A DNA stretch of 44,127 bases from NCBI GenBank assembly GCA_943357105.1, contig CALRGC010000004.1, positions 22,640 to 66,766 on the forward strand, read 5' to 3'. Of the stretch, positions 1 through 44,127 are shown piece after piece. The position numbers and the translations under genes are program-made. The notes below the pieces were generated by a model. It had not been told where the DNA came from. It worked only from the letters and a program-made list of their open reading frames with translations, and did no database searches. This stretch comes from Candidatus Magasanikiibacteriota bacterium (lineage in GTDB: Bacteria; Patescibacteriota; Patescibacteriia; Magasanikbacterales; GWA2-37-8). Positions within the stretch are counted from its first letter, which is position 1; the number at the start of each line of letters is the position of its first letter.

Positions 1-201
1 CATGATGGGCAAGCAATCAAAGCCGGCATGATCATTGTCAAACAGCGCGGTACCAAAATCCACGCTGGCAAAAATGTTTTGCGCGGCGGAGACGACACTT
101 TGTTTGCTCAGGTAGCCGGCAAAGTAAAATTCTCTATGAGAAAACGTCGTCGCTTTGACGGCGCGCTCAAAGCCACTCAATTTGTGAGTGTAAATGTCTA
201 A
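1..201 (+). CDS. rpmA: 50S ribosomal protein L27, C-terminal 66 codons (5' end lies outside the window)
   Basis: Frame +1 reads [66 protein letters not shown], which matches the conserved L27 core (G.II.RQRGTK.H.G.NVG.G.D.TLFA...G.V.F). It is absent from the ORF track because it has no in-window start. Stop TAA at 199-201. Confidence 0.9.
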
Positions 202-206
202 AAAAC

Positions 207-237
207 AAATCCCGATGTCAGTCGGGATTTTTTTATT
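207..237. terminator. Bidirectional intrinsic terminator between convergent rpmA and the 1172-aa gene
   Basis: Stem AAATCCCGA (207-215) pairs with TCGGGATTT (222-230), with loop TGTCAG. It is preceded by an A-run (201-205) and followed by a T-run (228-236), so each strand reads hairpin then U-tract. Confidence 0.75.
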
Positions 238-247
238 AAAAAAATAT

Positions 248-3200
248 TTAAGGTGATGTGCTAAAAAAAGGAAACCAATTAAACGGATCCCAATAGCTAT
301 CAACATTGAAAAAATTACCAATGCCCATATTAGTTAAATTTAATTGTGGCAATGGATTCACTGAACCGGCGGTAATGCCAGTAGTGAGGTTGTAGAAAAA
401 ACTATTATTAACCGATAACGAACCACTATTCACCTGAATACCTTTTACATTTTGAAAGAAGGTATTTTTTGTAGTATAACCAATTGAACTATTATTAAAA
501 TTAACATTGGAATTATTTACTTGGATTATTTCCACCGGCAGACGATTATCTATTAGCTGGCAATTTTCTAAAGTTATCTGTGAATTATTATTGGCGGAAA
601 TTACCCCATGATAGCTATCGCCGGGATAGTTATATCCACCCCCGGAAAAATTTACCGAATTGAGATTGCCTATTCCACCGTCAAAAACCAGATGACCCCA
701 ATATTGATTGATGCCCGTTGGTCCAATAAATTTTATCGGTTCATTATTTGTGCCACTGAGATTGAGCGTGCCTTTGATAAAAACATTGGAAAATTCCGGT
801 AGATGGAAAACTACTCCTTTATCTACCGTCAAACTGCCACTGCTTTCAATGGTTACATTTTCCAAATTTATCAAAATATTACTACCAATAAAAACCGATG
901 AGGTAATTGTGGCCGAAGCAATATCCACCGCTCCATTGGTGCTACTAGAAAAACTGACGCCACTTAACTGTGGCCAGATATCTTTCACATGTATAGCCCC
1001 ATTTGAATTGGAAAAATTATTTACCTCAATATTCTCCAGACTTAATTCTCCTCCATAATGATCTATGGCCGTGATGCCATTTTTAAAAACAGTATCGCTA
1101 ACAAATAAATTGGAATTAGTACCATAAACAGGAGTGTCGCCATCATCTAAGAAACTGGAATCGGAAATATTTAGTTTGGAATTATCGGCATATATTGCTC
1201 TAGAAAATTTAGGATCCCACATATTAGCATTGGGTGTTTTAAAATTAGCTCCGGCATATTTCATCTCCAAGCCAGTTAAACTACCAGCTGATCCTGGATA
1301 AAACATCAATCCTTGCCAAGATTTTGGGAATTGATTGTCCGAAGTAATAGACACATTTTTTCCTGCCGAACCATTAATATTGAGCGTGCCTTTAATATCA
1401 ATTTTGGAATCCGGATAATAAGCTTTGATCACTGTCGAATCTTTTATATTCAAAATTTTTCCAACAGGAATTTCATAGTAAGTTAAGATATAAGGAAAAT
1501 CGCTCTTATTAAGCGTGCGCTCAGTTTCAGTTTGAGTACCGCGCAGTACAATCGATCCAAAATTGGATTGTTTTGGCGAACCATTTAGTGGCAAGACATC
1601 ACCACCACCATCTACTTTTCCGGTCAAACGTGGGCCTTGATTGGATTGCCAATTAGTGGAGGTATTGCCGGATAAAGTTGAATCAATCTTTTCCATTGAT
1701 GAATAGGTGGCGTTTGATCCAGCAAACCACCCATTTGTAGAATTGACCTCATCTACCAAATTATTATTACTATCAAATAGTTGTAAATTTTCACCGCTAT
1801 CAGACAATGTACCGGTATAAATCAGATCACCGGAAATTTCATTAACGGTGCGATCATCGGGATTTTCAAACAAATAATAGCCGTGGGGCGGTATAATCGG
1901 ATTATTAATTTTATTTATAATAACTTCTTGCCCGGAAATTTTTAATTTCCACCATTTTTGCGTATCCGTAGCCGGGAATAAATTTATCTCTTTATCAGAA
2001 TTATTATAAAGCTCAATATACTCATCTTCTGGTGTCAACTGCGATGTGCCGGCCCAAGCGACTTCGTTAATAATCACATCGGGAGTTAAATAAGGCGACA
2101 ATTGACTAGTGGTGACCACAGAGACAGGGAGAGTGGAGGTGGAAATAGTGGTAGTCGGACTGGAGGTTGTGACATTTGAATCAAAAGTAGAAGTAGTTAT
2201 AACTGTTGAGGTAGTGGAGGTGCTGAAAATTTCCAAAAAAGTTGAAGTGTTTATAGTTGTTGATGCTGTAGAAACGCCTAGAATCTCTGAACCTGTCGAT
2301 GTACTTGAAATAGAAGTGGAAGCTGAGGCTAATTCTGGATTTGTTATTGAGGTTGTTGAGATTAAAATGATATTTTCAATTATGGAAGTCGGACTACTAA
2401 TAATAGACTGCAATGTAGTAGAGGTATTACTGCTGGTAGCTGATAAAAAATTGTTATTTGAAACCACCGGTTGAACTAAAAAGATTGAACCGCTACTACC
2501 TCCATTATTAGTGCGAGAAAAAACCGGAGTGCTTGACGAGGAACTGCGACTATTTTCTATTATAGTACTGCTTGTTGATATTGTTGGGACGGCGACTCTC
2601 ATCGCAGGAGACGAAAAGTCCCCGGATAAAGAAGAGGTGGCTACTGTAGACGAAGTTATTAAAATTTTTTTATTGATAGTATTACCGACAGATTCTATTT
2701 GATCAACGACCTTATTAGTGGCTTGATTTAAAAAACTACTATTGGTGTCGGCTTTGGTTGTATTATTATTGTAGATATTCTCCGCGACATTAATAAGTTT
2801 CGCGCTAATACTGTTCACCAGTCCGCTCAAATTACTTTTTAAAAGCGGTAATTTTACGGCTTGATTTTTCTGAGTTTCATCCAAGAATAATTTAATTGTC
2901 CCGGCGCTATAGGCTACCACTTTAGGTAAAAGATGCTGAGCGTAATCTGATAGAACAACGCTTTCATTTAGAATTTTATGATTACTTTTTTTCCAATCAG
3001 ATCCATCCATGGCATAAAGATCAATCAACTCTTTCCCTACTTTACTTTGGACGATAAACATCTTATCGTTATTGCTTTTTAATTCTAAAATATTATCGAC
3101 GCTGTTGATCTTATAATTTTTATCCTCAATGGTGTCGTCACTATAAAAATTATTATTGGAAAAATTGGCCGCTTCATCAAAAATATTTTCCAAATTAGGT

Positions 3201-3766
3201 TTATAAATTGGTTTAGGGTTTATATTTTTGCTCAAACTGTCCCAATTATTTTTAACATATTCTTCGTAAGAATCAGGTTTGGGCGCGTGTATATCAGCGC
3301 GCGTATGGGCCGGAACCAAAAGATCAGAAACCAGATGAATATTATGACCTAATTCTATAAAAGCCGACTGATAATCGCCGCGGCGATAATCATTCACCGC
3401 TCTTTGCCAAGTGTTGTCACCTTGAGAATAACTCTTCTGCTCAAGTGGATCTTTGGCCCAAACTTTCGAGCTTTCGTGTTGAGTAATAAACCAAAGACCA
3501 CGATTATAGACAGGATCATAAAAATGATTCAGCCATCTAGTGGGCGTATCCTCTTCTATTGCGCCTTGTTTAATCCAATTATATTGTTCAGCTGTTATTT
3601 TTTTGGTGTTATCTTTATTGTATGATTTTACGGCCAAACCAGCAATGCCAGGATGAGCGATGTACGTATCATAACAAAAAACCTGGTCCACAAAGAACAG
3701 GTTTAGAAAAATTCCTAAAATAAATAGAAAAACAAAAAATAAAATTTTGCCCCCTCCCTTTTCCAT
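248..3766 (-). CDS. Large secreted or membrane-anchored multidomain protein: zinc phospholipase C / P1-nuclease-like domain, Ser/Thr-rich linker, lamin-tail domain (LTD), C-terminal right-handed beta-helix repeats
   Basis: 1172-aa ORF with a hydrophobic N-terminus (ILFFVFLFILGIFLNLFF). NHFYDP (H81) plus H144-x3-D148-x5-H154 (IHLVSDLLVPAH) reproduce the zinc-ligand spacing I recall for Bacillus cereus PLC (SHFYDP; LHYLGDVNQPMH). Residues ~340-560 are almost pure S/T/I/N. VIINEVAWAGT..EDEYIELYN..YYLFE..LSDSGENLQLFD (from D563) is an LTD signature. Residues ~740-1150 are N/G/S-rich periodic repeats typical of pectate-lyase-like beta-helices. Confidence 0.75.
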   Translation of the reverse strand: MEKGGGKILFFVFLFILGIFLNLFFVDQVFCYDTYIAHPGIAGLAVKSYNKDNTKKITAEQYNWIKQGAIEEDTPTRWLNHFYDPVYNRGLWFITQHESSKVWAKDPLEQKSYSQGDNTWQRAVNDYRRGDYQSAFIELGHNIHLVSDLLVPAHTRADIHAPKPDSYEEYVKNNWDSLSKNINPKPIYKPNLENIFDEAANFSNNNFYSDDTIEDKNYKINSVDNILELKSNNDKMFIVQSKVGKELIDLYAMDGSDWKKSNHKILNESVVLSDYAQHLLPKVVAYSAGTIKLFLDETQKNQAVKLPLLKSNLSGLVNSISAKLINVAENIYNNNTTKADTNSSFLNQATNKVVDQIESVGNTINKKILITSSTVATSSLSGDFSSPAMRVAVPTISTSSTIIENSRSSSSSTPVFSRTNNGGSSGSIFLVQPVVSNNNFLSATSSNTSTTLQSIISSPTSIIENIILISTTSITNPELASASTSISSTSTGSEILGVSTASTTINTSTFLEIFSTSTTSTVITTSTFDSNVTTSSPTTTISTSTLPVSVVTTSQLSPYLTPDVIINEVAWAGTSQLTPEDEYIELYNNSDKEINLFPATDTQKWWKLKISGQEVIINKINNPIIPPHGYYLFENPDDRTVNEISGDLIYTGTLSDSGENLQLFDSNNNLVDEVNSTNGWFAGSNATYSSMEKIDSTLSGNTSTNWQSNQGPRLTGKVDGGGDVLPLNGSPKQSNFGSIVLRGTQTETERTLNKSDFPYILTYYEIPVGKILNIKDSTVIKAYYPDSKIDIKGTLNINGSAGKNVSITSDNQFPKSWQGLMFYPGSAGSLTGLEMKYAGANFKTPNANMWDPKFSRAIYADNSKLNISDSSFLDDGDTPVYGTNSNLFVSDTVFKNGITAIDHYGGELSLENIEVNNFSNSNGAIHVKDIWPQLSGVSFSSSTNGAVDIASATITSSVFIGSNILINLENVTIESSGSLTVDKGVVFHLPEFSNVFIKGTLNLSGTNNEPIKFIGPTGINQYWGHLVFDGGIGNLNSVNFSGGGYNYPGDSYHGVISANNNSQITLENCQLIDNRLPVEIIQVNNSNVNFNNSSIGYTTKNTFFQNVKGIQVNSGSLSVNNSFFYNLTTGITAGSVNPLPQLNLTNMGIGNFFNVDSYWDPFNWFPFFSTSP

Positions 3767-3778
3767 ATTAATTAATTT

Positions 3779-4279
3779 TTACAATGATTCAATATACCAA
3801 TAACCGTTACTTGTTTTAATGAATGTAATAAAATTAGTGATTTTCTCACCTTGGTATGTGCCGCTATAAAGATAGGTGGCGGTCATGTTGCCCATAATAT
3901 CTTTGTGAATTTCTTTTATATCACTAATCATTAAATTTAATTGTCCTTTATTTTTTAAGCCAACCAAAAAATCTTTCATTTTTACTCTATCTCCTTCTCG
4001 GAAACAACAAAAAACCGCTTCATCAAAATCTTCTTTTTTGAGAGCGGATAAAAATTTCTGATGAGTTTCTTCTGGAGATTGTACAGTAGTCGCAAAATTT
4101 TGCGCGTCGTGAGGATACAATTTATCTAAATCTGAGTGACTGTAATCGCTATATGGAAATACCGGACTAGCTGTGCCATTTAAAACTCTTTTTTGTTTTT
4201 GCAAGAACCAATCGTAAAAACCGAAAATTAACAAAATTCCTAAAATTAATATTCCCAAAGCCAGAAAAAACTTTTTCAT
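3779..4279 (-). CDS. Small membrane-anchored protein of unknown function, probably co-transcribed with the 1172-aa protein
   Basis: 166-aa ORF with an N-terminal TM segment (FFLALGILILGILLIFGFY). The soluble remainder has alpha+beta character. It ends 12 nt upstream of the next start. I recognise no family. Confidence 0.6.
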   Translation of the reverse strand: MKKFFLALGILILGILLIFGFYDWFLQKQKRVLNGTASPVFPYSDYSHSDLDKLYPHDAQNFATTVQSPEETHQKFLSALKKEDFDEAVFCCFREGDRVKMKDFLVGLKNKGQLNLMISDIKEIHKDIMGNMTATYLYSGTYQGEKITNFITFIKTSNGYWYIESL

Positions 4280-4446
4280 ACCCCCTTAATGAAAAAATTA
4301 AGTGGTCCTCCATCCCCCCGAAAAAATCGGGGGGATAAGGACGCGATGACAGGTGGCTAGCGTGCTAGCCGAAGCTAATAAAAAAATTCGGCATAGAGGT
4401 AAATCACAGCCGAAATCTTCTTATGTCCCCCTCCCCTATTCATTGC
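4280..4446 (-). promoter_or_regulatory. Highly structured 5' leader (four stem-loops, one with a U7 tract) upstream of the 166-aa gene
   Basis: Pairings, given in + strand coordinates:
- TTCGGC 4387-4392 with GCCGAA 4409-4414, flanked by A7 at 4380-4386 (U7 after the hairpin on the minus strand).
- GGCTAG 4355-4360 with CTAGCC 4365-4370.
- GTCCT 4305-4309 with AGGAC 4338-4342, enclosing CCCCCCG 4314-4320 with CGGGGGG 4328-4334.
- CTTAAT 4285-4290 with ATTAAG 4297-4302, abutting the SD-like GGGGG (4281-4285).
- An extra G-tract GGGGAGGGGG (rc of 4427-4436) could compete for the C6 tract. Confidence 0.45.
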
Positions 4447-4452
4447 AAATTT

Positions 4453-4480
4453 ATTATACCACATTTTTAGAGAGTCGTAA
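4453..4480 (-). promoter_or_regulatory. Candidate sigma70-type promoter with extended -10
   Basis: The minus strand reads TTACGA (4480-4475), a 16-nt spacer, then TGgTATAAT (-10 TATAAT is the rc of 4453-4458, TG at 4460-4461). It sits in the 225-nt gap after the stop of the 4505-5410 gene. Confidence 0.4.
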
Positions 4481-4504
4481 TGTTGACCCTGTGGATAACT
4501 TTTT

Positions 4505-5410
4505 TTAATCAATGCCCCATTCACTTTTTAGGGCATTGATACCTGCTTGCAAATTAATAGTTGGTTTCCATTTTAAAATATTTTTTGCCAAAGTGATATC
4601 AGCCCTCACGCGTTTCATCTCTCCTATACGAGCCGGGATATTTATACGTTCACCGCCAATATAATCGGCAATCTGATTGACACTAGTCTCGGTGCCGGAG
4701 CCGATATTTATCGCTTCTCCTTTTTTGATATCTGACTCCCAAGCCAAGATATTGGCTTGCGCCACATCATTGACATGGACATAATCTCGTGTCGCTTGAC
4801 CATCGCCTACTATAGACATCGGTTTACCGTCTTTACGCATCTGCAAAAATGCCGGAATAACCAACGGGTAAGATCCGCTACCAGTTTTTCTCGGACCAAA
4901 CACATTAAAGTACCTTAGACAAACTGTCTCTAAACCATAAAGTTCGGAAAATAATCGGCAGTACATTTCGCCCATCACTTTATGCAGGCCATAAGGACTT
5001 AGAGGTCTAAGCTCAAAACTTTCTTTCACCGGTAAAACTTCTTGATCTCCATACACCGCTCCCGACGAAGTAAAAATCACTTTTTTTACTTTTTGTTTAG
5101 AAGCCGCCACCAAAACATTCAGCGTGCCGTTTACATTGATATCATGAGTGAGAATCGGATCTTCCACCGAAATCTGAAGTCTGGGATCAGCCGCCAGATG
5201 AAACACCGCGTCAGCATCTTTAAAAACTTTAATTAATTTATTAAGGTCCCTAATATCGACTTTAATAAACTTAGCCCTTTTATTGACAAATTCTTTTTTT
5301 CCCAACAATAAATTATCCACTACCACCACTTCATGACCAAGATCTATTAATTTATCTACTACATGTGAGCCGATAAACCCGGCCCCACCGGTGACAATGA
5401 ATTTTGACAT
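4505..5410 (-). CDS. NAD-dependent nucleotide-sugar epimerase/dehydratase (extended SDR, GalE-like 4-epimerase type)
   Basis: [14 protein letters not shown] Rossmann motif, catalytic YGLHK (YxxxK), ~300 aa. Lies directly downstream of the ugd-like and UXS genes. Confidence 0.75.
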   Translation of the reverse strand: MSKFIVTGGAGFIGSHVVDKLIDLGHEVVVVDNLLLGKKEFVNKRAKFIKVDIRDLNKLIKVFKDADAVFHLAADPRLQISVEDPILTHDINVNGTLNVLVAASKQKVKKVIFTSSGAVYGDQEVLPVKESFELRPLSPYGLHKVMGEMYCRLFSELYGLETVCLRYFNVFGPRKTGSGSYPLVIPAFLQMRKDGKPMSIVGDGQATRDYVHVNDVAQANILAWESDIKKGEAINIGSGTETSVNQIADYIGGERINIPARIGEMKRVRADITLAKNILKWKPTINLQAGINALKSEWGID

Positions 5411-5413
5411 AAA

Positions 5414-6817
5414 TTATTTTCCTTTAATGAATGGAGAGCCTACTGATATTATATCATAGCCTAAATTCTGCAATTCATCAAACCGCGCCGCGAGCATACG
5501 ACGGCCGTCCATTATCAAATAAGGCGCTGGACAAATTAACTTAATCACTTCATCTAACGCTCTAAATTTAGGCCAATCGGTAAGAATCATACAAGCTTCT
5601 GTGCCCGACAAGGCTTCTTTCTCTGAATCAAAATAACTAATCACGTCATATCGTGAATCTTTCGCTGGATCAAATAAATGTTTAAACATTGGCATCGCGG
5701 CTGGATCATAAATTTTTATCTCCCCCACGCCTTCATCTACCAAATGGCGCACAATATCGATAGCGCCGGAATTACGAACATCGTTGGTATCCTGTTTAAA
5801 CGCCACACCCATAATCGCGACACTCTTTTTTGACCAATCAAAATTTGCTTCCTTTTTTGCTCGACTGAAAAAATTATCGCGCTGAAAATTATTGGATACC
5901 AGGGTCTGACGAACATAGCCCGCATTTACCCCAACTTCTTCCAACTGATGAGCTAGAGAAGCGGCATCTTTGATAAAACAGCTACCACCACAATAGACAC
6001 TATCATAAAAACCCCAGCTACCGATACGATCATCGCTGATTAATACTTTTCTTAAATTCTCAAAATTAATCTGTGGGAAAGATTCACACACACGGCCAAC
6101 GACATCAAAAGTAGTCGTGACTCTATTAAACAATAAATAATTAGCCAGTAATTTACCGGCAGCGGCTTCTTGTGGGTTAGTCTCTATATATTTAATGCTG
6201 GGAGAATTTAAAAACCTGGCATATACCTGACGCATTATCTTAAAATCTTCTTCCTTATTACCACCAACCACAACTCTATCGGGATGAACCGAGCCTTCAA
6301 TGGCTTTGCCCTCTACCAAAAATTCCGGATTGGAAACAACTCCAAAATTATTTACACCGTACTTTGTCATCACTCTATTGGTCTCCTCAATCATATTTAC
6401 TGGTACTGTACTCTTGTTAATAATTACCACATACTTGCTTTGAGTGTTGTTATTTCTTTTTACTAAATTTTGAGCTAATTTTTCAGCCGCTAAATAATAG
6501 TAAGTAAGATCGGATTCACCTTCAGCCCCTTCTTTTTCCGGGGTTGGCAGACACATAAAAATCGCATCCACTGTATCCAAATATTTTATTACCTGATCAT
6601 AGTCAGCAGTAAATAAAATATGATCTTTATTTTTAATCAACATCTCTGCCAGCCCTTCCTCAAGCAGACAAGATTCAATCATCTCAATATTATTGGAACC
6701 TAATTTTTTAACTTTTTCTTTATCCACATCATACAACAAAACATCATGGCCAGAATCGACCATTACGGCGGCTGAACATGTGCCTACATATCCTGATCCA
6801 ATATATAAAATTTTCAT
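5414..6817 (-). CDS. ugd: UDP-glucose/GDP-mannose dehydrogenase family enzyme with canonical catalytic Cys (UDP-glucose 6-dehydrogenase-like)
   Basis: MKILYIGSGYVGT N-terminus, NPEFLVEGKAIEG, GGSCFIKDAASL (catalytic Cys present). The track start at 6862 adds 15 residues and overlaps the upstream gene. The ATG at 6817 gives the normal N-terminus. Confidence 0.8.
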   Translation of the reverse strand: MKILYIGSGYVGTCSAAVMVDSGHDVLLYDVDKEKVKKLGSNNIEMIESCLLEEGLAEMLIKNKDHILFTADYDQVIKYLDTVDAIFMCLPTPEKEGAEGESDLTYYYLAAEKLAQNLVKRNNNTQSKYVVIINKSTVPVNMIEETNRVMTKYGVNNFGVVSNPEFLVEGKAIEGSVHPDRVVVGGNKEEDFKIMRQVYARFLNSPSIKYIETNPQEAAAGKLLANYLLFNRVTTTFDVVGRVCESFPQINFENLRKVLISDDRIGSWGFYDSVYCGGSCFIKDAASLAHQLEEVGVNAGYVRQTLVSNNFQRDNFFSRAKKEANFDWSKKSVAIMGVAFKQDTNDVRNSGAIDIVRHLVDEGVGEIKIYDPAAMPMFKHLFDPAKDSRYDVISYFDSEKEALSGTEACMILTDWPKFRALDEVIKLICPAPYLIMDGRRMLAARFDELQNLGYDIISVGSPFIKGK

Positions 6818-6836
6818 AATTGAAATAAATGAAAAA

Positions 6837-7775
6837 TTAAATCTTACTTTTAAAATACGCAATTGTCTTCACCAGACCTACCTGCAATTTTATTTTTGGC
6901 TCCCATTTTAAAACTTCCTTGGCCAAAGAAATGTCAGGACAACGACGGGTGGGATCATCAATTGGTAAATCTTTATAGACTAATTTACTTTTTGTGCCAG
7001 TTGACTCTATTACTTTTTGTGCCAGCTCATTCACGGTAAATTCATCCGGATTGCCCAAATTAATTGGACCCAGCACCTGATCCTCGCTAGCCATCATTTT
7101 TATAAACCCATCCACCAGGTCATCTATGTAACAAAAACTACGGGTTTGATTACCATCTCCATAAATAGTAATATCTTCTCCTTTCAAAGCTTGCAAAATA
7201 AAATTCGAAACTACTCGTCCATCATCCGGAGCCATATTGGGACCATAGGTATTAAAAATTCTCACAACTTTAATTTTTAAATTATGAGTCCTAAAATAAT
7301 CAAAGACCAAGGCTTCGGCACAACGTTTACCCTCATCATAACAAGCGCGCGGTCCAAACGGATTGACATTGCCGCGATAGGTTTCTTTTTGAGGATGCTC
7401 TAATGGATCGCCATAAACTTCCGAAGTGGAAGCTTGAAAAATCTTAGCGTTTTTGGCTCGAGCCAAACCTAATATGTTAATTACCCCAATGGTATTGGCT
7501 TTAATGGTGTGAATCGCGCTATTTTGATAATGCACCGGTGAGGCAGGACAAGCCAAATTATAAATTTCATCAATATTCTCATCAATAAATAAAGGGCTGA
7601 CAATGTCCTGCTCAATAAATTTAAAATTCTTATTTTCTAAAAAAGAGCTAATATTTTCTTTGGAGCTGGTAAGAAAATTATCGACACAAATAATACGATT
7701 ACCCTCTTCAAGCAAACGACCGCACAAATTGGAACCAATAAACCCAGCTCCTCCGGTAATTAAAATAGTCTTCAT
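6837..7775 (-). CDS. uxs: UDP-glucuronate decarboxylase (UDP-xylose synthase)
   Basis: [25 protein letters not shown] and [32 protein letters not shown] closely mirror the UXS1/ArnA-decarboxylase signature. Confidence 0.88.
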
Positions 7776-8515
7776 ATAAAATATTGTTTAATTTTTGACA
7801 AAACTCTTCTGATGATAAAAAATGGCGGCACCGATAAGCCATTTTCCGACCAAGCTAATTTTAATTCTTTCCAACCAGCCAAACGTTGCTTAAAACTATT
7901 AGCACTAAAACCACCTTCACGCATACAAGCCAAGGTCTGGTCCAGATAATGAAGTTTAATATTTTTATTTAAAAAACGCAAGATCAGTTCATAATCGGCG
8001 GCAATTCTAAAATTTAGTTTAAACATCCCATATTTTTCATACAATTCCCTTCTGACAAAAAAAGCAGGGTGTGGAACTATCCAGCCTGATCTTAATATTT
8101 TATTATTATATTCTCCGGCGCGCCAATAACGAATACATTTTTTAGTATTATTTCTTTCTACATATTCTATGTTACCATAGCAAGCGTCAATTTTATTATT
8201 CTCAAAAACTTTAATTACGTTTTTTAATACCTCGTCGTTACAATAAAAATCATCAGAATTTAAAATCCCAACTATCTCTCCTGTGGCCATTTTAATCCCT
8301 TTATTCATTGCGTCATAAATCCCCTTATCCGACTCGGAAATAATCTTAGTAATTTTATCCTTATATTTATTAATAATATCCAAAGTTTCATCTTTGGAAC
8401 CACCATCAATAATGATATACTCTAAAGAATCACCTTTCTGAGCGAAAACGCTTTGGATGGTCTGATCTATTGTTTTAGCACTATTAAAACTTACAGTAAT
8501 AATGGAAATTTTCAT
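7772..8515 (-). CDS. GT2-family glycosyltransferase
   Basis: [50 protein letters not shown] is a typical GT-A/GT2 N-terminal fold with a DxD-like motif. ATGA overlap with the next gene. Confidence 0.8.
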
Positions 8516-9645
8516 ACAGAAATTTTTTTATAAAGATTCATAGTTTCCGCGACTGTTTTCTGCCAAGAAAATTCTTTGGCGATTATCAGACCAGCTTGAA
8601 TTCTTTTTTCATTATCTTTCAAAGACAAATCTAACGCCTCAATAATACTGTCTGTATCATTGGGATTAAAATATATCGGCGTGTCCTTACCGATTTCTTT
8701 AAATACTGAAATATCTGAGGCCAAGACCACAGTCCCCATAGACATTGCTTCAAGCAATGGCAGACCAAAACCTTCATATAAAGAAGGGAAGACAAAACCA
8801 GTTGCTCCCTGATAAAGAATAGCTAGGTCAAGATCGCTAACATGACTAAAACTAATAAGCTGATTTTTTAAACCTAATATTTCAATATAAGCTAGTTCAG
8901 AAAGAGTAAAATTACCACCACCAACTGTCACTAATTTATAATCCCTATTTTTATTCCAAGCCGCGAAGGCTTTTATAAATGAATTAAAATTTTTGTATGA
9001 TTTTCTACTACCAACATATAAAAAATAGGGCGCATTAATTTTATGGGTTGATAAAAATTGAGCCAAAATTTCTGAAGATGATTTAGTAGTAAAAATATCG
9101 CTTACGCCGTTATAAATTATAGCTATCTTTTTTGGATCAATGTTATAATACCTTAAAAGATCTTTGGCTGTATTGTGACTAATGCAAATAATAGCATCAG
9201 CTGACATAATCGCTTGTCTTTTTTTTATCAAAAAAAGTTTTGATTTTATATTATTAAAATCTGGTAAAATTTCATGCATCAAATCATGGACAGTAATGAC
9301 CATAGGCACTTTTATGCTTGAATAGTTGGTATAATAAGTAGAGTGAAAAACACCTTCGGTAATTTTTAATTTATTAAGTAAATGATTGGTTATAAATTGA
9401 TCGGCCGGATAACTTAAATATTTTAGCAAGGTATTTTTAAAAATAGTTGGAAGAATACTAACAAATTTTAATTTAGACTCTGAAATCGGTGGTTTATTAT
9501 AAAATTTACGATGCATTAATACCTTAATATCGTTTTGTGATTTGGACAAACCTAAAATCAATTCATTGGCGTATCTACTAATACCGCCAACTGATTGCAG
9601 ACTATAAATAATGCCATCTAGATAAACTTTCATAATTTTAACCAC
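8512..9645 (-). CDS. GT4-family (GT-B) glycosyltransferase
   Basis: C-terminal EGFGLPLLEAMSMGTVVLASD motif, ~377 aa. Confidence 0.8.
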   Translation of the reverse strand: MVKIMKVYLDGIIYSLQSVGGISRYANELILGLSKSQNDIKVLMHRKFYNKPPISESKLKFVSILPTIFKNTLLKYLSYPADQFITNHLLNKLKITEGVFHSTYYTNYSSIKVPMVITVHDLMHEILPDFNNIKSKLFLIKKRQAIMSADAIICISHNTAKDLLRYYNIDPKKIAIIYNGVSDIFTTKSSSEILAQFLSTHKINAPYFLYVGSRKSYKNFNSFIKAFAAWNKNRDYKLVTVGGGNFTLSELAYIEILGLKNQLISFSHVSDLDLAILYQGATGFVFPSLYEGFGLPLLEAMSMGTVVLASDISVFKEIGKDTPIYFNPNDTDSIIEALDLSLKDNEKRIQAGLIIAKEFSWQKTVAETMNLYKKISV

Positions 9646-10591
9646 GAAATTTTATTGCTAATGATTTAATGATACCATATAGACCAAACCACTTAAGCCA
9701 CTTTTTTAGGTGATAAGACAGCAGACTTATATGATAATGGTGGAGATTAGTAAAATGATCAGCTCTTTTATCTCTTACAACTGTTAGGGGATGAACCAAA
9801 GGAAAATCCATGCTGGAAAGCGGCACATTCGCGACATTTTTTTGATGATAGATCCCGTGTGTAGCTTGGGCGTTGAAACCAATATTAGTGACTAAATTTC
9901 GATTAGGCAAACAAGTTAATCCGTTATTTTGCCAACAAGCAAAAGTCCAGGCATAATCCCACGTATTAATTTTATTATCATACATTTCTTCCATAATATT
10001 TAGCCAATAAAGTCTTTCCGATTTTGAATTAAATATCTGATTAATTGAATTGTTTGATTTAAAATTGGGAAATTTATTCATATTTAAATCAAACATCAGC
10101 CAAGCACGTCGCCAGGTTGCCCAACCCCAGATGTGATTAAAGACAGAAAAATAATAGCTGGCTTCACCACGCTTGTTGCCCATTTGAAAATTAGAACCAC
10201 TTATCTGCATAATCCGATTATCATCTCTATAGACAGCTAACAACTCCTGCACAAATCTAAAAAAACTTTGGTTAGGCAAGCAATCATCTTCTAAGATTAT
10301 ACCTTCTTCTACCTGGCTAAAAAACCAGTCTATCGCTTGACTAACAGCTTTTTTACAGCCTAGATTTTTTTCACGATATAAAATTTTTACTTCACATGGC
10401 CAATTAACGCCACTTTCTACCGTGAGTCTTACCTTTTTTACAAGATCTCTCTCCGCTTCATTTCTAGGACCATCTGAAGCCAAAAATAATTTAGTTGGTT
10501 TTATTTTTTTAATAACCTCAAAAACTTTGGCAGTGGTATCCAAACGATTAAAAATTAAAAATAATATCGGCGTATCAAACTGCTCATTCAT
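9638..10591 (-). CDS. GNT-I-like (GT13-like, HlpA-type) nucleotide-diphospho-sugar transferase, paralogue 1
   Basis: PILFLIFNRLDTT..LFLASDGPR..ILEDDCLPNQSFFRF resembles the EDD....P.FF motif of GnT-I. Clear paralogue of 33901-34839. Confidence 0.6.
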   Translation of the reverse strand: MNEQFDTPILFLIFNRLDTTAKVFEVIKKIKPTKLFLASDGPRNEAERDLVKKVRLTVESGVNWPCEVKILYREKNLGCKKAVSQAIDWFFSQVEEGIILEDDCLPNQSFFRFVQELLAVYRDDNRIMQISGSNFQMGNKRGEASYYFSVFNHIWGWATWRRAWLMFDLNMNKFPNFKSNNSINQIFNSKSERLYWLNIMEEMYDNKINTWDYAWTFACWQNNGLTCLPNRNLVTNIGFNAQATHGIYHQKNVANVPLSSMDFPLVHPLTVVRDKRADHFTNLHHYHISLLSYHLKKWLKWFGLYGIIKSLAIKFRG

Positions 10592-10593
10592 AA

Positions 10594-11373
10594 TTATCTG
10601 TAATTATTATTCTTTTTTTCAACTACCCAGTCAAAAAAACCAGCTACCAATACCTGGGCTGAATTTAAATATCTTTTTCTGACTTTTAAAATATTTTGTT
10701 TATTTTTTTCTTTATTTTTTAGACTCGCCGATTGAGAATCAGATCTAATGCAATAATTGCTTATTATCAAATCAAAAAATGACCACTTTGTTTTGTCGAT
10801 TATTCTATACCAAAAATCGGGATCCATTCCAGAAGATAAACTTTCGTCAAAAAATCCAAAACTTTCAAAAATAATTTTCTTAATAAAGACACTTTGGTGC
10901 GGTATATAATTAAAAAAATTGAACATTACTTTTCCCAACCAGTCTTTACTATTACGATGAAATAATTTTCGGGATGGGAAAACTCCCACTTGTTTACCAT
11001 CGTTTTCCACCACATTTATTTTTCCATAAATCCAATCGTAGTTATTTTTAGATAAAAATTTTTTCACTTCTTCCAAGACATTGCTACCATAAAAACTGTC
11101 GTCAGAATGCAAATGAATTAAATAATCACCACAAGCCCGTTTAATGCCTTCGTTCATAGCATTAGATATGCCTTGTGGTTTGATTTGAAAAAATCTTACT
11201 TTATCAGGATGTTTTTTTTGATAATTTTTTATAATATCGACAGTTGCGTCGGTAGAAAAAGCGTCAATAAATATATGTTCAAAATTAAGAAAAGATTGTT
11301 CGCACACACTTTCTATATTTTTACTTAAATATTTCGCGCTATTGAATGTGCAAGTAATGATAGAAAATTTCAT
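10594..11373 (-). CDS. GT2-family glycosyltransferase
   Basis: FSIITCTFNSAKYL..IFIDAFSTDATVDII..GISNAMNEGI..HLHSDDSF. Confidence 0.8.
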   Translation of the reverse strand: MKFSIITCTFNSAKYLSKNIESVCEQSFLNFEHIFIDAFSTDATVDIIKNYQKKHPDKVRFFQIKPQGISNAMNEGIKRACGDYLIHLHSDDSFYGSNVLEEVKKFLSKNNYDWIYGKINVVENDGKQVGVFPSRKLFHRNSKDWLGKVMFNFFNYIPHQSVFIKKIIFESFGFFDESLSSGMDPDFWYRIIDKTKWSFFDLIISNYCIRSDSQSASLKNKEKNKQNILKVRKRYLNSAQVLVAGFFDWVVEKKNNNYR

Positions 11374-11377
11374 AATT

Positions 11378-12244
11378 CTAATTTTTACCTAATATCGGCC
11401 AGTTAATTTTATCTTTCGAAAAAATAATAAATGGTATTTTACCATAGTAAGCTGCCCAACCTCCATAAGTACTGTTTGAGCCGATAATAATATCCGTTTT
11501 GGATAATATATAGAGATCTTCAATTTCAGTACCTGGACCCTTAATATAGTTTAAACCAATAAACTGAGGACCATCGATGGGGCCGTCCGAACAAATAACG
11601 AAAACTATTTTAGATCTATCTATATTTATTTGGCTATCTAAAAAATTATCAAGCAACACACGAACTTCACCACAATCAAAATAAAATTTTCCCCCATGCC
11701 AAGTTTTGTAATCCCCTTGCCTAATATGAACACCAACAATTAGTTGGTATTCTATTTTTAATTTTTCTATCAGTTCTTTTGGTCTTTTGATAAATTCTTC
11801 TTTTGGCCTAAAATATTTTTTAATATCCTCGTGAAATTTTTCTAGCCCTAAATTATTTCTAAAAAGCCAACCACAGAAATAGAATGTCCCATTTTCTCTA
11901 GATCGTATAAAATTAATAATTTTTTGTTGACCAGCATCTTGAGAAAGAGATAAAACAAATTCCTTATTACCATCCGCAACAATAAATTTTTTTTTGGTTA
12001 ATTTTATAAAAAAAACAAATAACTTATATAAAATAATTTTTATTTTATAATTTATATTCCATTTAAAAAAAATCTCTATGATCTTATTATCAATCTCAAG
12101 ATTATAATATTTATTATATTTAAAAAATGAAAAATTTTCAATTACATAGCCATTTTCCAAACAATAACTGTAGACACTAGCGAAATTCCAAAGTTGATTT
12201 GCTAGCCTACCGCCATTATTCTCTAAAATTATTATTTTGTTCAT
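11378..12244 (-). CDS. Divergent GT11-like (fucosyltransferase-superfamily) glycosyltransferase
   Basis: NNGGRLANQLWNFAS compares with GGLGNQMFQYA, HIRQGDY with the GT11 HxRRGDY motif, and GSNSTYGGWAAYYG with the GT11 SFSWWGAW motif. Confidence 0.5.
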   Translation of the reverse strand: MNKIIILENNGGRLANQLWNFASVYSYCLENGYVIENFSFFKYNKYYNLEIDNKIIEIFFKWNINYKIKIILYKLFVFFIKLTKKKFIVADGNKEFVLSLSQDAGQQKIINFIRSRENGTFYFCGWLFRNNLGLEKFHEDIKKYFRPKEEFIKRPKELIEKLKIEYQLIVGVHIRQGDYKTWHGGKFYFDCGEVRVLLDNFLDSQINIDRSKIVFVICSDGPIDGPQFIGLNYIKGPGTEIEDLYILSKTDIIIGSNSTYGGWAAYYGKIPFIIFSKDKINWPILGKN

Positions 12245-12245
12245 A

Positions 12246-14471
12246 CTACCTTATATTACCGATAATCCAATTAAAATTTTTCTTTTCAAATCCTCTTGTG
12301 GGGTGCAGATCATAGATTCCGAAACTCATCCTGTCAATTTCTTGAAATTTATATTTATCATCAATCGGTATCATTGTAACGAAAGAATATTCCTTTTTTA
12401 ATACGATTGTCTTGTTGAAATTTTTAAAAAAATTACCAAAAATAATATTATTATTCCTTAGAAGTTTTTTCAAATCTTCATTTAAGTAATTATCGGCCAT
12501 TAATGAACATACTTTTTTGTTAAGATTATTTACTTTATTGAGCCAAGTATCAAGCTCCAGTATATCTTCAAAAGAACCGGCAGAACCTTGCACACAGACC
12601 TGGTCATAATCGTTTTTATGTTCCATTAAATATTTTAAAATATGATCGTCCGCCTGACGGCTTCCATAAAATCTAATTGCTTCAAAAGAAAACAGATAAG
12701 CGTTTAAAATAAATGTCAGAATAAAAATTCCGATTAATAGCGATTCTTTTATCCTAGTAAAAGAAAAAACGTAATAAACAAAGATCAAATTAAAAACAAA
12801 CGATACTAATGCGTAACGGACAGCCCAAGTATTCCAAGGCAAGTAGACGGCTATACTAAAAACAGTAAGAGTAAAAAAATAAAGTAGATAAAAAGATCTT
12901 TCTTTTACCACAACTTTATTTATTTTATATTCTTTGGCTAGATAATATAAAGATAAAATTAATAATAATAAATTAAAATTAAAAATCTTCAAATATGACA
13001 ATGAAATTTTTATAATATTGCCTATACTATAGGCAGACAGAGTGCCGGCCGTATGCGAACTCTGAAAATAAAAAACGGCTAACCATGACAGACAAACTAA
13101 AATATAACCGGCGTTTATCAACAAGATATTTTTAGCCGCGCTCATCCGCGCATCAAAGAATAATATAATAAAGAATAATCCAATAATAAATATATTTGTC
13201 TCTTTTGTTAAAAGAAAAAACGCCAGCGTCAGCAAACTCAAGATAAACTGCCAACTAAATTTTGTCGAACTGCTTTTTCTTATATTAAAATATAACGAAG
13301 TAAAAATTAATAATAATAATAAAGATATGTGATCCTGTGTTTCCAACTCATAAAAATTAGAAGCAAGTACGCCTGAAAAGATAATTAGTAGAATGGGCGC
13401 TATCAAATTTTTTACTTTTACTTGCCTAAGAATATGATGAATTAGCAAGACGATTACTATCAATTCAATAAACCGAAGGTAAATAAAAATATTAATACTG
13501 TAATCACTTAATTTGTAAAAAATATTATAAAAAAGTAAAGTAAAAGGAATGAGCCTACTACCATGATCAGTTATCAGGGAAAATAAGCTAGAAAATCTAA
13601 AATTCTTAGCTTCGTGAATATACCATGGATCATCAAGCAAGCTTATACCAGGATGCAACAGATAAGGCAAATAAAACAAAGCACACAGCAGTATAACGAA
13701 AAATAAAAAATTAAAATTTCTCAAACCATTATGATAGGTAAATATTCTTATTAGATCATAAAAAGAACTGAATGAATCACTAATAACATTGACTCTAGTG
13801 TCTTCGTCGTTTTTCCAACTGACACCTACCTCCTCAAAGGCATAACTATTTTTTTTTGCTAAAAAAAGGATTTCCGTATCAAATATCCACCTATTGATAA
13901 ATGCCGAGGAGAAAATATCTCGGGCGGCAGTTTTAGAAAACATCTTAAATCCACAACCGAAATCCTTAATATTAACACCGGTAAAAAAAGAGGCAAGAAA
14001 GGCGTACGCTTCACCCATTTTTTGTCTATACCACGGCTGTTTTTTGATCAAAATTGCCCCCTTGTTTTTTCTAGTGCCAATTATAACCGGTACACCCTTT
14101 TCCATAAAAGGCAAAAATTTATCCACTTCAAACAAAGAAGTGGACATATCTGCATCAGCCATCAAAATATAATCTCCATTAGCCGCAAGCATCCCCTGAC
14201 GAACAGCATAGCCTTTGCCTTTATTAACACTATAGCTTATCAGCTTGATAATACCATTTTTGTTTTCTGTGTATTTTTCAATAGCACTCTTAGTATTATC
14301 ACTACTCCCATCGTTGACAAAAATAATCTCTAAATTATATTCAGCGCTTTTATGAATAATAAAATCACCCACTTCACGAAAAGCCACGCCAATCCTCTTT
14401 TCCTCGTTATAAACTGGAATAATTATACTTAAATTTATTCTAGATTTTGATCCGCTATTATTTGACAGCAT
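12246..14471 (-). CDS. Fusion protein: N-terminal polyprenyl-phosphate GT2 (DPM1/ALG5/GtrB-like), polytopic membrane domain (>=10 TM, GT-C-like) and a C-terminal soluble domain
   Basis: LSIIIPVYNEEKRI..FVNDGSSDNT..LMADADMST in the first ~240 aa. A long run of hydrophobic helices covers ~aa 255-600, followed by a ~140-aa hydrophilic tail. Confidence 0.65.
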   Translation of the reverse strand: MLSNNSGSKSRINLSIIIPVYNEEKRIGVAFREVGDFIIHKSAEYNLEIIFVNDGSSDNTKSAIEKYTENKNGIIKLISYSVNKGKGYAVRQGMLAANGDYILMADADMSTSLFEVDKFLPFMEKGVPVIIGTRKNKGAILIKKQPWYRQKMGEAYAFLASFFTGVNIKDFGCGFKMFSKTAARDIFSSAFINRWIFDTEILFLAKKNSYAFEEVGVSWKNDEDTRVNVISDSFSSFYDLIRIFTYHNGLRNFNFLFFVILLCALFYLPYLLHPGISLLDDPWYIHEAKNFRFSSLFSLITDHGSRLIPFTLLFYNIFYKLSDYSINIFIYLRFIELIVIVLLIHHILRQVKVKNLIAPILLIIFSGVLASNFYELETQDHISLLLLLIFTSLYFNIRKSSSTKFSWQFILSLLTLAFFLLTKETNIFIIGLFFIILFFDARMSAAKNILLINAGYILVCLSWLAVFYFQSSHTAGTLSAYSIGNIIKISLSYLKIFNFNLLLLILSLYYLAKEYKINKVVVKERSFYLLYFFTLTVFSIAVYLPWNTWAVRYALVSFVFNLIFVYYVFSFTRIKESLLIGIFILTFILNAYLFSFEAIRFYGSRQADDHILKYLMEHKNDYDQVCVQGSAGSFEDILELDTWLNKVNNLNKKVCSLMADNYLNEDLKKLLRNNNIIFGNFFKNFNKTIVLKKEYSFVTMIPIDDKYKFQEIDRMSFGIYDLHPTRGFEKKNFNWIIGNIR

Positions 14472-16365
14472 ATATTAGACGCTCATGATCATTATAAATG
14501 ACATTTCCAATTTCAGGTATTAATTTTGAAATTTTAAGAATTTTTACAATCACCTTATCGCGATAATCATTGGCCGATGGATTATCACTATTATACCATT
14601 CTTTCATTATTTTATCCTGAGCAATCTGAGTAAAATCAACTACAAAACTAACATTATTTTCTTTTAAGTACTGCTTTAGAGTTTCCACATCAAATTCGTT
14701 CCGAACGCTAAAATAAGCGTATAATGAAATAAAAGCATTGCCATTATTAAGAAAAGAGTCGGTGTCGTCGCTCCAAATAGGTAGAAATTTGGTATTTTTA
14801 TAATTATTATTTATATAATTGCTTAAATAATAAATATTGCCCAATCCTCTTTCAGAATAAAACTGTCCTTTGTCTGAGATTCCCAGGTCATAAGCCAGTT
14901 CAGCTTTTTTTACTTTAAAAAAATATCCGTTTTTAGCCGTAAATACAGCGCCAGCACCAATAAGTATTATCGTGATAAGTAAAATTTTTACCACTTTATT
15001 ATCAAAAATTTTTTTATAACGATAATAAATTTTACTAAGTATGTAACCAAAACATACCATTAATAACAACAAACCTACCATGGCGAATCTTTTTTGATGT
15101 GAAATTAAAAAAAACCAAATGGTAAAATAACCAAAAACAAAAAATAGAAAATATTTAAAAATTTTATCCTTATTAATCCACAAAAAACCAATCGGTAAAA
15201 ACAAGAAGGCGACCAAATTGGTTATATAATATTTATCTTTAAATAAGTTGAACGGAAACAATAAGAAATTTTTAATAGTTCGCGGTCTAAATTCACCTAT
15301 CGCGGCTTTTGACATTTCGATCTGGTCGTTGGTAAAACCTGGATGACTAAAAATAAAGGGATAAAAAGGATTTCCAAAAAATATTAAATTTTTAATATAC
15401 CAAAATCCAGAAAACAAAAAAGTAGGAATAACAAAATATAAAAAATCTTTAACAGGATTTTTAATATCTTTGTTTTCAGTAAACGATTTATAAATTATAA
15501 ATGGCAAAATTAAAATTAGCGCATACATGGAAAGATACTTTATTGATAATGCCAAACCATAGAGTAGCCCGGCTCCCATCAATAAATTTCTGTCTTTGGT
15601 CTCCGACCATATCATTATTAAAATAATGCTGGCGATTTGATACGAAGCCATGGCGGCATCAACGTAGGCACTGGTCGCATTTACAAAAATTTCATACAAA
15701 GAAAAAATTAACACAATGGATATCTGTGCACTCAATTTTCCAAATTTTTCTTTGCAAAAATAATATAAAACCATTAGACCAACCAACAGCAACTGATAGT
15801 GTACTAAATTTATTAGAGTATAGCCGGATAATATATACATTAAAGCATATAATGACTCCATTATAATTGGAGAAGTGCCATACAGATTACCTACTACACT
15901 TAAACTCATAACCCCGTTTTGAGCGATCTCTCTGGTTTCTGGTAGATGATAACCGATAGCATCTGTCTGGTATGGCGGGACAAAAGCGGAAGTAAAATAA
16001 AAGAGAAAAAGAGAAAAAATAATTAAAAAAAATAGTTTGTCCTTAAAATCAAAATTTTTCCATTTAGCAAATGCAGATTTAATTTTTATAAAAAATAACA
16101 GTATACTCTTTCTGCCTAAGATCAAAATTAGTATGATTAAAATAGAAATAATCGCATTGTTGAGTGGCGCAAAGAATGTCCAGACAACCGAGAAATATCC
16201 CAAAATACCATAACCAAGCAAAACAGAAATTCCAACCGATAATAAATTAATTTTGTTAATTATTTTAATTCTCTTTAATAAAAATAAACCCAGACAAAAG
16301 GCGGCTAGGCAAATTATTAATGAATAAAATATAGGAACAAATAGATCGTAAAAAAAATGATTCAC
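14458..16365 (-). CDS. Polytopic membrane protein, candidate GT-C fold glycosyltransferase (ArnT/PMT/YfhO-like)
   Basis: 635 aa with ~12-14 predicted TM helices over aa 1-480 and a C-terminal soluble domain. It is sandwiched between two polyprenyl-P GT2 genes. I found no WWDYG motif, so it is not an STT3/PglB-type OST. Confidence 0.45.
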   Translation of the reverse strand: MNHFFYDLFVPIFYSLIICLAAFCLGLFLLKRIKIINKINLLSVGISVLLGYGILGYFSVVWTFFAPLNNAIISILIILILILGRKSILLFFIKIKSAFAKWKNFDFKDKLFFLIIFSLFLFYFTSAFVPPYQTDAIGYHLPETREIAQNGVMSLSVVGNLYGTSPIIMESLYALMYILSGYTLINLVHYQLLLVGLMVLYYFCKEKFGKLSAQISIVLIFSLYEIFVNATSAYVDAAMASYQIASIILIMIWSETKDRNLLMGAGLLYGLALSIKYLSMYALILILPFIIYKSFTENKDIKNPVKDFLYFVIPTFLFSGFWYIKNLIFFGNPFYPFIFSHPGFTNDQIEMSKAAIGEFRPRTIKNFLLFPFNLFKDKYYITNLVAFLFLPIGFLWINKDKIFKYFLFFVFGYFTIWFFLISHQKRFAMVGLLLLMVCFGYILSKIYYRYKKIFDNKVVKILLITIILIGAGAVFTAKNGYFFKVKKAELAYDLGISDKGQFYSERGLGNIYYLSNYINNNYKNTKFLPIWSDDTDSFLNNGNAFISLYAYFSVRNEFDVETLKQYLKENNVSFVVDFTQIAQDKIMKEWYNSDNPSANDYRDKVIVKILKISKLIPEIGNVIYNDHERLIYAVK

Positions 16366-16371
16366 ACGTTT

Positions 16372-17064
16372 TTATCTAAAAATATTGAATCTAATAATTG
16401 ACCAGATGGCGGAGAAACCATCCTTCCAACCAATTTTCTTACCTTCAGCATAAGTGCGACCACTATAGGACACCCCGACTTCAAAAATACGAAAATGTTT
16501 AACTCTAGCGGTTATTTCCGGCTCAATACCAAAACGTTGTGAAACCAAATCGTCTTTGATAGAATCAACAACTTTTCGGTTAAATAATTTATAACATGTT
16601 TCCATGTCCGTTAAATTCAAATTAGTAAAGATATTAGAAATAGTCGTTAAAAAATTATTACCTAAATAATGCCAATAATACAACACTCGATGCGCGCCGA
16701 CTCCTAAAAATCTTGAACCATATACCACGTCCGCCTTGCCCGCCAATATTGGGGCTAAGAGTTGGTTATATTCACTAGGGTCGTATTCCATATCCGCGTC
16801 CTGAATAATCGCAAAGTCACCAATAGAAGATTTAAAACCGGTGGCTACGGCTCCGCCTTTACCTTTATTTTTTTCATGTAAAATTACCTTGACTCCGTCT
16901 AAATGACTTATGATATCTCTGGTACCATCAGTTGAGCCATCGTCAACAATAATAATTTCCTTACCAATCCCATCAACGAGCGTGATTGATTTCACCAAGT
17001 CTACTATTTTTTGTATAGTATTTTTTTCGTTATAAACCGGAATAATTATTGATAGAGTGGACAT
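16372..17064 (-). CDS. Polyprenyl-phosphate glycosyltransferase (GT2, DPM1/GtrB/CsbB-like)
   Basis: LSIIIPVYNEKNTI..IVDDGSTDGT..IIQDADMEYDP, 230 aa. Confidence 0.75.
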   Translation of the reverse strand: MSTLSIIIPVYNEKNTIQKIVDLVKSITLVDGIGKEIIIVDDGSTDGTRDIISHLDGVKVILHEKNKGKGGAVATGFKSSIGDFAIIQDADMEYDPSEYNQLLAPILAGKADVVYGSRFLGVGAHRVLYYWHYLGNNFLTTISNIFTNLNLTDMETCYKLFNRKVVDSIKDDLVSQRFGIEPEITARVKHFRIFEVGVSYSGRTYAEGKKIGWKDGFSAIWSIIRFNIFR

Positions 17065-17069
17065 ATTTA

Positions 17070-17996
17070 TTATCTGAATAACAATTTTTTATAAATATTC
17101 CTGACAAAATTAAATAATTTTATTTTCTTTAAAAATAAAATAAAAAGCATAAATAAAAAATCTTTATAGCGTAATAAATTTTTTATTTTTACATTAAATC
17201 TAAAAGAGTATGGCGCGACATCTCTGTTATTAAAGTCAATATTCTTATAATAGTGCTGCCAGATTGCGTCTTGATATAAAAAATGCTTAACTGAATTTTT
17301 ATAGCCCCAAGAAGTATTATCTGATCTGAACATTACCAATGATTCACCTATAATACTGGTGCGATAATCCTCGCCAGAATAAAATATTAATGAAAGAAAT
17401 GGAGACAAATCTAATCTTTCATCATTATATTTATCAAAAATATGCTTAGTTTTATCGTAATAATCTTTTTTTAAAACCCAGTTTGAACAAAAAGTAGTAT
17501 AGTAGTCTATATCGTAATAAAATTTGGTATTCAGATAAACAAAAAATTCTTTTCTATTGGCAAAATTATAATCAACGGTATCTTTAAAAAGATTCTTTTG
17601 ATAAATTTTATTATCATCTATAAAACTATCAATATTACATATAACTAAATCTGGATCATTATTTTTTATTTTGGAAAGTATCTTTTTTAAGCAACCTGGG
17701 TACATTTTGTCATCATCAGAAAATATCCAAATATATTTATCAGCAGACAGAGACGCGGCCTTAATAAGGCCTTTAGCCATACCTCGTCTTTGTGAATCTT
17801 TTACATATTTAATATTTGAAAAACGACTGGTAAAATCAGCGGAAATTTTTTCAGTATCATCGTCACTGCGATTATCCAAAATAAAAACATTGACATTTTT
17901 AGCGACATCTTGATCGCTAAACTGTTCGGTAATACTAATTAAGGCTTCTCTTAAATATTTTCCTCGATTAAATGTGGGGATACAAATTCCTAACAT
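17070..17996 (-). CDS. GT2-like glycosyltransferase
   Basis: GICIPTFNRGKYL..ILDNRSDDDT..IFSDDDKM (GT-A fold with DxD). Confidence 0.6.
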   Translation of the reverse strand: MLGICIPTFNRGKYLREALISITEQFSDQDVAKNVNVFILDNRSDDDTEKISADFTSRFSNIKYVKDSQRRGMAKGLIKAASLSADKYIWIFSDDDKMYPGCLKKILSKIKNNDPDLVICNIDSFIDDNKIYQKNLFKDTVDYNFANRKEFFVYLNTKFYYDIDYYTTFCSNWVLKKDYYDKTKHIFDKYNDERLDLSPFLSLIFYSGEDYRTSIIGESLVMFRSDNTSWGYKNSVKHFLYQDAIWQHYYKNIDFNNRDVAPYSFRFNVKIKNLLRYKDFLFMLFILFLKKIKLFNFVRNIYKKLLFR

Positions 17997-18021
17997 AATA
18001 ACTATTAATAATCGTAATCGA

Positions 18022-19269
18022 TTAAACTATTTCAATTTTTGGAAGAGGAAAAATTAAATGACCATTATGATTTAAATAGTCATGTTCTCTCATGATTGTA
18101 TTCTCTCTAAAATGCCACGGTAAGACTAATAAATAATCAGGGTTCAACTTTTTTGCTTCCTCTTCCGAAATTATCGGAATATTGGTTCCCGGTGTTAGGC
18201 GTCCATATTTATATTCATTGACTTCGGCGATAGCCGGTATAAAATCTAAGCCAAAATTGCAATATTGTAATATTACATTTCCTTTGGTGGAAGCTCCGTA
18301 ACCAAATATCTTCTTCCCGGATAATTTTAATTTTGTCAGCAATTGAATCAAATCTTCTTTGTGCTTTTTTGTCATTTCAGCAAATTTATGATATATAGGC
18401 CATTCATCATAACCGTTCGCCTTCTCCTCATTTAAGATTTTTTGAATTTTTTCAACATTTTCTTTATAAGCAGACGTGGCCTGTGCCATTGTAACTCTAA
18501 AACTCCCACCATTGGCATTATTAAAGTCGACATCGACTATTTTCAATCCAACTTTTTTAACCATCCAATCAATTTGTGCCAAACCATAATACTCTATATG
18601 CTCGTGACAGATAGTGTCGTAAGAGGTGTTTTCAATCATAAACGGCATATAACTTTGCTCAATCACCCACAAACCGTCGTTAGCTAAAATTTCTTTTATA
18701 TCCTCCATGAATTTAATAGGATCTTCCAGATCATAAAACATAGCCACTGAGGTAATAACCTTGGCTTTCTCTTTAAATCGGCTCGTTATTAGTTTGCTAG
18801 AAAAAAACTCCGGAACAATTGTTATATTATTTCGATAATATTCTTTAAATTTTGCCGCTGTTGGATCAATACCAACTAATTGGGCATTTTGATTAACATA
18901 ACCACCGAGTAAAGTTCCGTCATTGCTAGCGATATCAATGACTAAATCACCGTCATTTAACTGCACTCGGCTCTCTACTTCTTTTACCAAATCGTATAGA
19001 TGTTTAACCATAGACGCGTTCAATCCGGAACGATAACCATAATTATCACCATACATTGTCCCTAAATCATAGGTGTGTCTTAGTTGCACCAGTCCACAAC
19101 ATTTACCAACACCTTCATCCCAGCACTTCACCAAATCCAAAGGACTGGAATCGATTACTTCACCCGGTTTTGGGAAAAAACCGGTCAAATACATATTGCC
19201 CAAATCAATTACTGTGCGTAAATTTTCGTTACCACAGACTCTGCATTTTTTTATTTCTTTATAGATCAT
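18022..19269 (-). CDS. NDP-hexose C-methyltransferase (TylCIII-like: zinc-ribbon, SAM methyltransferase and C-methyltransferase C-terminal domain)
   Basis: CRVCGNENL zinc-ribbon N-terminus, VIDIASNDGTLL SAM motif, ~415 aa, which is the usual architecture of sugar C-3/C-5 methyltransferases. The probable start is the ATG at 19269 (MIYKEIKKCRVCG); the track start at 19347 lies inside the upstream gene. Confidence 0.7.
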   Translation of the reverse strand: MIYKEIKKCRVCGNENLRTVIDLGNMYLTGFFPKPGEVIDSSPLDLVKCWDEGVGKCCGLVQLRHTYDLGTMYGDNYGYRSGLNASMVKHLYDLVKEVESRVQLNDGDLVIDIASNDGTLLGGYVNQNAQLVGIDPTAAKFKEYYRNNITIVPEFFSSKLITSRFKEKAKVITSVAMFYDLEDPIKFMEDIKEILANDGLWVIEQSYMPFMIENTSYDTICHEHIEYYGLAQIDWMVKKVGLKIVDVDFNNANGGSFRVTMAQATSAYKENVEKIQKILNEEKANGYDEWPIYHKFAEMTKKHKEDLIQLLTKLKLSGKKIFGYGASTKGNVILQYCNFGLDFIPAIAEVNEYKYGRLTPGTNIPIISEEEAKKLNPDYLLVLPWHFRENTIMREHDYLNHNGHLIFPLPKIEIV

Positions 19270-20191
19270 ATTTTGAAAAATTACGCGTATACCATTTAAC
19301 ATATTCTGTAAAACCATCGGGCCAACTGATTTTTGGTTTCCAATCAAATTTAGATGCTTGGGTTATGTCAGCCCAAAAATGTCGCGGATCACCAACTTTG
19401 ACCTCTCCGTTAAAAATAATTTTTTTAGAACTACCCAACAAATTCTTAATGAACATTATTGTTTCCCGAAGAGTTATTCGGACAGCACTGCCAGCATTGA
19501 TAATATTAAATTGGTTTTTGATTTGTGCCATCTGATAGATTAAATCAACCGCATCAGATATATTAAACCAATCTCTTGTTTCTTCGCCTGTGCCCCAAAA
19601 AACGGCTGACTTAGAACTGGGGTCGGTCAATTTACAGCACGCATCCCAAATCAATTGTTTTTTGAGACCCGGACCATAGAGTGAAAAAAAACGGATAACT
19701 GTCACACCCAAACCGTAGGTTCGGCTATATAATTCGCATAGATTTTCAGCCATTATTTTGTGGGAGCCATATGGTGAAGCTGGATGTAAAATCATATCTT
19801 CCTTGAGCGGCACATCTTTCTGAAGACCATAGACGGTGGCGCCAGAAGTAAAAACAAGCTTGCTCTTAGGTTGTTTTTGTCTCATATAATCTAAAACTTC
19901 CGCGGTTGAACCTACGCTATCATTAAAATCTTTCAAAGGATCATCAAAAGATTTACTGACAACTCCACTGCCAGCACAATGTACAATAACTTCTACCCTA
20001 TCTTTAATTTTAAAAAGATTAGTTTGATTAACTTCTCCTTTAATAAAATGATCTATTCCGATCTTCTTCCTTTTGTTTAAAGACAGAGAACCACGTCCTA
20101 AACCTACTACTTTCCAACCTTCTTTTTTGAATTTTTGAGCAGTATTTCTACCTACAAATCCCGCTACTCCAGTGATTAAAACCGTTTTCAT
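19259..20191 (-). CDS. NAD(P)-dependent nucleotide-sugar epimerase/reductase (extended SDR)
   Basis: VLITGVAGFVGRN, YGSHK (YxxxK), 310 aa. Confidence 0.75.
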   Translation of the reverse strand: MKTVLITGVAGFVGRNTAQKFKKEGWKVVGLGRGSLSLNKRKKIGIDHFIKGEVNQTNLFKIKDRVEVIVHCAGSGVVSKSFDDPLKDFNDSVGSTAEVLDYMRQKQPKSKLVFTSGATVYGLQKDVPLKEDMILHPASPYGSHKIMAENLCELYSRTYGLGVTVIRFFSLYGPGLKKQLIWDACCKLTDPSSKSAVFWGTGEETRDWFNISDAVDLIYQMAQIKNQFNIINAGSAVRITLRETIMFIKNLLGSSKKIIFNGEVKVGDPRHFWADITQASKFDWKPKISWPDGFTEYVKWYTRNFSKYDL

Positions 20192-20194
20192 AAT

Positions 20195-21100
20195 TTATAG
20201 CGATTCTGTTTCTTTAGATATAACATTAAATATTGGCATTCCTTTAATCTTTTCTAAACGTTCACTGCCTGACAAAAACGATAGATCTCCCTGCTCATTT
20301 CGGCTGTCCCTAAACTTAGAAACAACATAACCTTCTTTGGCGGAAAGCGGCTTTAGATTGCCAATTTTGTCTTTTCTGACAAAGTAAGCGTTATTCCCAG
20401 CGCTATTACTACCAATAAAATTATAGCCCTTGATTTCAGCCAATGCACACAAAGCTGGGAGCGAAGTCCCCCAGTATAGATTACTGAAGTGCGCTTTAGT
20501 TCGGTTAAAATCAGGACGATAAGGGACGGTAACAGTTCGTTCATTACCAAAAATACTGTTATATTCAACAATAACTAATATTGGACTAGTGACGGTAATT
20601 GCTTCCCAAACCCAATAGTCATTACCATCTATATCTATACTCAACAAACCTATCTCACCAGCAAAGCCGTTATCTTTAAGCAACGCGTTAATATTTTCCT
20701 TGGAAATAAAAGCGGCTACCGCTTGCAGGTCATAGCGCCATACGATTTCATCATCTTTAATACTGGCAACATTTTTTACCGATCCGTCCATGACCAAACC
20801 CGACCAATTGTTGTTCATTAACAAAAAACGAGTGTTGGCTTCCAAATAATTTTCCACCCCAAACTCAACAAAACGCTTATCCGTGATGTCTAATTGCTGG
20901 AGAAAATATTGAATAATTCCGTCATCACCAAACTGTGAAAACACTTTAAACTCAACTTCAGCCAAATTTTGTATATTCTTTTTGGTAGCCAGTTGCTGAC
21001 TAAGCAGTCTGCCCGTGAGCAAAACATTCGCCAGCAATAACTGGCGAATTTCGTTCATGAAGCGACCTAGACGTTGTTTAAGTTTATTCAGAAAAAACAT
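20195..21100 (-). CDS. Uncharacterised protein with FkbM-like methyltransferase-fold features
   Basis: FSQFGDDGIIQYFL..RFVEFGV and LLSIDIDGNDYWVWE parallel the YAQEGEDLVL..FFVDIGA and LNIDVEGLDLAVLE motifs of the clear FkbM-family gene at 34852-35538. Confidence 0.4.
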   Translation of the reverse strand: MFFLNKLKQRLGRFMNEIRQLLLANVLLTGRLLSQQLATKKNIQNLAEVEFKVFSQFGDDGIIQYFLQQLDITDKRFVEFGVENYLEANTRFLLMNNNWSGLVMDGSVKNVASIKDDEIVWRYDLQAVAAFISKENINALLKDNGFAGEIGLLSIDIDGNDYWVWEAITVTSPILVIVEYNSIFGNERTVTVPYRPDFNRTKAHFSNLYWGTSLPALCALAEIKGYNFIGSNSAGNNAYFVRKDKIGNLKPLSAKEGYVVSKFRDSRNEQGDLSFLSGSERLEKIKGMPIFNVISKETESL

Positions 21101-21127
21101 AGCTCAATAGTACCATTATATCTCCAT

Positions 21128-21157
21128 ATTTTAGCAAATTAAGGCCTTTACTGTCAA
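21128..21157 (-). promoter_or_regulatory. Candidate internal sigma70-type promoter
   Basis: The minus strand reads TTGACA (rc of 21152-21157), an 18-nt spacer, then TAAAAT (rc of 21128-21133). It lies in the 102-nt gap between the ACP gene and the 301-aa gene. Confidence 0.3.
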
Positions 21158-21202
21158 TGTAATAATCCTCCAATGTATAGGCTTTAAACCACCTGTTCTT
21201 CA

Positions 21203-21439
21203 TTATTCTACCATCGACACGCCGTGTTTTTTTAAGGCTTCTTTAATATCGCGAAAATCTTTAATCTCGACTACTTCTTCAATATTAAATTTAACACCAT
21301 ATTCTTTTTCCAAAGCCGAAATCAACATCAGTCCATTAAATGAATCCCAGGCCGCGACGTTTTCCGGCGAGCTCGCGTCGTTAATACTGTCTTCAGAAAT
21401 TTCCAAAATTGATGCTAAAACAGCTTTCGGTGATCGCAT
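21203..21439 (-). CDS. Acyl/peptidyl carrier protein
   Basis: 78 aa and acidic, with AAWDSFNGLMLISALEKEYGV carrying the DS(L/F) phosphopantetheine-attachment serine. Confidence 0.8.
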   Translation of the reverse strand: MRSPKAVLASILEISEDSINDASSPENVAAWDSFNGLMLISALEKEYGVKFNIEEVVEIKDFRDIKEALKKHGVSMVE

Positions 21440-21443
21440 ATAA

Positions 21444-22304
21444 TTAATTGTTTAAAAAAATTTTCAGACACTCAAGGTATTGGCCCGGTTCTTCCAGGTG
21501 GGGCAGATGGGAGCTTTTTTCAAATATTTGCAATTTGGAACCAGCAATTTGAGCTTGATAGAAAGCTACATCTTCTGGACTAGCACCATCAAAGCGACCG
21601 CCAGTAAACAGAGTCGGTAGTGTAAGCTCTTTTAGTCGTTCGCTCCGATCATATTCAGCCAGATTTCCCGAAACCGTGTATTCATTCGGTCCCCACATCC
21701 GCAAGTAGACCTCGCGATTAAAACCATGCTTAGCGGCCTTAATGAGACTCGGTTCCTGTTGCATCCTGCATTCATAGGTTTTATAGTAAAGAGTCCTTGC
21801 AATTTTATATTCCCGGACTTCGCCCTTACCATTTTCCTCATATTCCCGAATTAAAATTCCATAATTATTAGGCAACTCCGCAAGATAGCGGTCCGTGGTT
21901 TCTTTCCACCGTTTTAGGCTAAGGCATGGACTAGCAAAGATTGCCCTTTTTATTTCTGAAGGCTGGGTAAGCAAATATTCTACGGCCAACATTGCGCCCC
22001 AAGAATGGCCAAACAGATCGATATTTTTCAAATTCAATTTTTCTATTACCGCAACCAGTTCTTGAACAAAATATTCAATCGTACAAAATTTCGGATCGCG
22101 AGTATGGCTGGATCTACCGCACCCGATTTGATCAAAAAAAACCACTTGATGCTTATCGGAGAGCGCCTCTAAATTCCATAAGTAATCGCTAGGATACCCC
22201 GGTCCGCCGTGAACAATTAAAAGTGGCGGAAGGTCGGATGAACCAACGGTCTTGTACCACAGCGATCCCCAAGGCAGTTGGATAAAACCTTCTTTATTAG
22301 TCAT
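21444..22304 (-). CDS. Alpha/beta hydrolase of the prolyl-iminopeptidase type (possible acyl/aminoacyl transferase or thioesterase)
   Basis: LLIVHGGPGYPS (HGGPG oxyanion motif), LFGHSWGAM (GxSxG nucleophile elbow), 286 aa. Confidence 0.7.
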   Translation of the reverse strand: MTNKEGFIQLPWGSLWYKTVGSSDLPPLLIVHGGPGYPSDYLWNLEALSDKHQVVFFDQIGCGRSSHTRDPKFCTIEYFVQELVAVIEKLNLKNIDLFGHSWGAMLAVEYLLTQPSEIKRAIFASPCLSLKRWKETTDRYLAELPNNYGILIREYEENGKGEVREYKIARTLYYKTYECRMQQEPSLIKAAKHGFNREVYLRMWGPNEYTVSGNLAEYDRSERLKELTLPTLFTGGRFDGASPEDVAFYQAQIAGSKLQIFEKSSHLPHLEEPGQYLECLKIFLNN

Positions 22305-23355
22305 GGCTCACCTTGATTATTTCCTGAAATAAATCAAAAGCTTTCCCATCAGAAACTGGTCGGGTTGGAGATTTCATTAAAAACGGAGAGGCTTTCCAAG
22401 CATCAGATTGCCTATTGGAATCCATTAAAAACTTTGCAACCCGTATAGCATCTACCAGTACACCCGCGCCATTTACACTAATTTCATCTTCAATCACCGA
22501 ATGGATCGTTATTGGCACGCGACCAAACATTTCACCTTCAATATCAATCGTCACTCGCTTGTGGCCGGAAGGTACGCCAGTATAGATAAAATTGACCTTA
22601 GGTTTAACATCGTCTTCTGTCAAGAACTGTGTCAAAGCTTCTCTTTTTGATTTTTCTTTGCTGGCCGCCCGATCCAATAAATTAAAATGGTCGGCATTTC
22701 CACCACGATTTTCCTGCTCTGATTTCAATACCCGGATACCGCGGATCTTAAGAAATTCTAACAGAATACGATTCAACATGGTCGCGCCTAACTGGCTCTT
22801 AATATCATCGCCCAAAAGCACCAAACCTTTAGCTTCAAAACGTTGAGTCCAGTCGGACAAAGTGGCCAATGGCGTCGGGATGCAATTAATAAAACCACAA
22901 CCAGCATCCAATGCGGCTTGAGCATATGCCAGTGTGGCTTGTTCACCTCCGGAAGGTACTAAATTAACTACCAGATCAGCCTTTGATTCGCGAAGCACAG
23001 TAGCAACATCGGTGGCTGGCGTAGTACTTTCCTGAACAAAAGATTCTTTCATCGCCTTACTCACGCTGTCCAAAGTCGGTCCGCGATGCACGACAGCGTC
23101 ATATGTCAAACTTTCAGTGATTTGTTTAGTGATATTTGGTTTCACGGAAATGGCTTCGTGAAGTTTTTTACCGACTTTGCGTTCATCAACATCAAAAGCC
23201 GCTACAAAATTAATATCTTGGACCTGATATGGGCCAATAAAAGGATTCATAAGACCGCGATGCTCATTGGGGTTTTTCGTATAAAAAGCCACACCTTCTA
23301 CTAGAGCCTTAGTAAAGCTTCCTACACCGACAATCGCTACGTTAATTTTTTTCAT
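22297..23355 (-). CDS. ino1: myo-Inositol-1-phosphate synthase family enzyme (inositol-3-phosphate synthase homologue)
   Basis: VAIVGVGSFTKALVEGV, GPYQVQDINFVAAFDVDERKVG, HRGPTLD, LLGDDIKSQLGATMLNR, GGNADHF and LMKSP are collinear with bacterial Ino1 as I recall it (M. tuberculosis). Confidence 0.75.
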   Translation of the reverse strand: MKKINVAIVGVGSFTKALVEGVAFYTKNPNEHRGLMNPFIGPYQVQDINFVAAFDVDERKVGKKLHEAISVKPNITKQITESLTYDAVVHRGPTLDSVSKAMKESFVQESTTPATDVATVLRESKADLVVNLVPSGGEQATLAYAQAALDAGCGFINCIPTPLATLSDWTQRFEAKGLVLLGDDIKSQLGATMLNRILLEFLKIRGIRVLKSEQENRGGNADHFNLLDRAASKEKSKREALTQFLTEDDVKPKVNFIYTGVPSGHKRVTIDIEGEMFGRVPITIHSVIEDEISVNGAGVLVDAIRVAKFLMDSNRQSDAWKASPFLMKSPTRPVSDGKAFDLFQEIIKVSHD

Positions 23356-23356
23356 A

Positions 23357-25093
23357 CTAATTTTCTTCTATTATCGGGTTCATTTCCGCGTCCAGTGTGG
23401 AAAAATCCCCGAGGGGTGAATTAGATTCTTGTGATCTTAGAATGCGTCTCATAATCTTCCCGCTTTTAGTCTTTGGCAATTTATCTACGAATTCTATCTC
23501 CCGAGGTGCCACATGACTGGCCAATTTATCCCTGACATAAGCAGTTAGCTCGGTTTTTAACTGATCTGTTCCCGATACGCCAGGCTTTAGCATGATAAAA
23601 GCTTTTATTATGGATCCAAACAGTTGGTCTGGTTTTCCAATTACTGCTGCTTCCGCCACTTTAGGGTGCGCTACCAAAAAACTTTCTATTTCAAATGGGC
23701 TTATCCTTTCCCCAGCACTCTTGATTATGTCGTCTTCACGACCCTGAAACCAAAAATAGCCATCGGCATCCTGATAGGCGGAATCACCGGAAATATACCA
23801 ACCATTCTGAAAATATTCCTCAAATTTTTTTTGATTACCCCATACGGTTTTCATAAGTCCCGGCCACGGTGTTTTAACGGCCAGCCGGCCAATGGTTCCA
23901 ACTGGAAGCTCCTCACCTTGCTCGCTTAGAATAGCCGCCCGGATACCGGGCAGAGGCTTACCCATTGAACCTTTTCTTATCGGCAAGCATCGATAATTAT
24001 TAATTAATTGATGGCCGTTTTCAGTCATGTACCAGGAATCATGGATCGGGATGCTTAAATTGTTTTCAGTCCAATCAATCAGACTAGGATTGAGCGGCTC
24101 ACCAGCACTGACTATATGTCGTAGCTTAGGCAAATGCTCCCGATCAAATGGTACGCCATAGTAACGCAATAGTCGAAAAGCTGTAGGCGTACTGTACCAG
24201 ACGCTTATTCCCATCCGCGACATAAACTTAATCCAATCCAAAGGATGAAAAGGTCCTTCATATAGATGGGCAGCAACGCCTAAAAGCAATGGAGCAAAAA
24301 AATTATAGATCATACCAGTCACCCAGCCTGGATCGGCAGTATTCCAGTAATTATCTTCCGGGTGCAGATCCAACACATATTTGGCTGTTAGTAAATGGCC
24401 AATCATAGCACGTGAAGAAAGCAATATCCCTTTTGGTTTGCCAGTTGATCCAGAAGTATAATGTATCACAAAGGGTGTTTCCAAATCGCCAAACTGCGTG
24501 GCGGCCGGATTTGGTTGGCCCTGATAGCAATCGCTTAACAAATGAACTGATAATCCCGGCAAGGAAATTGAAGAGTCAATCAAAATATTTGTTACGGAAA
24601 GACCGCTGTCAAAGGGAACATTTTTTATCAGATTGCTCGTAACATAAAGCCAGGTGGCACCACAGTCATTAAGACGATCTACGATTGCTTCCCGGCCAAA
24701 AGCCGAAAATAATGGCACAGCAACAGCGCCACACTTAATCGCCGCTAATAGCACGACTGCGTAATCAAGAGACTTGGCGGCGTAAAGTCCAAAACGATCA
24801 CCGGCTTTTAACCCTCTAGAACGTAGCGACGTCGCCAAGATGGATGTTAAATCAGCCAATTCCCTGAAAGTAATACTGACCACACGGCCATCTGTCTTTT
24901 GAGAAATAAAGGCTGGTTTGTCACCATTGCCTTTTTGTACCTGATAGTCGGTAACTTCATAAGCATAGTTAACTTTACCTGTAGAGTTGAAGGAAAATTC
25001 TTTATGCCAATGATCCCAATTAAAATCAAACTTAGCTGATTCATAATCAGTTAGGTTTGGCGAAAGGTTAAGAATATCTGTGTTGGGGTACAT
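23357..25093 (-). CDS. AMP-forming acyl-CoA/acyl-carrier-protein ligase (ANL superfamily, acetyl-CoA-synthetase-like)
   Basis: YTSGSTGKPKG (A3), YISGDSAY..GREDDIIKSAGERISPFEIE (A8) and LPKTKSGKIMRR (A10 lysine). Confidence 0.85.
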   Translation of the reverse strand: MYPNTDILNLSPNLTDYESAKFDFNWDHWHKEFSFNSTGKVNYAYEVTDYQVQKGNGDKPAFISQKTDGRVVSITFRELADLTSILATSLRSRGLKAGDRFGLYAAKSLDYAVVLLAAIKCGAVAVPLFSAFGREAIVDRLNDCGATWLYVTSNLIKNVPFDSGLSVTNILIDSSISLPGLSVHLLSDCYQGQPNPAATQFGDLETPFVIHYTSGSTGKPKGILLSSRAMIGHLLTAKYVLDLHPEDNYWNTADPGWVTGMIYNFFAPLLLGVAAHLYEGPFHPLDWIKFMSRMGISVWYSTPTAFRLLRYYGVPFDREHLPKLRHIVSAGEPLNPSLIDWTENNLSIPIHDSWYMTENGHQLINNYRCLPIRKGSMGKPLPGIRAAILSEQGEELPVGTIGRLAVKTPWPGLMKTVWGNQKKFEEYFQNGWYISGDSAYQDADGYFWFQGREDDIIKSAGERISPFEIESFLVAHPKVAEAAVIGKPDQLFGSIIKAFIMLKPGVSGTDQLKTELTAYVRDKLASHVAPREIEFVDKLPKTKSGKIMRRILRSQESNSPLGDFSTLDAEMNPIIEEN

Positions 25094-25094
25094 A

Positions 25095-25466
25095 TTACTT
25101 TTTAATCAAATATCCCTCCTTAAAAATTACCAAAGCGGCGGCGGAACTAGGACTATGAGCCAAACTAACCAAAACTTTAAGCTTTGGGACTCTGACAAAA
25201 CGCAGTTTTGGCTGACCGCTTTTACGGGTTAAAATTTCAATATCAGTATAATCGAAGCCACGCATACCGCCCATCGCCTTTATAAAGGCCTCCTTGGCGG
25301 CAAATCGCGCGGCCAGATGTTCGGCAGGTTTGACTTTGCCAAAACAATATTTTAACTCTTTAGAGGTAAAAACTCTCTTCAAAAAATTATCATTTTTACT
25401 ATGGTAAAATTTTTGAAAACGCGCTATATCTTCAATATCAATTCCGCATCTTAAATTCTCTATCAT
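25095..25466 (-). CDS. acpS: Holo-ACP synthase (AcpS-type 4'-phosphopantetheinyl transferase)
   Basis: CGIDIEDIARF and AARFAAKEAFIKA motifs. The start at 25466 (MIENLRCGIDIE) gives a typical 123-aa AcpS. The track ORF extends to 25562, adding a 32-aa hydrophobic N-terminus that overlaps the upstream gene by 8 nt. Confidence 0.75.
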   Translation of the reverse strand: MIENLRCGIDIEDIARFQKFYHSKNDNFLKRVFTSKELKYCFGKVKPAEHLAARFAAKEAFIKAMGGMRGFDYTDIEILTRKSGQPKLRFVRVPKLKVLVSLAHSPSSAAALVIFKEGYLIKK

Positions 25467-25485
25467 ATTTAGACCAACAAAGGCT

Positions 25486-25514
25486 ATAATACCATATACT
25501 ATGGGGTTTAGCAA
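25486..25514 (-). promoter_or_regulatory. Candidate promoter with extended -10, upstream of the short AcpS start
   Basis: The minus strand reads TTGCTA (rc of 25509-25514), a 17-nt spacer, then TGgTATTAT (-10 is the rc of 25486-25491). It is only meaningful if acpS starts at 25466. Confidence 0.25.
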
Positions 25515-25554
25515 TATAAAACTGAGCAAAAGAGTAAGCGCCTTGGAGCTAACT

Positions 25555-26151
25555 TTAGCCAATTATGGCCACATCAACGGCTGGTCTTATTTTTTTAATG
25601 ATTACCGCCGGATTGCCGGCAACCACCGTAAACGGCTCCACATTAGAAGCAACAAAGCTCCCGGCCGCAATTATTGCGCCCTGACCAATATGTACACCTT
25701 TTAAAATTATGGAATTTGCGCCAATCAATACATCATCATCAATAACGATTTCACGTTCTCGCAAATTAATGGTGCGAGGCTGCCCGTGTTCAATAATCTC
25801 TTTGAAATGATTATGCCGTTCAACTATATCTAGGGGATGTGTATCATTGTCAAAAATATTACAATTATGAGAAATAAGGACTCTATTACCTATGCTAATC
25901 TTTTTTGCTGACCAAATATAGGTATTCCTTCCGACAAAACAAAAATCACCTATTTTTATTTCTCCTCCGTGACCAAATACAAGCAACTCGCCTTTTATGT
26001 GGGTGTTATTACCTATTTTTATCTTCTCTTTTTTATTCAGATTATTTATTATTGAAGCCGTCTCGTACAGCACACTCTTTTCACCTAAAAGATAATCTTT
26101 CTCTTTAAATGGTTTAAAAAATAAATTGTAAACAATTCCTTTAATATTCAT
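25555..26151 (-). CDS. Left-handed beta-helix (hexapeptide-repeat) acyl/acetyltransferase
   Basis: [89 protein letters not shown]. An AGGTGG SD-like sequence lies ~9 nt upstream of the ATG. Confidence 0.8.
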
Positions 26152-26215
26152 AATATTGATCCCACCTAACTTGCGAGAAATATTTTAGCTTAACCATCCA
26201 TGACTAGGTTCGCGT

Positions 26216-26938
26216 TTATAGCTGTTGTAAGGCTTTGTTGGCATCATCTAAAAACTGGACAACAGTTTCTTTTGTTCGAGCTGACAACAGACATTTCGCG
26301 ATTACCTCCGGAGGTATAGTAAGAATATGCGCACCGCTCTTACTCCACAGATCCACATTCTCCGGACTGCGCACGGAACCAACAATTATTTCAATATTTT
26401 TATAATTATGAAAATCAAGCCACTGTCTCACTTCTTTTAGCACTTTTTGCGCTTGCTCCACCCCGTGCTCCTCGGAAATTCTACCCGCAAAAATACTTAT
26501 AAAATGCGTTTTTTTAACTTGACTTTTTGATAAACCGGCATTAATAGCCTTGGCAGCCAAAATAGCCTGATTAAAGGTCATCATGGCGGTAACGTTGACC
26601 GAAATACCTTCAGAAACCAGCTGATAAATAGCCGGCAAAAGCGAGCTACCGTTTCTATCAGTGATGGTAACTTTTACTGAAATATTTTCGGCCCAAGCAT
26701 TATACTTTCTAGCCTCAACAAGAATTTCGTCAATCTTATCTGTTGTCACTTCCACACTTAATGGACGAGGTGCAATCAAAGCGGCGATCTCAAGCGCTCT
26801 TTTTTTTATTCCTTCTTCACCACCTTTAACGCCAGATTTTAAACAAATACTTGGATTGGTAGTAACACCATCACAAAGCCCCCAACTTATATATTTTTCA
26901 ACTTCTCCGACTTCGGCACTATCGATAAATATTTTCAT
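26216..26938 (-). CDS. Transaldolase / fructose-6-phosphate aldolase family (class I aldolase, TalC/FSA type)
   Basis: MKIFIDSAEVGEVEKYISWGLCDGVTTNPS and ISVKVT (Schiff-base Lys position), 240 aa. Confidence 0.75.
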   Translation of the reverse strand: MKIFIDSAEVGEVEKYISWGLCDGVTTNPSICLKSGVKGGEEGIKKRALEIAALIAPRPLSVEVTTDKIDEILVEARKYNAWAENISVKVTITDRNGSSLLPAIYQLVSEGISVNVTAMMTFNQAILAAKAINAGLSKSQVKKTHFISIFAGRISEEHGVEQAQKVLKEVRQWLDFHNYKNIEIIVGSVRSPENVDLWSKSGAHILTIPPEVIAKCLLSARTKETVVQFLDDANKALQQL

Positions 26939-26952
26939 ATTATTTATAATAA

Positions 26953-27468
26953 TTAAATAAAATCAAACATTTCCCTAATATTAGTAATTACATAATCTGC
27001 CAACTCCACAGCATCATTATTGTATTCACGTTGCAACAGAATTGTTTTGCAACCAGCGGCTTTACCTGCCAACATATCGCGTCTTGTATCTCCTAATAGA
27101 TACGACTTAGTTAAATCAATACCATTTTTTTCGGCTGATTTTATGATTAGACCCGGTTCTGGTTTACGACAACTGCATTGATCAAGATCGTCATGCGGGC
27201 AAAGATTAATCTCATCAACCAGCAACTCCTTTTCTAACAAAGCGTGCATCTCGTCCAATATTTCTACAGCCATGAGACCGCGCGCGATATCCGGTTGGTT
27301 AGTAACGATAATATTTTTAAATTCAAGCTCTCTTGTTCTTTGAAAATGTTCGCTAATTTCTTGCGTTAACTTAAAATCTATAAATTTTCTTGGACTCAAC
27401 GCCTTATTGTTAACAATCGTAACCTCATTAATAACTCCATCACGATCCCAGAAGATGGCCTTTGTCAT
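26953..27468 (-). CDS. gmhB: D-glycero-D-manno-heptose 1,7-bisphosphate phosphatase (HAD, GmhB type)
   Basis: AIFWDRDGVINE (DxD nucleophile motif), the zinc-finger insert CPHDDLDQCSCRKP (CxHx6CxC RKP) and LLGDTRRD. Confidence 0.75.
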   Translation of the reverse strand: MTKAIFWDRDGVINEVTIVNNKALSPRKFIDFKLTQEISEHFQRTRELEFKNIIVTNQPDIARGLMAVEILDEMHALLEKELLVDEINLCPHDDLDQCSCRKPEPGLIIKSAEKNGIDLTKSYLLGDTRRDMLAGKAAGCKTILLQREYNNDAVELADYVITNIREMFDFI

Positions 27469-28034
27469 AACTGCTTTAGCAAATTTACTAACAAATGATT
27501 GACTAATAATTGAAAATCCTCAGTATAAGGAGTTATCATAGATTCTTCGACTGTTGGGACTACCAAGCAAGCATCGGCCATTTGAGCGGTAACACCGGTG
27601 TTTCTACCAACAACCCCAAGAATTTTTGCTCCCACAACTTTCGCGTACTCTATTGCCTGCACTAAATTTTTAGAGACGGTTTGTGTGCCTCCGCCAACCG
27701 AAAAAATAAATAGACAATCTTTGGCGGTAAAATGATGCATTTCTAGTTGGCGTTTGAAAACTGAGTCCCAACCTTCATCATTCGCCAAAGCACTAAACAA
27801 TGCTACGTTATCGGTAAGACAAAAAGTAGAGATATTGGCGATTTTATTAAAATCATTAGTAGCGTGGGAAGCCGAGGCTGCCCCTCCACCTATCCCTAAA
27901 AAAAATACTCTTCCTTGTGATTCCCGTGTGATTAAAAGAACATCAGCCATTTTTTCTAAATTCTCACGACTACAACTTTCAGCTATTTGAGCTGATCTTT
28001 TTAAATATAGATCAATAAAGTTATGCTTGTCCAT
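27465..28034 (-). CDS. gmhA: SIS-domain sedoheptulose-7-phosphate isomerase (GmhA-like)
   Basis: 189-aa single SIS domain with FFLGIGGGAASASHATNDF, FIFSVGGGT and GAKILGVVG. ATGA overlap with gmhB. Confidence 0.7.
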   Translation of the reverse strand: MDKHNFIDLYLKRSAQIAESCSRENLEKMADVLLITRESQGRVFFLGIGGGAASASHATNDFNKIANISTFCLTDNVALFSALANDEGWDSVFKRQLEMHHFTAKDCLFIFSVGGGTQTVSKNLVQAIEYAKVVGAKILGVVGRNTGVTAQMADACLVVPTVEESMITPYTEDFQLLVNHLLVNLLKQL

Positions 28035-28039
28035 AAATG

Positions 28040-29041
28040 CTAAAAATTAATAATTTTTTTATTTTTAGATGAAGAATACAAACCAGCTATTAATTTATTG
28101 GCCATCATACCATCAAAACCGTTGCCATTCGGCTGAATCTTTTTGGCAATAGATGATCTAAAATTCTTCCATTCTTCTTCCCATGATGTATCACGATCAT
28201 AAAAAAAATCTTGCTCCGCAGGTCGGGTGCCAAGTTCTTTTCTCCTACCAATTTTCAACGTTTCTCTGCCGTAACTGCCTCCTTTTCCTTCAATATTAAT
28301 ATATCCTCTCTTACCAAAAATGTCAATCATAAATCTATTTTTCCATTGGGTGGCACTGACGTGCATTTGAGCGACCTTACCGTCAAATGTACGAAGGGTA
28401 CAGAAAGCATTATCATCCAATTTTGATTTGTCCCAAAACATATTTTCACAGAACGCCATACCTTCTTTAAACTCCCCTAAAAACCAACGAAAAAGGTCGA
28501 GTATATGAACGCCTTGGTCAAGCAATTCACCTCCGCCAGAAAATTTTTCATTCATTCTCCATTCCAAATCATAGCCTTTTCTTCCACCGTGGCCATAAAC
28601 TGCGCGCATGTACATCAATTCACCGATCGCCCCTTTGGCTACTAAATCGTGCGCTTTTCGCACTGCTAAATGAAAGCGATGATTAAAACCAACTTTTAAC
28701 ATTACCTTATTTTTTTGGGCGTATGTGTAAATTTTTTTTGCTTCAAGATAATTAATTCCTAACGGTTTTTCACACAAAATATTTTTCTTATAACGTATCG
28801 CTTCCAAACACAGTGGCGCGGAAACATTACTAACAGTAGCGATAATAACAGCCTCAATATTTTTATCTTTAAAAATATCCGTGCTACTTTTGGCTATAGC
28901 ACATCCGACTTTTTGCGCCAAAGCAGTGCTTCTCACTAGATCGGTATCAAAAATGGACACAATCCTATCTTTTTTAAATTTCATAATAACTTCTGCCCGT
29001 TTAGCACCAATAAACCCCGCTCCGATAATACCAACGTTCAT
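28040..29041 (-). CDS. Gfo/Idh/MocA-family NAD(P)-dependent oxidoreductase
   Basis: MNVGIIGAGFIGAKRA Rossmann N-terminus and the ILCEKPL motif, 333 aa. Confidence 0.75.
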   Translation of the reverse strand: MNVGIIGAGFIGAKRAEVIMKFKKDRIVSIFDTDLVRSTALAQKVGCAIAKSSTDIFKDKNIEAVIIATVSNVSAPLCLEAIRYKKNILCEKPLGINYLEAKKIYTYAQKNKVMLKVGFNHRFHLAVRKAHDLVAKGAIGELMYMRAVYGHGGRKGYDLEWRMNEKFSGGGELLDQGVHILDLFRWFLGEFKEGMAFCENMFWDKSKLDDNAFCTLRTFDGKVAQMHVSATQWKNRFMIDIFGKRGYINIEGKGGSYGRETLKIGRRKELGTRPAEQDFFYDRDTSWEEEWKNFRSSIAKKIQPNGNGFDGMMANKLIAGLYSSSKNKKIINF

Positions 29042-29044
29042 ATA

Positions 29045-29902
29045 TTACTTAATTATTTCTTGAAAATACTTATTGTCGATACGACGCAATGTAAGTTCCG
29101 AAGATTTTTTTAAACGTTCCAGTTCAACTTCATTCCATTCATTCCAACTATCCCATTTGGCGCTAATTAACTTACCAGTAAGATTAAGAGAGCGATCACT
29201 AACCAAAAACGCAGTCAAGTCAGCCGCCAATTGTGGCGAATCTCCACCATCTTTTTTTTGATTAACAATTTTTTCGTAAAATTTTTCTCCGACCATTTTG
29301 GCGCCAGCCTCTAACGATTCGTCAAGTAGTCTAGTATTCACTGCGCCTGGTGCGATGGCGTTAATTTGAATATTGTAAGATTTATATTCCTCAGCAATTG
29401 TTTCGGTGAAACGAACGACTGCCGCCTTGGAAGTGGCGTAACTGGAAAAATTGGGGAACGTATTGACCGCACCGCCGCCGGAAAAATTAATTATTTTACC
29501 GGCTTTATTTTTAAGCATTATTGGTAAGACAGCATGGGTACAGTGCGCTGTTCCCACCAGATTGATCTGGATAGTTTTAGTCCAAAGACATATATCGTTA
29601 GTATCAAATTGACCAATCGGCCCATATACACCGGCGGCATTGACCAAAATATCAATAGTGTGAAATTTTTCTATAACAAATTGAACAACTTTTTTTACTT
29701 GTTCATAGTCCGAAACATCAGCCTCTTTTATTACTATAGTTAGTCCGACCGCGTTTAGCTCATTTTGAAGAATTTTTAACTCATCAAGCGATCGAGAAAT
29801 AGCCACGACTCGACAGCCTTGTCTAGCCAGCGTTTCCACAATAGTCCGACCGATCCCCTTGCTGCCCCCCGTGATAAGGGCTACTTTGTCTTGTAATATC
29901 AT
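29045..29902 (-). CDS. Classical short-chain dehydrogenase/reductase (FabG-like SDR)
   Basis: KVALITGGSKGIGR, NAAG and SSYATSKAAV (YxxxK). The probable start is 29902 (MILQDKVALITGG); the track start at 29953 runs into the upstream gene. Confidence 0.75.
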   Translation of the reverse strand: MILQDKVALITGGSKGIGRTIVETLARQGCRVVAISRSLDELKILQNELNAVGLTIVIKEADVSDYEQVKKVVQFVIEKFHTIDILVNAAGVYGPIGQFDTNDICLWTKTIQINLVGTAHCTHAVLPIMLKNKAGKIINFSGGGAVNTFPNFSSYATSKAAVVRFTETIAEEYKSYNIQINAIAPGAVNTRLLDESLEAGAKMVGEKFYEKIVNQKKDGGDSPQLAADLTAFLVSDRSLNLTGKLISAKWDSWNEWNEVELERLKKSSELTLRRIDNKYFQEIIK

Positions 29903-29912
29903 ACAATTGAAA

Positions 29913-31217
29913 TTATTTAGCGTTAAAGCCAATACCATAATATCTAAAACCATTCTTCTTTATACCTTCTGAATCCAAAAAATTCTTACAGTCTACAACC
30001 ACTGCCTTCGGTGCTATTTTTTTTATTTTCGCGAAATCAAGTTCTTTAAACTCAGGCCAATCCGTGACAAGCAAAATTGCCACTACGTCAGCTACTGCAC
30101 TGTAAGCATCAGTGGCGAGCTGTATATTTTCCAAAATTTTCAAAGGAGAAGTTATTTTCGGATCAAACGCCTTGACCCGAGCGCCGGCTCGCAATAATTT
30201 CTTAGCCAACTCGACAGACATAGAACGACGCAAGGTGCTAGTTCCAGGTTTATATGTGAGTCCAAGAATGGCGATTTTTTTATTTTTTAGAGAGCCTACG
30301 CTATTTTTTATTTTTTCAATAACTTTTTTCTGACGAGCTTGATTTACCTCTCGAACAGCATTTATTAAATGCATTTTTACTGAACGTAATTTTCCTAAAT
30401 TACTTAAAATAGCGATATCTCGACCAAGTGTTCCACCCGCATAACCCATACCAGGACTTAGAAAAGCCTGTGCGCCGATACGCCGATCGGCTTTGAGTCC
30501 AGCGGCCACACGACGCACGTCCGCTCCGGTAACCTCACACATGTCAGCAATTTCATTGATGAAACTAATTGACATAGCCAAAAAAGCATTCGTAGCGTGT
30601 TTAACCATTTCCGCACTTTCAAGGTCCATATAAAATTTCGGAGCATCAATTACTTTATAAAAATCTTCCACCGTCCTCTGCACCGTTACATCCTCCAGAC
30701 CAATAATTACTCGATCTGGTTCCAAAAATTTTTTGATCGCCTGGCCGAGCATAATATTTTCCGGATTATACACAATCGTGCATTTCATTGACGCTCGAAG
30801 CTTTAGCATAAACTGCTTTAAAAATCGACAACTACCGATAGGCACCTGGCTCATGATAATAATTATACAATCATCAGAGGCAAACTGAGCGATTTTTTCA
30901 CAGGCTTTGTAGATCACCGTCATATCAGGCTCATCATGACTATTGACCGGAGTATCAAAAGCGATAACAATAAACTTCTTTTTTTCTAAAGCACTTTTGA
31001 AGTCAGTAGTAAAATTGAGTCTCCCCTTTGCCTTATTTTTCTTAATAAGATCCGCTAAACCAGGTTCAAATAATGGAGGCAAGTTTGATTCTAAATCATG
31101 CATTATTTTTTTATCAAAATCAATACCAGTTACCAGATAACCTTTGTCAGCTAAACCGGCGGAAACGGTACACCCCAAATGCCATAAACCGATAACAGCT
31201 ACTTTAGTTTCGCTCAT
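29913..31217 (-). CDS. UDP-glucose/GDP-mannose dehydrogenase family protein with the catalytic Cys replaced by Thr
   Basis: KVAVIGLWHLGC, NPENIMLGQA and EMVKHATNAFLA (Lys/Asn retained). FLSPGMGYAGGTLGRDIAIL aligns with the canonical FL.PG.GFGGSCFPKD, placing Thr263 (codon ACA, rc of 30429-30431) at the nucleophile position. Confidence 0.8.
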   Translation of the reverse strand: MSETKVAVIGLWHLGCTVSAGLADKGYLVTGIDFDKKIMHDLESNLPPLFEPGLADLIKKNKAKGRLNFTTDFKSALEKKKFIVIAFDTPVNSHDEPDMTVIYKACEKIAQFASDDCIIIIMSQVPIGSCRFLKQFMLKLRASMKCTIVYNPENIMLGQAIKKFLEPDRVIIGLEDVTVQRTVEDFYKVIDAPKFYMDLESAEMVKHATNAFLAMSISFINEIADMCEVTGADVRRVAAGLKADRRIGAQAFLSPGMGYAGGTLGRDIAILSNLGKLRSVKMHLINAVREVNQARQKKVIEKIKNSVGSLKNKKIAILGLTYKPGTSTLRRSMSVELAKKLLRAGARVKAFDPKITSPLKILENIQLATDAYSAVADVVAILLVTDWPEFKELDFAKIKKIAPKAVVVDCKNFLDSEGIKKNGFRYYGIGFNAK

Positions 31218-31237
31218 ATACTAAAATTAATATAATT

Positions 31238-32224
31238 TTAAAAATTAACAATCACTTTTGACCCCTCTTCCTCGAACCTGAAAGGCATTTCTACCAAACC
31301 ATTCTGTTTCATCGCGTTGCGAATACCATTTTTGTCACCTGGACAATAAAAAACTAAAAAACCACCACCACCCGCTCCCATAATCTTACCGCCTAAAGCA
31401 CCGTGCTCTTTAGCTAACGCATATAATTTGTCAATTTTTGGATCAGACATTTTGGTTGACATTGTCTTTTTTATTTGCCAATGATCATCCATAAGTCTAC
31501 CAAAATCATCCAACTCGCCTTTTTCAATGGCGTTTTTAATTTCTATTCCAATTTCTTTAATCTTTAACAATGATTGTGTCACGTCGCTCTGTTTATTTTC
31601 AGCGGCTGTACTTTGTTCACCAAGAATATTCATCGCATCGCGAGAGATACCGGTATAAAAAATAACTAACCTATTTTGCAACTTCTCTATTGTATCTGGC
31701 GCGATCTGCGCGTTTGATACTTCTACTCGTCCATTACGATCAATATTCATAATGGTAAAACCACCAAATGCCGCCAGATACTGATCCTGCTTCCCCACCG
31801 GTTTGTGCAATAGATCAATCTCAATATGACAAGCTTCCTCGGCTAATTCTTGAACGCTTAAACCCTTGTGTGTTAATGCTTGTAGACCCTTTAAAAGACC
31901 AACGAGATATGAGCCAGACGAACCCATTCCAGTACCTTCCGGCACATCGGCCATTGAGGCAATCTCAATACTGTCTTTAATACCATAATATTCCAAAGCA
32001 GCGCGGGCAAGCTGATGTTGTACCTGCGTCACATTTTCTACCATCTCCGTACGTGAATATTTAAGGCGTATAAGCGAATCAACCACTGGTCGGTTTATAG
32101 TAATATACATATACTTATCAATCGCCACACTAAACAAAAAACCGCCGTGCTGTTTGTAAAAAGCAGGTAAGTCAGTACCTCCACCACCCAGAGGAATTCT
32201 AAAAGGTGTTCGCGTTAAAATCAT
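31238..32224 (-). CDS. hddA: GHMP-family sugar kinase, D-glycero-alpha-D-manno-heptose 7-phosphate kinase-like
   Basis: MILTRTPFRIPLGGGGTDLPAFY, PEGTGMGSSGS (GHMP motif II) and GAGGGGFLVFY. Confidence 0.7.
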   Translation of the reverse strand: MILTRTPFRIPLGGGGTDLPAFYKQHGGFLFSVAIDKYMYITINRPVVDSLIRLKYSRTEMVENVTQVQHQLARAALEYYGIKDSIEIASMADVPEGTGMGSSGSYLVGLLKGLQALTHKGLSVQELAEEACHIEIDLLHKPVGKQDQYLAAFGGFTIMNIDRNGRVEVSNAQIAPDTIEKLQNRLVIFYTGISRDAMNILGEQSTAAENKQSDVTQSLLKIKEIGIEIKNAIEKGELDDFGRLMDDHWQIKKTMSTKMSDPKIDKLYALAKEHGALGGKIMGAGGGGFLVFYCPGDKNGIRNAMKQNGLVEMPFRFEEEGSKVIVNF

Positions 32225-32247
32225 AATATTAAATTTTATAGATAAAA

Positions 32248-32964
32248 TTATTTTATTTTTTTAAAAAATGTCTGAGTCTTTTCATAGCATTCTATCGTAT
32301 CACACCCAAAAACATATTCTTTATCACCAAGCTGGTAAGTGTTTATAGTAATACCATTTTGTAAAAGTTGTGGGAATAGATCTTTGCCAAAATCGTACTT
32401 TTGTCCAGTGGGGATATATTTAAAAATTTTAGGATCAAGTACATATACTCCGGCGTTGACTAGATCGCTAATTGCCGCACCACCCTCAATAAATTGACGC
32501 ACGCTGTGATCTTCATTAATGAGCACACGACCACCGGCAATGCCGCTATTCTTGTTCTTTTTTATATCAAAGAGCGCTATTGTACAAATAGCTTTACTTT
32601 TCTGATGAGCCAATAAAAGCGAAGCCAGATTACAGTTGGTAAAATTATCGCCATATAAAAGGAAAAATGGTTCGGTTAATTTCTCTTCAACATTTTTTAC
32701 ACCGCCGGCGCTACCAAGTAATTCTTTTTCTTTGGAATAATCAATATGTACACCAAACTGATTACCATCCTGAAAATAATCGACGATCTTGTTTGGTTGA
32801 TAATATACATTGATAACCAAATCTCTAATTCCATAACTCTTGGCTAAATTAATATTATGCTCCAAAAGCGGCTTACCGCCGATCTCAACCATAACTTTTG
32901 AAATAGTATCAGTCAATGGACGCAACCTAGTTCCCTCTCCAGCGGCTAAAATCATTGCTTTCAT
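32248..32964 (-). CDS. hddC: Sugar-1-phosphate nucleotidyltransferase, heptose-1-phosphate guanylyltransferase-like
   Basis: MKAMILAAGEGTRLRPLT signature, 238 aa, immediately upstream of the hddA-like kinase. Confidence 0.65.
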   Translation of the reverse strand: MKAMILAAGEGTRLRPLTDTISKVMVEIGGKPLLEHNINLAKSYGIRDLVINVYYQPNKIVDYFQDGNQFGVHIDYSKEKELLGSAGGVKNVEEKLTEPFFLLYGDNFTNCNLASLLLAHQKSKAICTIALFDIKKNKNSGIAGGRVLINEDHSVRQFIEGGAAISDLVNAGVYVLDPKIFKYIPTGQKYDFGKDLFPQLLQNGITINTYQLGDKEYVFGCDTIECYEKTQTFFKKIK

Positions 32965-33911
32965 AGTACGTGCTGTTTAATGTAAGCGATTTGTTCTTTA
33001 ATTCCTTGTTCAAGAGTGGTCTGTGGTTGCCAACCAAGGGCACGCAATTTGGCGCAATCAGCGAGCGTTATTTCAGCTTCACCAGTTAAATTATTCAGGT
33101 ATTGCGCTTCGACATGAACCCCAACGAGGTCTTTAATTATTTTATAAATTTCATTTACAGAATAATTTTTGCCAGAACCAATATTATAGACTTCATTATT
33201 CGCCTTTTCTTCGTTCATCAAAAGTACGTGGGCGTCGTTGATATCATCAACATAAATAAAATCACGCTTTTTTTCTCCGGTGCCGTATATAACCGGCTGT
33301 TTGCCCTGCAATAACTGAATAATGAAAGCGGACATAAGCGGTGGAATGGTCCGACGATAATCTTGTCGGGGACCGTACACATTAAAATAACGCAAACCGA
33401 TACTGTCCAAATTATAAAATTCTTTATAAGCCTGCGCAAAATGGTGTCCAGCTACTTTACTACGAGCATAAAAACTGTGTGGGGCCACCGCGCTTTCGGG
33501 CGTAGGAAATTGATTACTTCCTTCATATACCGCCGAACTTTCGGCGTAAATCACTTTTTTAACGCCAGCGCGCACACTTGCCTCAAATACATTGACTGTC
33601 CCAGTCACATTGATATCGGACGTAGCGAGCGGATCCTTTTGACAATCACTGATACAATTCTTGGCCGCCAGATGAAAAACATATTTTACACCTTCAAAAA
33701 GCGGATATATTTTCTTTGATCGAATATCGATCTCATGAAAAACAACACCGGCCGGAATTTGTTCTCGAACGCCATACGAAAGATTATCTATACCAACTAC
33801 TTCATATCCTTCCTGGAGTAGCCTGACCGCGAGATTGCTTCCGATAAAACCGGCGACACCGGTGATTAGAACTTTTGTCATATTCAAATTTAAAAATTTA
33901 CTATGATCCAA
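32961..33911 (-). CDS. NAD-dependent nucleotide-sugar epimerase/dehydratase (extended SDR)
   Basis: [19 protein letters not shown] (YxxxK) and RYFNVYGPRQ. An alternative start at 33881 (MTKVLITG) would remove the 11-nt overlap with the upstream gene. Confidence 0.75.
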   Translation of the reverse strand: MDHSKFLNLNMTKVLITGVAGFIGSNLAVRLLQEGYEVVGIDNLSYGVREQIPAGVVFHEIDIRSKKIYPLFEGVKYVFHLAAKNCISDCQKDPLATSDINVTGTVNVFEASVRAGVKKVIYAESSAVYEGSNQFPTPESAVAPHSFYARSKVAGHHFAQAYKEFYNLDSIGLRYFNVYGPRQDYRRTIPPLMSAFIIQLLQGKQPVIYGTGEKKRDFIYVDDINDAHVLLMNEEKANNEVYNIGSGKNYSVNEIYKIIKDLVGVHVEAQYLNNLTGEAEITLADCAKLRALGWQPQTTLEQGIKEQIAYIKQHVL

Positions 33912-34839
33912 AAAATAAAGAAAAATAACGTTTGGATATGGCCTTGAGCTTATTTTTTACTTTCTTTAAAAATGGTGTTAATAAATATTGATTCATATAA
34001 AACTCTTCCGCCTCTTTATTCCTTATCATAAACCTTGGATGTGAAATTTCTCCGATATCATTAGTAACTAGATTTGCAAACTTGTCATTTTCATCGTCAG
34101 AAGAAAGACCGCCATTACCAAAACCAATGTTTGATATTAAATTGACATTTGGGCAGATTGACAAACCTCCATTTGCCCAAACGGCATACACCCAAGGATA
34201 ATCGTATGCTAACACACGTCCATCATAAACTTTCCCGAAGATGTTCAACCAGTATTTTTGAATTTTTTTATCATCAAATATATTTTTTATTTGGTTTTGC
34301 TCCTTAAATTGCGGGAAAGATGTCATTTTTATATCATAGTGCTTCCAGGACCTCCTCCAGGTGGCATAACCCCAGGTACTACTAATTTGCGAAAAGTAAT
34401 AACTTTCCGTGCCCCTTTTTATACCTTGTTGAAAATTAGCACCACTAATAAGCATTATCCTTTCATCATCTCTGTATTTTTGCAGTAGTTCCTCACAATA
34501 TCTAAAAAATGATAGGTGCGGCAAACAATCATCCTCCAAAATAATACCCTCGGGCACTTGTTCAAAAAACCAGGTTATCGCCGAACTAATAGAAACATTA
34601 TGAACGCCATTTTTTTCTCGAAACAAAGTTTTTAGTTCACAATCCCAATCAATTTCTTTAAAAAGCTCTCGCACCATATTTACTTTGTCCGCTTCTCCAA
34701 CCACTTCATCTCTTGGTCCGTCAGAAGCAACGAATAATTGTTTGGGTTTTAACTTTCTAATTTCATTCAAAACAGCGCGGGTTGTTTCCACTCGCTTAAA
34801 AACTATTAATAATATAGGTACATTAAATGCATCGCTCAT
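33901..34839 (-). CDS. GNT-I-like (GT13-like, HlpA-type) nucleotide-diphospho-sugar transferase, paralogue 2
   Basis: PILLIVFKRVETT..LFVASDGPR..ILEDDCLPHLSFFRY..WGYATWRRSW..NLISNIGF is collinear with 9638-10591. Confidence 0.6.
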   Translation of the reverse strand: MSDAFNVPILLIVFKRVETTRAVLNEIRKLKPKQLFVASDGPRDEVVGEADKVNMVRELFKEIDWDCELKTLFREKNGVHNVSISSAITWFFEQVPEGIILEDDCLPHLSFFRYCEELLQKYRDDERIMLISGANFQQGIKRGTESYYFSQISSTWGYATWRRSWKHYDIKMTSFPQFKEQNQIKNIFDDKKIQKYWLNIFGKVYDGRVLAYDYPWVYAVWANGGLSICPNVNLISNIGFGNGGLSSDDENDKFANLVTNDIGEISHPRFMIRNKEAEEFYMNQYLLTPFLKKVKNKLKAISKRYFSLFFGS

Positions 34840-34851
34840 ATATTTTAACTA

Positions 34852-35538
34852 TTAATCTTGAGCATACTCAAAAAATAATGTATTGAGTGTTTTTGCTACT
34901 AAACGATAATGTTTATCTTTTAAAAAATTATAGACTGACGATTCGTTTAATTTTTCAATACTAAAGCCTAATGATTCTACCAGAATATACTTTGGTTTGT
35001 ACTTATCCCAATTGTTTGATTCTAATACCGCCAGATCCAAACCCTCAACATCAATATTTAAAAAATCGATAGCTGTTTCTTTTGGTAATATTGTATCTAA
35101 TAATTCTGACAACTTAATCGTTTTTAACTCAATTACTTCTTTTAGCACACCCCCTTGAAGTATGCAGCTATCAGCCAACTCTTTTGAAAAAGTATTATAG
35201 GCTGATTCGGTAAACGTATAAAAATTAATAACTTTATTATCATTTGAAATACCGGCTTCAATATTAATATCACGCGGTCTAAACTTCTTAAAAATTACCA
35301 TTGATCCGGGCAGAGCATCAACATTAACACCTGCCCAGCCCTTTTTGTAAAAAAAATAAGTATTTGAAAATCTCTTTGGGTGGTGCGCACCAATATCAAC
35401 AAAGAATCCCCTGTCTTTGGATATAAATCTTCTCAACACTAAATCCTCTCCTTCTTGGGCATAGCTCAGACGAAAGTAAAAAAAACTTTTAATGTAATTG
35501 ATGTAGGACGATAGCCGAAAAAATTTTTTAATCTTCAT
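34852..35538 (-). CDS. FkbM-family SAM-dependent methyltransferase
   Basis: YAQEGEDLVL, GFFVDIGAHHP and FLNIDVEGLDLAVLES. Confidence 0.7.
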   Translation of the reverse strand: MKIKKFFRLSSYINYIKSFFYFRLSYAQEGEDLVLRRFISKDRGFFVDIGAHHPKRFSNTYFFYKKGWAGVNVDALPGSMVIFKKFRPRDINIEAGISNDNKVINFYTFTESAYNTFSKELADSCILQGGVLKEVIELKTIKLSELLDTILPKETAIDFLNIDVEGLDLAVLESNNWDKYKPKYILVESLGFSIEKLNESSVYNFLKDKHYRLVAKTLNTLFFEYAQD

Positions 35539-35541
35539 ATC

Positions 35542-36372
35542 CTATCTTTTTATTTTATACAACAGGCGTCTAAATAGCAACGATGGCTTCATTAACAGCA
35601 ATTTATAAAAATTTAACAATGATTCCAAGTAACCCATCTTCTTAAGATTTATCAAAACTTCCGGAGGTGATTCGATGATTTTTTTTCCAATCATGAAATA
35701 GGTCAGCCTTCGTTTCCCCTGTCTGGTCTTTTCTATACCAGAGGTGTAAACATCTCTATCCGCTGATGAGCGTTCAAGGTATGTAAGGTGCCAATATTTA
35801 TTTTTTAAAAAAAATAAATATTTATTATTAAAAAATTTAACACCGTCCTGTCGATAAAGAGTGTCCTCTTCGTAATTTCCACTCCAATATATACCGTCGA
35901 TTTTTTTTATAAATCGCGGCGTAAAGCATCCTGAGCGACCCCAAAATTCATTGTACCATTCCTTTTTATAAATATGGTAAATATCTCCAACACACAAATA
36001 GTAAGGAGAAACAATCCAATCCAAATCATCTCTTGAATTAATCAAATCTATAGCTTCTTCCATTCCTCTCTTTGTATGAACTTCGTCCCCATCAACAATC
36101 ATAAACCAGTCGGTACGCGTTTTATCGAGCATTTCCTGCCTTAAAACTGAATGTTTTTCTTTTGGACAATCTCCTTTTTTTTCAAAAATAATTTTTTTGG
36201 GATATTCTTTTACGAGCTGTTCTATAATATCCACAGTTTTATCAGTCGATCCAGTATCGAAAATCAAAACTTTTTCCACATAATCTATGACAGAGCGGAT
36301 AGCAAAACCAACGAAATTTTCTTCGTTTTTTATAATGCAGTGAGCGGTAATTGTTTTTCTGTTACTTGCCAT
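35542..36372 (-). CDS. GT2-like glycosyltransferase
   Basis: TAHCIIKNEENFV..LIFDTGSTDKTVDII..MIVDGDEV (GT-A fold with DxD). Confidence 0.65.
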   Translation of the reverse strand: MASNRKTITAHCIIKNEENFVGFAIRSVIDYVEKVLIFDTGSTDKTVDIIEQLVKEYPKKIIFEKKGDCPKEKHSVLRQEMLDKTRTDWFMIVDGDEVHTKRGMEEAIDLINSRDDLDWIVSPYYLCVGDIYHIYKKEWYNEFWGRSGCFTPRFIKKIDGIYWSGNYEEDTLYRQDGVKFFNNKYLFFLKNKYWHLTYLERSSADRDVYTSGIEKTRQGKRRLTYFMIGKKIIESPPEVLINLKKMGYLESLLNFYKLLLMKPSLLFRRLLYKIKR

Positions 36373-37384
36373 AGTAATAAAACCTTAGCAGATACTTAAC
36401 TATAAATTTGAACTTCTGTGTATTGGTTAAATTGGAACTAACTGGTGAGTGCTTAAACATTTTGAATACTTCTGAACCCAACGCCAAATTTCTGATTAAA
36501 CTAGAATACCAGTAATAACCTAACACGCTAGCCACTGCTTCTTTATTATAAATTTTTTTGGCATTATTCGCCTCCTGGAGCTTTGTGAACCACTTAGATA
36601 CCTTGGATAAAAATTCAATATTTTTTGGCGAATTATAGCTACAGGACAAACTGTGGACCTCTAAATCCTCCTTAGTAGGATTTATTCCCAAACGGATAAT
36701 CTGTTTACGATTTATTTCTTGAGCGCTATTTTTAACTTCACTCATCACCCGCTTGGTATTATTATTTTGATGAATCCGATATAATAATAAAACTTTAGGA
36801 ATGTTGCAAATATCGAAAAACTGCACCGCTCGCGTCCACAAATCATAATCCTCTGCTACGACATCTAAATGTTGAAAATGCAAGTCATGCCTCACCAACA
36901 AAGCGCGACGCATTATGACGGTTGGGCTTGCTAGAGAACATACAAAAAGCAAGCATATTTTTATTTTCTGTGGGTCTGTTTCATACTTCCATATATACTC
37001 ATGATTATCCCCAATCACTTTTACCCAAGAACCGCAAATACCGATACTCTGATGTTGATCCATAAATTTGACCTGCTCAGCGAAACGCTTAGGCAAACTA
37101 ATATCATCACAATCCATGCGAGCAACATACTCACCTCGAGCCAATTGCAATCCTTTGTTCATCGTGAGCGCTATTCCAATATTATTTTCATTTTGAACAA
37201 ACTTAATTCTTTTATCATTGTACGACTTGACTATCTCCACACTTCTATCTACTGAACCATCATCAATAATAATAAATTCAAAATCTTTAAAAGTTTGACT
37301 AAGAATACTATCAATTGCTGTCCGCAGATAGTTGCCACCATTATATACCGGCATGATAATAGAAATTTTTGGCATATTGTTCAT
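36362..37384 (-). CDS. GT2-family glycosyltransferase
   Basis: ISIIMPVYNGGNYLRTAIDSILSQTFKDFEFIIIDDGSVDRS and ARMDCDDIS. Confidence 0.8.
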   Translation of the reverse strand: MNNMPKISIIMPVYNGGNYLRTAIDSILSQTFKDFEFIIIDDGSVDRSVEIVKSYNDKRIKFVQNENNIGIALTMNKGLQLARGEYVARMDCDDISLPKRFAEQVKFMDQHQSIGICGSWVKVIGDNHEYIWKYETDPQKIKICLLFVCSLASPTVIMRRALLVRHDLHFQHLDVVAEDYDLWTRAVQFFDICNIPKVLLLYRIHQNNNTKRVMSEVKNSAQEINRKQIIRLGINPTKEDLEVHSLSCSYNSPKNIEFLSKVSKWFTKLQEANNAKKIYNKEAVASVLGYYWYSSLIRNLALGSEVFKMFKHSPVSSNLTNTQKFKFIVKYLLRFYYYGK

Positions 37385-38247
37385 AGTTTAATCCAATTGT
37401 CTGGAATAAGGTCTTGAGTATTGACTGCAGAATCATTAAGCCATTTTTTTGGCGCGATAACAATTTTATTCGGATTGTTATTAAGCCAAGCTCCCCACCA
37501 GCTAAATGAACTATTGGCCAAAATATTGTGTTGGCACAAGCTCATTAATATCATCTCCTGATAATCCTTCAGACCAGAACCGGAAATAAAAGTAATTTCA
37601 TGGGTGGTTTTAAAATTGTTGCGCACCCACTCAATATCATCAGAAAAAATAAAGAGATGCGGACGATCTACTTTTTGCGCAACCACTGACAAAGCCTGAT
37701 AATAATAATCCAATGTCTTTACTCCGATTACTTTATTCACTTCAGGGCTCGCGACATAATCACCACGACGAAAATGAATAGAAATTGAATTACTATTTTT
37801 TATTTTATTAACTAATTCGGTCGGCAAATTTTTATATTCATCTCTTAGTGTAAAATCCCTACGAATGATATCAGCAATCGGTAAAAAATATTTTTCACTC
37901 TGCCAATAACCACTCAAGAACTTGTCACCGATAATTTTCAAAATATTAGGAGCAAAGTTATAATGTGGTTCATTAACTATTTGCCGACGATAAAATGGTT
38001 TTAACCTTTCCGATACTTTGCGCGAAAAACCACGGTTGGTAAATTGCCATAAATCATCAATTGTGGCTGGCTCGCCCTCTATATTAAAATGATTCAGCCC
38101 ATATTCTCGAGCAATTGCCATACCAGAATTATTAAAAAAAGACAATTCTAACTTAAGTTGAGCTTTATTTTTTAGACTTAATGTTCGTCCAAGTGCATAT
38201 TGGAACATCTGATTTCCTAGGCCACCATAAATTTTTACTATAATCAT
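37381..38247 (-). CDS. GT11-family alpha-1,2-fucosyltransferase
   Basis: GGLGNQMFQYALG, ISIHFRRGDY and ANSSFSWWGAWLN are the three classic GT11 motifs. Confidence 0.8.
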   Translation of the reverse strand: MIIVKIYGGLGNQMFQYALGRTLSLKNKAQLKLELSFFNNSGMAIAREYGLNHFNIEGEPATIDDLWQFTNRGFSRKVSERLKPFYRRQIVNEPHYNFAPNILKIIGDKFLSGYWQSEKYFLPIADIIRRDFTLRDEYKNLPTELVNKIKNSNSISIHFRRGDYVASPEVNKVIGVKTLDYYYQALSVVAQKVDRPHLFIFSDDIEWVRNNFKTTHEITFISGSGLKDYQEMILMSLCQHNILANSSFSWWGAWLNNNPNKIVIAPKKWLNDSAVNTQDLIPDNWIKL

Positions 38248-38259
38248 AGAAATTTTCTA

Positions 38260-39663
38260 CTACTTATGAACCAGACGAATACTATCGTCTGCCACCAACA
38301 TAGTATAATCAGGACCATATTCCTGTATAAACAACTTTAGCTCGGCAAGCGAAGGATAATCATCTTGACCAACAAATAGACGCGCATCGTCAATAATAAT
38401 AACATGATTCTTAATATTATGACTAAAAATTGCTTTCATTTCAGCAAAAATAGGTGTGACTAGTTCGCCCTTAGCAGTAATACCAGCTGAATAATGCCCA
38501 TCAAGCCAAAATAAAGCTGGTTCGTTTATTTCTTTTAAAATTTCACCGATTATCTTACCACTATCACCTTCTCGAATTTGTACTGTGGTGTTAAAATAAA
38601 AACGCTCCTTTGCTTTTTTGGCCAATTCTGGAGAAAGTTCAATCGAATAAATTTTTTTAAAATACGGGAGCACAACCGCTATCATATCTCCCAAATATGT
38701 ACCACTTTCAATAAATATTCTGGCATTGAAGCGACGAGCATATTTTTTAATTACCTGTTCTTTAATAATATGAGGTGGTGGCACCGGTCGGCCACGGCGA
38801 TACCAATCGATTATCTGTTTTTTTTCTCTTAAAAATTTACTTTTATCTATAACCTTAAGAATTTTTTCTTTAATCATATTATTAATTTTTTTTAATTGAA
38901 TTTTATATGCTCGTAAATAACAAATAAGGTAAAAAATCTTATATTGAACGCTCCTGACTAAACTATTTAAAATAGTACTTTTAAATAGTTGTGCCTCTTC
39001 CATATTTGGAAATATATACTTCATTTTTTTTACTATCAATGGCATTGCTTTTTGTGACAAATGTATGTGGTCTGAATAATAAAAAAAATTAGTTAACCCG
39101 TCTAAATCAATCAACTCGTCAAAAATTGATAAAAAATTAATGCTGGATTCAGTGACTAATTTTTTCAAATAATCATTAAAAATTTTAGTTACATTGTTTC
39201 TCTCTTGGGATGATCCAAAAGCAATATAATCTGTTTCTACTATTGTCCCGTCCACAGTAGATGGAATAACGGCAAAAACTGTTGGGATAAAACCCATAGA
39301 TTTTACTTCTAAAACTACTCTAAAATAATGCTCTACGCATTCTTTTACAACTTCTTCTAAGACGCGTTTTTGTGATATTGCCTGTTTTAATAAATGGACT
39401 CGACAATCTATTTCACCAAAACAAAGCAGTACGTTGCTCCCACGAGGCAGAGATTCTAAAACTTCAAATAACTTTTCTCGGCCTTTTGTAGAAGAACCAA
39501 TTTTATTTAAATTATAAGCCGTCACTGGACCTAATCGATAAGTTTTAAATAGTGGGATTTGGTCGTCTGATAACTCAGGCCAAATTGGTTGCATTCTATC
39601 TGTGCCTGAAAAGACACTCACATGACTATCTCCAATACAATGAATAAATAAAGGATTGACCAT
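38260..39663 (-). CDS. Fusion protein: N-terminal SGNH/GDSL-like hydrolase fold, helical linker, C-terminal class I SAM-dependent methyltransferase
   Basis: The N-domain has IGDSHV (block I), CFGEID (block III-like) and SDHIH (DxxH, block V). A lysine-rich helical stretch spans ~aa 230-300. The C-domain has IFIESGTYLGD (SAM motif I), FWLDGHYS and IIIDDARLF. The probable start is 39663 (MVNPLFIHCIGDSH), 4 nt after the wzt stop. Confidence 0.6.
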   Translation of the reverse strand: MVNPLFIHCIGDSHVSVFSGTDRMQPIWPELSDDQIPLFKTYRLGPVTAYNLNKIGSSTKGREKLFEVLESLPRGSNVLLCFGEIDCRVHLLKQAISQKRVLEEVVKECVEHYFRVVLEVKSMGFIPTVFAVIPSTVDGTIVETDYIAFGSSQERNNVTKIFNDYLKKLVTESSINFLSIFDELIDLDGLTNFFYYSDHIHLSQKAMPLIVKKMKYIFPNMEEAQLFKSTILNSLVRSVQYKIFYLICYLRAYKIQLKKINNMIKEKILKVIDKSKFLREKKQIIDWYRRGRPVPPPHIIKEQVIKKYARRFNARIFIESGTYLGDMIAVVLPYFKKIYSIELSPELAKKAKERFYFNTTVQIREGDSGKIIGEILKEINEPALFWLDGHYSAGITAKGELVTPIFAEMKAIFSHNIKNHVIIIDDARLFVGQDDYPSLAELKLFIQEYGPDYTMLVADDSIRLVHK

Positions 39664-39667
39664 ACAA

Positions 39668-40930
39668 TTAAAACAAAGAGTTCCACTTAGCCTTTTTATC
39701 AACGGCGCCTAAACGTTGATCAAAAACTTTTCCGTCCGCAAAAAAATTATCCACTTCAAATGAAATTCCATAGTTAACCCAGTCAGCAAATTCAATTCCC
39801 GTACCCAAGTGATTAAAAATTCCAGCGGAAATACTATAGCGACCAGGCAACAATCCCAATTCTTTGAACTCTACTTCCAATTTATGTTCCCCTTGATTTT
39901 GTGGGTCCATTACGCGCACATCTTTTTGAAAAGAAGTAATAATATTTCTACCTTCGGTATCGGAAAACATTAACCAAAAAGACAAACTTTGTTCGGGAAT
40001 TTTAACATCATAATGCAAAATTACTTTCAAAGGTTCATTGATGGCGAAGCTTACTTTACACTCTAGGCTGTCACCGCTTTCGAGTCCGATCTTGTTGATA
40101 CGAGCTAAACCATTACCTTTAATATGAAGTCTTTCGCCAATTTCTACTACGGCCTCAGTACTTCCAACTGCCATATATTGGTCTATGATTTTACCAGTCT
40201 CCCCCACTGCCTTAATCTGACCGTCTTCGAGCAAAATACATTTATTACACAGAGCACGAACTGCTCCCATATTGTGACTGACAAATATTACTGTTCGGCC
40301 TTCGCGATTAGTTACTTCTTTCATTTTCCCCAAACACTTTTTTTGGAACTCAATATCCCCAACCGCCAGCACTTCATCTACTATCAAAATATCTGGTTCA
40401 AGATGGGCCGCCACGGCAAAAGCCAGGCGCACGTACATACCGCTCGAGTAACGCTTAACCGGCGTATCTAAAAATTTTTCAACACCAGAAAAAGCAACAA
40501 TATCATTAAATTTTTTATCGATCTCTTTCTTACGCATGCCTAAAATAGCACCATTAAGATAGATATTTTCTCGTCCCGTCAATTCCGGATGAAAACCAGT
40601 CCCAACTTCGAGCAGACTACCGACGCGTCCATACAAACGAATCTCTCCAGTAGTTGGAGGGGTGATTTGAGATAAAATTTTTAACAAAGTCGATTTGCCA
40701 GCGCCATTGCGACCAATTATACCTAGAACATCGCCTTTTTCCAAGTTAAAATTTATATCTTTAAGTGCCCAAAAATCATTTTTAGATGTTACTAAGTTGG
40801 ATCGTTTTCCCCTCAGCCAACGGCTTGGAGATTTGGCAATATTGACCAAAACATCGCGCAAGGCCAAATAAGGTTGCCTTTCGCCAATTCGATATTGCTT
40901 GCCTAAATTTTTAACTTCGATGATTGGCAT
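39668..40930 (-). CDS. wzt: Polysaccharide/teichoic-acid export ABC transporter ATP-binding protein (Wzt/TagH family) with a C-terminal glycan-binding-type domain
   Basis: GRNGAGKSTLLK (Walker A), YSSGMYVRLAFA (signature) and ILIVDEVLAVGD (Walker B). A ~170-aa beta-rich C-terminal extension follows, as in Wzt proteins that recognise a capped glycan terminus. Confidence 0.85.
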   Translation of the reverse strand: MPIIEVKNLGKQYRIGERQPYLALRDVLVNIAKSPSRWLRGKRSNLVTSKNDFWALKDINFNLEKGDVLGIIGRNGAGKSTLLKILSQITPPTTGEIRLYGRVGSLLEVGTGFHPELTGRENIYLNGAILGMRKKEIDKKFNDIVAFSGVEKFLDTPVKRYSSGMYVRLAFAVAAHLEPDILIVDEVLAVGDIEFQKKCLGKMKEVTNREGRTVIFVSHNMGAVRALCNKCILLEDGQIKAVGETGKIIDQYMAVGSTEAVVEIGERLHIKGNGLARINKIGLESGDSLECKVSFAINEPLKVILHYDVKIPEQSLSFWLMFSDTEGRNIITSFQKDVRVMDPQNQGEHKLEVEFKELGLLPGRYSISAGIFNHLGTGIEFADWVNYGISFEVDNFFADGKVFDQRLGAVDKKAKWNSLF

Positions 40931-40933
40931 ATT

Positions 40934-41977
40934 TTAATCTAATTTCAAAGCGTTGATAACGGTAGTAACAAAATGGTCTGGTAAGAATAATTTAAATTTA
41001 TCACTTGCAAGGTATCGCTGTCCCGCCGTTACATAATTTTGATAATCATTCTCGCTTACGCTGGTGATAAAATTGGCCAGCTCTTTATTACTCCGAAATT
41101 TTCTTCTATCAATAAAAGCCGCTTGATCAACATAATCGTTAATATTAGAAGCGCCCCAATAAATTGGTACAGTACCGGCGCGCAGACAATCAAATATTTT
41201 TTCGGTTATATAACCTGGCTCATCTCGCAAGTTTTCATAAGCTAGAGCAAACTTGTAATTAGACAAAACATCGATTTTATTTTTAAGCGAACCACGATAA
41301 CACCCAAATTTATAATTATAACCCTGCATCAATTTATTCCATCCCAAACCGTATAAATCAAAATCATTAGAAAAATTTTTATCAAAGTATTCCATAGTTT
41401 TTCTCCGCTCCGAATAGAGCTCTCTTTTAAAATTAGAATTTTTATTTATGGAAATATTTATTAATAATTTTTTATTTTTAAATGGGACAATTTCCTTGAT
41501 CGATTCTTGTCGCGATACAGGAAGATAGAATTTTTTATACTTAATATCATCCACATAGGCATCTGCCCAAGTGAGTATGTGATTGAACTTAACATGCAAA
41601 TACTTATCATAATTCCCCGGTGATACAGATGGTCCTTCCCACAGCATCAATACCATTTTATCCAACAATCCTTTTTTTATACAACTTTCATAAAAAATAG
41701 TTTTAGCAACTATTTTTTTATTGCCTAGCAATAGATGTTTTATCCACCTCACCTTGCCTTTGATACCTTTATACGAAATGATAAAGGGAGGAGTAAAAAA
41801 TAAAATTGCGGCACAATTTGGTACTTCGCTGTATTCGTTCGCAAGCACGACTTCGTATCCAAGCGCATTAATCCTTTCTTTTAAATAAATAAAAGGATCA
41901 CTACAATTATCGCGCGCATGGGGATTAAAAATGTCGTCATTTGTTCCATTATTCTGATAAAACACTACTGTTTTCAT
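40934..41977 (-). CDS. GT10-family alpha-1,3(/4)-fucosyltransferase-like glycosyltransferase
   Basis: YKFALAYENLRDEPGYITEKIFDCLRAGTVPIYWGAS matches the H. pylori FutA motif YKFNLCFENTQGYGYVTEKIIDAYFSHTIPIYWGSP as I recall it. The probable start is 41977 (MKTVVFYQ); the track start at 42010 overlaps the upstream gene by 23 nt. Confidence 0.75.
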   Translation of the reverse strand: MKTVVFYQNNGTNDDIFNPHARDNCSDPFIYLKERINALGYEVVLANEYSEVPNCAAILFFTPPFIISYKGIKGKVRWIKHLLLGNKKIVAKTIFYESCIKKGLLDKMVLMLWEGPSVSPGNYDKYLHVKFNHILTWADAYVDDIKYKKFYLPVSRQESIKEIVPFKNKKLLINISINKNSNFKRELYSERRKTMEYFDKNFSNDFDLYGLGWNKLMQGYNYKFGCYRGSLKNKIDVLSNYKFALAYENLRDEPGYITEKIFDCLRAGTVPIYWGASNINDYVDQAAFIDRRKFRSNKELANFITSVSENDYQNYVTAGQRYLASDKFKLFLPDHFVTTVINALKLD

Positions 41978-41987
41978 ATTTACTACA

Positions 41988-42917
41988 CTAATTTTTTGGC
42001 CTCCACACAACTACTGAATATCCTTCAATAAATAAACTTCCAATATAATTTCTGGACTGTTTCAGAATTTCCACCTTACCCTGCTTTTCGAGTTCGCGCA
42101 AATAGGTCAAGAAACCGGAAAGATAATTTCTTTTTTTAAAATATTCAATTGAAAGATAATCTAGCAGATTGTTTGAGTCCAATAATTCAGCTATTGGTTC
42201 GATATGAATACAAATTTTTGGACTATTGGCAATTATATAGGCCATAAATTCTTGAAATCTGCCCCCAACTTGCTCGAGCGCAGCCACAGTGTAAATAGCG
42301 GAATTTGGCTCAAGCCGAAAATTTTGATCCGGTTTAAAAAAATCAAAATTCTTCCCAAAGATTTTTTTGTCGACTCCACTTTCATTTACTTTTTTGATTA
42401 TTTCTTGTGATGATTTTGCCCAATCACAGCCCCACAGCGTGGCTTCTGGATTTGCCTCTCTGATTCGGAATAAATTATGACCAGTTCCGCAACCAAATTC
42501 ATAAACTGTATGGAATTTTCTCAAATAGGTATCTGCCAACCAATCAACTATTATCCATAGACTATTTCTTTCAAAATCCTTGGAAACCGGGTGAATAAAT
42601 TTCTGACGTAAACGCAAGTTATTATATTTGCCAAAATATTTTGGATTCATCGCTTCTTTTTGTGAAGTGATAGTCAAATCTTTTAGATTTTCTCCCCAAC
42701 CAGCTTCCCATTCATTGTGGCGGTGCTCACCCGAATAAATCACATTTTTATCTAACAAAAAGCTGATTATTTTTTTCAATAATAGATCTCTTTCTTGATC
42801 GTCCGCTTCAACATATACAAAATCATACTCTCTTATTCTATCAGCCAGATAAGGAGTTATTTTTTCATTAAATAATTGTTCGAAATCAGCTACACCTAAT
42901 TTTTTTTCTTCAATCAT
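41988..42917 (-). CDS. Class I SAM-dependent methyltransferase
   Basis: VYEFGCGTGHNLFRI (motif I), 309 aa. Confidence 0.65.
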   Translation of the reverse strand: MIEEKKLGVADFEQLFNEKITPYLADRIREYDFVYVEADDQERDLLLKKIISFLLDKNVIYSGEHRHNEWEAGWGENLKDLTITSQKEAMNPKYFGKYNNLRLRQKFIHPVSKDFERNSLWIIVDWLADTYLRKFHTVYEFGCGTGHNLFRIREANPEATLWGCDWAKSSQEIIKKVNESGVDKKIFGKNFDFFKPDQNFRLEPNSAIYTVAALEQVGGRFQEFMAYIIANSPKICIHIEPIAELLDSNNLLDYLSIEYFKKRNYLSGFLTYLRELEKQGKVEILKQSRNYIGSLFIEGYSVVVWRPKN

Positions 42918-42933
42918 AAATTTGCTCTATTTT

Positions 42934-43866
42934 TTATTTTCTAACATTCGGATAATTTGCCAAAAACCAATCAACGGTCTTCTGAATACCATCTTCAATT
43001 GGAGTAAAGACAAAATCGGGATAGTATTTTTTCAACTTAGAACCGTCTGAAGGCTTTCGGAATTGACCATCTGGCTTAGTGCTGTCGTAAACTATATTGC
43101 CTGTAAAATTCATGGCTTTGGCTACTAATCCGACTAAGTCTTTAATACTTATCTCGTTGCCAGAAGTAAAAATGATTGGCGAGTCTTCGGTATAATTATT
43201 AAGTGCCCACAATGCCAGCTTGGCAATATCATCAACGTAAACAAATTCACGCAAAGGCTGACCGCTCCCCCAAACGGAAAAATCCGTTCCATTCTTTTTA
43301 GCTAGATAAATTTTATGAATTAGCGATGGCATCACGTGCCCATCTTCAATATTAAAATAATCATTTGGACCATAAATATTGGTAGGAATACCAACAATAA
43401 AATCACAGCCCCATTCTTTGCGATAAGCGCTGCTTTGCACTTCCAGCATTCTTTTGGCGTAAGCATATCCAAAGTTAGAAGGATGTGGTGGACCTTTATG
43501 CAAATCTTTTTCATTAAGCGGATAATCACACTGCGCCGGAAAAATACAGGTGGACATAAATGAAAGAAGCTTTTTAACACCGACAAGACGGGCAGCCTCG
43601 AGCGTATTAACATTGATCATTACATTCTGACGAAAAAACTCACCGGAATGGATTGTGTTTCCACCAATACCACCCACGACCGCAGCCAGATGAATAACAC
43701 GTGTCGGTTTTATTTCGCCAAAAACTTTTTTACATTTTTCAAAATCAGCAAGATCCAAATCTTTATGCCCAAGATAAACGGTATTAGGAGGATCAAGCCT
43801 ACGAATAGCCGAGCCGACCATCCCGTCAGCACCGGTTACCAATAAAATATTATTTTGGTTGGTCAT
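42934..43866 (-). CDS. fcl: GDP-L-fucose synthase (GDP-4-keto-6-deoxy-D-mannose 3,5-epimerase/4-reductase)
   Basis: LVTGADGMVGSAIRR, HLAAVVGGI, YAYAKRM, TNIYGPNDYF, VWGSGQPLREFVYVDD and KPDGQFRK are collinear with E. coli Fcl. Confidence 0.85.
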   Translation of the reverse strand: MTNQNNILLVTGADGMVGSAIRRLDPPNTVYLGHKDLDLADFEKCKKVFGEIKPTRVIHLAAVVGGIGGNTIHSGEFFRQNVMINVNTLEAARLVGVKKLLSFMSTCIFPAQCDYPLNEKDLHKGPPHPSNFGYAYAKRMLEVQSSAYRKEWGCDFIVGIPTNIYGPNDYFNIEDGHVMPSLIHKIYLAKKNGTDFSVWGSGQPLREFVYVDDIAKLALWALNNYTEDSPIIFTSGNEISIKDLVGLVAKAMNFTGNIVYDSTKPDGQFRKPSDGSKLKKYYPDFVFTPIEDGIQKTVDWFLANYPNVRK

Positions 43867-43872
43867 ATAATA

Positions 43873-44127
43873 TTAAAAATTATTATAAAGCTCCGTTTGC
43901 CATTCTACGGTTCGCTTCAAACCCTCTTCGAAAGGAATAAAATCTATTTTCCCAAATTCTTTTTCCACGAGAGACATATCGAGCCCAACATCTTCTGGTG
44001 CCCCAGCCAAGGCTTGTGTAGAAACAATCGGAAATACTACTGTCGCGCCGGTGATCTCACCAATGTTTTTTGCCAACTCTCCAATCGTCGTTTTAGAATT
44101 GCCACCAACATTATAAATCGGATTTTG
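43873..44127 (-). CDS. NAD-dependent epimerase/dehydratase, C-terminal 84 codons (5' end outside the window)
   Basis: The frame stays open to the window edge: QNPIYNVGGNSKTTIGELAKNIGEITG...KRTVEWQTELYNNF*. The YNVGG..T..EL segment and the C-terminal W motif are typical of extended SDR sugar epimerases. Confidence 0.6.
   Translation of the reverse strand, partial: QNPIYNVGGNSKTTIGELAKNIGEITGATVVFPIVSTQALAGAPEDVGLDMSLVEKEFGKIDFIPFEEGLKRTVEWQTELYNNF

Follow-up and report, generated by a model that had tools for sequence, protein, structure and literature searches.

A carrier-protein cassette with an AcsA-derived ligase, probably for acylation of a surface glycan or cyclitol, recurs in cell-envelope polysaccharide loci

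Why would a polysaccharide locus encode an acyl carrier protein (ACP), an enzyme to charge it and a phosphopantetheinyl transferase of its own, and why would these surround a homolog of myo-inositol-1-phosphate synthase (MIPS)? The question is raised by six minus-strand open reading frames in a 44,127-nucleotide stretch of a Candidatus Magasanikiibacteriota contig, here termed the window. All six are present where a preliminary description, made from the sequence alone, had placed them and contain the sequence motifs cited there, and profile searches against Pfam and NCBIfam bore out every family assignment. The features are as follows, with the AcpS start revised as explained below.

21203..21439, minus strand: ACP, 78 aa (Pfam PP-binding, 24.9 bits against a cutoff of 20.8)
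21444..22304, minus strand: α/β-hydrolase of the proline-iminopeptidase (PIP) family, 286 aa (TIGR01250, 255 bits against a cutoff of 167.65)
22297..23355, minus strand: MIPS homolog, 352 aa (Pfam Inos-1-P_synth, 58 bits)
23357..25093, minus strand: AcsA-derived ANL ligase, 578 aa (Pfam AMP-binding and AMP-binding_C)
25095..25466, minus strand: AcpS-type 4ʹ-phosphopantetheinyl transferase, 123 aa (Pfam ACPS, 65 bits)
25555..26151, minus strand: LbH (hexapeptide-repeat) acyltransferase, 198 aa (Hexapep)

Organization of the five-gene core

AcpS had been assigned a TTG start at 25562, which adds about 32 hydrophobic residues absent from all homologs. The Pfam match begins at residue 39 of this longer reading frame (25095 to 25562), an independent gene call on the identical contig yields 123 aa, and homologs in related loci measure 111 to 124 aa; judged from the sequence, the ATG at 25466 is the most likely start. 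The AcpS and ligase genes are separated by 1 nt, as are the ligase and MIPS genes, while MIPS and the hydrolase overlap by 8 nt, the hydrolase and ACP lie 4 nt apart, and 102 nt follow before the next gene. Given the revised start and these junctions, the tightly packed unit is AcpS, ligase, MIPS, α/β-hydrolase and ACP (21203 to 25466), with the LbH gene 88 nt upstream. The spacing of 1 to 8 nt once ascribed to all six genes holds for this core, but LbH and AcpS are divided by the 88-nt gap and not joined by an 8-nt overlap. Close packing by itself is normal in operons; the grouping rises above chance because its synteny is kept in unrelated contigs.

The ligase clade and its carrier

The ligase most closely resembles the Bacillus AcsA type (PDB 9G79; PRK04319), its best structural and profile match, in fold, length and ANL core motifs. 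Identity to 9G79 is approximately 48%, and the protein shares with AcsA the full set of ANL core motifs, the catalytic Lys and the GWVTG motif. However, the score against the best NCBIfam model (PRK04319, "acetate--CoA ligase") is 654.8 bits, under the equivalog cutoff of 729, and the protein falls into a separate clade of about 38 clusters (61 to 74% identity, 826 to 1025 bits) marked by the diagnostic motif IHDSWYMTENGHQLIN. The next matches beyond this clade are named Bacillales AcsA proteins (49% identity, 591 bits).

Clade and AcsA also differ in the acyl pocket, whose positions were numbered by, and verified against, E. coli Acs. The acetate-pocket wall residue Trp414 is replaced by Tyr (Tyr355 in the window) in 38 of 38 clade members, compared with Trp in 82 of 82 AcsA, and Val386 by Ala (Ala330) in all 38, compared with Val in 79 of 82. 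Beyond these two changes, the clade pocket has new invariant Asn, His and Asn residues; Trp414→Tyr, Val386→Ala, T418→N and G420→H form an invariant signature, identical whatever the genomic context. The window pocket also contains Met261, Asn264, Asn359, His361 and Asn365. By clade and pocket alike, the ligase falls outside housekeeping AcsA, with an acyl pocket that is not of the acetate type; the opposite result would, by the preliminary description, have counted against a module. Its predicted activity is the loading of ACP with a small polar acid. The choice of ACP over CoA as acyl acceptor is inferred from synteny; the CoA-contact loop falls in a gap of the ligase alignment.

Unlike housekeeping AcsA genes, those of the clade lie beside a carrier gene and inside glycan loci. 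Of 15 independent loci, 12 have a carrier reading frame of 74 to 102 aa no more than 3 kb from the ligase, mostly directly downstream or divergent, and AcpS shares the locus with a clade ligase in 8 of 15. In the window, the predicted phosphopantetheine site is Ser33 within AAWDSFNG. Among 13 aligned carrier reading frames from related loci, this Ser matches E. coli AcpP Ser36 in every one; in the 12 paired with a clade ligase, WDS is invariant within SP(E/D)N..(S/A/T)WDS(F/L/Y)(N/S), whereas the ACP of a second pair in locus L045 has LDS. The window AcpS also scores above the TIGR00516 cutoff (63.9 versus 59.8 bits). The locus thus does encode a self-contained carrier-protein system, as had been claimed, comprising ligase, ACP and dedicated AcpS.

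Recurrence and variation

Synteny extends to relatives, most of them in Patescibacteria/Saccharibacteria genomes. The ligase occurs with MIPS and ACP or AcpS in at least six further independent loci, five of these six having all four genes; L052 is a 3-kb contig, on which only DegT, MIPS and ligase are seen. MIPS directly adjoins a clade ligase in 7 of 15 loci, in four orders or orientations (the window; L002 and L040; L039 and L052; L049 and L057). In the other eight, a clade ligase with the identical pocket occurs without MIPS, which is therefore a frequent but not obligatory partner of the ligase–ACP pair and is not required for ligase function. Conversely, just 2 of 31 MIPS-anchored genome loci contain the cassette, so the pairing is specific to the ligase side and not general to MIPS.

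Elsewhere an ApbA-type reductase or SDR/MaoC sits beside the ligase–ACP pair in the place of MIPS, and L049 and L057 have MaoC in addition to MIPS. Other loci have tailoring enzymes for thioesters or hydroxy acids beside the carrier (MaoC, SDR, ApbA, TylF O-methyltransferase and a MaoC-TylF fusion). In L044, a GNAT gene lies between ACP and AcpS. An MBOAT gene directly follows ACP in L002 and L040, the two closest relatives, so a Dlt-like route is present in the family; the reported absence of MBOAT/DltB is correct for the window but does not extend to these two relatives. Literature searches found no published account of this gene combination, in agreement with the earlier remark that it is not a described pathway.

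MIPS, the hydrolase and the LbH protein

The best structural match of the MIPS homolog is M. tuberculosis Ino1 (1GR0; 226 bits over a full-length alignment), with NAD-binding and catalytic Lys, Asp and Asn residues conserved; Ari2 (6K96) scores lower, at 152 bits. Every catalytic position mappable from yeast MIPS is retained, including the Lys of GDDIKS, which Ari2 lacks. The protein reaches 252 bits against the actinobacterial equivalog cutoff of 638, far short of it, and unlike the usual bacterial or archaeal MIPS gene, its gene is translationally coupled to a carrier cassette and not set among inositol-lipid or mycothiol genes. By sequence it is an ordinary MIPS, 60 to 77% identical to stand-alone homologs. 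Module-linked and stand-alone MIPS are interleaved phylogenetically, and this lack of a separate lineage is consistent with MIPS only providing a building block.

The nearest structures to the hydrolase are 7A6G and tricorn factor F1 (1MTZ). The Ser-Asp-His triad is intact, with the Ser in GHSWG, and so is the equivalent of F1 Glu213, but Gly stands in for F1 Glu245. The enzyme is a candidate acyl-ACP:acceptor acyltransferase, or alternatively an editing or release thioesterase. L002 and L040 have a non-orthologous Ser_hydrolase (PF06821) protein in its place, and the remaining MIPS-linked loci have no α/β-hydrolase. The PIP-type enzyme is confined to the window, and its combination with a cyclitol synthase, put forward as a distinguishing feature, is not conserved. 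An α/β-hydrolase gene overlapping MIPS is seen only in MIPS-linked loci, and the involvement of two different families suggests selection for such an activity beside MIPS. Few independent events underlie this association, because the ligases of the window, L002 and L040 form one subclade.

The best NCBIfam matches of the LbH protein are DapD_Ac, WbbJ, WcaF and Vat. Its PDB neighbors, in the 60 matches listed, are all CoA-dependent acetyltransferases, with neither LpxA nor LpxD among them. In L051 and L046, too, an LbH gene is next to the clade ligase or close by. On sequence grounds the protein is a possible final transferase but more likely an independent acetyl-CoA-dependent O-acetyltransferase. 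Its earlier inclusion in the module is doubtful, given the 88-nt separation from the core and these acetyl-CoA-dependent O-acetyltransferase relatives.

Comparison with known systems

The Dlt system of gram-positive teichoic acids (DltA, DltC, the MBOAT DltB, and DltD) offers a close parallel. In Dlt, and by prediction in the cassette, an ANL ligase loads a small dedicated carrier (about 80 aa) whose thioester serves to decorate a cell-envelope polymer; L002 and L040 add an MBOAT gene directly after the carrier, and their loci contain TarI/TarJ-like or TagF-like genes. However, the cassette ligase derives from AcsA and not DltA and has no amine-binding acidic residue, the window lacks an MBOAT and a recognizable DltD, and the cassette encodes its own AcpS and embeds MIPS and an α/β-hydrolase. 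Other family members also differ from Dlt in that their partners are GNAT or LbH proteins, together with enzymes that tailor thioesters.

In Vibrio cholerae O1, the O-antigen genes rfbK-O, for the tetronate N-acyl group of perosamine, include, like the window, carrier-protein, ligase-like and acetyltransferase-like (hexapeptide) genes, there for making and attaching this unusual acyl substituent. The cassette stands apart by its MIPS, AcpS and α/β-hydrolase, for which that system has no known counterpart. Reductases of the rfbM/N type had been noted as missing, and a Pfam scan of all window reading frames indeed found neither iron-alcohol-dehydrogenase nor LuxC-type genes.

Bacterial sphingolipid synthesis provides a third comparison. 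There, an acyl-CoA synthetase (ACS)-like ANL enzyme, genetically paired with a specialized ACP and proposed to acylate that ACP instead of CoA, is reported to feed serine palmitoyltransferase (PMC9386255). The dedicated ligase–ACP pairing is shared with the cassette; unlike the cassette, that system, as described, has a long-chain fatty acyl substrate and a lipid product, with no glycan locus and no MIPS.

Proposed mechanism and alternatives

The favored explanation, held with slightly better than even confidence, is that the five-gene core is one case of a recurrent mix-and-match glycan-acylation cassette working in four steps. From its family membership, AcpS would convert the 78-aa apo-carrier to the holo form. 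The ligase would then adenylate a short polar carboxylic acid other than acetate, most plausibly a C2–C4 hydroxy or oxo acid (glycolate, lactate, glycerate, 3-hydroxybutyrate or acetoacetate), and thioesterify it onto the holo-carrier rather than CoA; this step is proposed because of the invariant pocket remodeling and the near-obligate carrier adjacency. MIPS, judging by its intact catalytic residues, would convert glucose-6-phosphate to inositol phosphate. Finally, the acyl group would pass from the carrier to an acceptor destined for an exported glycan. In the window, transfer would most likely fall to the cytoplasmic enzyme of α/β-hydrolase fold, with the cyclitol (phosphate) made by way of MIPS as its acceptor, and the LbH enzyme is the second candidate. 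The MBOAT gene after the carrier in L002 and L040 indicates a probable Dlt-like transfer across the membrane, and a GNAT partner may serve in other loci. The first three steps draw on sequence and synteny, and the identity of acceptor and transferase in the fourth is the weakest part of the mechanism. Counting against the proposal, LbH and GNAT partners come from families that normally use acyl-CoA, and the ligase retains its catalytic Lys as well as the complete set of ANL core motifs.

Less probable, yet the most substantial competitor, is functional independence of the carrier cassette and MIPS. Inositol (phosphate) would then be a polymer building block or lipid-anchor component, acyl-ACP would decorate a sugar, such as an amino sugar, heptose or nonulosonic acid, via LbH, GNAT or MBOAT, and the hydrolase would edit mis-acylated carrier in the manner of a type II thioesterase. 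The unchanged ligase pocket with or without MIPS, the interleaving of module and stand-alone MIPS and the inositol monophosphatase downstream in L002 all fit such independence. So do the dispensability of the hydrolase in 4 of 7 MIPS-linked loci, its weak Pfam Thioesterase-domain match and the small hot-dog (MaoC-like) proteins adjoining the carrier in L046, L049 and L057, which could be analogous thioesterases. However, direct MIPS–ligase adjacency in four arrangements, often with overlapping coding ends, exceeds what a shared polymer needs, and the α/β-hydrolase is found only alongside, and overlapping, MIPS. An improbable reading makes the ligase a short-chain acyl-CoA synthetase supplying acetyl- or propionyl-CoA to LbH and GNAT enzymes, with ACP and AcpS serving another process. 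AcsA enzymes are indeed its closest characterized relatives, all its ANL motifs and its catalytic Lys are retained, and acyl-CoA is the typical donor of both transferase families. Against it stand the sub-cutoff equivalog score, the position in a clade of its own whose pocket is invariably non-acetate, and the adjacent carrier gene in 12 of 15 loci, where in most cases nothing else encoded could load the carrier. Moreover, organisms of this kind are generally not known to synthesize fatty acids, so that ACP and AcpS, if dedicated, would have no other evident function.

Dlt-like aminoacylation is very improbable. Here the ligase would load an amino acid such as D-Ala, Gly or Pro, the hydrolase would handle the free-amine aminoacyl group, and an ester would form on a polyol phosphate or inositol polymer. 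The MBOAT genes of L002 and L040, whose loci also contain TarI/TarJ-like or TagF-like genes, and the one of two amine-binding glutamates of factor F1 kept by the PIP-family hydrolase favor it, but the second (E245) is Gly, no DltD homolog was recognized, and the ligase is AcsA-like, not DltA-like, having gained an acidic pocket residue for an α-ammonium group at none of 31 clade-specific positions. Partners such as MaoC, SDR, ApbA and O-methyltransferase instead suggest hydroxy- or oxo-acyl chemistry. Least credible of all is that the MIPS homolog is a tailoring enzyme whose substrate is the acid or the carrier-bound acyl group and whose activity is that of an NAD-dependent oxidoreductase or cyclase. 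The slot beside the ligase is held alternately by MIPS, ApbA and SDR, all NAD(P)-binding oxidoreductase folds; however, the 60 to 77% identity to stand-alone homologs, the full conservation of MIPS catalytic and phosphate-handling positions, the lack of a separate module subfamily and the co-occurrence of MaoC and MIPS in L049 and L057 speak against such a role.

With glycan acylation as the preferred reading, the cassette, set in cell-envelope polysaccharide and teichoic-acid-type loci, probably decorates a cell-surface glycan or cyclitol with a small acyl group. The gene set is real and recurrent, and it probably represents a variant of carrier-protein-dependent glycan acylation for which the literature searches found no description.

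Locus organization and the carrier-protein module

About 45 genes make up the window, which forms a single long glycan locus on the minus strand. A Pfam scan of its ORFs recognizes a Wzt ABC-transporter ATPase, many GT2, GT4, GT10, and GT11 glycosyltransferases, two UDP-sugar dehydrogenases, several epimerases, and a C-methyltransferase; no Wzm permease was recognized in the window. Directly upstream of the carrier-protein module, positions 26216-32964 encode all enzymes of a heptose-type nucleotide-sugar pathway (transaldolase/FSA, SIS isomerase, GHMP kinase, HAD phosphatase, and nucleotidyltransferase), together with a UDP-sugar dehydrogenase and with oxidoreductases of the Gfo/Idh/MocA and SDR families. 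A 480-aa ORF (38260-39702) overlaps the 3ʹ end of the Wzt gene and carries a faint N-terminal GDSL/SGNH lipase-like signal (E 0.008); in other polysaccharide systems, SGNH domains are extracytoplasmic O-acyltransferases or esterases. At the downstream end of the locus, a 1172-aa ORF (248-3766) matches the lamin-tail domain (LTD) barely above threshold (34.5 vs 34.3 bits) and possibly encodes a large surface protein.

The six ORFs proposed in the preliminary description as a carrier-protein module at 21203-26151 are all present, and profile searches uphold their family assignments:

21203-21439 (-), 78-aa PP-binding carrier protein (ACP)
21444-22304 (-), proline-iminopeptidase-family α/β-hydrolase
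22297-23355 (-), myo-inositol-1-phosphate synthase (MIPS) homologue
23357-25093 (-), AcsA-like ANL ligase
25095-25466 (-), AcpS-type phosphopantetheinyl transferase
25555-26151 (-), hexapeptide-repeat (LbH) acyltransferase

The AcpS gene is real and passes its family cutoffs (TIGR00516, 63.9 vs 59.8; TIGR00556, 80.2 vs 45.35), but the TTG start originally assigned to it adds about 32 hydrophobic residues that are absent from every homologue. A separate gene call on the identical contig gives a protein of 123 aa, homologues measure 111-124 aa, and only from residue 39 onward does the longer ORF match the Pfam profile. With the start placed at ATG 25466, a gap of 88 nt separates the LbH gene from the five genes downstream of it, which form a core with junctions of +1, +1, -8, and +4 nt; a gap of 102 nt comes next, 3ʹ of the carrier gene. 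The G+C content is 41-44% over the carrier module (21001-25000) vs 26-39% in the flanks and most of the remaining locus, which could mean either that the module was acquired separately or that the ligase and MIPS are strongly conserved as proteins.

Two promoter-like sites occupy intergenic positions in this region: a near-consensus σ70-like site (TTGACA, 18-nt spacer, TAAAAT, TG; 11/12) at 21128-21157, between the ACP gene and a 301-aa ORF, and a weaker site (9/12) at 25486-25514, in the LbH-AcpS gap just upstream of ATG 25466. In a promoter and terminator scan of the region, total counts were not above those of shuffled sequence, and the two sites carry no evidential weight.

The 301-aa ORF (20195-21100), downstream of the carrier gene, was considered as a missing transferase and rejected. 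It has no significant Pfam match (faint FkbM, E 0.04) and no PDB relative, and its single-sequence AlphaFold model has a pLDDT of 35.7. The family returned by an exhaustive search is very large, with 6,790 representatives at E≤0.001, and its members often form the C-terminal part of 600-890-aa proteins with a GT2 domain (9 of 24 sampled). Given this family size and the frequent fusion to GT2 glycosyltransferases, the ORF appears to be an uncharacterized glycan-tailoring domain outside the module.

Recurrence of the cassette in related loci

Searches anchored on the MIPS homologue and on the ligase give different pictures. The former returns a very large family of about 350 aa at 60-77% identity, found in Patescibacteria, DPANN archaea, and some Gammaproteobacteria MAGs. 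Most of these relatives stand alone, and ligase, carrier, and AcpS are co-encoded in only 2 of the 31 genome loci with a relative. The ligase-anchored search returns 38 clusters at 61-74% identity (826-1025 bits), followed by a sharp break; next below this clade come named Bacillales acetate--CoA ligases (591 bits, 49% identity).

Conservation was counted over 15 independent loci carrying a member of the ligase clade. A carrier ORF of 74-102 aa is found no more than 3 kb from the ligase in 12 of these, mostly immediately downstream or divergent, and two of the three loci in which no carrier is near the ligase are contigs of only ~3 kb. AcpS is present in the same locus in 8/15. MIPS directly adjoins the ligase in 7/15, in four different arrangements; two further co-locations were deduced from contigs of identical length, an approach validated on P0150/P0110.

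Genes around the clade ligase in the window and in related genomic loci (L numbers)
AcpS-ligase-MIPS-hydrolase-ACP: window
Ligase-hydrolase-MIPS-AcpS-ACP-MBOAT: L002, L040
DegT-MIPS-ligase-ACP-methyltransferase: L039, L052
MaoC-ACP on one strand, ligase on the opposite strand, then MIPS-AcpS: L049, L057
ApbA/PanE-type reductase beside ligase: L043, L045, L050
SDR plus MaoC beside ligase: L042
MaoC beside ligase: L046
No recognizable gene beside ligase: L044, L048, L051

These counts identify the ligase and carrier, often with AcpS, as the invariant unit; MIPS is the commonest partner but is not obligatory. The proposal of a self-contained carrier-protein acylation cassette is thus borne out by synteny in relatives. 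The cassette constitutes a recurrent and apparently undescribed family, whose hallmarks are a WDS-type carrier and an AcsA-derived ligase with a remodeled pocket; full-text searches of the literature turned up no account of this gene combination.

One related locus, L045, contains a second, different ligase-carrier pair (4646-6706), consisting of AcpS, an ANL ligase of 497 aa, and a carrier of 83 aa whose motif is LDS. Downstream of this pair follow a PEP-mutase/ICL-family gene, ApbA, and the clade ligase together with the carrier that belongs to it, so that two carrier-dependent acylations are indicated within one glycan locus. In L039 and L045, a set of TAL, SIS, (HAD), and NTP-transferase genes also occurs with the ligase-ACP cassette, beside TagF-like polymerases.

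The carrier protein

The 78-aa carrier passes the Pfam PP-binding cutoff, and a homology search with it gave at least five matches. Among 13 aligned carriers, the 12 paired with a clade ligase share an invariant WDS in the context SP(E/D)N..(S/A/T)WDS(F/L/Y)(N/S); in the thirteenth, the second-pair ACP of L045, LDS replaces WDS. In the alignment, the motif Ser of all 13 falls on Ser36 of E. coli AcpP, the site of phosphopantetheine attachment.

The ligase and its acyl pocket

The ligase consists of ANL domains (Pfam AMP-binding, 224 bits; AMP-binding_C, 90 bits). It shares this fold with AcsA/Acs, together with the core motifs, the catalytic Lys (Acs K609 = Lys546), and Acs R526 (Arg463), but it falls below the curated acetate-ligase cutoffs (PRK04319, 654.8 vs 729 bits; TIGR02188, 413.9 vs 724.95) and departs from the acetate-type pocket. 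Pocket residues were numbered on S. enterica/E. coli Acs by means of PDB alignments and the actual E. coli Acs sequence. Acs Val310 and Thr311 are kept. The position of Acs Trp414, which forms the wall of the acetate pocket, is Tyr (Tyr355) in 38/38 clade members vs Trp in 82/82 AcsA, and that of Acs Val386 is Ala (Ala330) in 38/38 vs Val in 79/82. The clade further shows Thr418→Asn and Gly420→His, as well as invariant Met261, Asn264, and Asn365. Overall, 31 positions are fixed differently between the clade and AcsA, none of which puts an acidic residue into the pocket. The break in the search results and the remodeled pocket set the ligase apart from housekeeping AcsA, so that this computational check, like that of synteny, upholds the module proposed in the preliminary description.

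In Acs enzymes, this Trp restricts the substrate to acetate, and enlargement of the pocket lets larger acids in. Given that role, the clade signature predicts a slightly larger, polar, non-amino acid as substrate. The signature is identical in every genomic context, and ligases from different contexts are interleaved in a star-like tree, which argues that the ligase probably activates the same acid in all loci and that its specificity is not set by the variable neighbors. The tree also led to rejection of the MIPS-linked ligases as a separate lineage. Neighboring genes encode enzymes acting on thioesters and hydroxy acids, namely, MaoC hydratase/dehydratase, SDR, ApbA-type ketoacid reductase, TylF O-methyltransferase, and a MaoC-TylF fusion. 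These enzyme types point to a short hydroxy- or oxo-acyl group that is open to reduction, hydration, or O-methylation.

The MIPS homologue

The MIPS homologue matches PF01658 (Inos-1-P_synth) with 58 bits. Its nearest structure is M. tuberculosis Ino1 (1GR0; 226 bits over residues 3-344), followed at 152 bits by the five-membered-cyclitol synthase Ari2 (6K96). The catalytic residues of yeast MIPS (D320, K322, N350, N354, D356, K369, K373, K412, D438, and the C-terminal Lys) are all aligned and conserved, the assignment of K412 being dependent on the 1GR0 alignment. The motif GDDIKS retains the Lys that is missing from the corresponding GDDLAS of Ari2. The score against TIGR03450 is 252, below the cutoff of 638 of this model, which is specific to actinobacteria. 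Module-linked proteins are interleaved with stand-alone ones in the MIPS tree, and a specialized subfamily was rejected on that basis. Together with the conserved catalytic positions, this suggests that an ordinary MIPS was recruited into the loci, not a neofunctionalized paralogue; by sequence, the window protein is predicted to convert glucose-6-phosphate to inositol phosphate.

Two other MIPS relatives have distinctive surroundings. A stand-alone relative (72% identity) at L041 2080-5988, from an uncultured organism, has as neighbors an APH-type kinase, a PIG-L-family deacetylase, and a GT1 glycosyltransferase; the cluster looks similar to the opening part of a GlcN-inositol (mycothiol/GPI-like) pathway. 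In Photorhabdus asymbiotica DSM 15149 (L037 9989-16443), a distant MIPS-like gene (38% identity) clusters with genes for a DegT aminotransferase, a SurE nucleotidase, an archaeal-type AdoMet synthetase, and a carbamoyltransferase. The natural product of this cluster is probably a cyclitol or a carbocyclic nucleoside, and the cluster has no relation to the cassette.

The hydrolase and candidate transferases

The window hydrolase belongs to the proline-iminopeptidase (PIP) family (TIGR01250, 255 bits vs 167.65). Its Ser-Asp-His triad is intact and aligns with S105, D244, and H271 of tricorn factor F1. Of the F1 glutamates E213 and E245, the pair that binds the free N-terminus of the substrate, E213 is kept (GPNEY) and E245 is replaced by Gly. 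Among the loci examined, a PIP-type hydrolase occurs only in the window, so this enzyme, initially regarded as a feature of the module, is idiosyncratic to the window. The two closest relatives, L002 and L040, encode a non-orthologous PF06821 serine hydrolase of 186-189 aa in the equivalent place, overlapping MIPS; no α/β-hydrolase was found in the remaining MIPS-linked loci. Among the loci examined, an α/β-hydrolase was seen only in MIPS-linked ones, but because the three loci that have one form one ligase subclade, the association of hydrolase and MIPS is only suggestive.

The preliminary description had also set the module apart by its lack of an MBOAT/Dlt-like route. This holds for the window, in which no ORF of ≥110 aa matches MBOAT or DltD, but not for the family, since an MBOAT gene stands directly 3ʹ of the carrier gene in both L002 and L040. 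The 325-aa ORF that follows the L002 MBOAT has no Pfam match. A GNAT gene occurs near the carrier in other loci (in L044, between ACP and AcpS), and LbH genes occur near the ligase in L046 and L051.

The best NCBIfam and PDB matches of the window LbH protein are DapH, WbbJ, WcaF, GAT/MAT, Vat, and CatB. LpxA/LpxD gave only weak partial NCBIfam matches and were not among the best 60 PDB matches. A role as an acyl-ACP-dependent transferase is therefore unsupported: the protein resembles acetyl-CoA-dependent O-acetyltransferases and not the LpxA/LpxD type, so any part of it in the carrier pathway is putative. With its gene 88 nt off the core, its inclusion in the module is doubtful.

Proposed pathway and alternative explanations

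In the pathway considered most likely, AcpS would prime the carrier, the AcsA-derived ligase would adenylate a small polar acid and load it on the carrier, and MIPS would supply inositol phosphate; these three steps rest on family membership, conserved residues, and synteny. We infer that, in a fourth step, the acyl group would be passed to an acceptor destined for the exported glycan. In the window, which has no MBOAT, this transfer would probably be cytoplasmic. The α/β-hydrolase-fold enzyme would perform it, with the MIPS-derived cyclitol as acceptor; the alternative is the LbH enzyme with a sugar as acceptor. Aminotransferases beside MIPS in L039, L052, and L057, the last of which also has a GMC oxidoreductase and a GNAT there, are compatible with an N-acylated aminocyclitol in these loci. 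The fullest form of this reading is tentative, and we consider it rather unlikely in its entirety: a ligase lineage that gave up acetate for a small hydroxy- or oxo-acid and CoA for a private carrier and that, in about half of its occurrences, works with MIPS toward an O- or N-acylated (amino)cyclitol on envelope glycans or teichoic-acid-like polymers of Patescibacteria.

The main rival to the acylated cyclitol holds that MIPS is only a supplier of building blocks and that the hydrolase is an editing thioesterase. The occurrence of α/β-hydrolases in MIPS-linked loci only speaks against this rival, with its weight reduced by the single subclade; the ligase pocket, identical with and without MIPS as neighbor, speaks for it. 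A lesser alternative takes MIPS to be a tailoring oxidoreductase; the oxidoreductases that hold the place beside the ligase in other loci speak for it, and the conserved yeast MIPS catalytic positions of the window protein speak against it.

Two minor alternatives concern the ligase. A plain CoA ligase would fit its descent from AcsA; the recurrent nearby carrier speaks for the private-carrier reading. The replacement of an AcsA Arg by Asn158 was considered as lost CoA recognition (Acs Arg191/Arg194) and dropped, because the Acs CoA-contact loop R191-P197 is an alignment gap for all Bacillus-type enzymes when the actual E. coli Acs is aligned. Dlt-like aminoacylation would be in line with the MBOAT genes of L002 and L040 and with the kept F1 glutamate, but the pocket has gained no acidic residue and the hydrolase has lost the other amine-binding Glu of the PIP template, and an aminoacyl substrate was rejected as the leading idea on these grounds.

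Comparison with known systems

Like Dlt and the tetronate genes of V. cholerae O1, the cassette combines a ligase with a carrier for putting an acyl substituent on a surface polymer, but it belongs to neither system. As in Dlt, the carrier is a PP-binding protein with the phosphopantetheine-site Ser. The ligase differs from DltA, its best models being acetate/short-chain CoA ligases, and the window has neither MBOAT (DltB) nor DltD. The V. cholerae O1 rfbK-O tetronate module includes Fe-ADH-like and LuxC-like reductases alongside ACP, ligase, and acetyltransferase; no reductase of either type was found in any window ORF of ≥110 aa. In bacterial sphingolipid synthesis, an ACS-like ligase is likewise paired with a specialized ACP (PMC9386255); the substrates there are long-chain, unlike the short acid predicted for the cassette.

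Biological significance

To our knowledge, few systems for carrier-protein-dependent decoration of cell-surface polymers are known, Dlt being the chief example. Dlt governs charge, antibiotic resistance, and host interaction. The cassette described here can be recognized by a sequence diagnostic, the ligase motif IHDSWYMTENGHQLIN adjoining a WDS-type carrier, and it pairs with at least three transferase families (MBOAT, GNAT, and LbH) and several tailoring enzymes. It represents a natural case of an acetyl-CoA synthetase scaffold retuned to a new acid and probably to a new acceptor, and it bears on a question in polysaccharide O-acylation, that of the donor used by MBOAT proteins. Very little is known of the surface chemistry of candidate-phyla-radiation bacteria, to which the cassette also offers a testable way in. 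Most intriguing is its recurrent coupling to an inositol-phosphate synthase, along with the question of which acyl group it handles. If the acylated-cyclitol reading is true, it would reveal a previously unknown class of glycan substituent and would provide the first assigned function for ACP and AcpS in organisms presumed to lack fatty-acid synthesis.

Follow-up and report, generated by a model that had tools for sequence, protein, structure and literature searches.

A divergent MIPS-family gene in a surface-glycan cluster of a CPR bacterium and its possible role in polymer decoration

[quoted passage not shown] To our knowledge the MIPS family is regarded as mechanistically uniform, and in bacteria it is credited with the supply of inositol lipids, mycothiol and solutes. 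We have analyzed a stretch of 44,127 nucleotides (hereafter the window) in which an intact ORF of 352 codons on the minus strand (22297-23355) codes for a 352-aa protein, P0001, that is a genuine member of the MIPS family. In the Pfam profile search its catalytic domain (PF01658) scored 58.2 bits (cut-off 27), the NCBIfam profile TIGR03450 matched it from end to end, and its residues 3-344 were collinear with residues 15-362 of Mycobacterium tuberculosis (Mtb) Ino1 (PDB 1gr0, E 6e-66). These three matches confirm the Ino1-like product described in an earlier note on this DNA, and all the Ino1 motifs quoted there were found in the translation. The second-best solved match was Ari2 (PDB 6k96, E 3e-43). 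The profile of the NAD-binding domain, PF07994, matched only a partial stretch at 22.1 bits, under its gathering cut-off of 25, although the N-terminal domain aligned fully to 1gr0. Also borne out was the tight packing of the gene, which shares 8 nt with a hydrolase ORF (21444-22304) and whose ATG at 23355 is separated by 1 nt from a ligase ORF ending at 23357.

By its family profiles, clade signature and position in the tree, P0001 was assigned to the cyclitol-phosphate synthases of an "Asp-less" crown clade which, judging from the sequences, is a rare and divergent branch of MIPS and a non-canonical Ino1. The phylogenetic placement that the earlier note had called for put it outside the canonical Ino1 clades, in a group with 100 SH-aLRT support that is sister to an intermediate clade, and its TIGR03450 score of 252 bits was far under the equivalog cut-off of 638. 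More than 500 metagenomic stretches matched the crown clade, of which 80 were retained. Only 1 of 60 relatives carried the gene, as did 1 of 400 genomes of the phylum. Horizontal transfer spreads the clade between CPR bacteria, DPANN archaea and part of the uncultured Gammaproteobacteria.

The crown signature consists of S13, E20, N195, H223, G264, H265, K266, D290 and I292. The GDDIKSQLGAT loop, N216, G218-G219-N220, D222 and the lysines K233, K237, K266 and K328 are common to 42 crown members (D183 to 41 of them), and P0001 retains the phosphate loop GDDxKSQxGAT, the NxGGNxD motif and the four active-site lysines, all of them also kept in most canonical relatives. The positions of Mtb D282 and D310, in contrast, are occupied by G264 and I292 in 40 of the 42 crown members, P0001 having neither aspartate. 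Of 102 canonical relatives, 79 have an aspartate at the first position and 94 at the second (77-92%). A third conserved residue, the Asn of the GxGN motif, was replaced by Ser (N13S), and four polar residues (E20, N195, H223 and D290) were gained and are invariant in the clade. The intermediate clade carries both residue sets, the canonical and the crown one. Compared with Mtb Ino1, P0001 has in addition a 3-residue insert at 254-256. D310 is reportedly the zinc ligand of Mtb Ino1 (Norman et al. 2002), and the D282/D310 pair lies next to NAD. The roles presumed here for active-site residues follow in part Norman 2002 and Stieglitz/Neelon 2005. The clade thus lacks two near-invariant aspartates and yet remains under strong purifying selection: from CPR bacteria to DPANN archaea and uncultured Gammaproteobacteria, its members share 59-77% identity. 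The replacement of these two aspartates, together with the four new invariant polar residues, suggests that an altered substrate, product or cofactor is possible.

The neighbours of the gene, all on the minus strand, include a set of acyl-carrier functions. The ligase (23357-25093, 578 aa, PF00501/PF13193) is AcsA-like, matching PDB 9g79 AcsA (E 1e-162), and scored 655 bits with PRK04319 of NCBIfam, versus a cut-off of 729. It represents a distinct variant with the Trp of the Acs pocket changed to Tyr (motif DSWYMTENGH). This variant clade has 38 listed clusters including that of the window, the other 37 being 61-74% identical to it, and identity then drops from 61% to 49% or less. Beside it we found an AcpS-type 4'-phosphopantetheinyl transferase (PPTase; 25095-25562, PF01648 with 65 bits, TIGR00556 and TIGR00516 over cut-off), whose gene overlaps by 8 nt that of a left-handed beta-helix (LbH, hexapeptide) acyltransferase (25555-26151, PF00132/PF14602) with WbbJ/WcaF-like NCBIfam matches, all under cut-off. 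On the other side of the MIPS gene are the alpha/beta hydrolase (21444-22304, PF00561), belonging to the proline-iminopeptidase family (TIGR01250 255 bits, cut-off 168) and a candidate acyl-transfer or editing enzyme, and a 78-aa carrier protein (21203-21439, PF00550 24.9 bits, cut-off 20.8) with a WDS phosphopantetheine-attachment motif. An ANL ligase, a carrier protein with the Ser motif and a PPTase are the parts of a Dlt-like acylation module. The GC content over the module was 0.41-0.44, versus 0.27-0.39 in the other 1.5-kb bins with a single exception of 0.41 (4501-6000). Promoter and terminator scans gave results no better than chance.

How constant is this company? The flanks were usable in 27 crown loci. 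Among these, 17 have a TylF-type O-methyltransferase adjacent to MIPS, and six, the window included, have the AcsA-like ligase and the carrier protein in several gene orders, four of these six with a PPTase as well. Homologues of the carrier protein adjoin MIPS or the ligase in L001, L004, L019, L098 and L108, an alpha/beta hydrolase of another type overlaps the MIPS gene in L082, and in the genome G021 it is another class-I methyltransferase that overlaps it. The pairing of MIPS with the acylation module is not obligate. Most crown loci have MIPS with no ligase, and the three loci sampled from the ligase side (L185, L186 and L187) all contain the same ligase variant and carrier protein with no MIPS within 8 kb, indicating that MIPS and the acyl module are perhaps mere neighbours serving the same polymer. 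These ligase loci, the MIPS genes that go with methyltransferases and no ligase, and the small AcsA-like pocket led us to reject the idea of a ligase that activates a MIPS-derived acid, or of a MIPS that cyclises a carrier-bound sugar acid with Dieckmann-type release. Furthermore, IMPase-family genes are found in the same clusters as MIPS in L082 and L083, and a HAD-MIPS fusion occurs in the sister clade, both of which fit a sugar-phosphate product. Among more distant relatives we found an NTP-transferase-MIPS fusion (P0133).

Taking family membership, clade, residue changes, rarity and gene linkage together, we infer that the gene supplies a cyclitol phosphate, probably inositol phosphate, for a methylated or acylated substituent of a surface glycan. 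This is the best explanation as a whole, and we hold it with middling confidence. The crown enzyme is predicted to be catalytically active, an NAD-dependent synthase of cyclitol phosphate whose cation site has been rebuilt. It would most likely convert glucose-6-P (G6P) to 1L-myo-inositol-1-phosphate by means of the conserved phosphate loop, the four lysines and the Asn/Asp motif. In this Magasanikbacteria-type genome MIPS is an accessory gene inside a large surface-glycan cluster of the ABC-transporter type, presumably co-transcribed and translationally coupled with the acyl-carrier module (ligase, carrier protein, AcpS, hydrolase and LbH acyltransferase). The product, a cyclitol or cyclitol phosphate, probably decorates the surface sugar polymer of the CPR bacterium and would not serve phosphatidylinositol or mycothiol. 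The neighbouring module would add a short acyl group to the cyclitol or to the same polymer, a decorating role that in most other hosts would be taken by the TylF-type O-methyltransferase. MIPS has no inositol-lipid or mycothiol partner adjacent to it, and its accessory place within a glycan island favours the first of the two options in the earlier note, that of inositol phosphate as a glycan substituent, over a fold cyclising a non-canonical sugar phosphate.

The second option is a tentative one, which we consider rather improbable. The crown clade would have changed its chemistry, either using a substrate other than G6P or making a different cyclitol or inosose phosphate, and the glycan would carry a non-inositol carbocycle. 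Candidate substrates are fructose-6-P (F6P), mannose-6-P, an amino- or deoxy-hexose-6-P, or a heptose or octose phosphate from the neighbouring genes. The correlated losses (N13S, D264G and D292I) and gains, with an intermediate that holds both sets, speak for it, and so does the low TIGR03450 score. Cation dependence differs among true MIPS, as with the yeast and archaeal enzymes, so that the loss of the cation site need not alter the reaction and is compatible with an unchanged one. The precedent of Ari2 given in the earlier note was correct, since this MIPS orthologue of aristeromycin biosynthesis converts F6P to a five-membered cyclitol phosphate (PMC9092360) and the fold therefore accepts F6P. 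The analogy with P0001 was not borne out: Ari2 is not its closest match and has the loop DDLASHLG, versus DDIKSQLG in P0001, whose phosphate loop is of the canonical type, as is each of the four lysines.

The heptose genes are the other argument for a changed substrate. They belong to an NDP-heptose/octose block (26216-32964, minus strand) that by profiles contains TAL/FSA, HAD GmhB-like, SIS GmhA-like, Gfo/Idh/MocA, SDR, UGDH-like, HddA-like GHMP kinase and NTP-transferase genes. They had been placed 3-5 kb from MIPS, which is right for TAL/FSA (26216-26938, 2.9 kb) and the gmhA-like gene (27465-28034, 4.1 kb) and wrong for the hddA-like gene (31238-32224, 7.9 kb). TAL/GmhA/GmhB genes are beside MIPS in this window and in L004, but these are only 2 of 31 crown loci, some members of the clade being flanked by housekeeping genes. 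The comparative context thus lends no support to a heptose or octose phosphate as the substrate, and the block is context only. Many crown members have no sugar-phosphate pathway nearby, making a central metabolite likelier as substrate. The Gfo/Idh/MocA gene (28040-29041), 4.7 kb from MIPS, was discarded as an inositol dehydrogenase: it is inside the heptose/octose block, scored 153 bits as IolG (cut-off 355), and was not found in other loci of the MIPS clade; it does occur in ligase loci with no MIPS. Of the earlier interpretation there remain the glycan substituent and the non-canonical MIPS, while the links to heptose, Ari2 and Gfo/Idh/MocA find no support.

G6P itself seems to be within reach. 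Searches for its supply did not find PF00342, ROK, glucokinase, cupin PGI or G6PD genes, but a SIS-type PGI/PMI is located 5 kb upstream of the window and provides a route, and one PGM/PMM is also present, so the idea that G6P is unavailable was dropped. More speculatively, and with a probability that we set as low as for the change of chemistry, the "Asp-less" synthase might have a new metal or base arrangement (His223, Asp290, Glu20 and Asn195), possibly with another substrate or product, and make the core of undescribed O-methylated or O-acylated cyclitol decorations of cell-surface polymers, swapped as small cassettes among CPR bacteria, DPANN archaea and some Gammaproteobacteria.

It is unlikely, in our view, that inositol and its O-methyl or O-acyl forms are made as free compounds acting as compatible solutes or host-interaction metabolites, with the position in a glycan cluster being incidental. 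Two-gene MIPS-TylF cassettes with TrmB regulators on their flanks, among housekeeping genes in Saccharibacteria, would fit such a role, as would a stand-alone MIPS copy in a Nanoarchaeia genome and the HAD-MIPS fusion, which adjoins stress genes. The window gene, however, is packed tightly into a long co-directional glycan operon, running into the next gene and lying 1 nt from the previous one, and in five other glycan or teichoic-like loci MIPS is wedged among ligase, carrier protein and PPTase.

There remain the ordinary consumers of inositol phosphate. The earlier note had seen no CDP-alcohol transferase, IMPase or MshA-like gene in the window, and this holds in the profile search: no PF01066 or PF00459 gene was found there, the copies of the genome being on other contigs, and the generic GT4 at 8512-9645 was rejected as MshA with 65 bits versus a cut-off of 462. 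Elsewhere the genome has two CDP-alcohol transferases (PF01066, weakly AIPS/PIPS-like) and two IMPase-family genes; the transferase tested showed no co-variation with MIPS among 60 relatives, and P0001 could not be placed in a phosphatidylinositol or mycothiol supply pathway. A point against the substituent reading is that no cytidylyltransferase dedicated to inositol phosphate and no TagF-like polyol-phosphate transferase was recognisable in the window by profile search; its sole NTP-transferase adjoins the HddA-like kinase gene and has generic sugar-1-phosphate nucleotidyltransferases as top NCBIfam matches, all under cut-off. An ordinary supply of inositol phospholipid, through a CarS-like CDP-diglyceride synthase and the adjoining transferase on contig C12, whose top NCBIfam matches are archaetidylinositol-phosphate and PIP synthases, is very improbable, given that the latter scored 58 bits against a cut-off of 180, is encoded by 4 of the 11 MIPS-less genomes from the same genus and was not found in the MIPS-bearing G021, and is unlinked to MIPS, which lies in a variable glycan island.

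The surface chemistry of CPR and DPANN episymbionts is, as far as we know, almost unknown, and a cyclitol on the cell surface would be a new envelope building block for them. The crown branch questions both the uniform mechanism and the accepted bacterial roles of MIPS, travelling in glycan islands of ~1-Mb genomes with partners that decorate hydroxyls (a methyltransferase or an acyl-carrier module). Literature searches that joined MIPS with O-antigen, capsule, Patescibacteria or TylF, or CDP-inositol with teichoic acids, turned up no relevant work.

Among known systems, P0001 is full-length collinear and about 40% identical with Mtb Ino1 (TIGR03450, short bacterial/archaeal MIPS), sharing the Rossmann GxGxxxxxxxG start, the GDDIKSQxGAT loop, the NxGGNxD motif, the SKxxSK pair, the HK/RK lysine and the MKSP lysine. 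It differs in D282 to Gly, D310 to Ile and the GxGN Asn to Ser, and in having no phosphatidylinositol or mycothiol context. Ari2, the precedent beyond G6P, has the same fold and the NAD-dependent oxidation/aldol/reduction logic of the family, but keeps the DS(S)N aspartate that P0001 lacks, has a different phosphate loop and belongs with nucleoside-antibiotic genes, none of which are near the window MIPS. IPCT/DIPPS is the CDP-inositol route of hyperthermophiles. An NTP-transferase route to CDP-inositol was proposed in Bacteroides (PMC9246714). Such routes activate inositol phosphate for transfer, and P0133 is a distant parallel; unlike them, the window MIPS is adjoined by no dedicated cytidylyltransferase or CDP-alcohol transferase. 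In Dlt systems the DltA ligase, the DltC carrier protein, the MBOAT protein DltB and DltD esterify teichoic acids, and we know of no link between them and a cyclitol. The window differs in its CPR host, in a ligase that is AcsA-like (for a short-chain acid) and not a D-alanine ligase, and in having the LbH acyltransferase and the alpha/beta hydrolase instead of an MBOAT. It resembles Dlt in its ANL ligase, small dedicated carrier protein and PPTase, and elsewhere the likeness extends to an MBOAT after the carrier protein in L082 and to TagF-like transferases in L081, L185 and L187.

By translation the MIPS-family gene (22297-23355, minus strand) is an intact ORF of 352 codons, and its product, P0001, matches PF01658 with 58.2 bits against a cut-off of 27 in a Pfam profile search, aligns over its whole length with NCBIfam TIGR03450 (252 bits) and has M. 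tuberculosis Ino1 (PDB 1gr0, full-length match, E 6e-66) as its best solved match, followed by Ari2 (6k96, E 3e-43). This agrees with the earlier note, which had recognised a MIPS homologue in a glycan operon, and its gene spacing was also accurate: 8 nt are shared with the alpha/beta-hydrolase gene downstream, and a single nucleotide separates the MIPS start from the stop of the ligase gene upstream. As it had also observed, the window contains no CDP-alcohol phosphatidyltransferase or IMPase gene (Pfam, nearly all ORFs of at least 100 aa). The source genome has 925 kb (98.8% complete), and by Pfam/NCBIfam annotation the window is a single long co-directional glycan cluster with many GT2, GT4, GT10 and GT11 transferases, methyltransferases plus one C-methyltransferase, and an NDP-heptose/octose block (TAL/FSA, GmhA-like, GmhB-like, HddA-like kinase, NTP-transferase, UGDH-like, Gfo/Idh/MocA and SDR genes). 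The distance of 3-5 kb proposed between these heptose genes and MIPS needs correction for hddA, which is ~8 kb away. The MIPS gene is an accessory part of this CPR surface-glycan operon. Four ORFs of 166-317 aa (20195-21100, 33901-34839, 9638-10591 and 3779-4279) had no Pfam match, and the first of them, which comes after the carrier-protein gene, had no NCBIfam match either. A Wzt ABC ATPase with the C-terminal carbohydrate-binding domain PF14524 is found at 39668-40930, here in a CPR bacterium, and implies the export of a polymer capped by a terminal modification.

MIPS is the fourth of six genes, in transcription order, of a compact module that starts with an LbH acyltransferase (25555-26151), an AcpS-type PPTase (25095-25562) and, directly before MIPS, an AcsA-like ligase (23357-25093), and continues directly after it with a proline-iminopeptidase-family alpha/beta hydrolase (21444-22304) and a carrier protein of 78 aa (21203-21439, PF00550). 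In 1.5-kb bins the GC content is the highest of the window over 21000-25500 (0.41-0.44), covering the carrier protein, hydrolase, MIPS and ligase genes, all other bins having 0.27-0.39 except for 0.41 at 4501-6000; this fits an imported cassette. A sigma-70-like site in the 102-nt gap following the carrier-protein gene (21128-21157, minus strand; 11/12 matches, TG present) is the best in its region, where such sites are about as numerous as expected by chance, and may mark the end of the acyl/MIPS module.

The close homologues of P0001 (59-77% identity) come from Patescibacteria/CPR, DPANN and other archaea, uncultured Gammaproteobacteria and one Ignavibacteriota MAG, while canonical Ino1 proteins are only 35-44% identical to it. 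In a maximum-likelihood tree of 98 MIPS family members P0001 fell outside the canonical Ino1 clades, in a clade of its own with SH-aLRT support of 100. A small intermediate clade is its sister (support 100), and a canonical-type sequence is the sister of both (support 97). A per-column comparison of the alignment set 42 members of the clade against 102 canonical relatives. The clade keeps the phosphate loop GDDIKSQLGAT, N216, G218-G219-N220, D222 and the four lysines K233, K237, K266 and K328, and differs from the canonical proteins by N13 to S (in the GxGN loop), Q20 to E, H195 to N, F223 to H, D264 to G, V290 to D and D292 to I, together with a 3-residue insert at 254-256. In the alignment of P0001 with 1gr0, D264 and D292 correspond to D282 and D310 of the M. 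tuberculosis enzyme, where, as Norman et al. reportedly found in 2002, D310 and S311 bind the active-site zinc beside NAD. Scored over 52 locus-derived MIPS sequences the split is clean: both aspartates are gone from the 36 crown sequences (59-100% identical to P0001), and the 16 intermediate ones (46-57%) have E20, N195, H223 and D290 with both aspartates kept, so that these residues were gained first and the aspartates lost later. D290 lies two residues ahead of D292 in the chain, and the changes look like a relocated cation or base site rather than decay. Relatives (P0124, P0133, P0137 and P0148) include fusions of the HAD phosphatase-MIPS, NTP-transferase-MIPS and MIPS-GNAT types, the first of which belongs to the intermediate clade, and a MIPS interrupted by an intein that carries a LAGLIDADG domain.

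Genome and metagenome scans gave, among the matches listed, 48 non-redundant loci besides the window, and 26 of them plus the window are crown loci with usable flanks. Partner associations are confined to the crown clade. A TylF-type O-methyltransferase directly adjoins MIPS in 17 of the 27, usually within 30 bp, and six, the window included, have the AcsA-like ligase and a small carrier protein beside it in varying gene orders. The PPTase was found in four of these six (window, L001, L004 and L019), the short contigs L098 and L108 having ligase and carrier protein only. A different class-I methyltransferase overlaps the MIPS gene of a relative, G021, and neither partner is present in three of the 27. 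On the MIPS tree all ligase-linked sequences but one make up a basal grade, the exception lying inside the methyltransferase-linked group, and well-supported branches force at least three partner changes. Taxa from different domains are interleaved on this tree, which indicates that crown MIPS has often been transferred horizontally. Among 60 relatives (11 of the same genus, 25 of the same family and 24 of the same order) the clade enzyme occurs in one, G021 (74% identity), and a canonical-type MIPS in two others; 400 phylum-wide samples yielded one further genome with it (G264, 77%). The MIPS-family gene is real and intact and belongs to a divergent, horizontally mobile 'Asp-less' clade. Its surroundings vary: IMPase-family genes share the cluster with MIPS in L082 and L083, L081 and L082 have TagF-like glycerophosphotransferases or, following the carrier protein, an MBOAT, a Nanoarchaeia genome has a lone crown gene amid housekeeping genes, and Saccharibacteria-type genomes have, also amid housekeeping genes, a TrmB-MIPS-TylF arrangement (L095 9144-11801; also L015 and L109) in which TrmB-family regulators flank the MIPS-TylF pair, as if these two genes were a cassette under sugar control.

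The clade of the ligase is tight and sharply delimited: it comprises 38 clusters among the matches listed, the window's own included, the other 37 being 61-74% identical to it, and after a gap ordinary Bacillus-type AcsA acetate-CoA ligases follow at 49% or less. A pattern search found DSWYMTENGH in all four ligases inspected, with Tyr at what we take to be the acetate-pocket Trp position of Acs (W414 in S. enterica). A small dedicated carrier protein is always near the variant ligase (window, L001, L004, L019, L185-L187). These features suggest that the acyl donor which the ligase may supply for glycopolymers is short and possibly hydroxylated. Three long contigs sampled from the ligase side (L185, L186 and L187) all have ligase and carrier protein in teichoic-like or O-antigen-like clusters, with a PPTase detected in the first two, and none of the three has MIPS within 8 kb. 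Therefore, the acid activated by the variant ligase is not made by MIPS, MIPS is independent of the ligase module, and both are independent cassettes that have been repeatedly combined. In L185 (Logan SRR8931233 contig) the teichoic-like cluster at 2984-9951 contains two different AMP-ligase/carrier-protein pairs, along with two TagF-like genes and one for a PEP mutase (phosphonate); ahead of its TylF methyltransferase gene is an ORF of 351 aa, which has no annotation and is not a MIPS.

The methyltransferase and acyl-carrier partners would most simply have in common that both decorate hydroxyls, either on the MIPS product or on the polymer to which it is attached. The likeliest reading, at about even chances, is that P0001 still makes inositol phosphate for such a decorated glycan substituent, and an inositol-phosphate or cyclitol substituent is the better supported of the two options proposed earlier. 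G6P is reachable in the host: a SIS-type PGI/PMI is encoded 5 kb ahead of the window, and the genome has one PGM/PMM. Searches of the genome for classical PGI, ROK, glucokinase and G6PD found none of them. Outside the window the genome carries two IMPase-family genes and two PF01066 genes, whose products are candidate consumers of inositol phosphate. One IMPase-family gene (309 aa; contig C8, L085 700-2400) directly adjoins a sugar-1-phosphate nucleotidyltransferase-family gene, and together they may encode the phosphatase and the activating enzyme for a polyol or sugar phosphate.

The second option, a non-canonical sugar phosphate and hence an altered substrate or product, is rather unlikely but has to be taken seriously as a rival, given how the active site has changed in the clade and given that Ari2, with a MIPS fold, takes F6P (PMC9092360). 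The specific cues offered for it failed. Heptose genes are beside clade MIPS only in the window and L004, so that a heptose phosphate has no comparative support. The Gfo/Idh/MocA gene is not supported as a partner, since it scores below the IolG cut-off, lies inside the heptose block and has no association with the clade. Production of a free solute is improbable, and both it and lipid supply are less likely than a glycan substituent or altered chemistry. Supply of an inositol lipid is very improbable: on contig C12 (L086 873-2052) a CarS-like CDP-diglyceride/archaeol synthase gene adjoins a CDP-alcohol transferase (PF01066) whose best NCBIfam matches are archaetidylinositol-phosphate and PIP synthases, all sub-threshold, but this transferase occurs in four of 11 same-genus genomes lacking MIPS and was not found in the MIPS-bearing G021, so the standard phosphatidylinositol reading has no comparative support. 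As for the likeness to Ari2 that had been put forward, the phosphate loop of that enzyme differs, whereas P0001 has the canonical GDDIKSQLGAT.

Follow-up and report, generated by a model that had tools for sequence, protein, structure and literature searches.

The window analysed here, a stretch of 44,127 nucleotides from a Candidatus Magasanikiibacteriota genome (contig CALRGC010000004.1), carries a gene for a dehydrogenase of the UDP-glucose dehydrogenase (UGDH) family, P0001, surrounded by a cassette of genes of sugar biosynthetic families. A canonical paralogue lies in the same window and served as an internal control. The bit scores in the following list are those against the NCBIfam equivalog profiles, with the respective cut-off.

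5414..6817, minus strand: canonical UGDH paralogue (GSGYVG, GGSCFIKD), the internal control
26216..26938, minus strand: cassette transaldolase/FSA-family aldolase (LmbR family; profile matches)
26953..27468, minus strand: HAD-IIIA phosphatase (GmhB/LmbK-like; profile matches; GmhB 106 bits vs 178)
27465..28034, minus strand: SIS-domain sugar-phosphate isomerase (GmhA/LmbN-like; GmhA 63 bits vs 209)
28040..29041, minus strand: Gfo/Idh/MocA oxidoreductase, the most constant partner (LmbZ/CcbZ family; Pfam)
29045..29953, minus strand: classical SDR (adh_short; Pfam), a partner gene
29913..31217, minus strand: P0001, Thr-type (Cys-less) UGDH-family dehydrogenase, 434 aa (ORF, translation, Pfam, TIGR03026, AF2 model)
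31238..32224, minus strand: GHMP kinase (HddA/LmbP-like; HddA 168 bits vs 600)
32248..32964, minus strand: sugar-1-phosphate nucleotidyltransferase (HddC/LmbO-like; HddC 100 bits vs 300)
32961..33911, minus strand: extended-SDR epimerase/dehydratase (GalE/HldD-like; LmbM family, by family match)

The reading frame of P0001 is uninterrupted by a stop. The SDR frame as listed overlaps it by 41 nt, and an alternative ATG for the SDR lies at 29902, 10 nt past the dehydrogenase stop. All three UGDH domains of P0001 score above their Pfam cut-offs, in the order Rossmann N-terminal domain (PF03721, 139 bits), helical central domain (PF00984, 93 bits) and C-terminal nucleotide-sugar domain (PF03720, 95 bits). 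The protein also matches the TIGR03026 'nucleotide sugar dehydrogenase' profile with 357 bits against a cut-off of 190, and its AF2 model (pLDDT 93) gives TM scores of 0.91-0.92 to BceC and UgdG. By architecture and fold, P0001 is an intact member of the UDP-glucose/GDP-mannose (NDP-sugar) dehydrogenase superfamily. It falls below every UGDH equivalog cut-off, with 330 bits against 700 for TuaD, 245 against 670 for AglM and 146 against 459 for the WecC type.

The active site of P0001 departs from that of the canonical enzymes at the positions below, which are listed together with the residues that it retains.

30417..30422, minus strand: Arg266-Asp267, canonical Lys-Asp, the Asp being a retained catalytic residue (alignments)
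30429..30431, minus strand: codon ACA, Thr263, at the catalytic-Cys position (Sp Cys260 / human Cys276; alignments, codon read, clade counts)
30588..30611, minus strand: Glu203, Lys206 and Asn210 (EMVKHATN), retained alcohol-oxidation residues, invariant in the clade
30747..30758, minus strand: Asn154 and Leu157 in NPENxxLG (canonical NPEFxxEG), with Glu153 kept just upstream
30846..30848, minus strand: Gln124, replacing a family-invariant Thr (Sp Thr118 / human Thr131; sequence alignment)
31179..31184, minus strand: codons TGG CAT, Trp12-His13, where the canonical GxGYxG dinucleotide loop has its second Gly and its Tyr

The original prediction placed Thr263 where the family carries its nucleophilic Cys, and the register fixed by phmmer alignments to the solved UGDHs 4a7p, 3gg2 and 2y0e bears this out: GYAGGTLGRD aligns gap-free with GYGGSCFPKD, which pairs Thr263 with the Cys, Arg266 with the Lys and Asp267 with its counterpart Asp. 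The same alignments rule out a shifted register with a Cys at the nucleophile site, and the translation has, as had been stated, no Cys in the 30 residues past the GG motif. The estimate of at least two substitutions between ACA and a Cys codon was conservative, as all three positions differ from TGT or TGC, and the canonical motifs of the paralogue agree with the earlier view that loss of the Cys is specific to this gene.

Thr occupies the position in 119 of the 120 best homologues (43-74% identity), the other having His. When 376 full-length relatives were compared, they fell into two classes, Thr type and canonical Cys type, with zero intermediates; the 330 members of the Thr-type clade have Thr (325) or His (5) at position 263, and Ser was found there in none of the 376. 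The Thr recurs in hundreds of independently made assemblies, and the 330 sequences share six more replacements, which rules out an error of sequencing or assembly and equally a pseudogene. A tree was built with 149 of the 150 top-ranking representatives at 50% identity, and 100 of these 149 are non-Cys; in it the Thr/Cys split has an SH-like support of 0.998, and of 1.0 once 30 signature columns are masked, which rules out that the clade is an artefact of those columns. Of the single-domain trees, that of the central domain recovers the split (0.856) and those of the N- and C-terminal domains do not. On these alignments and trees we regard the Thr type as a large, deep and well-supported branch of the UGDH family.

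The branch is widely spread. At least 600 GTDB species genomes, bacterial and archaeal, match the signature pattern, and the groups that bear the cassette include Acidobacteria, Myxococcales and methanogenic archaea. In PLSDB the Thr type occurs only in Rhizobium and Lawsonia; the same cassette is found in Lawsonia intracellularis plasmids and in a Rhizobium jaguaris chromid. Actinomycetes yielded two matches in 400 genomes, and a search by genus around G043 led to a 21-species genus that has canonical enzymes only. Since none of 40 relatives from the same genus, family or order has the gene, vertical inheritance within the lineage of the Magasanikiibacteriota genome is unlikely. The contigs that carry two further relatives, P0267 and P0177, are short metagenomic pieces. 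Literature searches for a published Cys-less UGDH or a heptose 6-dehydrogenase gave nothing relevant.

The loss of the Cys had been read as a single change after which the enzyme might stop at a two-electron product. The residue pattern does fit a two-electron enzyme, but the change does not stand alone: as judged from the alignments, it belongs to a coordinated remodelling of the active site that runs through the whole clade, with the signature W12-H13, Q124, N154, L157, T263 and R266 where canonical enzymes have G-Y, T, F, E, C and K. In the dinucleotide loop, Trp is present in 321 and His in 326 of the 330 clade members, against Gly in 45 and Tyr in 38 of 46 canonical enzymes. Freas et al. 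(2016, PMC4794789) give eighteen residues as shared by all of 229 sequences of the characterised type; mapped by motif alignment to canonical sequences, and not to the S. pyogenes sequence itself, 14 of them are kept in P0001 (G10, G15, T89, S123, P152, E153, E203, K206, N210, N221, G261, D267, N292 and K323) and four are replaced (Gly9 by Trp12, Thr118 by Gln124, Cys260 by Thr263 and, as a further replacement beyond the signature, Gly257 by Ala260). The canonical Thr at the place of Gln124 holds the catalytic water, and the Tyr of GxGYxG, which is His13 in P0001, is reported to catalyse thioester hydrolysis (PMC4794789). The PDB entries 2y0c, 2y0d and 2y0e are mutants of the corresponding Tyr10 in BceC.

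The second Gly of GxGxxG is normally in contact with the NAD pyrophosphate, and Trp12 at this place may alter or abolish cofactor binding. A bulky Trp that blocks NAD, the lost nucleophile and the existence of fusions to the SDR would all suit a dead pseudoenzyme, retained as a subunit that binds substrate for the SDR and Gfo/Idh/MocA partners or scaffolds them. We consider this very improbable. Dead enzymes normally lose catalytic residues of this kind, whereas at 35-50% overall identity E203, K206 and N210 are each present in 330 of 330 clade members, D267, E153 and Q124 in 329 and T89 in 312; these counts also extend to the clade the earlier observation that the Lys/Asn pair and the Asp after the nucleophile are kept. 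Furthermore, the residues that came in by replacement are invariant too, as befits a new function and not decay.

The remodelled loop could also be read as that of a redox-neutral enzyme, a mode for which we know of no precedent in the UGDH family. Trp12-His13 would clamp a tightly held NAD, C6 would be oxidised transiently and the hydride returned, and His13 would act as acid/base for enolisation, epimerisation or elimination, making P0001 a side-chain epimerase or dehydratase and no net dehydrogenase. The invariant Trp-His pair lies within the pyrophosphate loop, at the very point from which the canonical Tyr extends to the active site (PMC4794789), the new His is a plausible general base, and Asp33, which binds the adenosine ribose of NAD, is kept (Asp or Glu in 315/330). 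However, two more oxidoreductases are encoded alongside, one of them sometimes fused to the dehydrogenase, and the hand-over of a released keto intermediate explains this arrangement more easily, so that we hold the redox-neutral reading to be unlikely.

In canonical enzymes the retained residues act as general base and oxyanion stabiliser in alcohol oxidation (PMC3265891, PMC4794789). With K206, N210, D267 and D33 kept, and the Cys and the Tyr replaced, the pattern fits an enzyme that performs the alcohol-oxidation half-reaction only. We give little credence to the converse proposal, that P0001 carries out a four-electron oxidation at the terminal primary alcohol, to a hepturonic or octuronic acid, through a Thr-hemiacetal/ester or a hydrated aldehyde. 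Histidinol dehydrogenase does oxidise a hydrated aldehyde directly, and a Cys-to-Ser mutant of streptococcal UGDH reportedly forms a covalent ester adduct, so that an oxygen nucleophile would be able to enter the second oxidation; the hydrolysis of that ester is, however, said to be very slow, and Thr is more hindered than Ser, which none of the 376 relatives carries. Glu153, whose counterpart in human UGDH is the base for hydrolysis of the acyl-enzyme thioester (PMC3265891), is conserved and may leave room for acyl-type chemistry, but the Tyr assigned to thioester hydrolysis (PMC4794789) is replaced, and an acid-forming step would not be expected to come constantly paired with two reductase-type partners.

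These partners recur throughout the clade. The SDR gene lies immediately downstream of the dehydrogenase in 37 of 63 loci, and among the 36 loci flanked on either side by 8 kb or more a Gfo/Idh/MocA gene is present in 34 and an SDR gene in 29, in most loci in the order dehydrogenase, SDR, Gfo. Fusions of SDR and dehydrogenase exist in both orders (P0190, P0204, P0222 and P0262). Transaldolase, SIS and GHMP kinase genes are all present in 26 of the 36 long-flank loci; in seven the dehydrogenase has no transaldolase, SIS or GHMP gene within 10 kb, and the extended-SDR epimerase family, broadly defined, occurs within 10 kb in all 36. The usual company of the dehydrogenase gene also includes genes for a HAD phosphatase and a nucleotidyltransferase. 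The Magasanikiibacteriota genome has another transaldolase, to which that of the cassette is 33% identical, and a transketolase; in different hosts the cassette transaldolases belong to different subfamilies. No aminotransferase is found in the Magasanikiibacteriota cassette or in the gene lists of four further loci (L001, L003, L088 and L101), and in all of these the SDR holds the place beside the dehydrogenase.

With so many oxidoreductases, more than a simple dehydration needs, P0001 could conceivably run in reverse, as an NADH-dependent keto- or aldehyde reductase that sets the C6 (or C7) stereochemistry of a keto-sugar made by the Gfo/Idh/MocA enzyme, as the first UGDH half-reaction is chemically reversible. 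We think this improbable: judging by precedent in their families, the SDR and the extended SDR would more commonly be the reductases, and an Asp33-type site for NAD, not NADP, is typical of catabolic or oxidative use.

Our preferred reading, held with moderate confidence, is that P0001 is a functional NAD+-dependent, two-electron C6 dehydrogenase, acting on an NDP-octose or NDP-heptose in the manner of LmbL from lincomycin biosynthesis and yielding a keto-sugar in place of a sugar acid. What we observe is the residue pattern, the clade, the synteny and the fusions; the substrate, the site and stoichiometry of oxidation and the way the partners share the work are inferred. The adjoining transaldolase, SIS isomerase, GHMP kinase, HAD phosphatase and nucleotidyltransferase would first make a nucleotide-activated C7 or C8 sugar. 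Lys206, aided by Asn210 and an Asp267-bound water, would then deprotonate its exocyclic C6 hydroxyl, and the C6 hydride would pass to NAD+. Since C6 of such a sugar is a secondary carbinol, the product would be a ketone; with no aldehyde to trap, the Cys and the thioester-hydrolysis Tyr would be dispensable. The keto-sugar would be handed to the Gfo/Idh/MocA oxidoreductase and the SDR, sometimes fused to the dehydrogenase, for completion of a side-chain dehydration/reduction or epimerisation, the end product being a C8 or C7 sugar, modified and probably deoxy, that would be destined for a surface glycan.

Annotation pipelines name thousands of Thr-type genes 'nucleotide sugar dehydrogenase' or 'UDP-glucose 6-dehydrogenase', and metabolic reconstructions thus credit the host organisms with a synthesis of uronic acids that this branch most likely cannot perform. 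As the cassette spans many bacterial and archaeal phyla, cultured hosts included, a higher-carbon sugar may be a widespread component of cell surfaces. The clade is also a natural experiment that sorts UGDH residues into those of the alcohol-oxidation and aldehyde-oxidation halves, and it displays a Rossmann GxGxxG loop with a conserved Trp.

Canonical UGDHs (UgdG 4a7p, BceC 2y0c, P. gingivalis 3gg2 and human UGDH 2q3e) have the same three-domain fold as P0001 (TM 0.9), with identities of about 36-40% in tblastn and phmmer and 27-33% in structural alignments, and share with it the Lys/Asn/Asp/Glu core and the diphosphate-binding Lys323. Besides the four replaced invariants, they differ at the highly conserved Tyr10 (His in P0001) and Glu145 (Leu) and at Lys263 (Arg). 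The four-electron NDP-sugar 6-dehydrogenases (EC 1.1.1.22 and relatives) rely on the catalytic Cys and the GxGYxG Tyr, both missing in P0001.

The pathway to GDP-D-glycero-alpha-D-manno-heptose uses the families GmhA, HddA, GmhB and HddC, which also adjoin the P0001 gene. Profile matches agree with the family assignments originally made for these neighbours, the SDR and the Gfo/Idh/MocA protein, but not with the GDP-heptose operon deduced from them: all four enzymes score far below the curated NCBIfam equivalog cut-offs, and do so with near-identical values in the distant host R. jaguaris (HddA 168, GmhA 60, HddC 92 and GmhB 119 bits). To our knowledge, no described heptose pathway contains a dedicated transaldolase together with UGDH-like, Gfo/Idh/MocA and SDR genes. 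A nucleotide-heptose, as first suggested, is a possible substrate, but the gene set agrees with the families of the lincomycin GDP-octose route no less closely than with those of a heptose route, so that the substrate may instead be an octose.

In a PNAS paper of 2020, Wang et al. are said to have identified LmbL as a UGDH-family protein and LmbZ as a Gfo/Idh/MocA protein, which reportedly carry out a 6,8-dehydration jointly, with a need for two-electron oxidation only. The lincomycin and celesticetin (lmb/ccb) route also comprises the transaldolase LmbR, the isomerase LmbN, the kinase LmbP, the phosphatase LmbK, the nucleotidyltransferase LmbO and the epimerase LmbM, next to the dehydrogenase LmbL and the NAD(P)-dependent oxidoreductase LmbZ (PMC4351081, PMC12945683); LmbR joins a C3 donor to ribose-5-phosphate to give octulose-8-phosphate (PMC5854111). 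LmbL/CcbL, LmbZ/CcbZ, LmbM and LmbS/CcbS serve to turn GDP-octose into GDP-lincosamide. All eight enzyme families are shared with the cassette, a match by family and not by LmbL sequence, and the seven that would accompany an LmbL-type enzyme (transaldolase, SIS, GHMP kinase, HAD phosphatase, nucleotidyltransferase, epimerase and Gfo/Idh/MocA) are all present in the window and recur across phyla. The enzyme logic would be that of the LmbL/LmbZ step, with an SDR ketoreductase taking the place of lincomycin's PLP-dependent aminotransferase LmbS. As the cassette encodes an SDR but no aminotransferase, the expected end product carries a hydroxyl (a deoxy-sugar) and not an amine.

The two systems also differ in setting, as lmb and ccb are antibiotic clusters whereas the Thr-type cassette described here is a surface-glycan locus of a 0.93-Mb genome. 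In 2015, the best BLAST matches of the Ccb sugar enzymes came from Acidobacteria, Sorangium and Methanosarcina, and the nearest relative of CcbL outside the Lmb system was only 33% identical (PMC4351081 supplement); given this distance, LmbL, the sole characterised analogue, may lie outside the Thr-type clade. Neither LmbL nor CcbL is named in the homologue listings or in the clusters of the ten most GC-rich clade members. We tentatively suggest, with less assurance than for the reaction itself, that the signature marks a re-engineered C6 keto-forming active site, perhaps an enolising or dehydrating one, and that with its partners it makes an undescribed 8-deoxy-octose-type sugar or modified heptose, a common surface-glycan constituent in hundreds of species. 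Were this so, mostly uncultured bacteria and archaea, ultra-small Patescibacteria included, would share an undescribed sugar, and the octose route of lincomycin would have branched off, as a specialised form, from a primary pathway of the cell envelope.

P0001, the 434-residue product of the minus-strand ORF 29913-31217, belongs to the UGDH superfamily on the strength of its domains and predicted fold. Each of the three Pfam domains of the UDP-glucose/GDP-mannose dehydrogenase family is matched, the NCBIfam subfamily model TIGR03026 gives 357 bits (cut-off 190), and an AlphaFold2 model built from 36 homologues (pLDDT 93, pTM 0.88) can be overlaid on BceC, UgdG and human UGDH at TM-scores of 0.89-0.93. 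It falls far under every UGDH equivalog cut-off (TuaD 330 vs 700, AglM 245 vs 670, WecC-type 146 vs 459). The original prediction that threonine replaces the nucleophilic cysteine was borne out: phmmer aligns GYAGGTLGRD of P0001 to GYGGSCFPKD of the solved UGDHs 4a7p, 3gg2 and 2y0e with no gaps around the active-site peptide, so that the register is not shifted and Thr263 occupies the nucleophile position. Arg266 stands at the canonical Lys and Asp267 is kept. The Thr263 codon, ACA (30429-30431), had been placed at least two substitutions from TGY and differs from it at all three bases, and the paralogue in the window (5414-6817, minus strand) has, as claimed, the normal motifs GSGYVG and GGSCFIKD.

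Thr is found at this position in 119 of the best 120 homologues (43-74% identity) and His in the remaining one. From the best 150 representatives of 50%-identity clusters, drawn from 1.84 billion proteins, 149 entered the tree, 100 of them non-Cys and 49 Cys. All 376 full-length sequences gathered fall into exactly two classes without intermediates: the Thr type (n = 330) carries W12 in 321, H13 in 326, Q124 in 329, N154 in 325, L157 in 330, A/S260 in 311, T263 in 325 (otherwise His) and R266 in 330, and the canonical class (n = 46) has G, Y, T, F, E, G, C and K at the same eight positions. The original prediction had asked how many relatives carry Thr or Ser and whether they form a clade; the split between the classes has an SH-like support of 0.998 (FastTree, LG+gamma). 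Support is 1.0 with 30 columns around the signature masked, and the grouping is therefore no artefact of the signature itself. A few members with His (P0100, P0198, P0216 and P0230) are scattered in the tree and form no common group; three of these carry Glu or Asp at 265 (GGHLERD, GGHLDRD, GMHFERD) and two have E-H at 330-331.

A pattern search across GTDB, with each species represented by one genome, gave at least 600 matches, and 594 confirmed relatives were among the matches listed. The bacterial carriers among these listed matches are Patescibacteria, Chloroflexota, Acidobacteriota, Elusimicrobia, Proteobacteria, Bacillota and Verrucomicrobiota; the archaeal ones include Hadarchaeota, Micrarchaeota, Nitrosopumilaceae, Methanoperedens and Methanospirillum. 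Carriers in culture include Lawsonia intracellularis (on a plasmid) and Rhizobium jaguaris (on a chromid). Among 40 genomes sharing the genus, family or order of the source genome (0.93 Mb), none carries the P0001 gene; in the source genome it belongs to a laterally acquired glycan island.

Eighteen residues are invariant across 229 NDP-sugar dehydrogenases (Freas et al., PMC4794789). Motif alignment shows 14 of these retained in P0001 (G10, G15, T89, S123, P152, E153, E203, K206, N210, N221, G261, D267, N292 and K323) and four exchanged (Gly9 to Trp12, Thr118 to Gln124, Gly257 to Ala260 and Cys260 to Thr263); in addition, Tyr10, which is 98% conserved, becomes His13, and Glu145 becomes Leu157. 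In canonical enzymes (S. pyogenes/human numbering for paired residues), Lys204/220 is the base of alcohol oxidation and stabilises the oxyanion, with help from Asn208/224; the catalytic water is held by Asp264/280, and Asp29 is the ligand of NAD's adenosine ribose. The second oxidation relies on Cys260/276 for covalent catalysis, and thioester hydrolysis has been assigned to Tyr10 and, in the human enzyme, to Glu141/161 as base (PMC4794789; Egger et al., PMC3265891). Tyr10 of BceC was studied in PDB entries 2y0c, 2y0d and 2y0e. Judged by these alignments, the clade invariantly keeps the residues required for alcohol oxidation with NAD+ and has exchanged the two most specific to the aldehyde-to-acid half, along with several neighbours of C6 and the nicotinamide. 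P0001 lacks the defining catalytic features of four-electron dehydrogenases, and a four-electron oxidation that proceeds independently of Cys seems improbable to us. A redox-neutral enzyme, with clamped NAD and His13 as base, is also unlikely, if less so. Since the replacement residues are themselves invariant, unlike under decay, the active site is remodelled, not decayed. That P0001 is a pseudoenzyme scaffold is very improbable, given that K206 and N210 are invariant and D267, E153 and Q124 nearly so. This reading does not account for two features: the Trp that takes the place of the second Gly in GxGxxG, and the retention of Glu153.

P0001 is encoded within a cassette of co-directional genes.

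Genes of the cassette around P0001, most with the basis of assignment in brackets
32961-33911, minus strand: extended SDR, epimerase-type
32248-32964, minus strand: nucleotidyltransferase (Pfam/NCBIfam)
31238-32224, minus strand: GHMP kinase (Pfam/NCBIfam)
29913-31217, minus strand: Thr-type dehydrogenase P0001 (Pfam/NCBIfam)
29045-29953, minus strand: classical SDR (Pfam)
28040-29041, minus strand: Gfo/Idh/MocA oxidoreductase (Pfam)
27465-28034, minus strand: SIS isomerase (Pfam/NCBIfam)
26953-27468, minus strand: HAD-IIIA phosphatase (Pfam/NCBIfam)
26216-26938, minus strand: transaldolase/FSA-family aldolase (Pfam/NCBIfam)

For the classical SDR, the listed ORF begins at 29953, which gives a 41-nt overlap with the dehydrogenase; an alternative in-frame ATG lies at 29902, 10 nt past the dehydrogenase stop and just ahead of the KVALITGG motif.

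The same gene set lies near homologues of only 40-50% identity in a Paceibacterota genome, an archaeal-looking contig and an Acidobacteria-type EPS locus, and also in a Jatrophihabitans MAG, Lawsonia and Rhizobium. In 80 loci, each from a different GTDB species, the prevailing order is dehydrogenase, SDR (+1.1 kb), Gfo/Idh/MocA (+2.0 kb). In the 36 loci flanked on each side by 8 kb or more, the partners are Gfo/Idh/MocA (34), SDR (29), GHMP kinase (29), SIS (28), transaldolase (27), nucleotidyltransferase (25) and HAD (23), with transaldolase, SIS and GHMP kinase jointly in 26. At loci that lack the SDR, the gene right after the dehydrogenase is Gfo/Idh/MocA, with an extended SDR after it. In one very GC-rich Logan contig (L099), Gfo/Idh/MocA comes immediately after the dehydrogenase, and after that a 347-aa protein whose only match is a faint one to DUF3604. 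The ~194-kb plasmid of L. intracellularis, an obligate intracellular pig pathogen, holds the full cassette (NZ_CP107055.1, 132633-151928) with a lysyl-phosphatidylglycerol-synthase-like membrane protein between transaldolase and dehydrogenase; the cassette itself lies between two hypothetical proteins of ~1090 aa.

Four representatives are SDR-dehydrogenase fusions, with the SDR N-terminal in P0190, P0204 and P0222 and C-terminal in P0262. These fusions arose independently, which argues for consecutive action of the two enzymes on one substrate. In P0162, a family-2 glycosyltransferase is fused N-terminally to the dehydrogenase. We propose with moderate confidence, as the most likely reading, that P0001 would act on an NDP-octose or NDP-heptose and oxidise its exocyclic C6-OH with NAD+ in a two-electron step to a ketone; this would be handed on to Gfo/Idh/MocA and the SDR for dehydration/reduction or epimerisation, and the end product would be a C8 or C7 sugar in modified form, destined for the glycan locus that surrounds the gene. 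We see little likelihood that P0001 runs as a reductase.

The neighbours had been taken for the GDP-glycero-manno-heptose route, which holds at the level of families but not of equivalogs, all four scoring below cut-off (HddA 168 vs 600, GmhA 63 vs 209, HddC 100 vs 300, GmhB 106 vs 178 bits). The R. jaguaris cassette is likewise sub-threshold on the same models (168, 60, 92 and 119, respectively), and, with scores this close, these are distinct orthologous groups, not just divergent Patescibacteria proteins. Outside the window, the source genome encodes a second, better-scoring transaldolase (C5:33179-33832), only 33% identical to that of the cassette, and a transketolase (C9:31156-32043); a dedicated aldolase is thus unexplained by sedoheptulose-7-P supply alone. 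The second transaldolase match, from a six-frame search, contains one in-frame TAA. Cassette aldolases of different hosts represent more than one orthologous group: that of R. jaguaris (L089:15197-15913) clears the cut-off of the Staphylococcus-type transaldolase equivalog (340 bits vs 282), and that of the window (26216-26938) reaches only 103 bits there and 119 on the model for FSA/TalC. We consider an octose substrate somewhat likelier than a heptose.

In lincosamide biosynthesis, the transaldolase LmbR joins a C3 donor and ribose-5-P to octulose-8-P (PMC5854111). The isomerase LmbN, kinase LmbP, phosphatase LmbK, guanylyltransferase LmbO, epimerase LmbM, dehydrogenase LmbL, NAD(P)-dependent oxidoreductase LmbZ and aminotransferase LmbS complete the set (PMC4351081, PMC12945683), and LmbM, LmbL, CcbZ and CcbS convert GDP-octose to GDP-lincosamide (PMC12945683). 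Eight of the nine enzyme families are shared with the cassette, which has an SDR in place of the aminotransferase. In 2015, the best non-Lmb BLAST matches of the celesticetin (Ccb) sugar enzymes were from Solibacter, Acidobacterium, an uncultured acidobacterium, Sorangium and Methanosarcina (PMC4351081 supplement); the cassette carriers among the matches listed include Acidobacteria, Myxococcales and methanogenic archaea. CcbL was then only 33% identical to its nearest outside relative (PMC4351081 supplement), and LmbL may therefore be an outlier relative to the clade. The gene context of P0001 suggests that it works like LmbL. A 6,8-dehydration begins with two-electron oxidation of the secondary C6 carbinol. 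LmbL and CcbZ are said to perform this dehydration jointly, as reported by Wang et al. in 2020. Such an oxidation is what a UGDH fold that has lost its Cys might be expected to carry out. The Thr-type clade is a very widespread, uncharacterised branch, for which LmbL is the published but narrow biochemical analogue.
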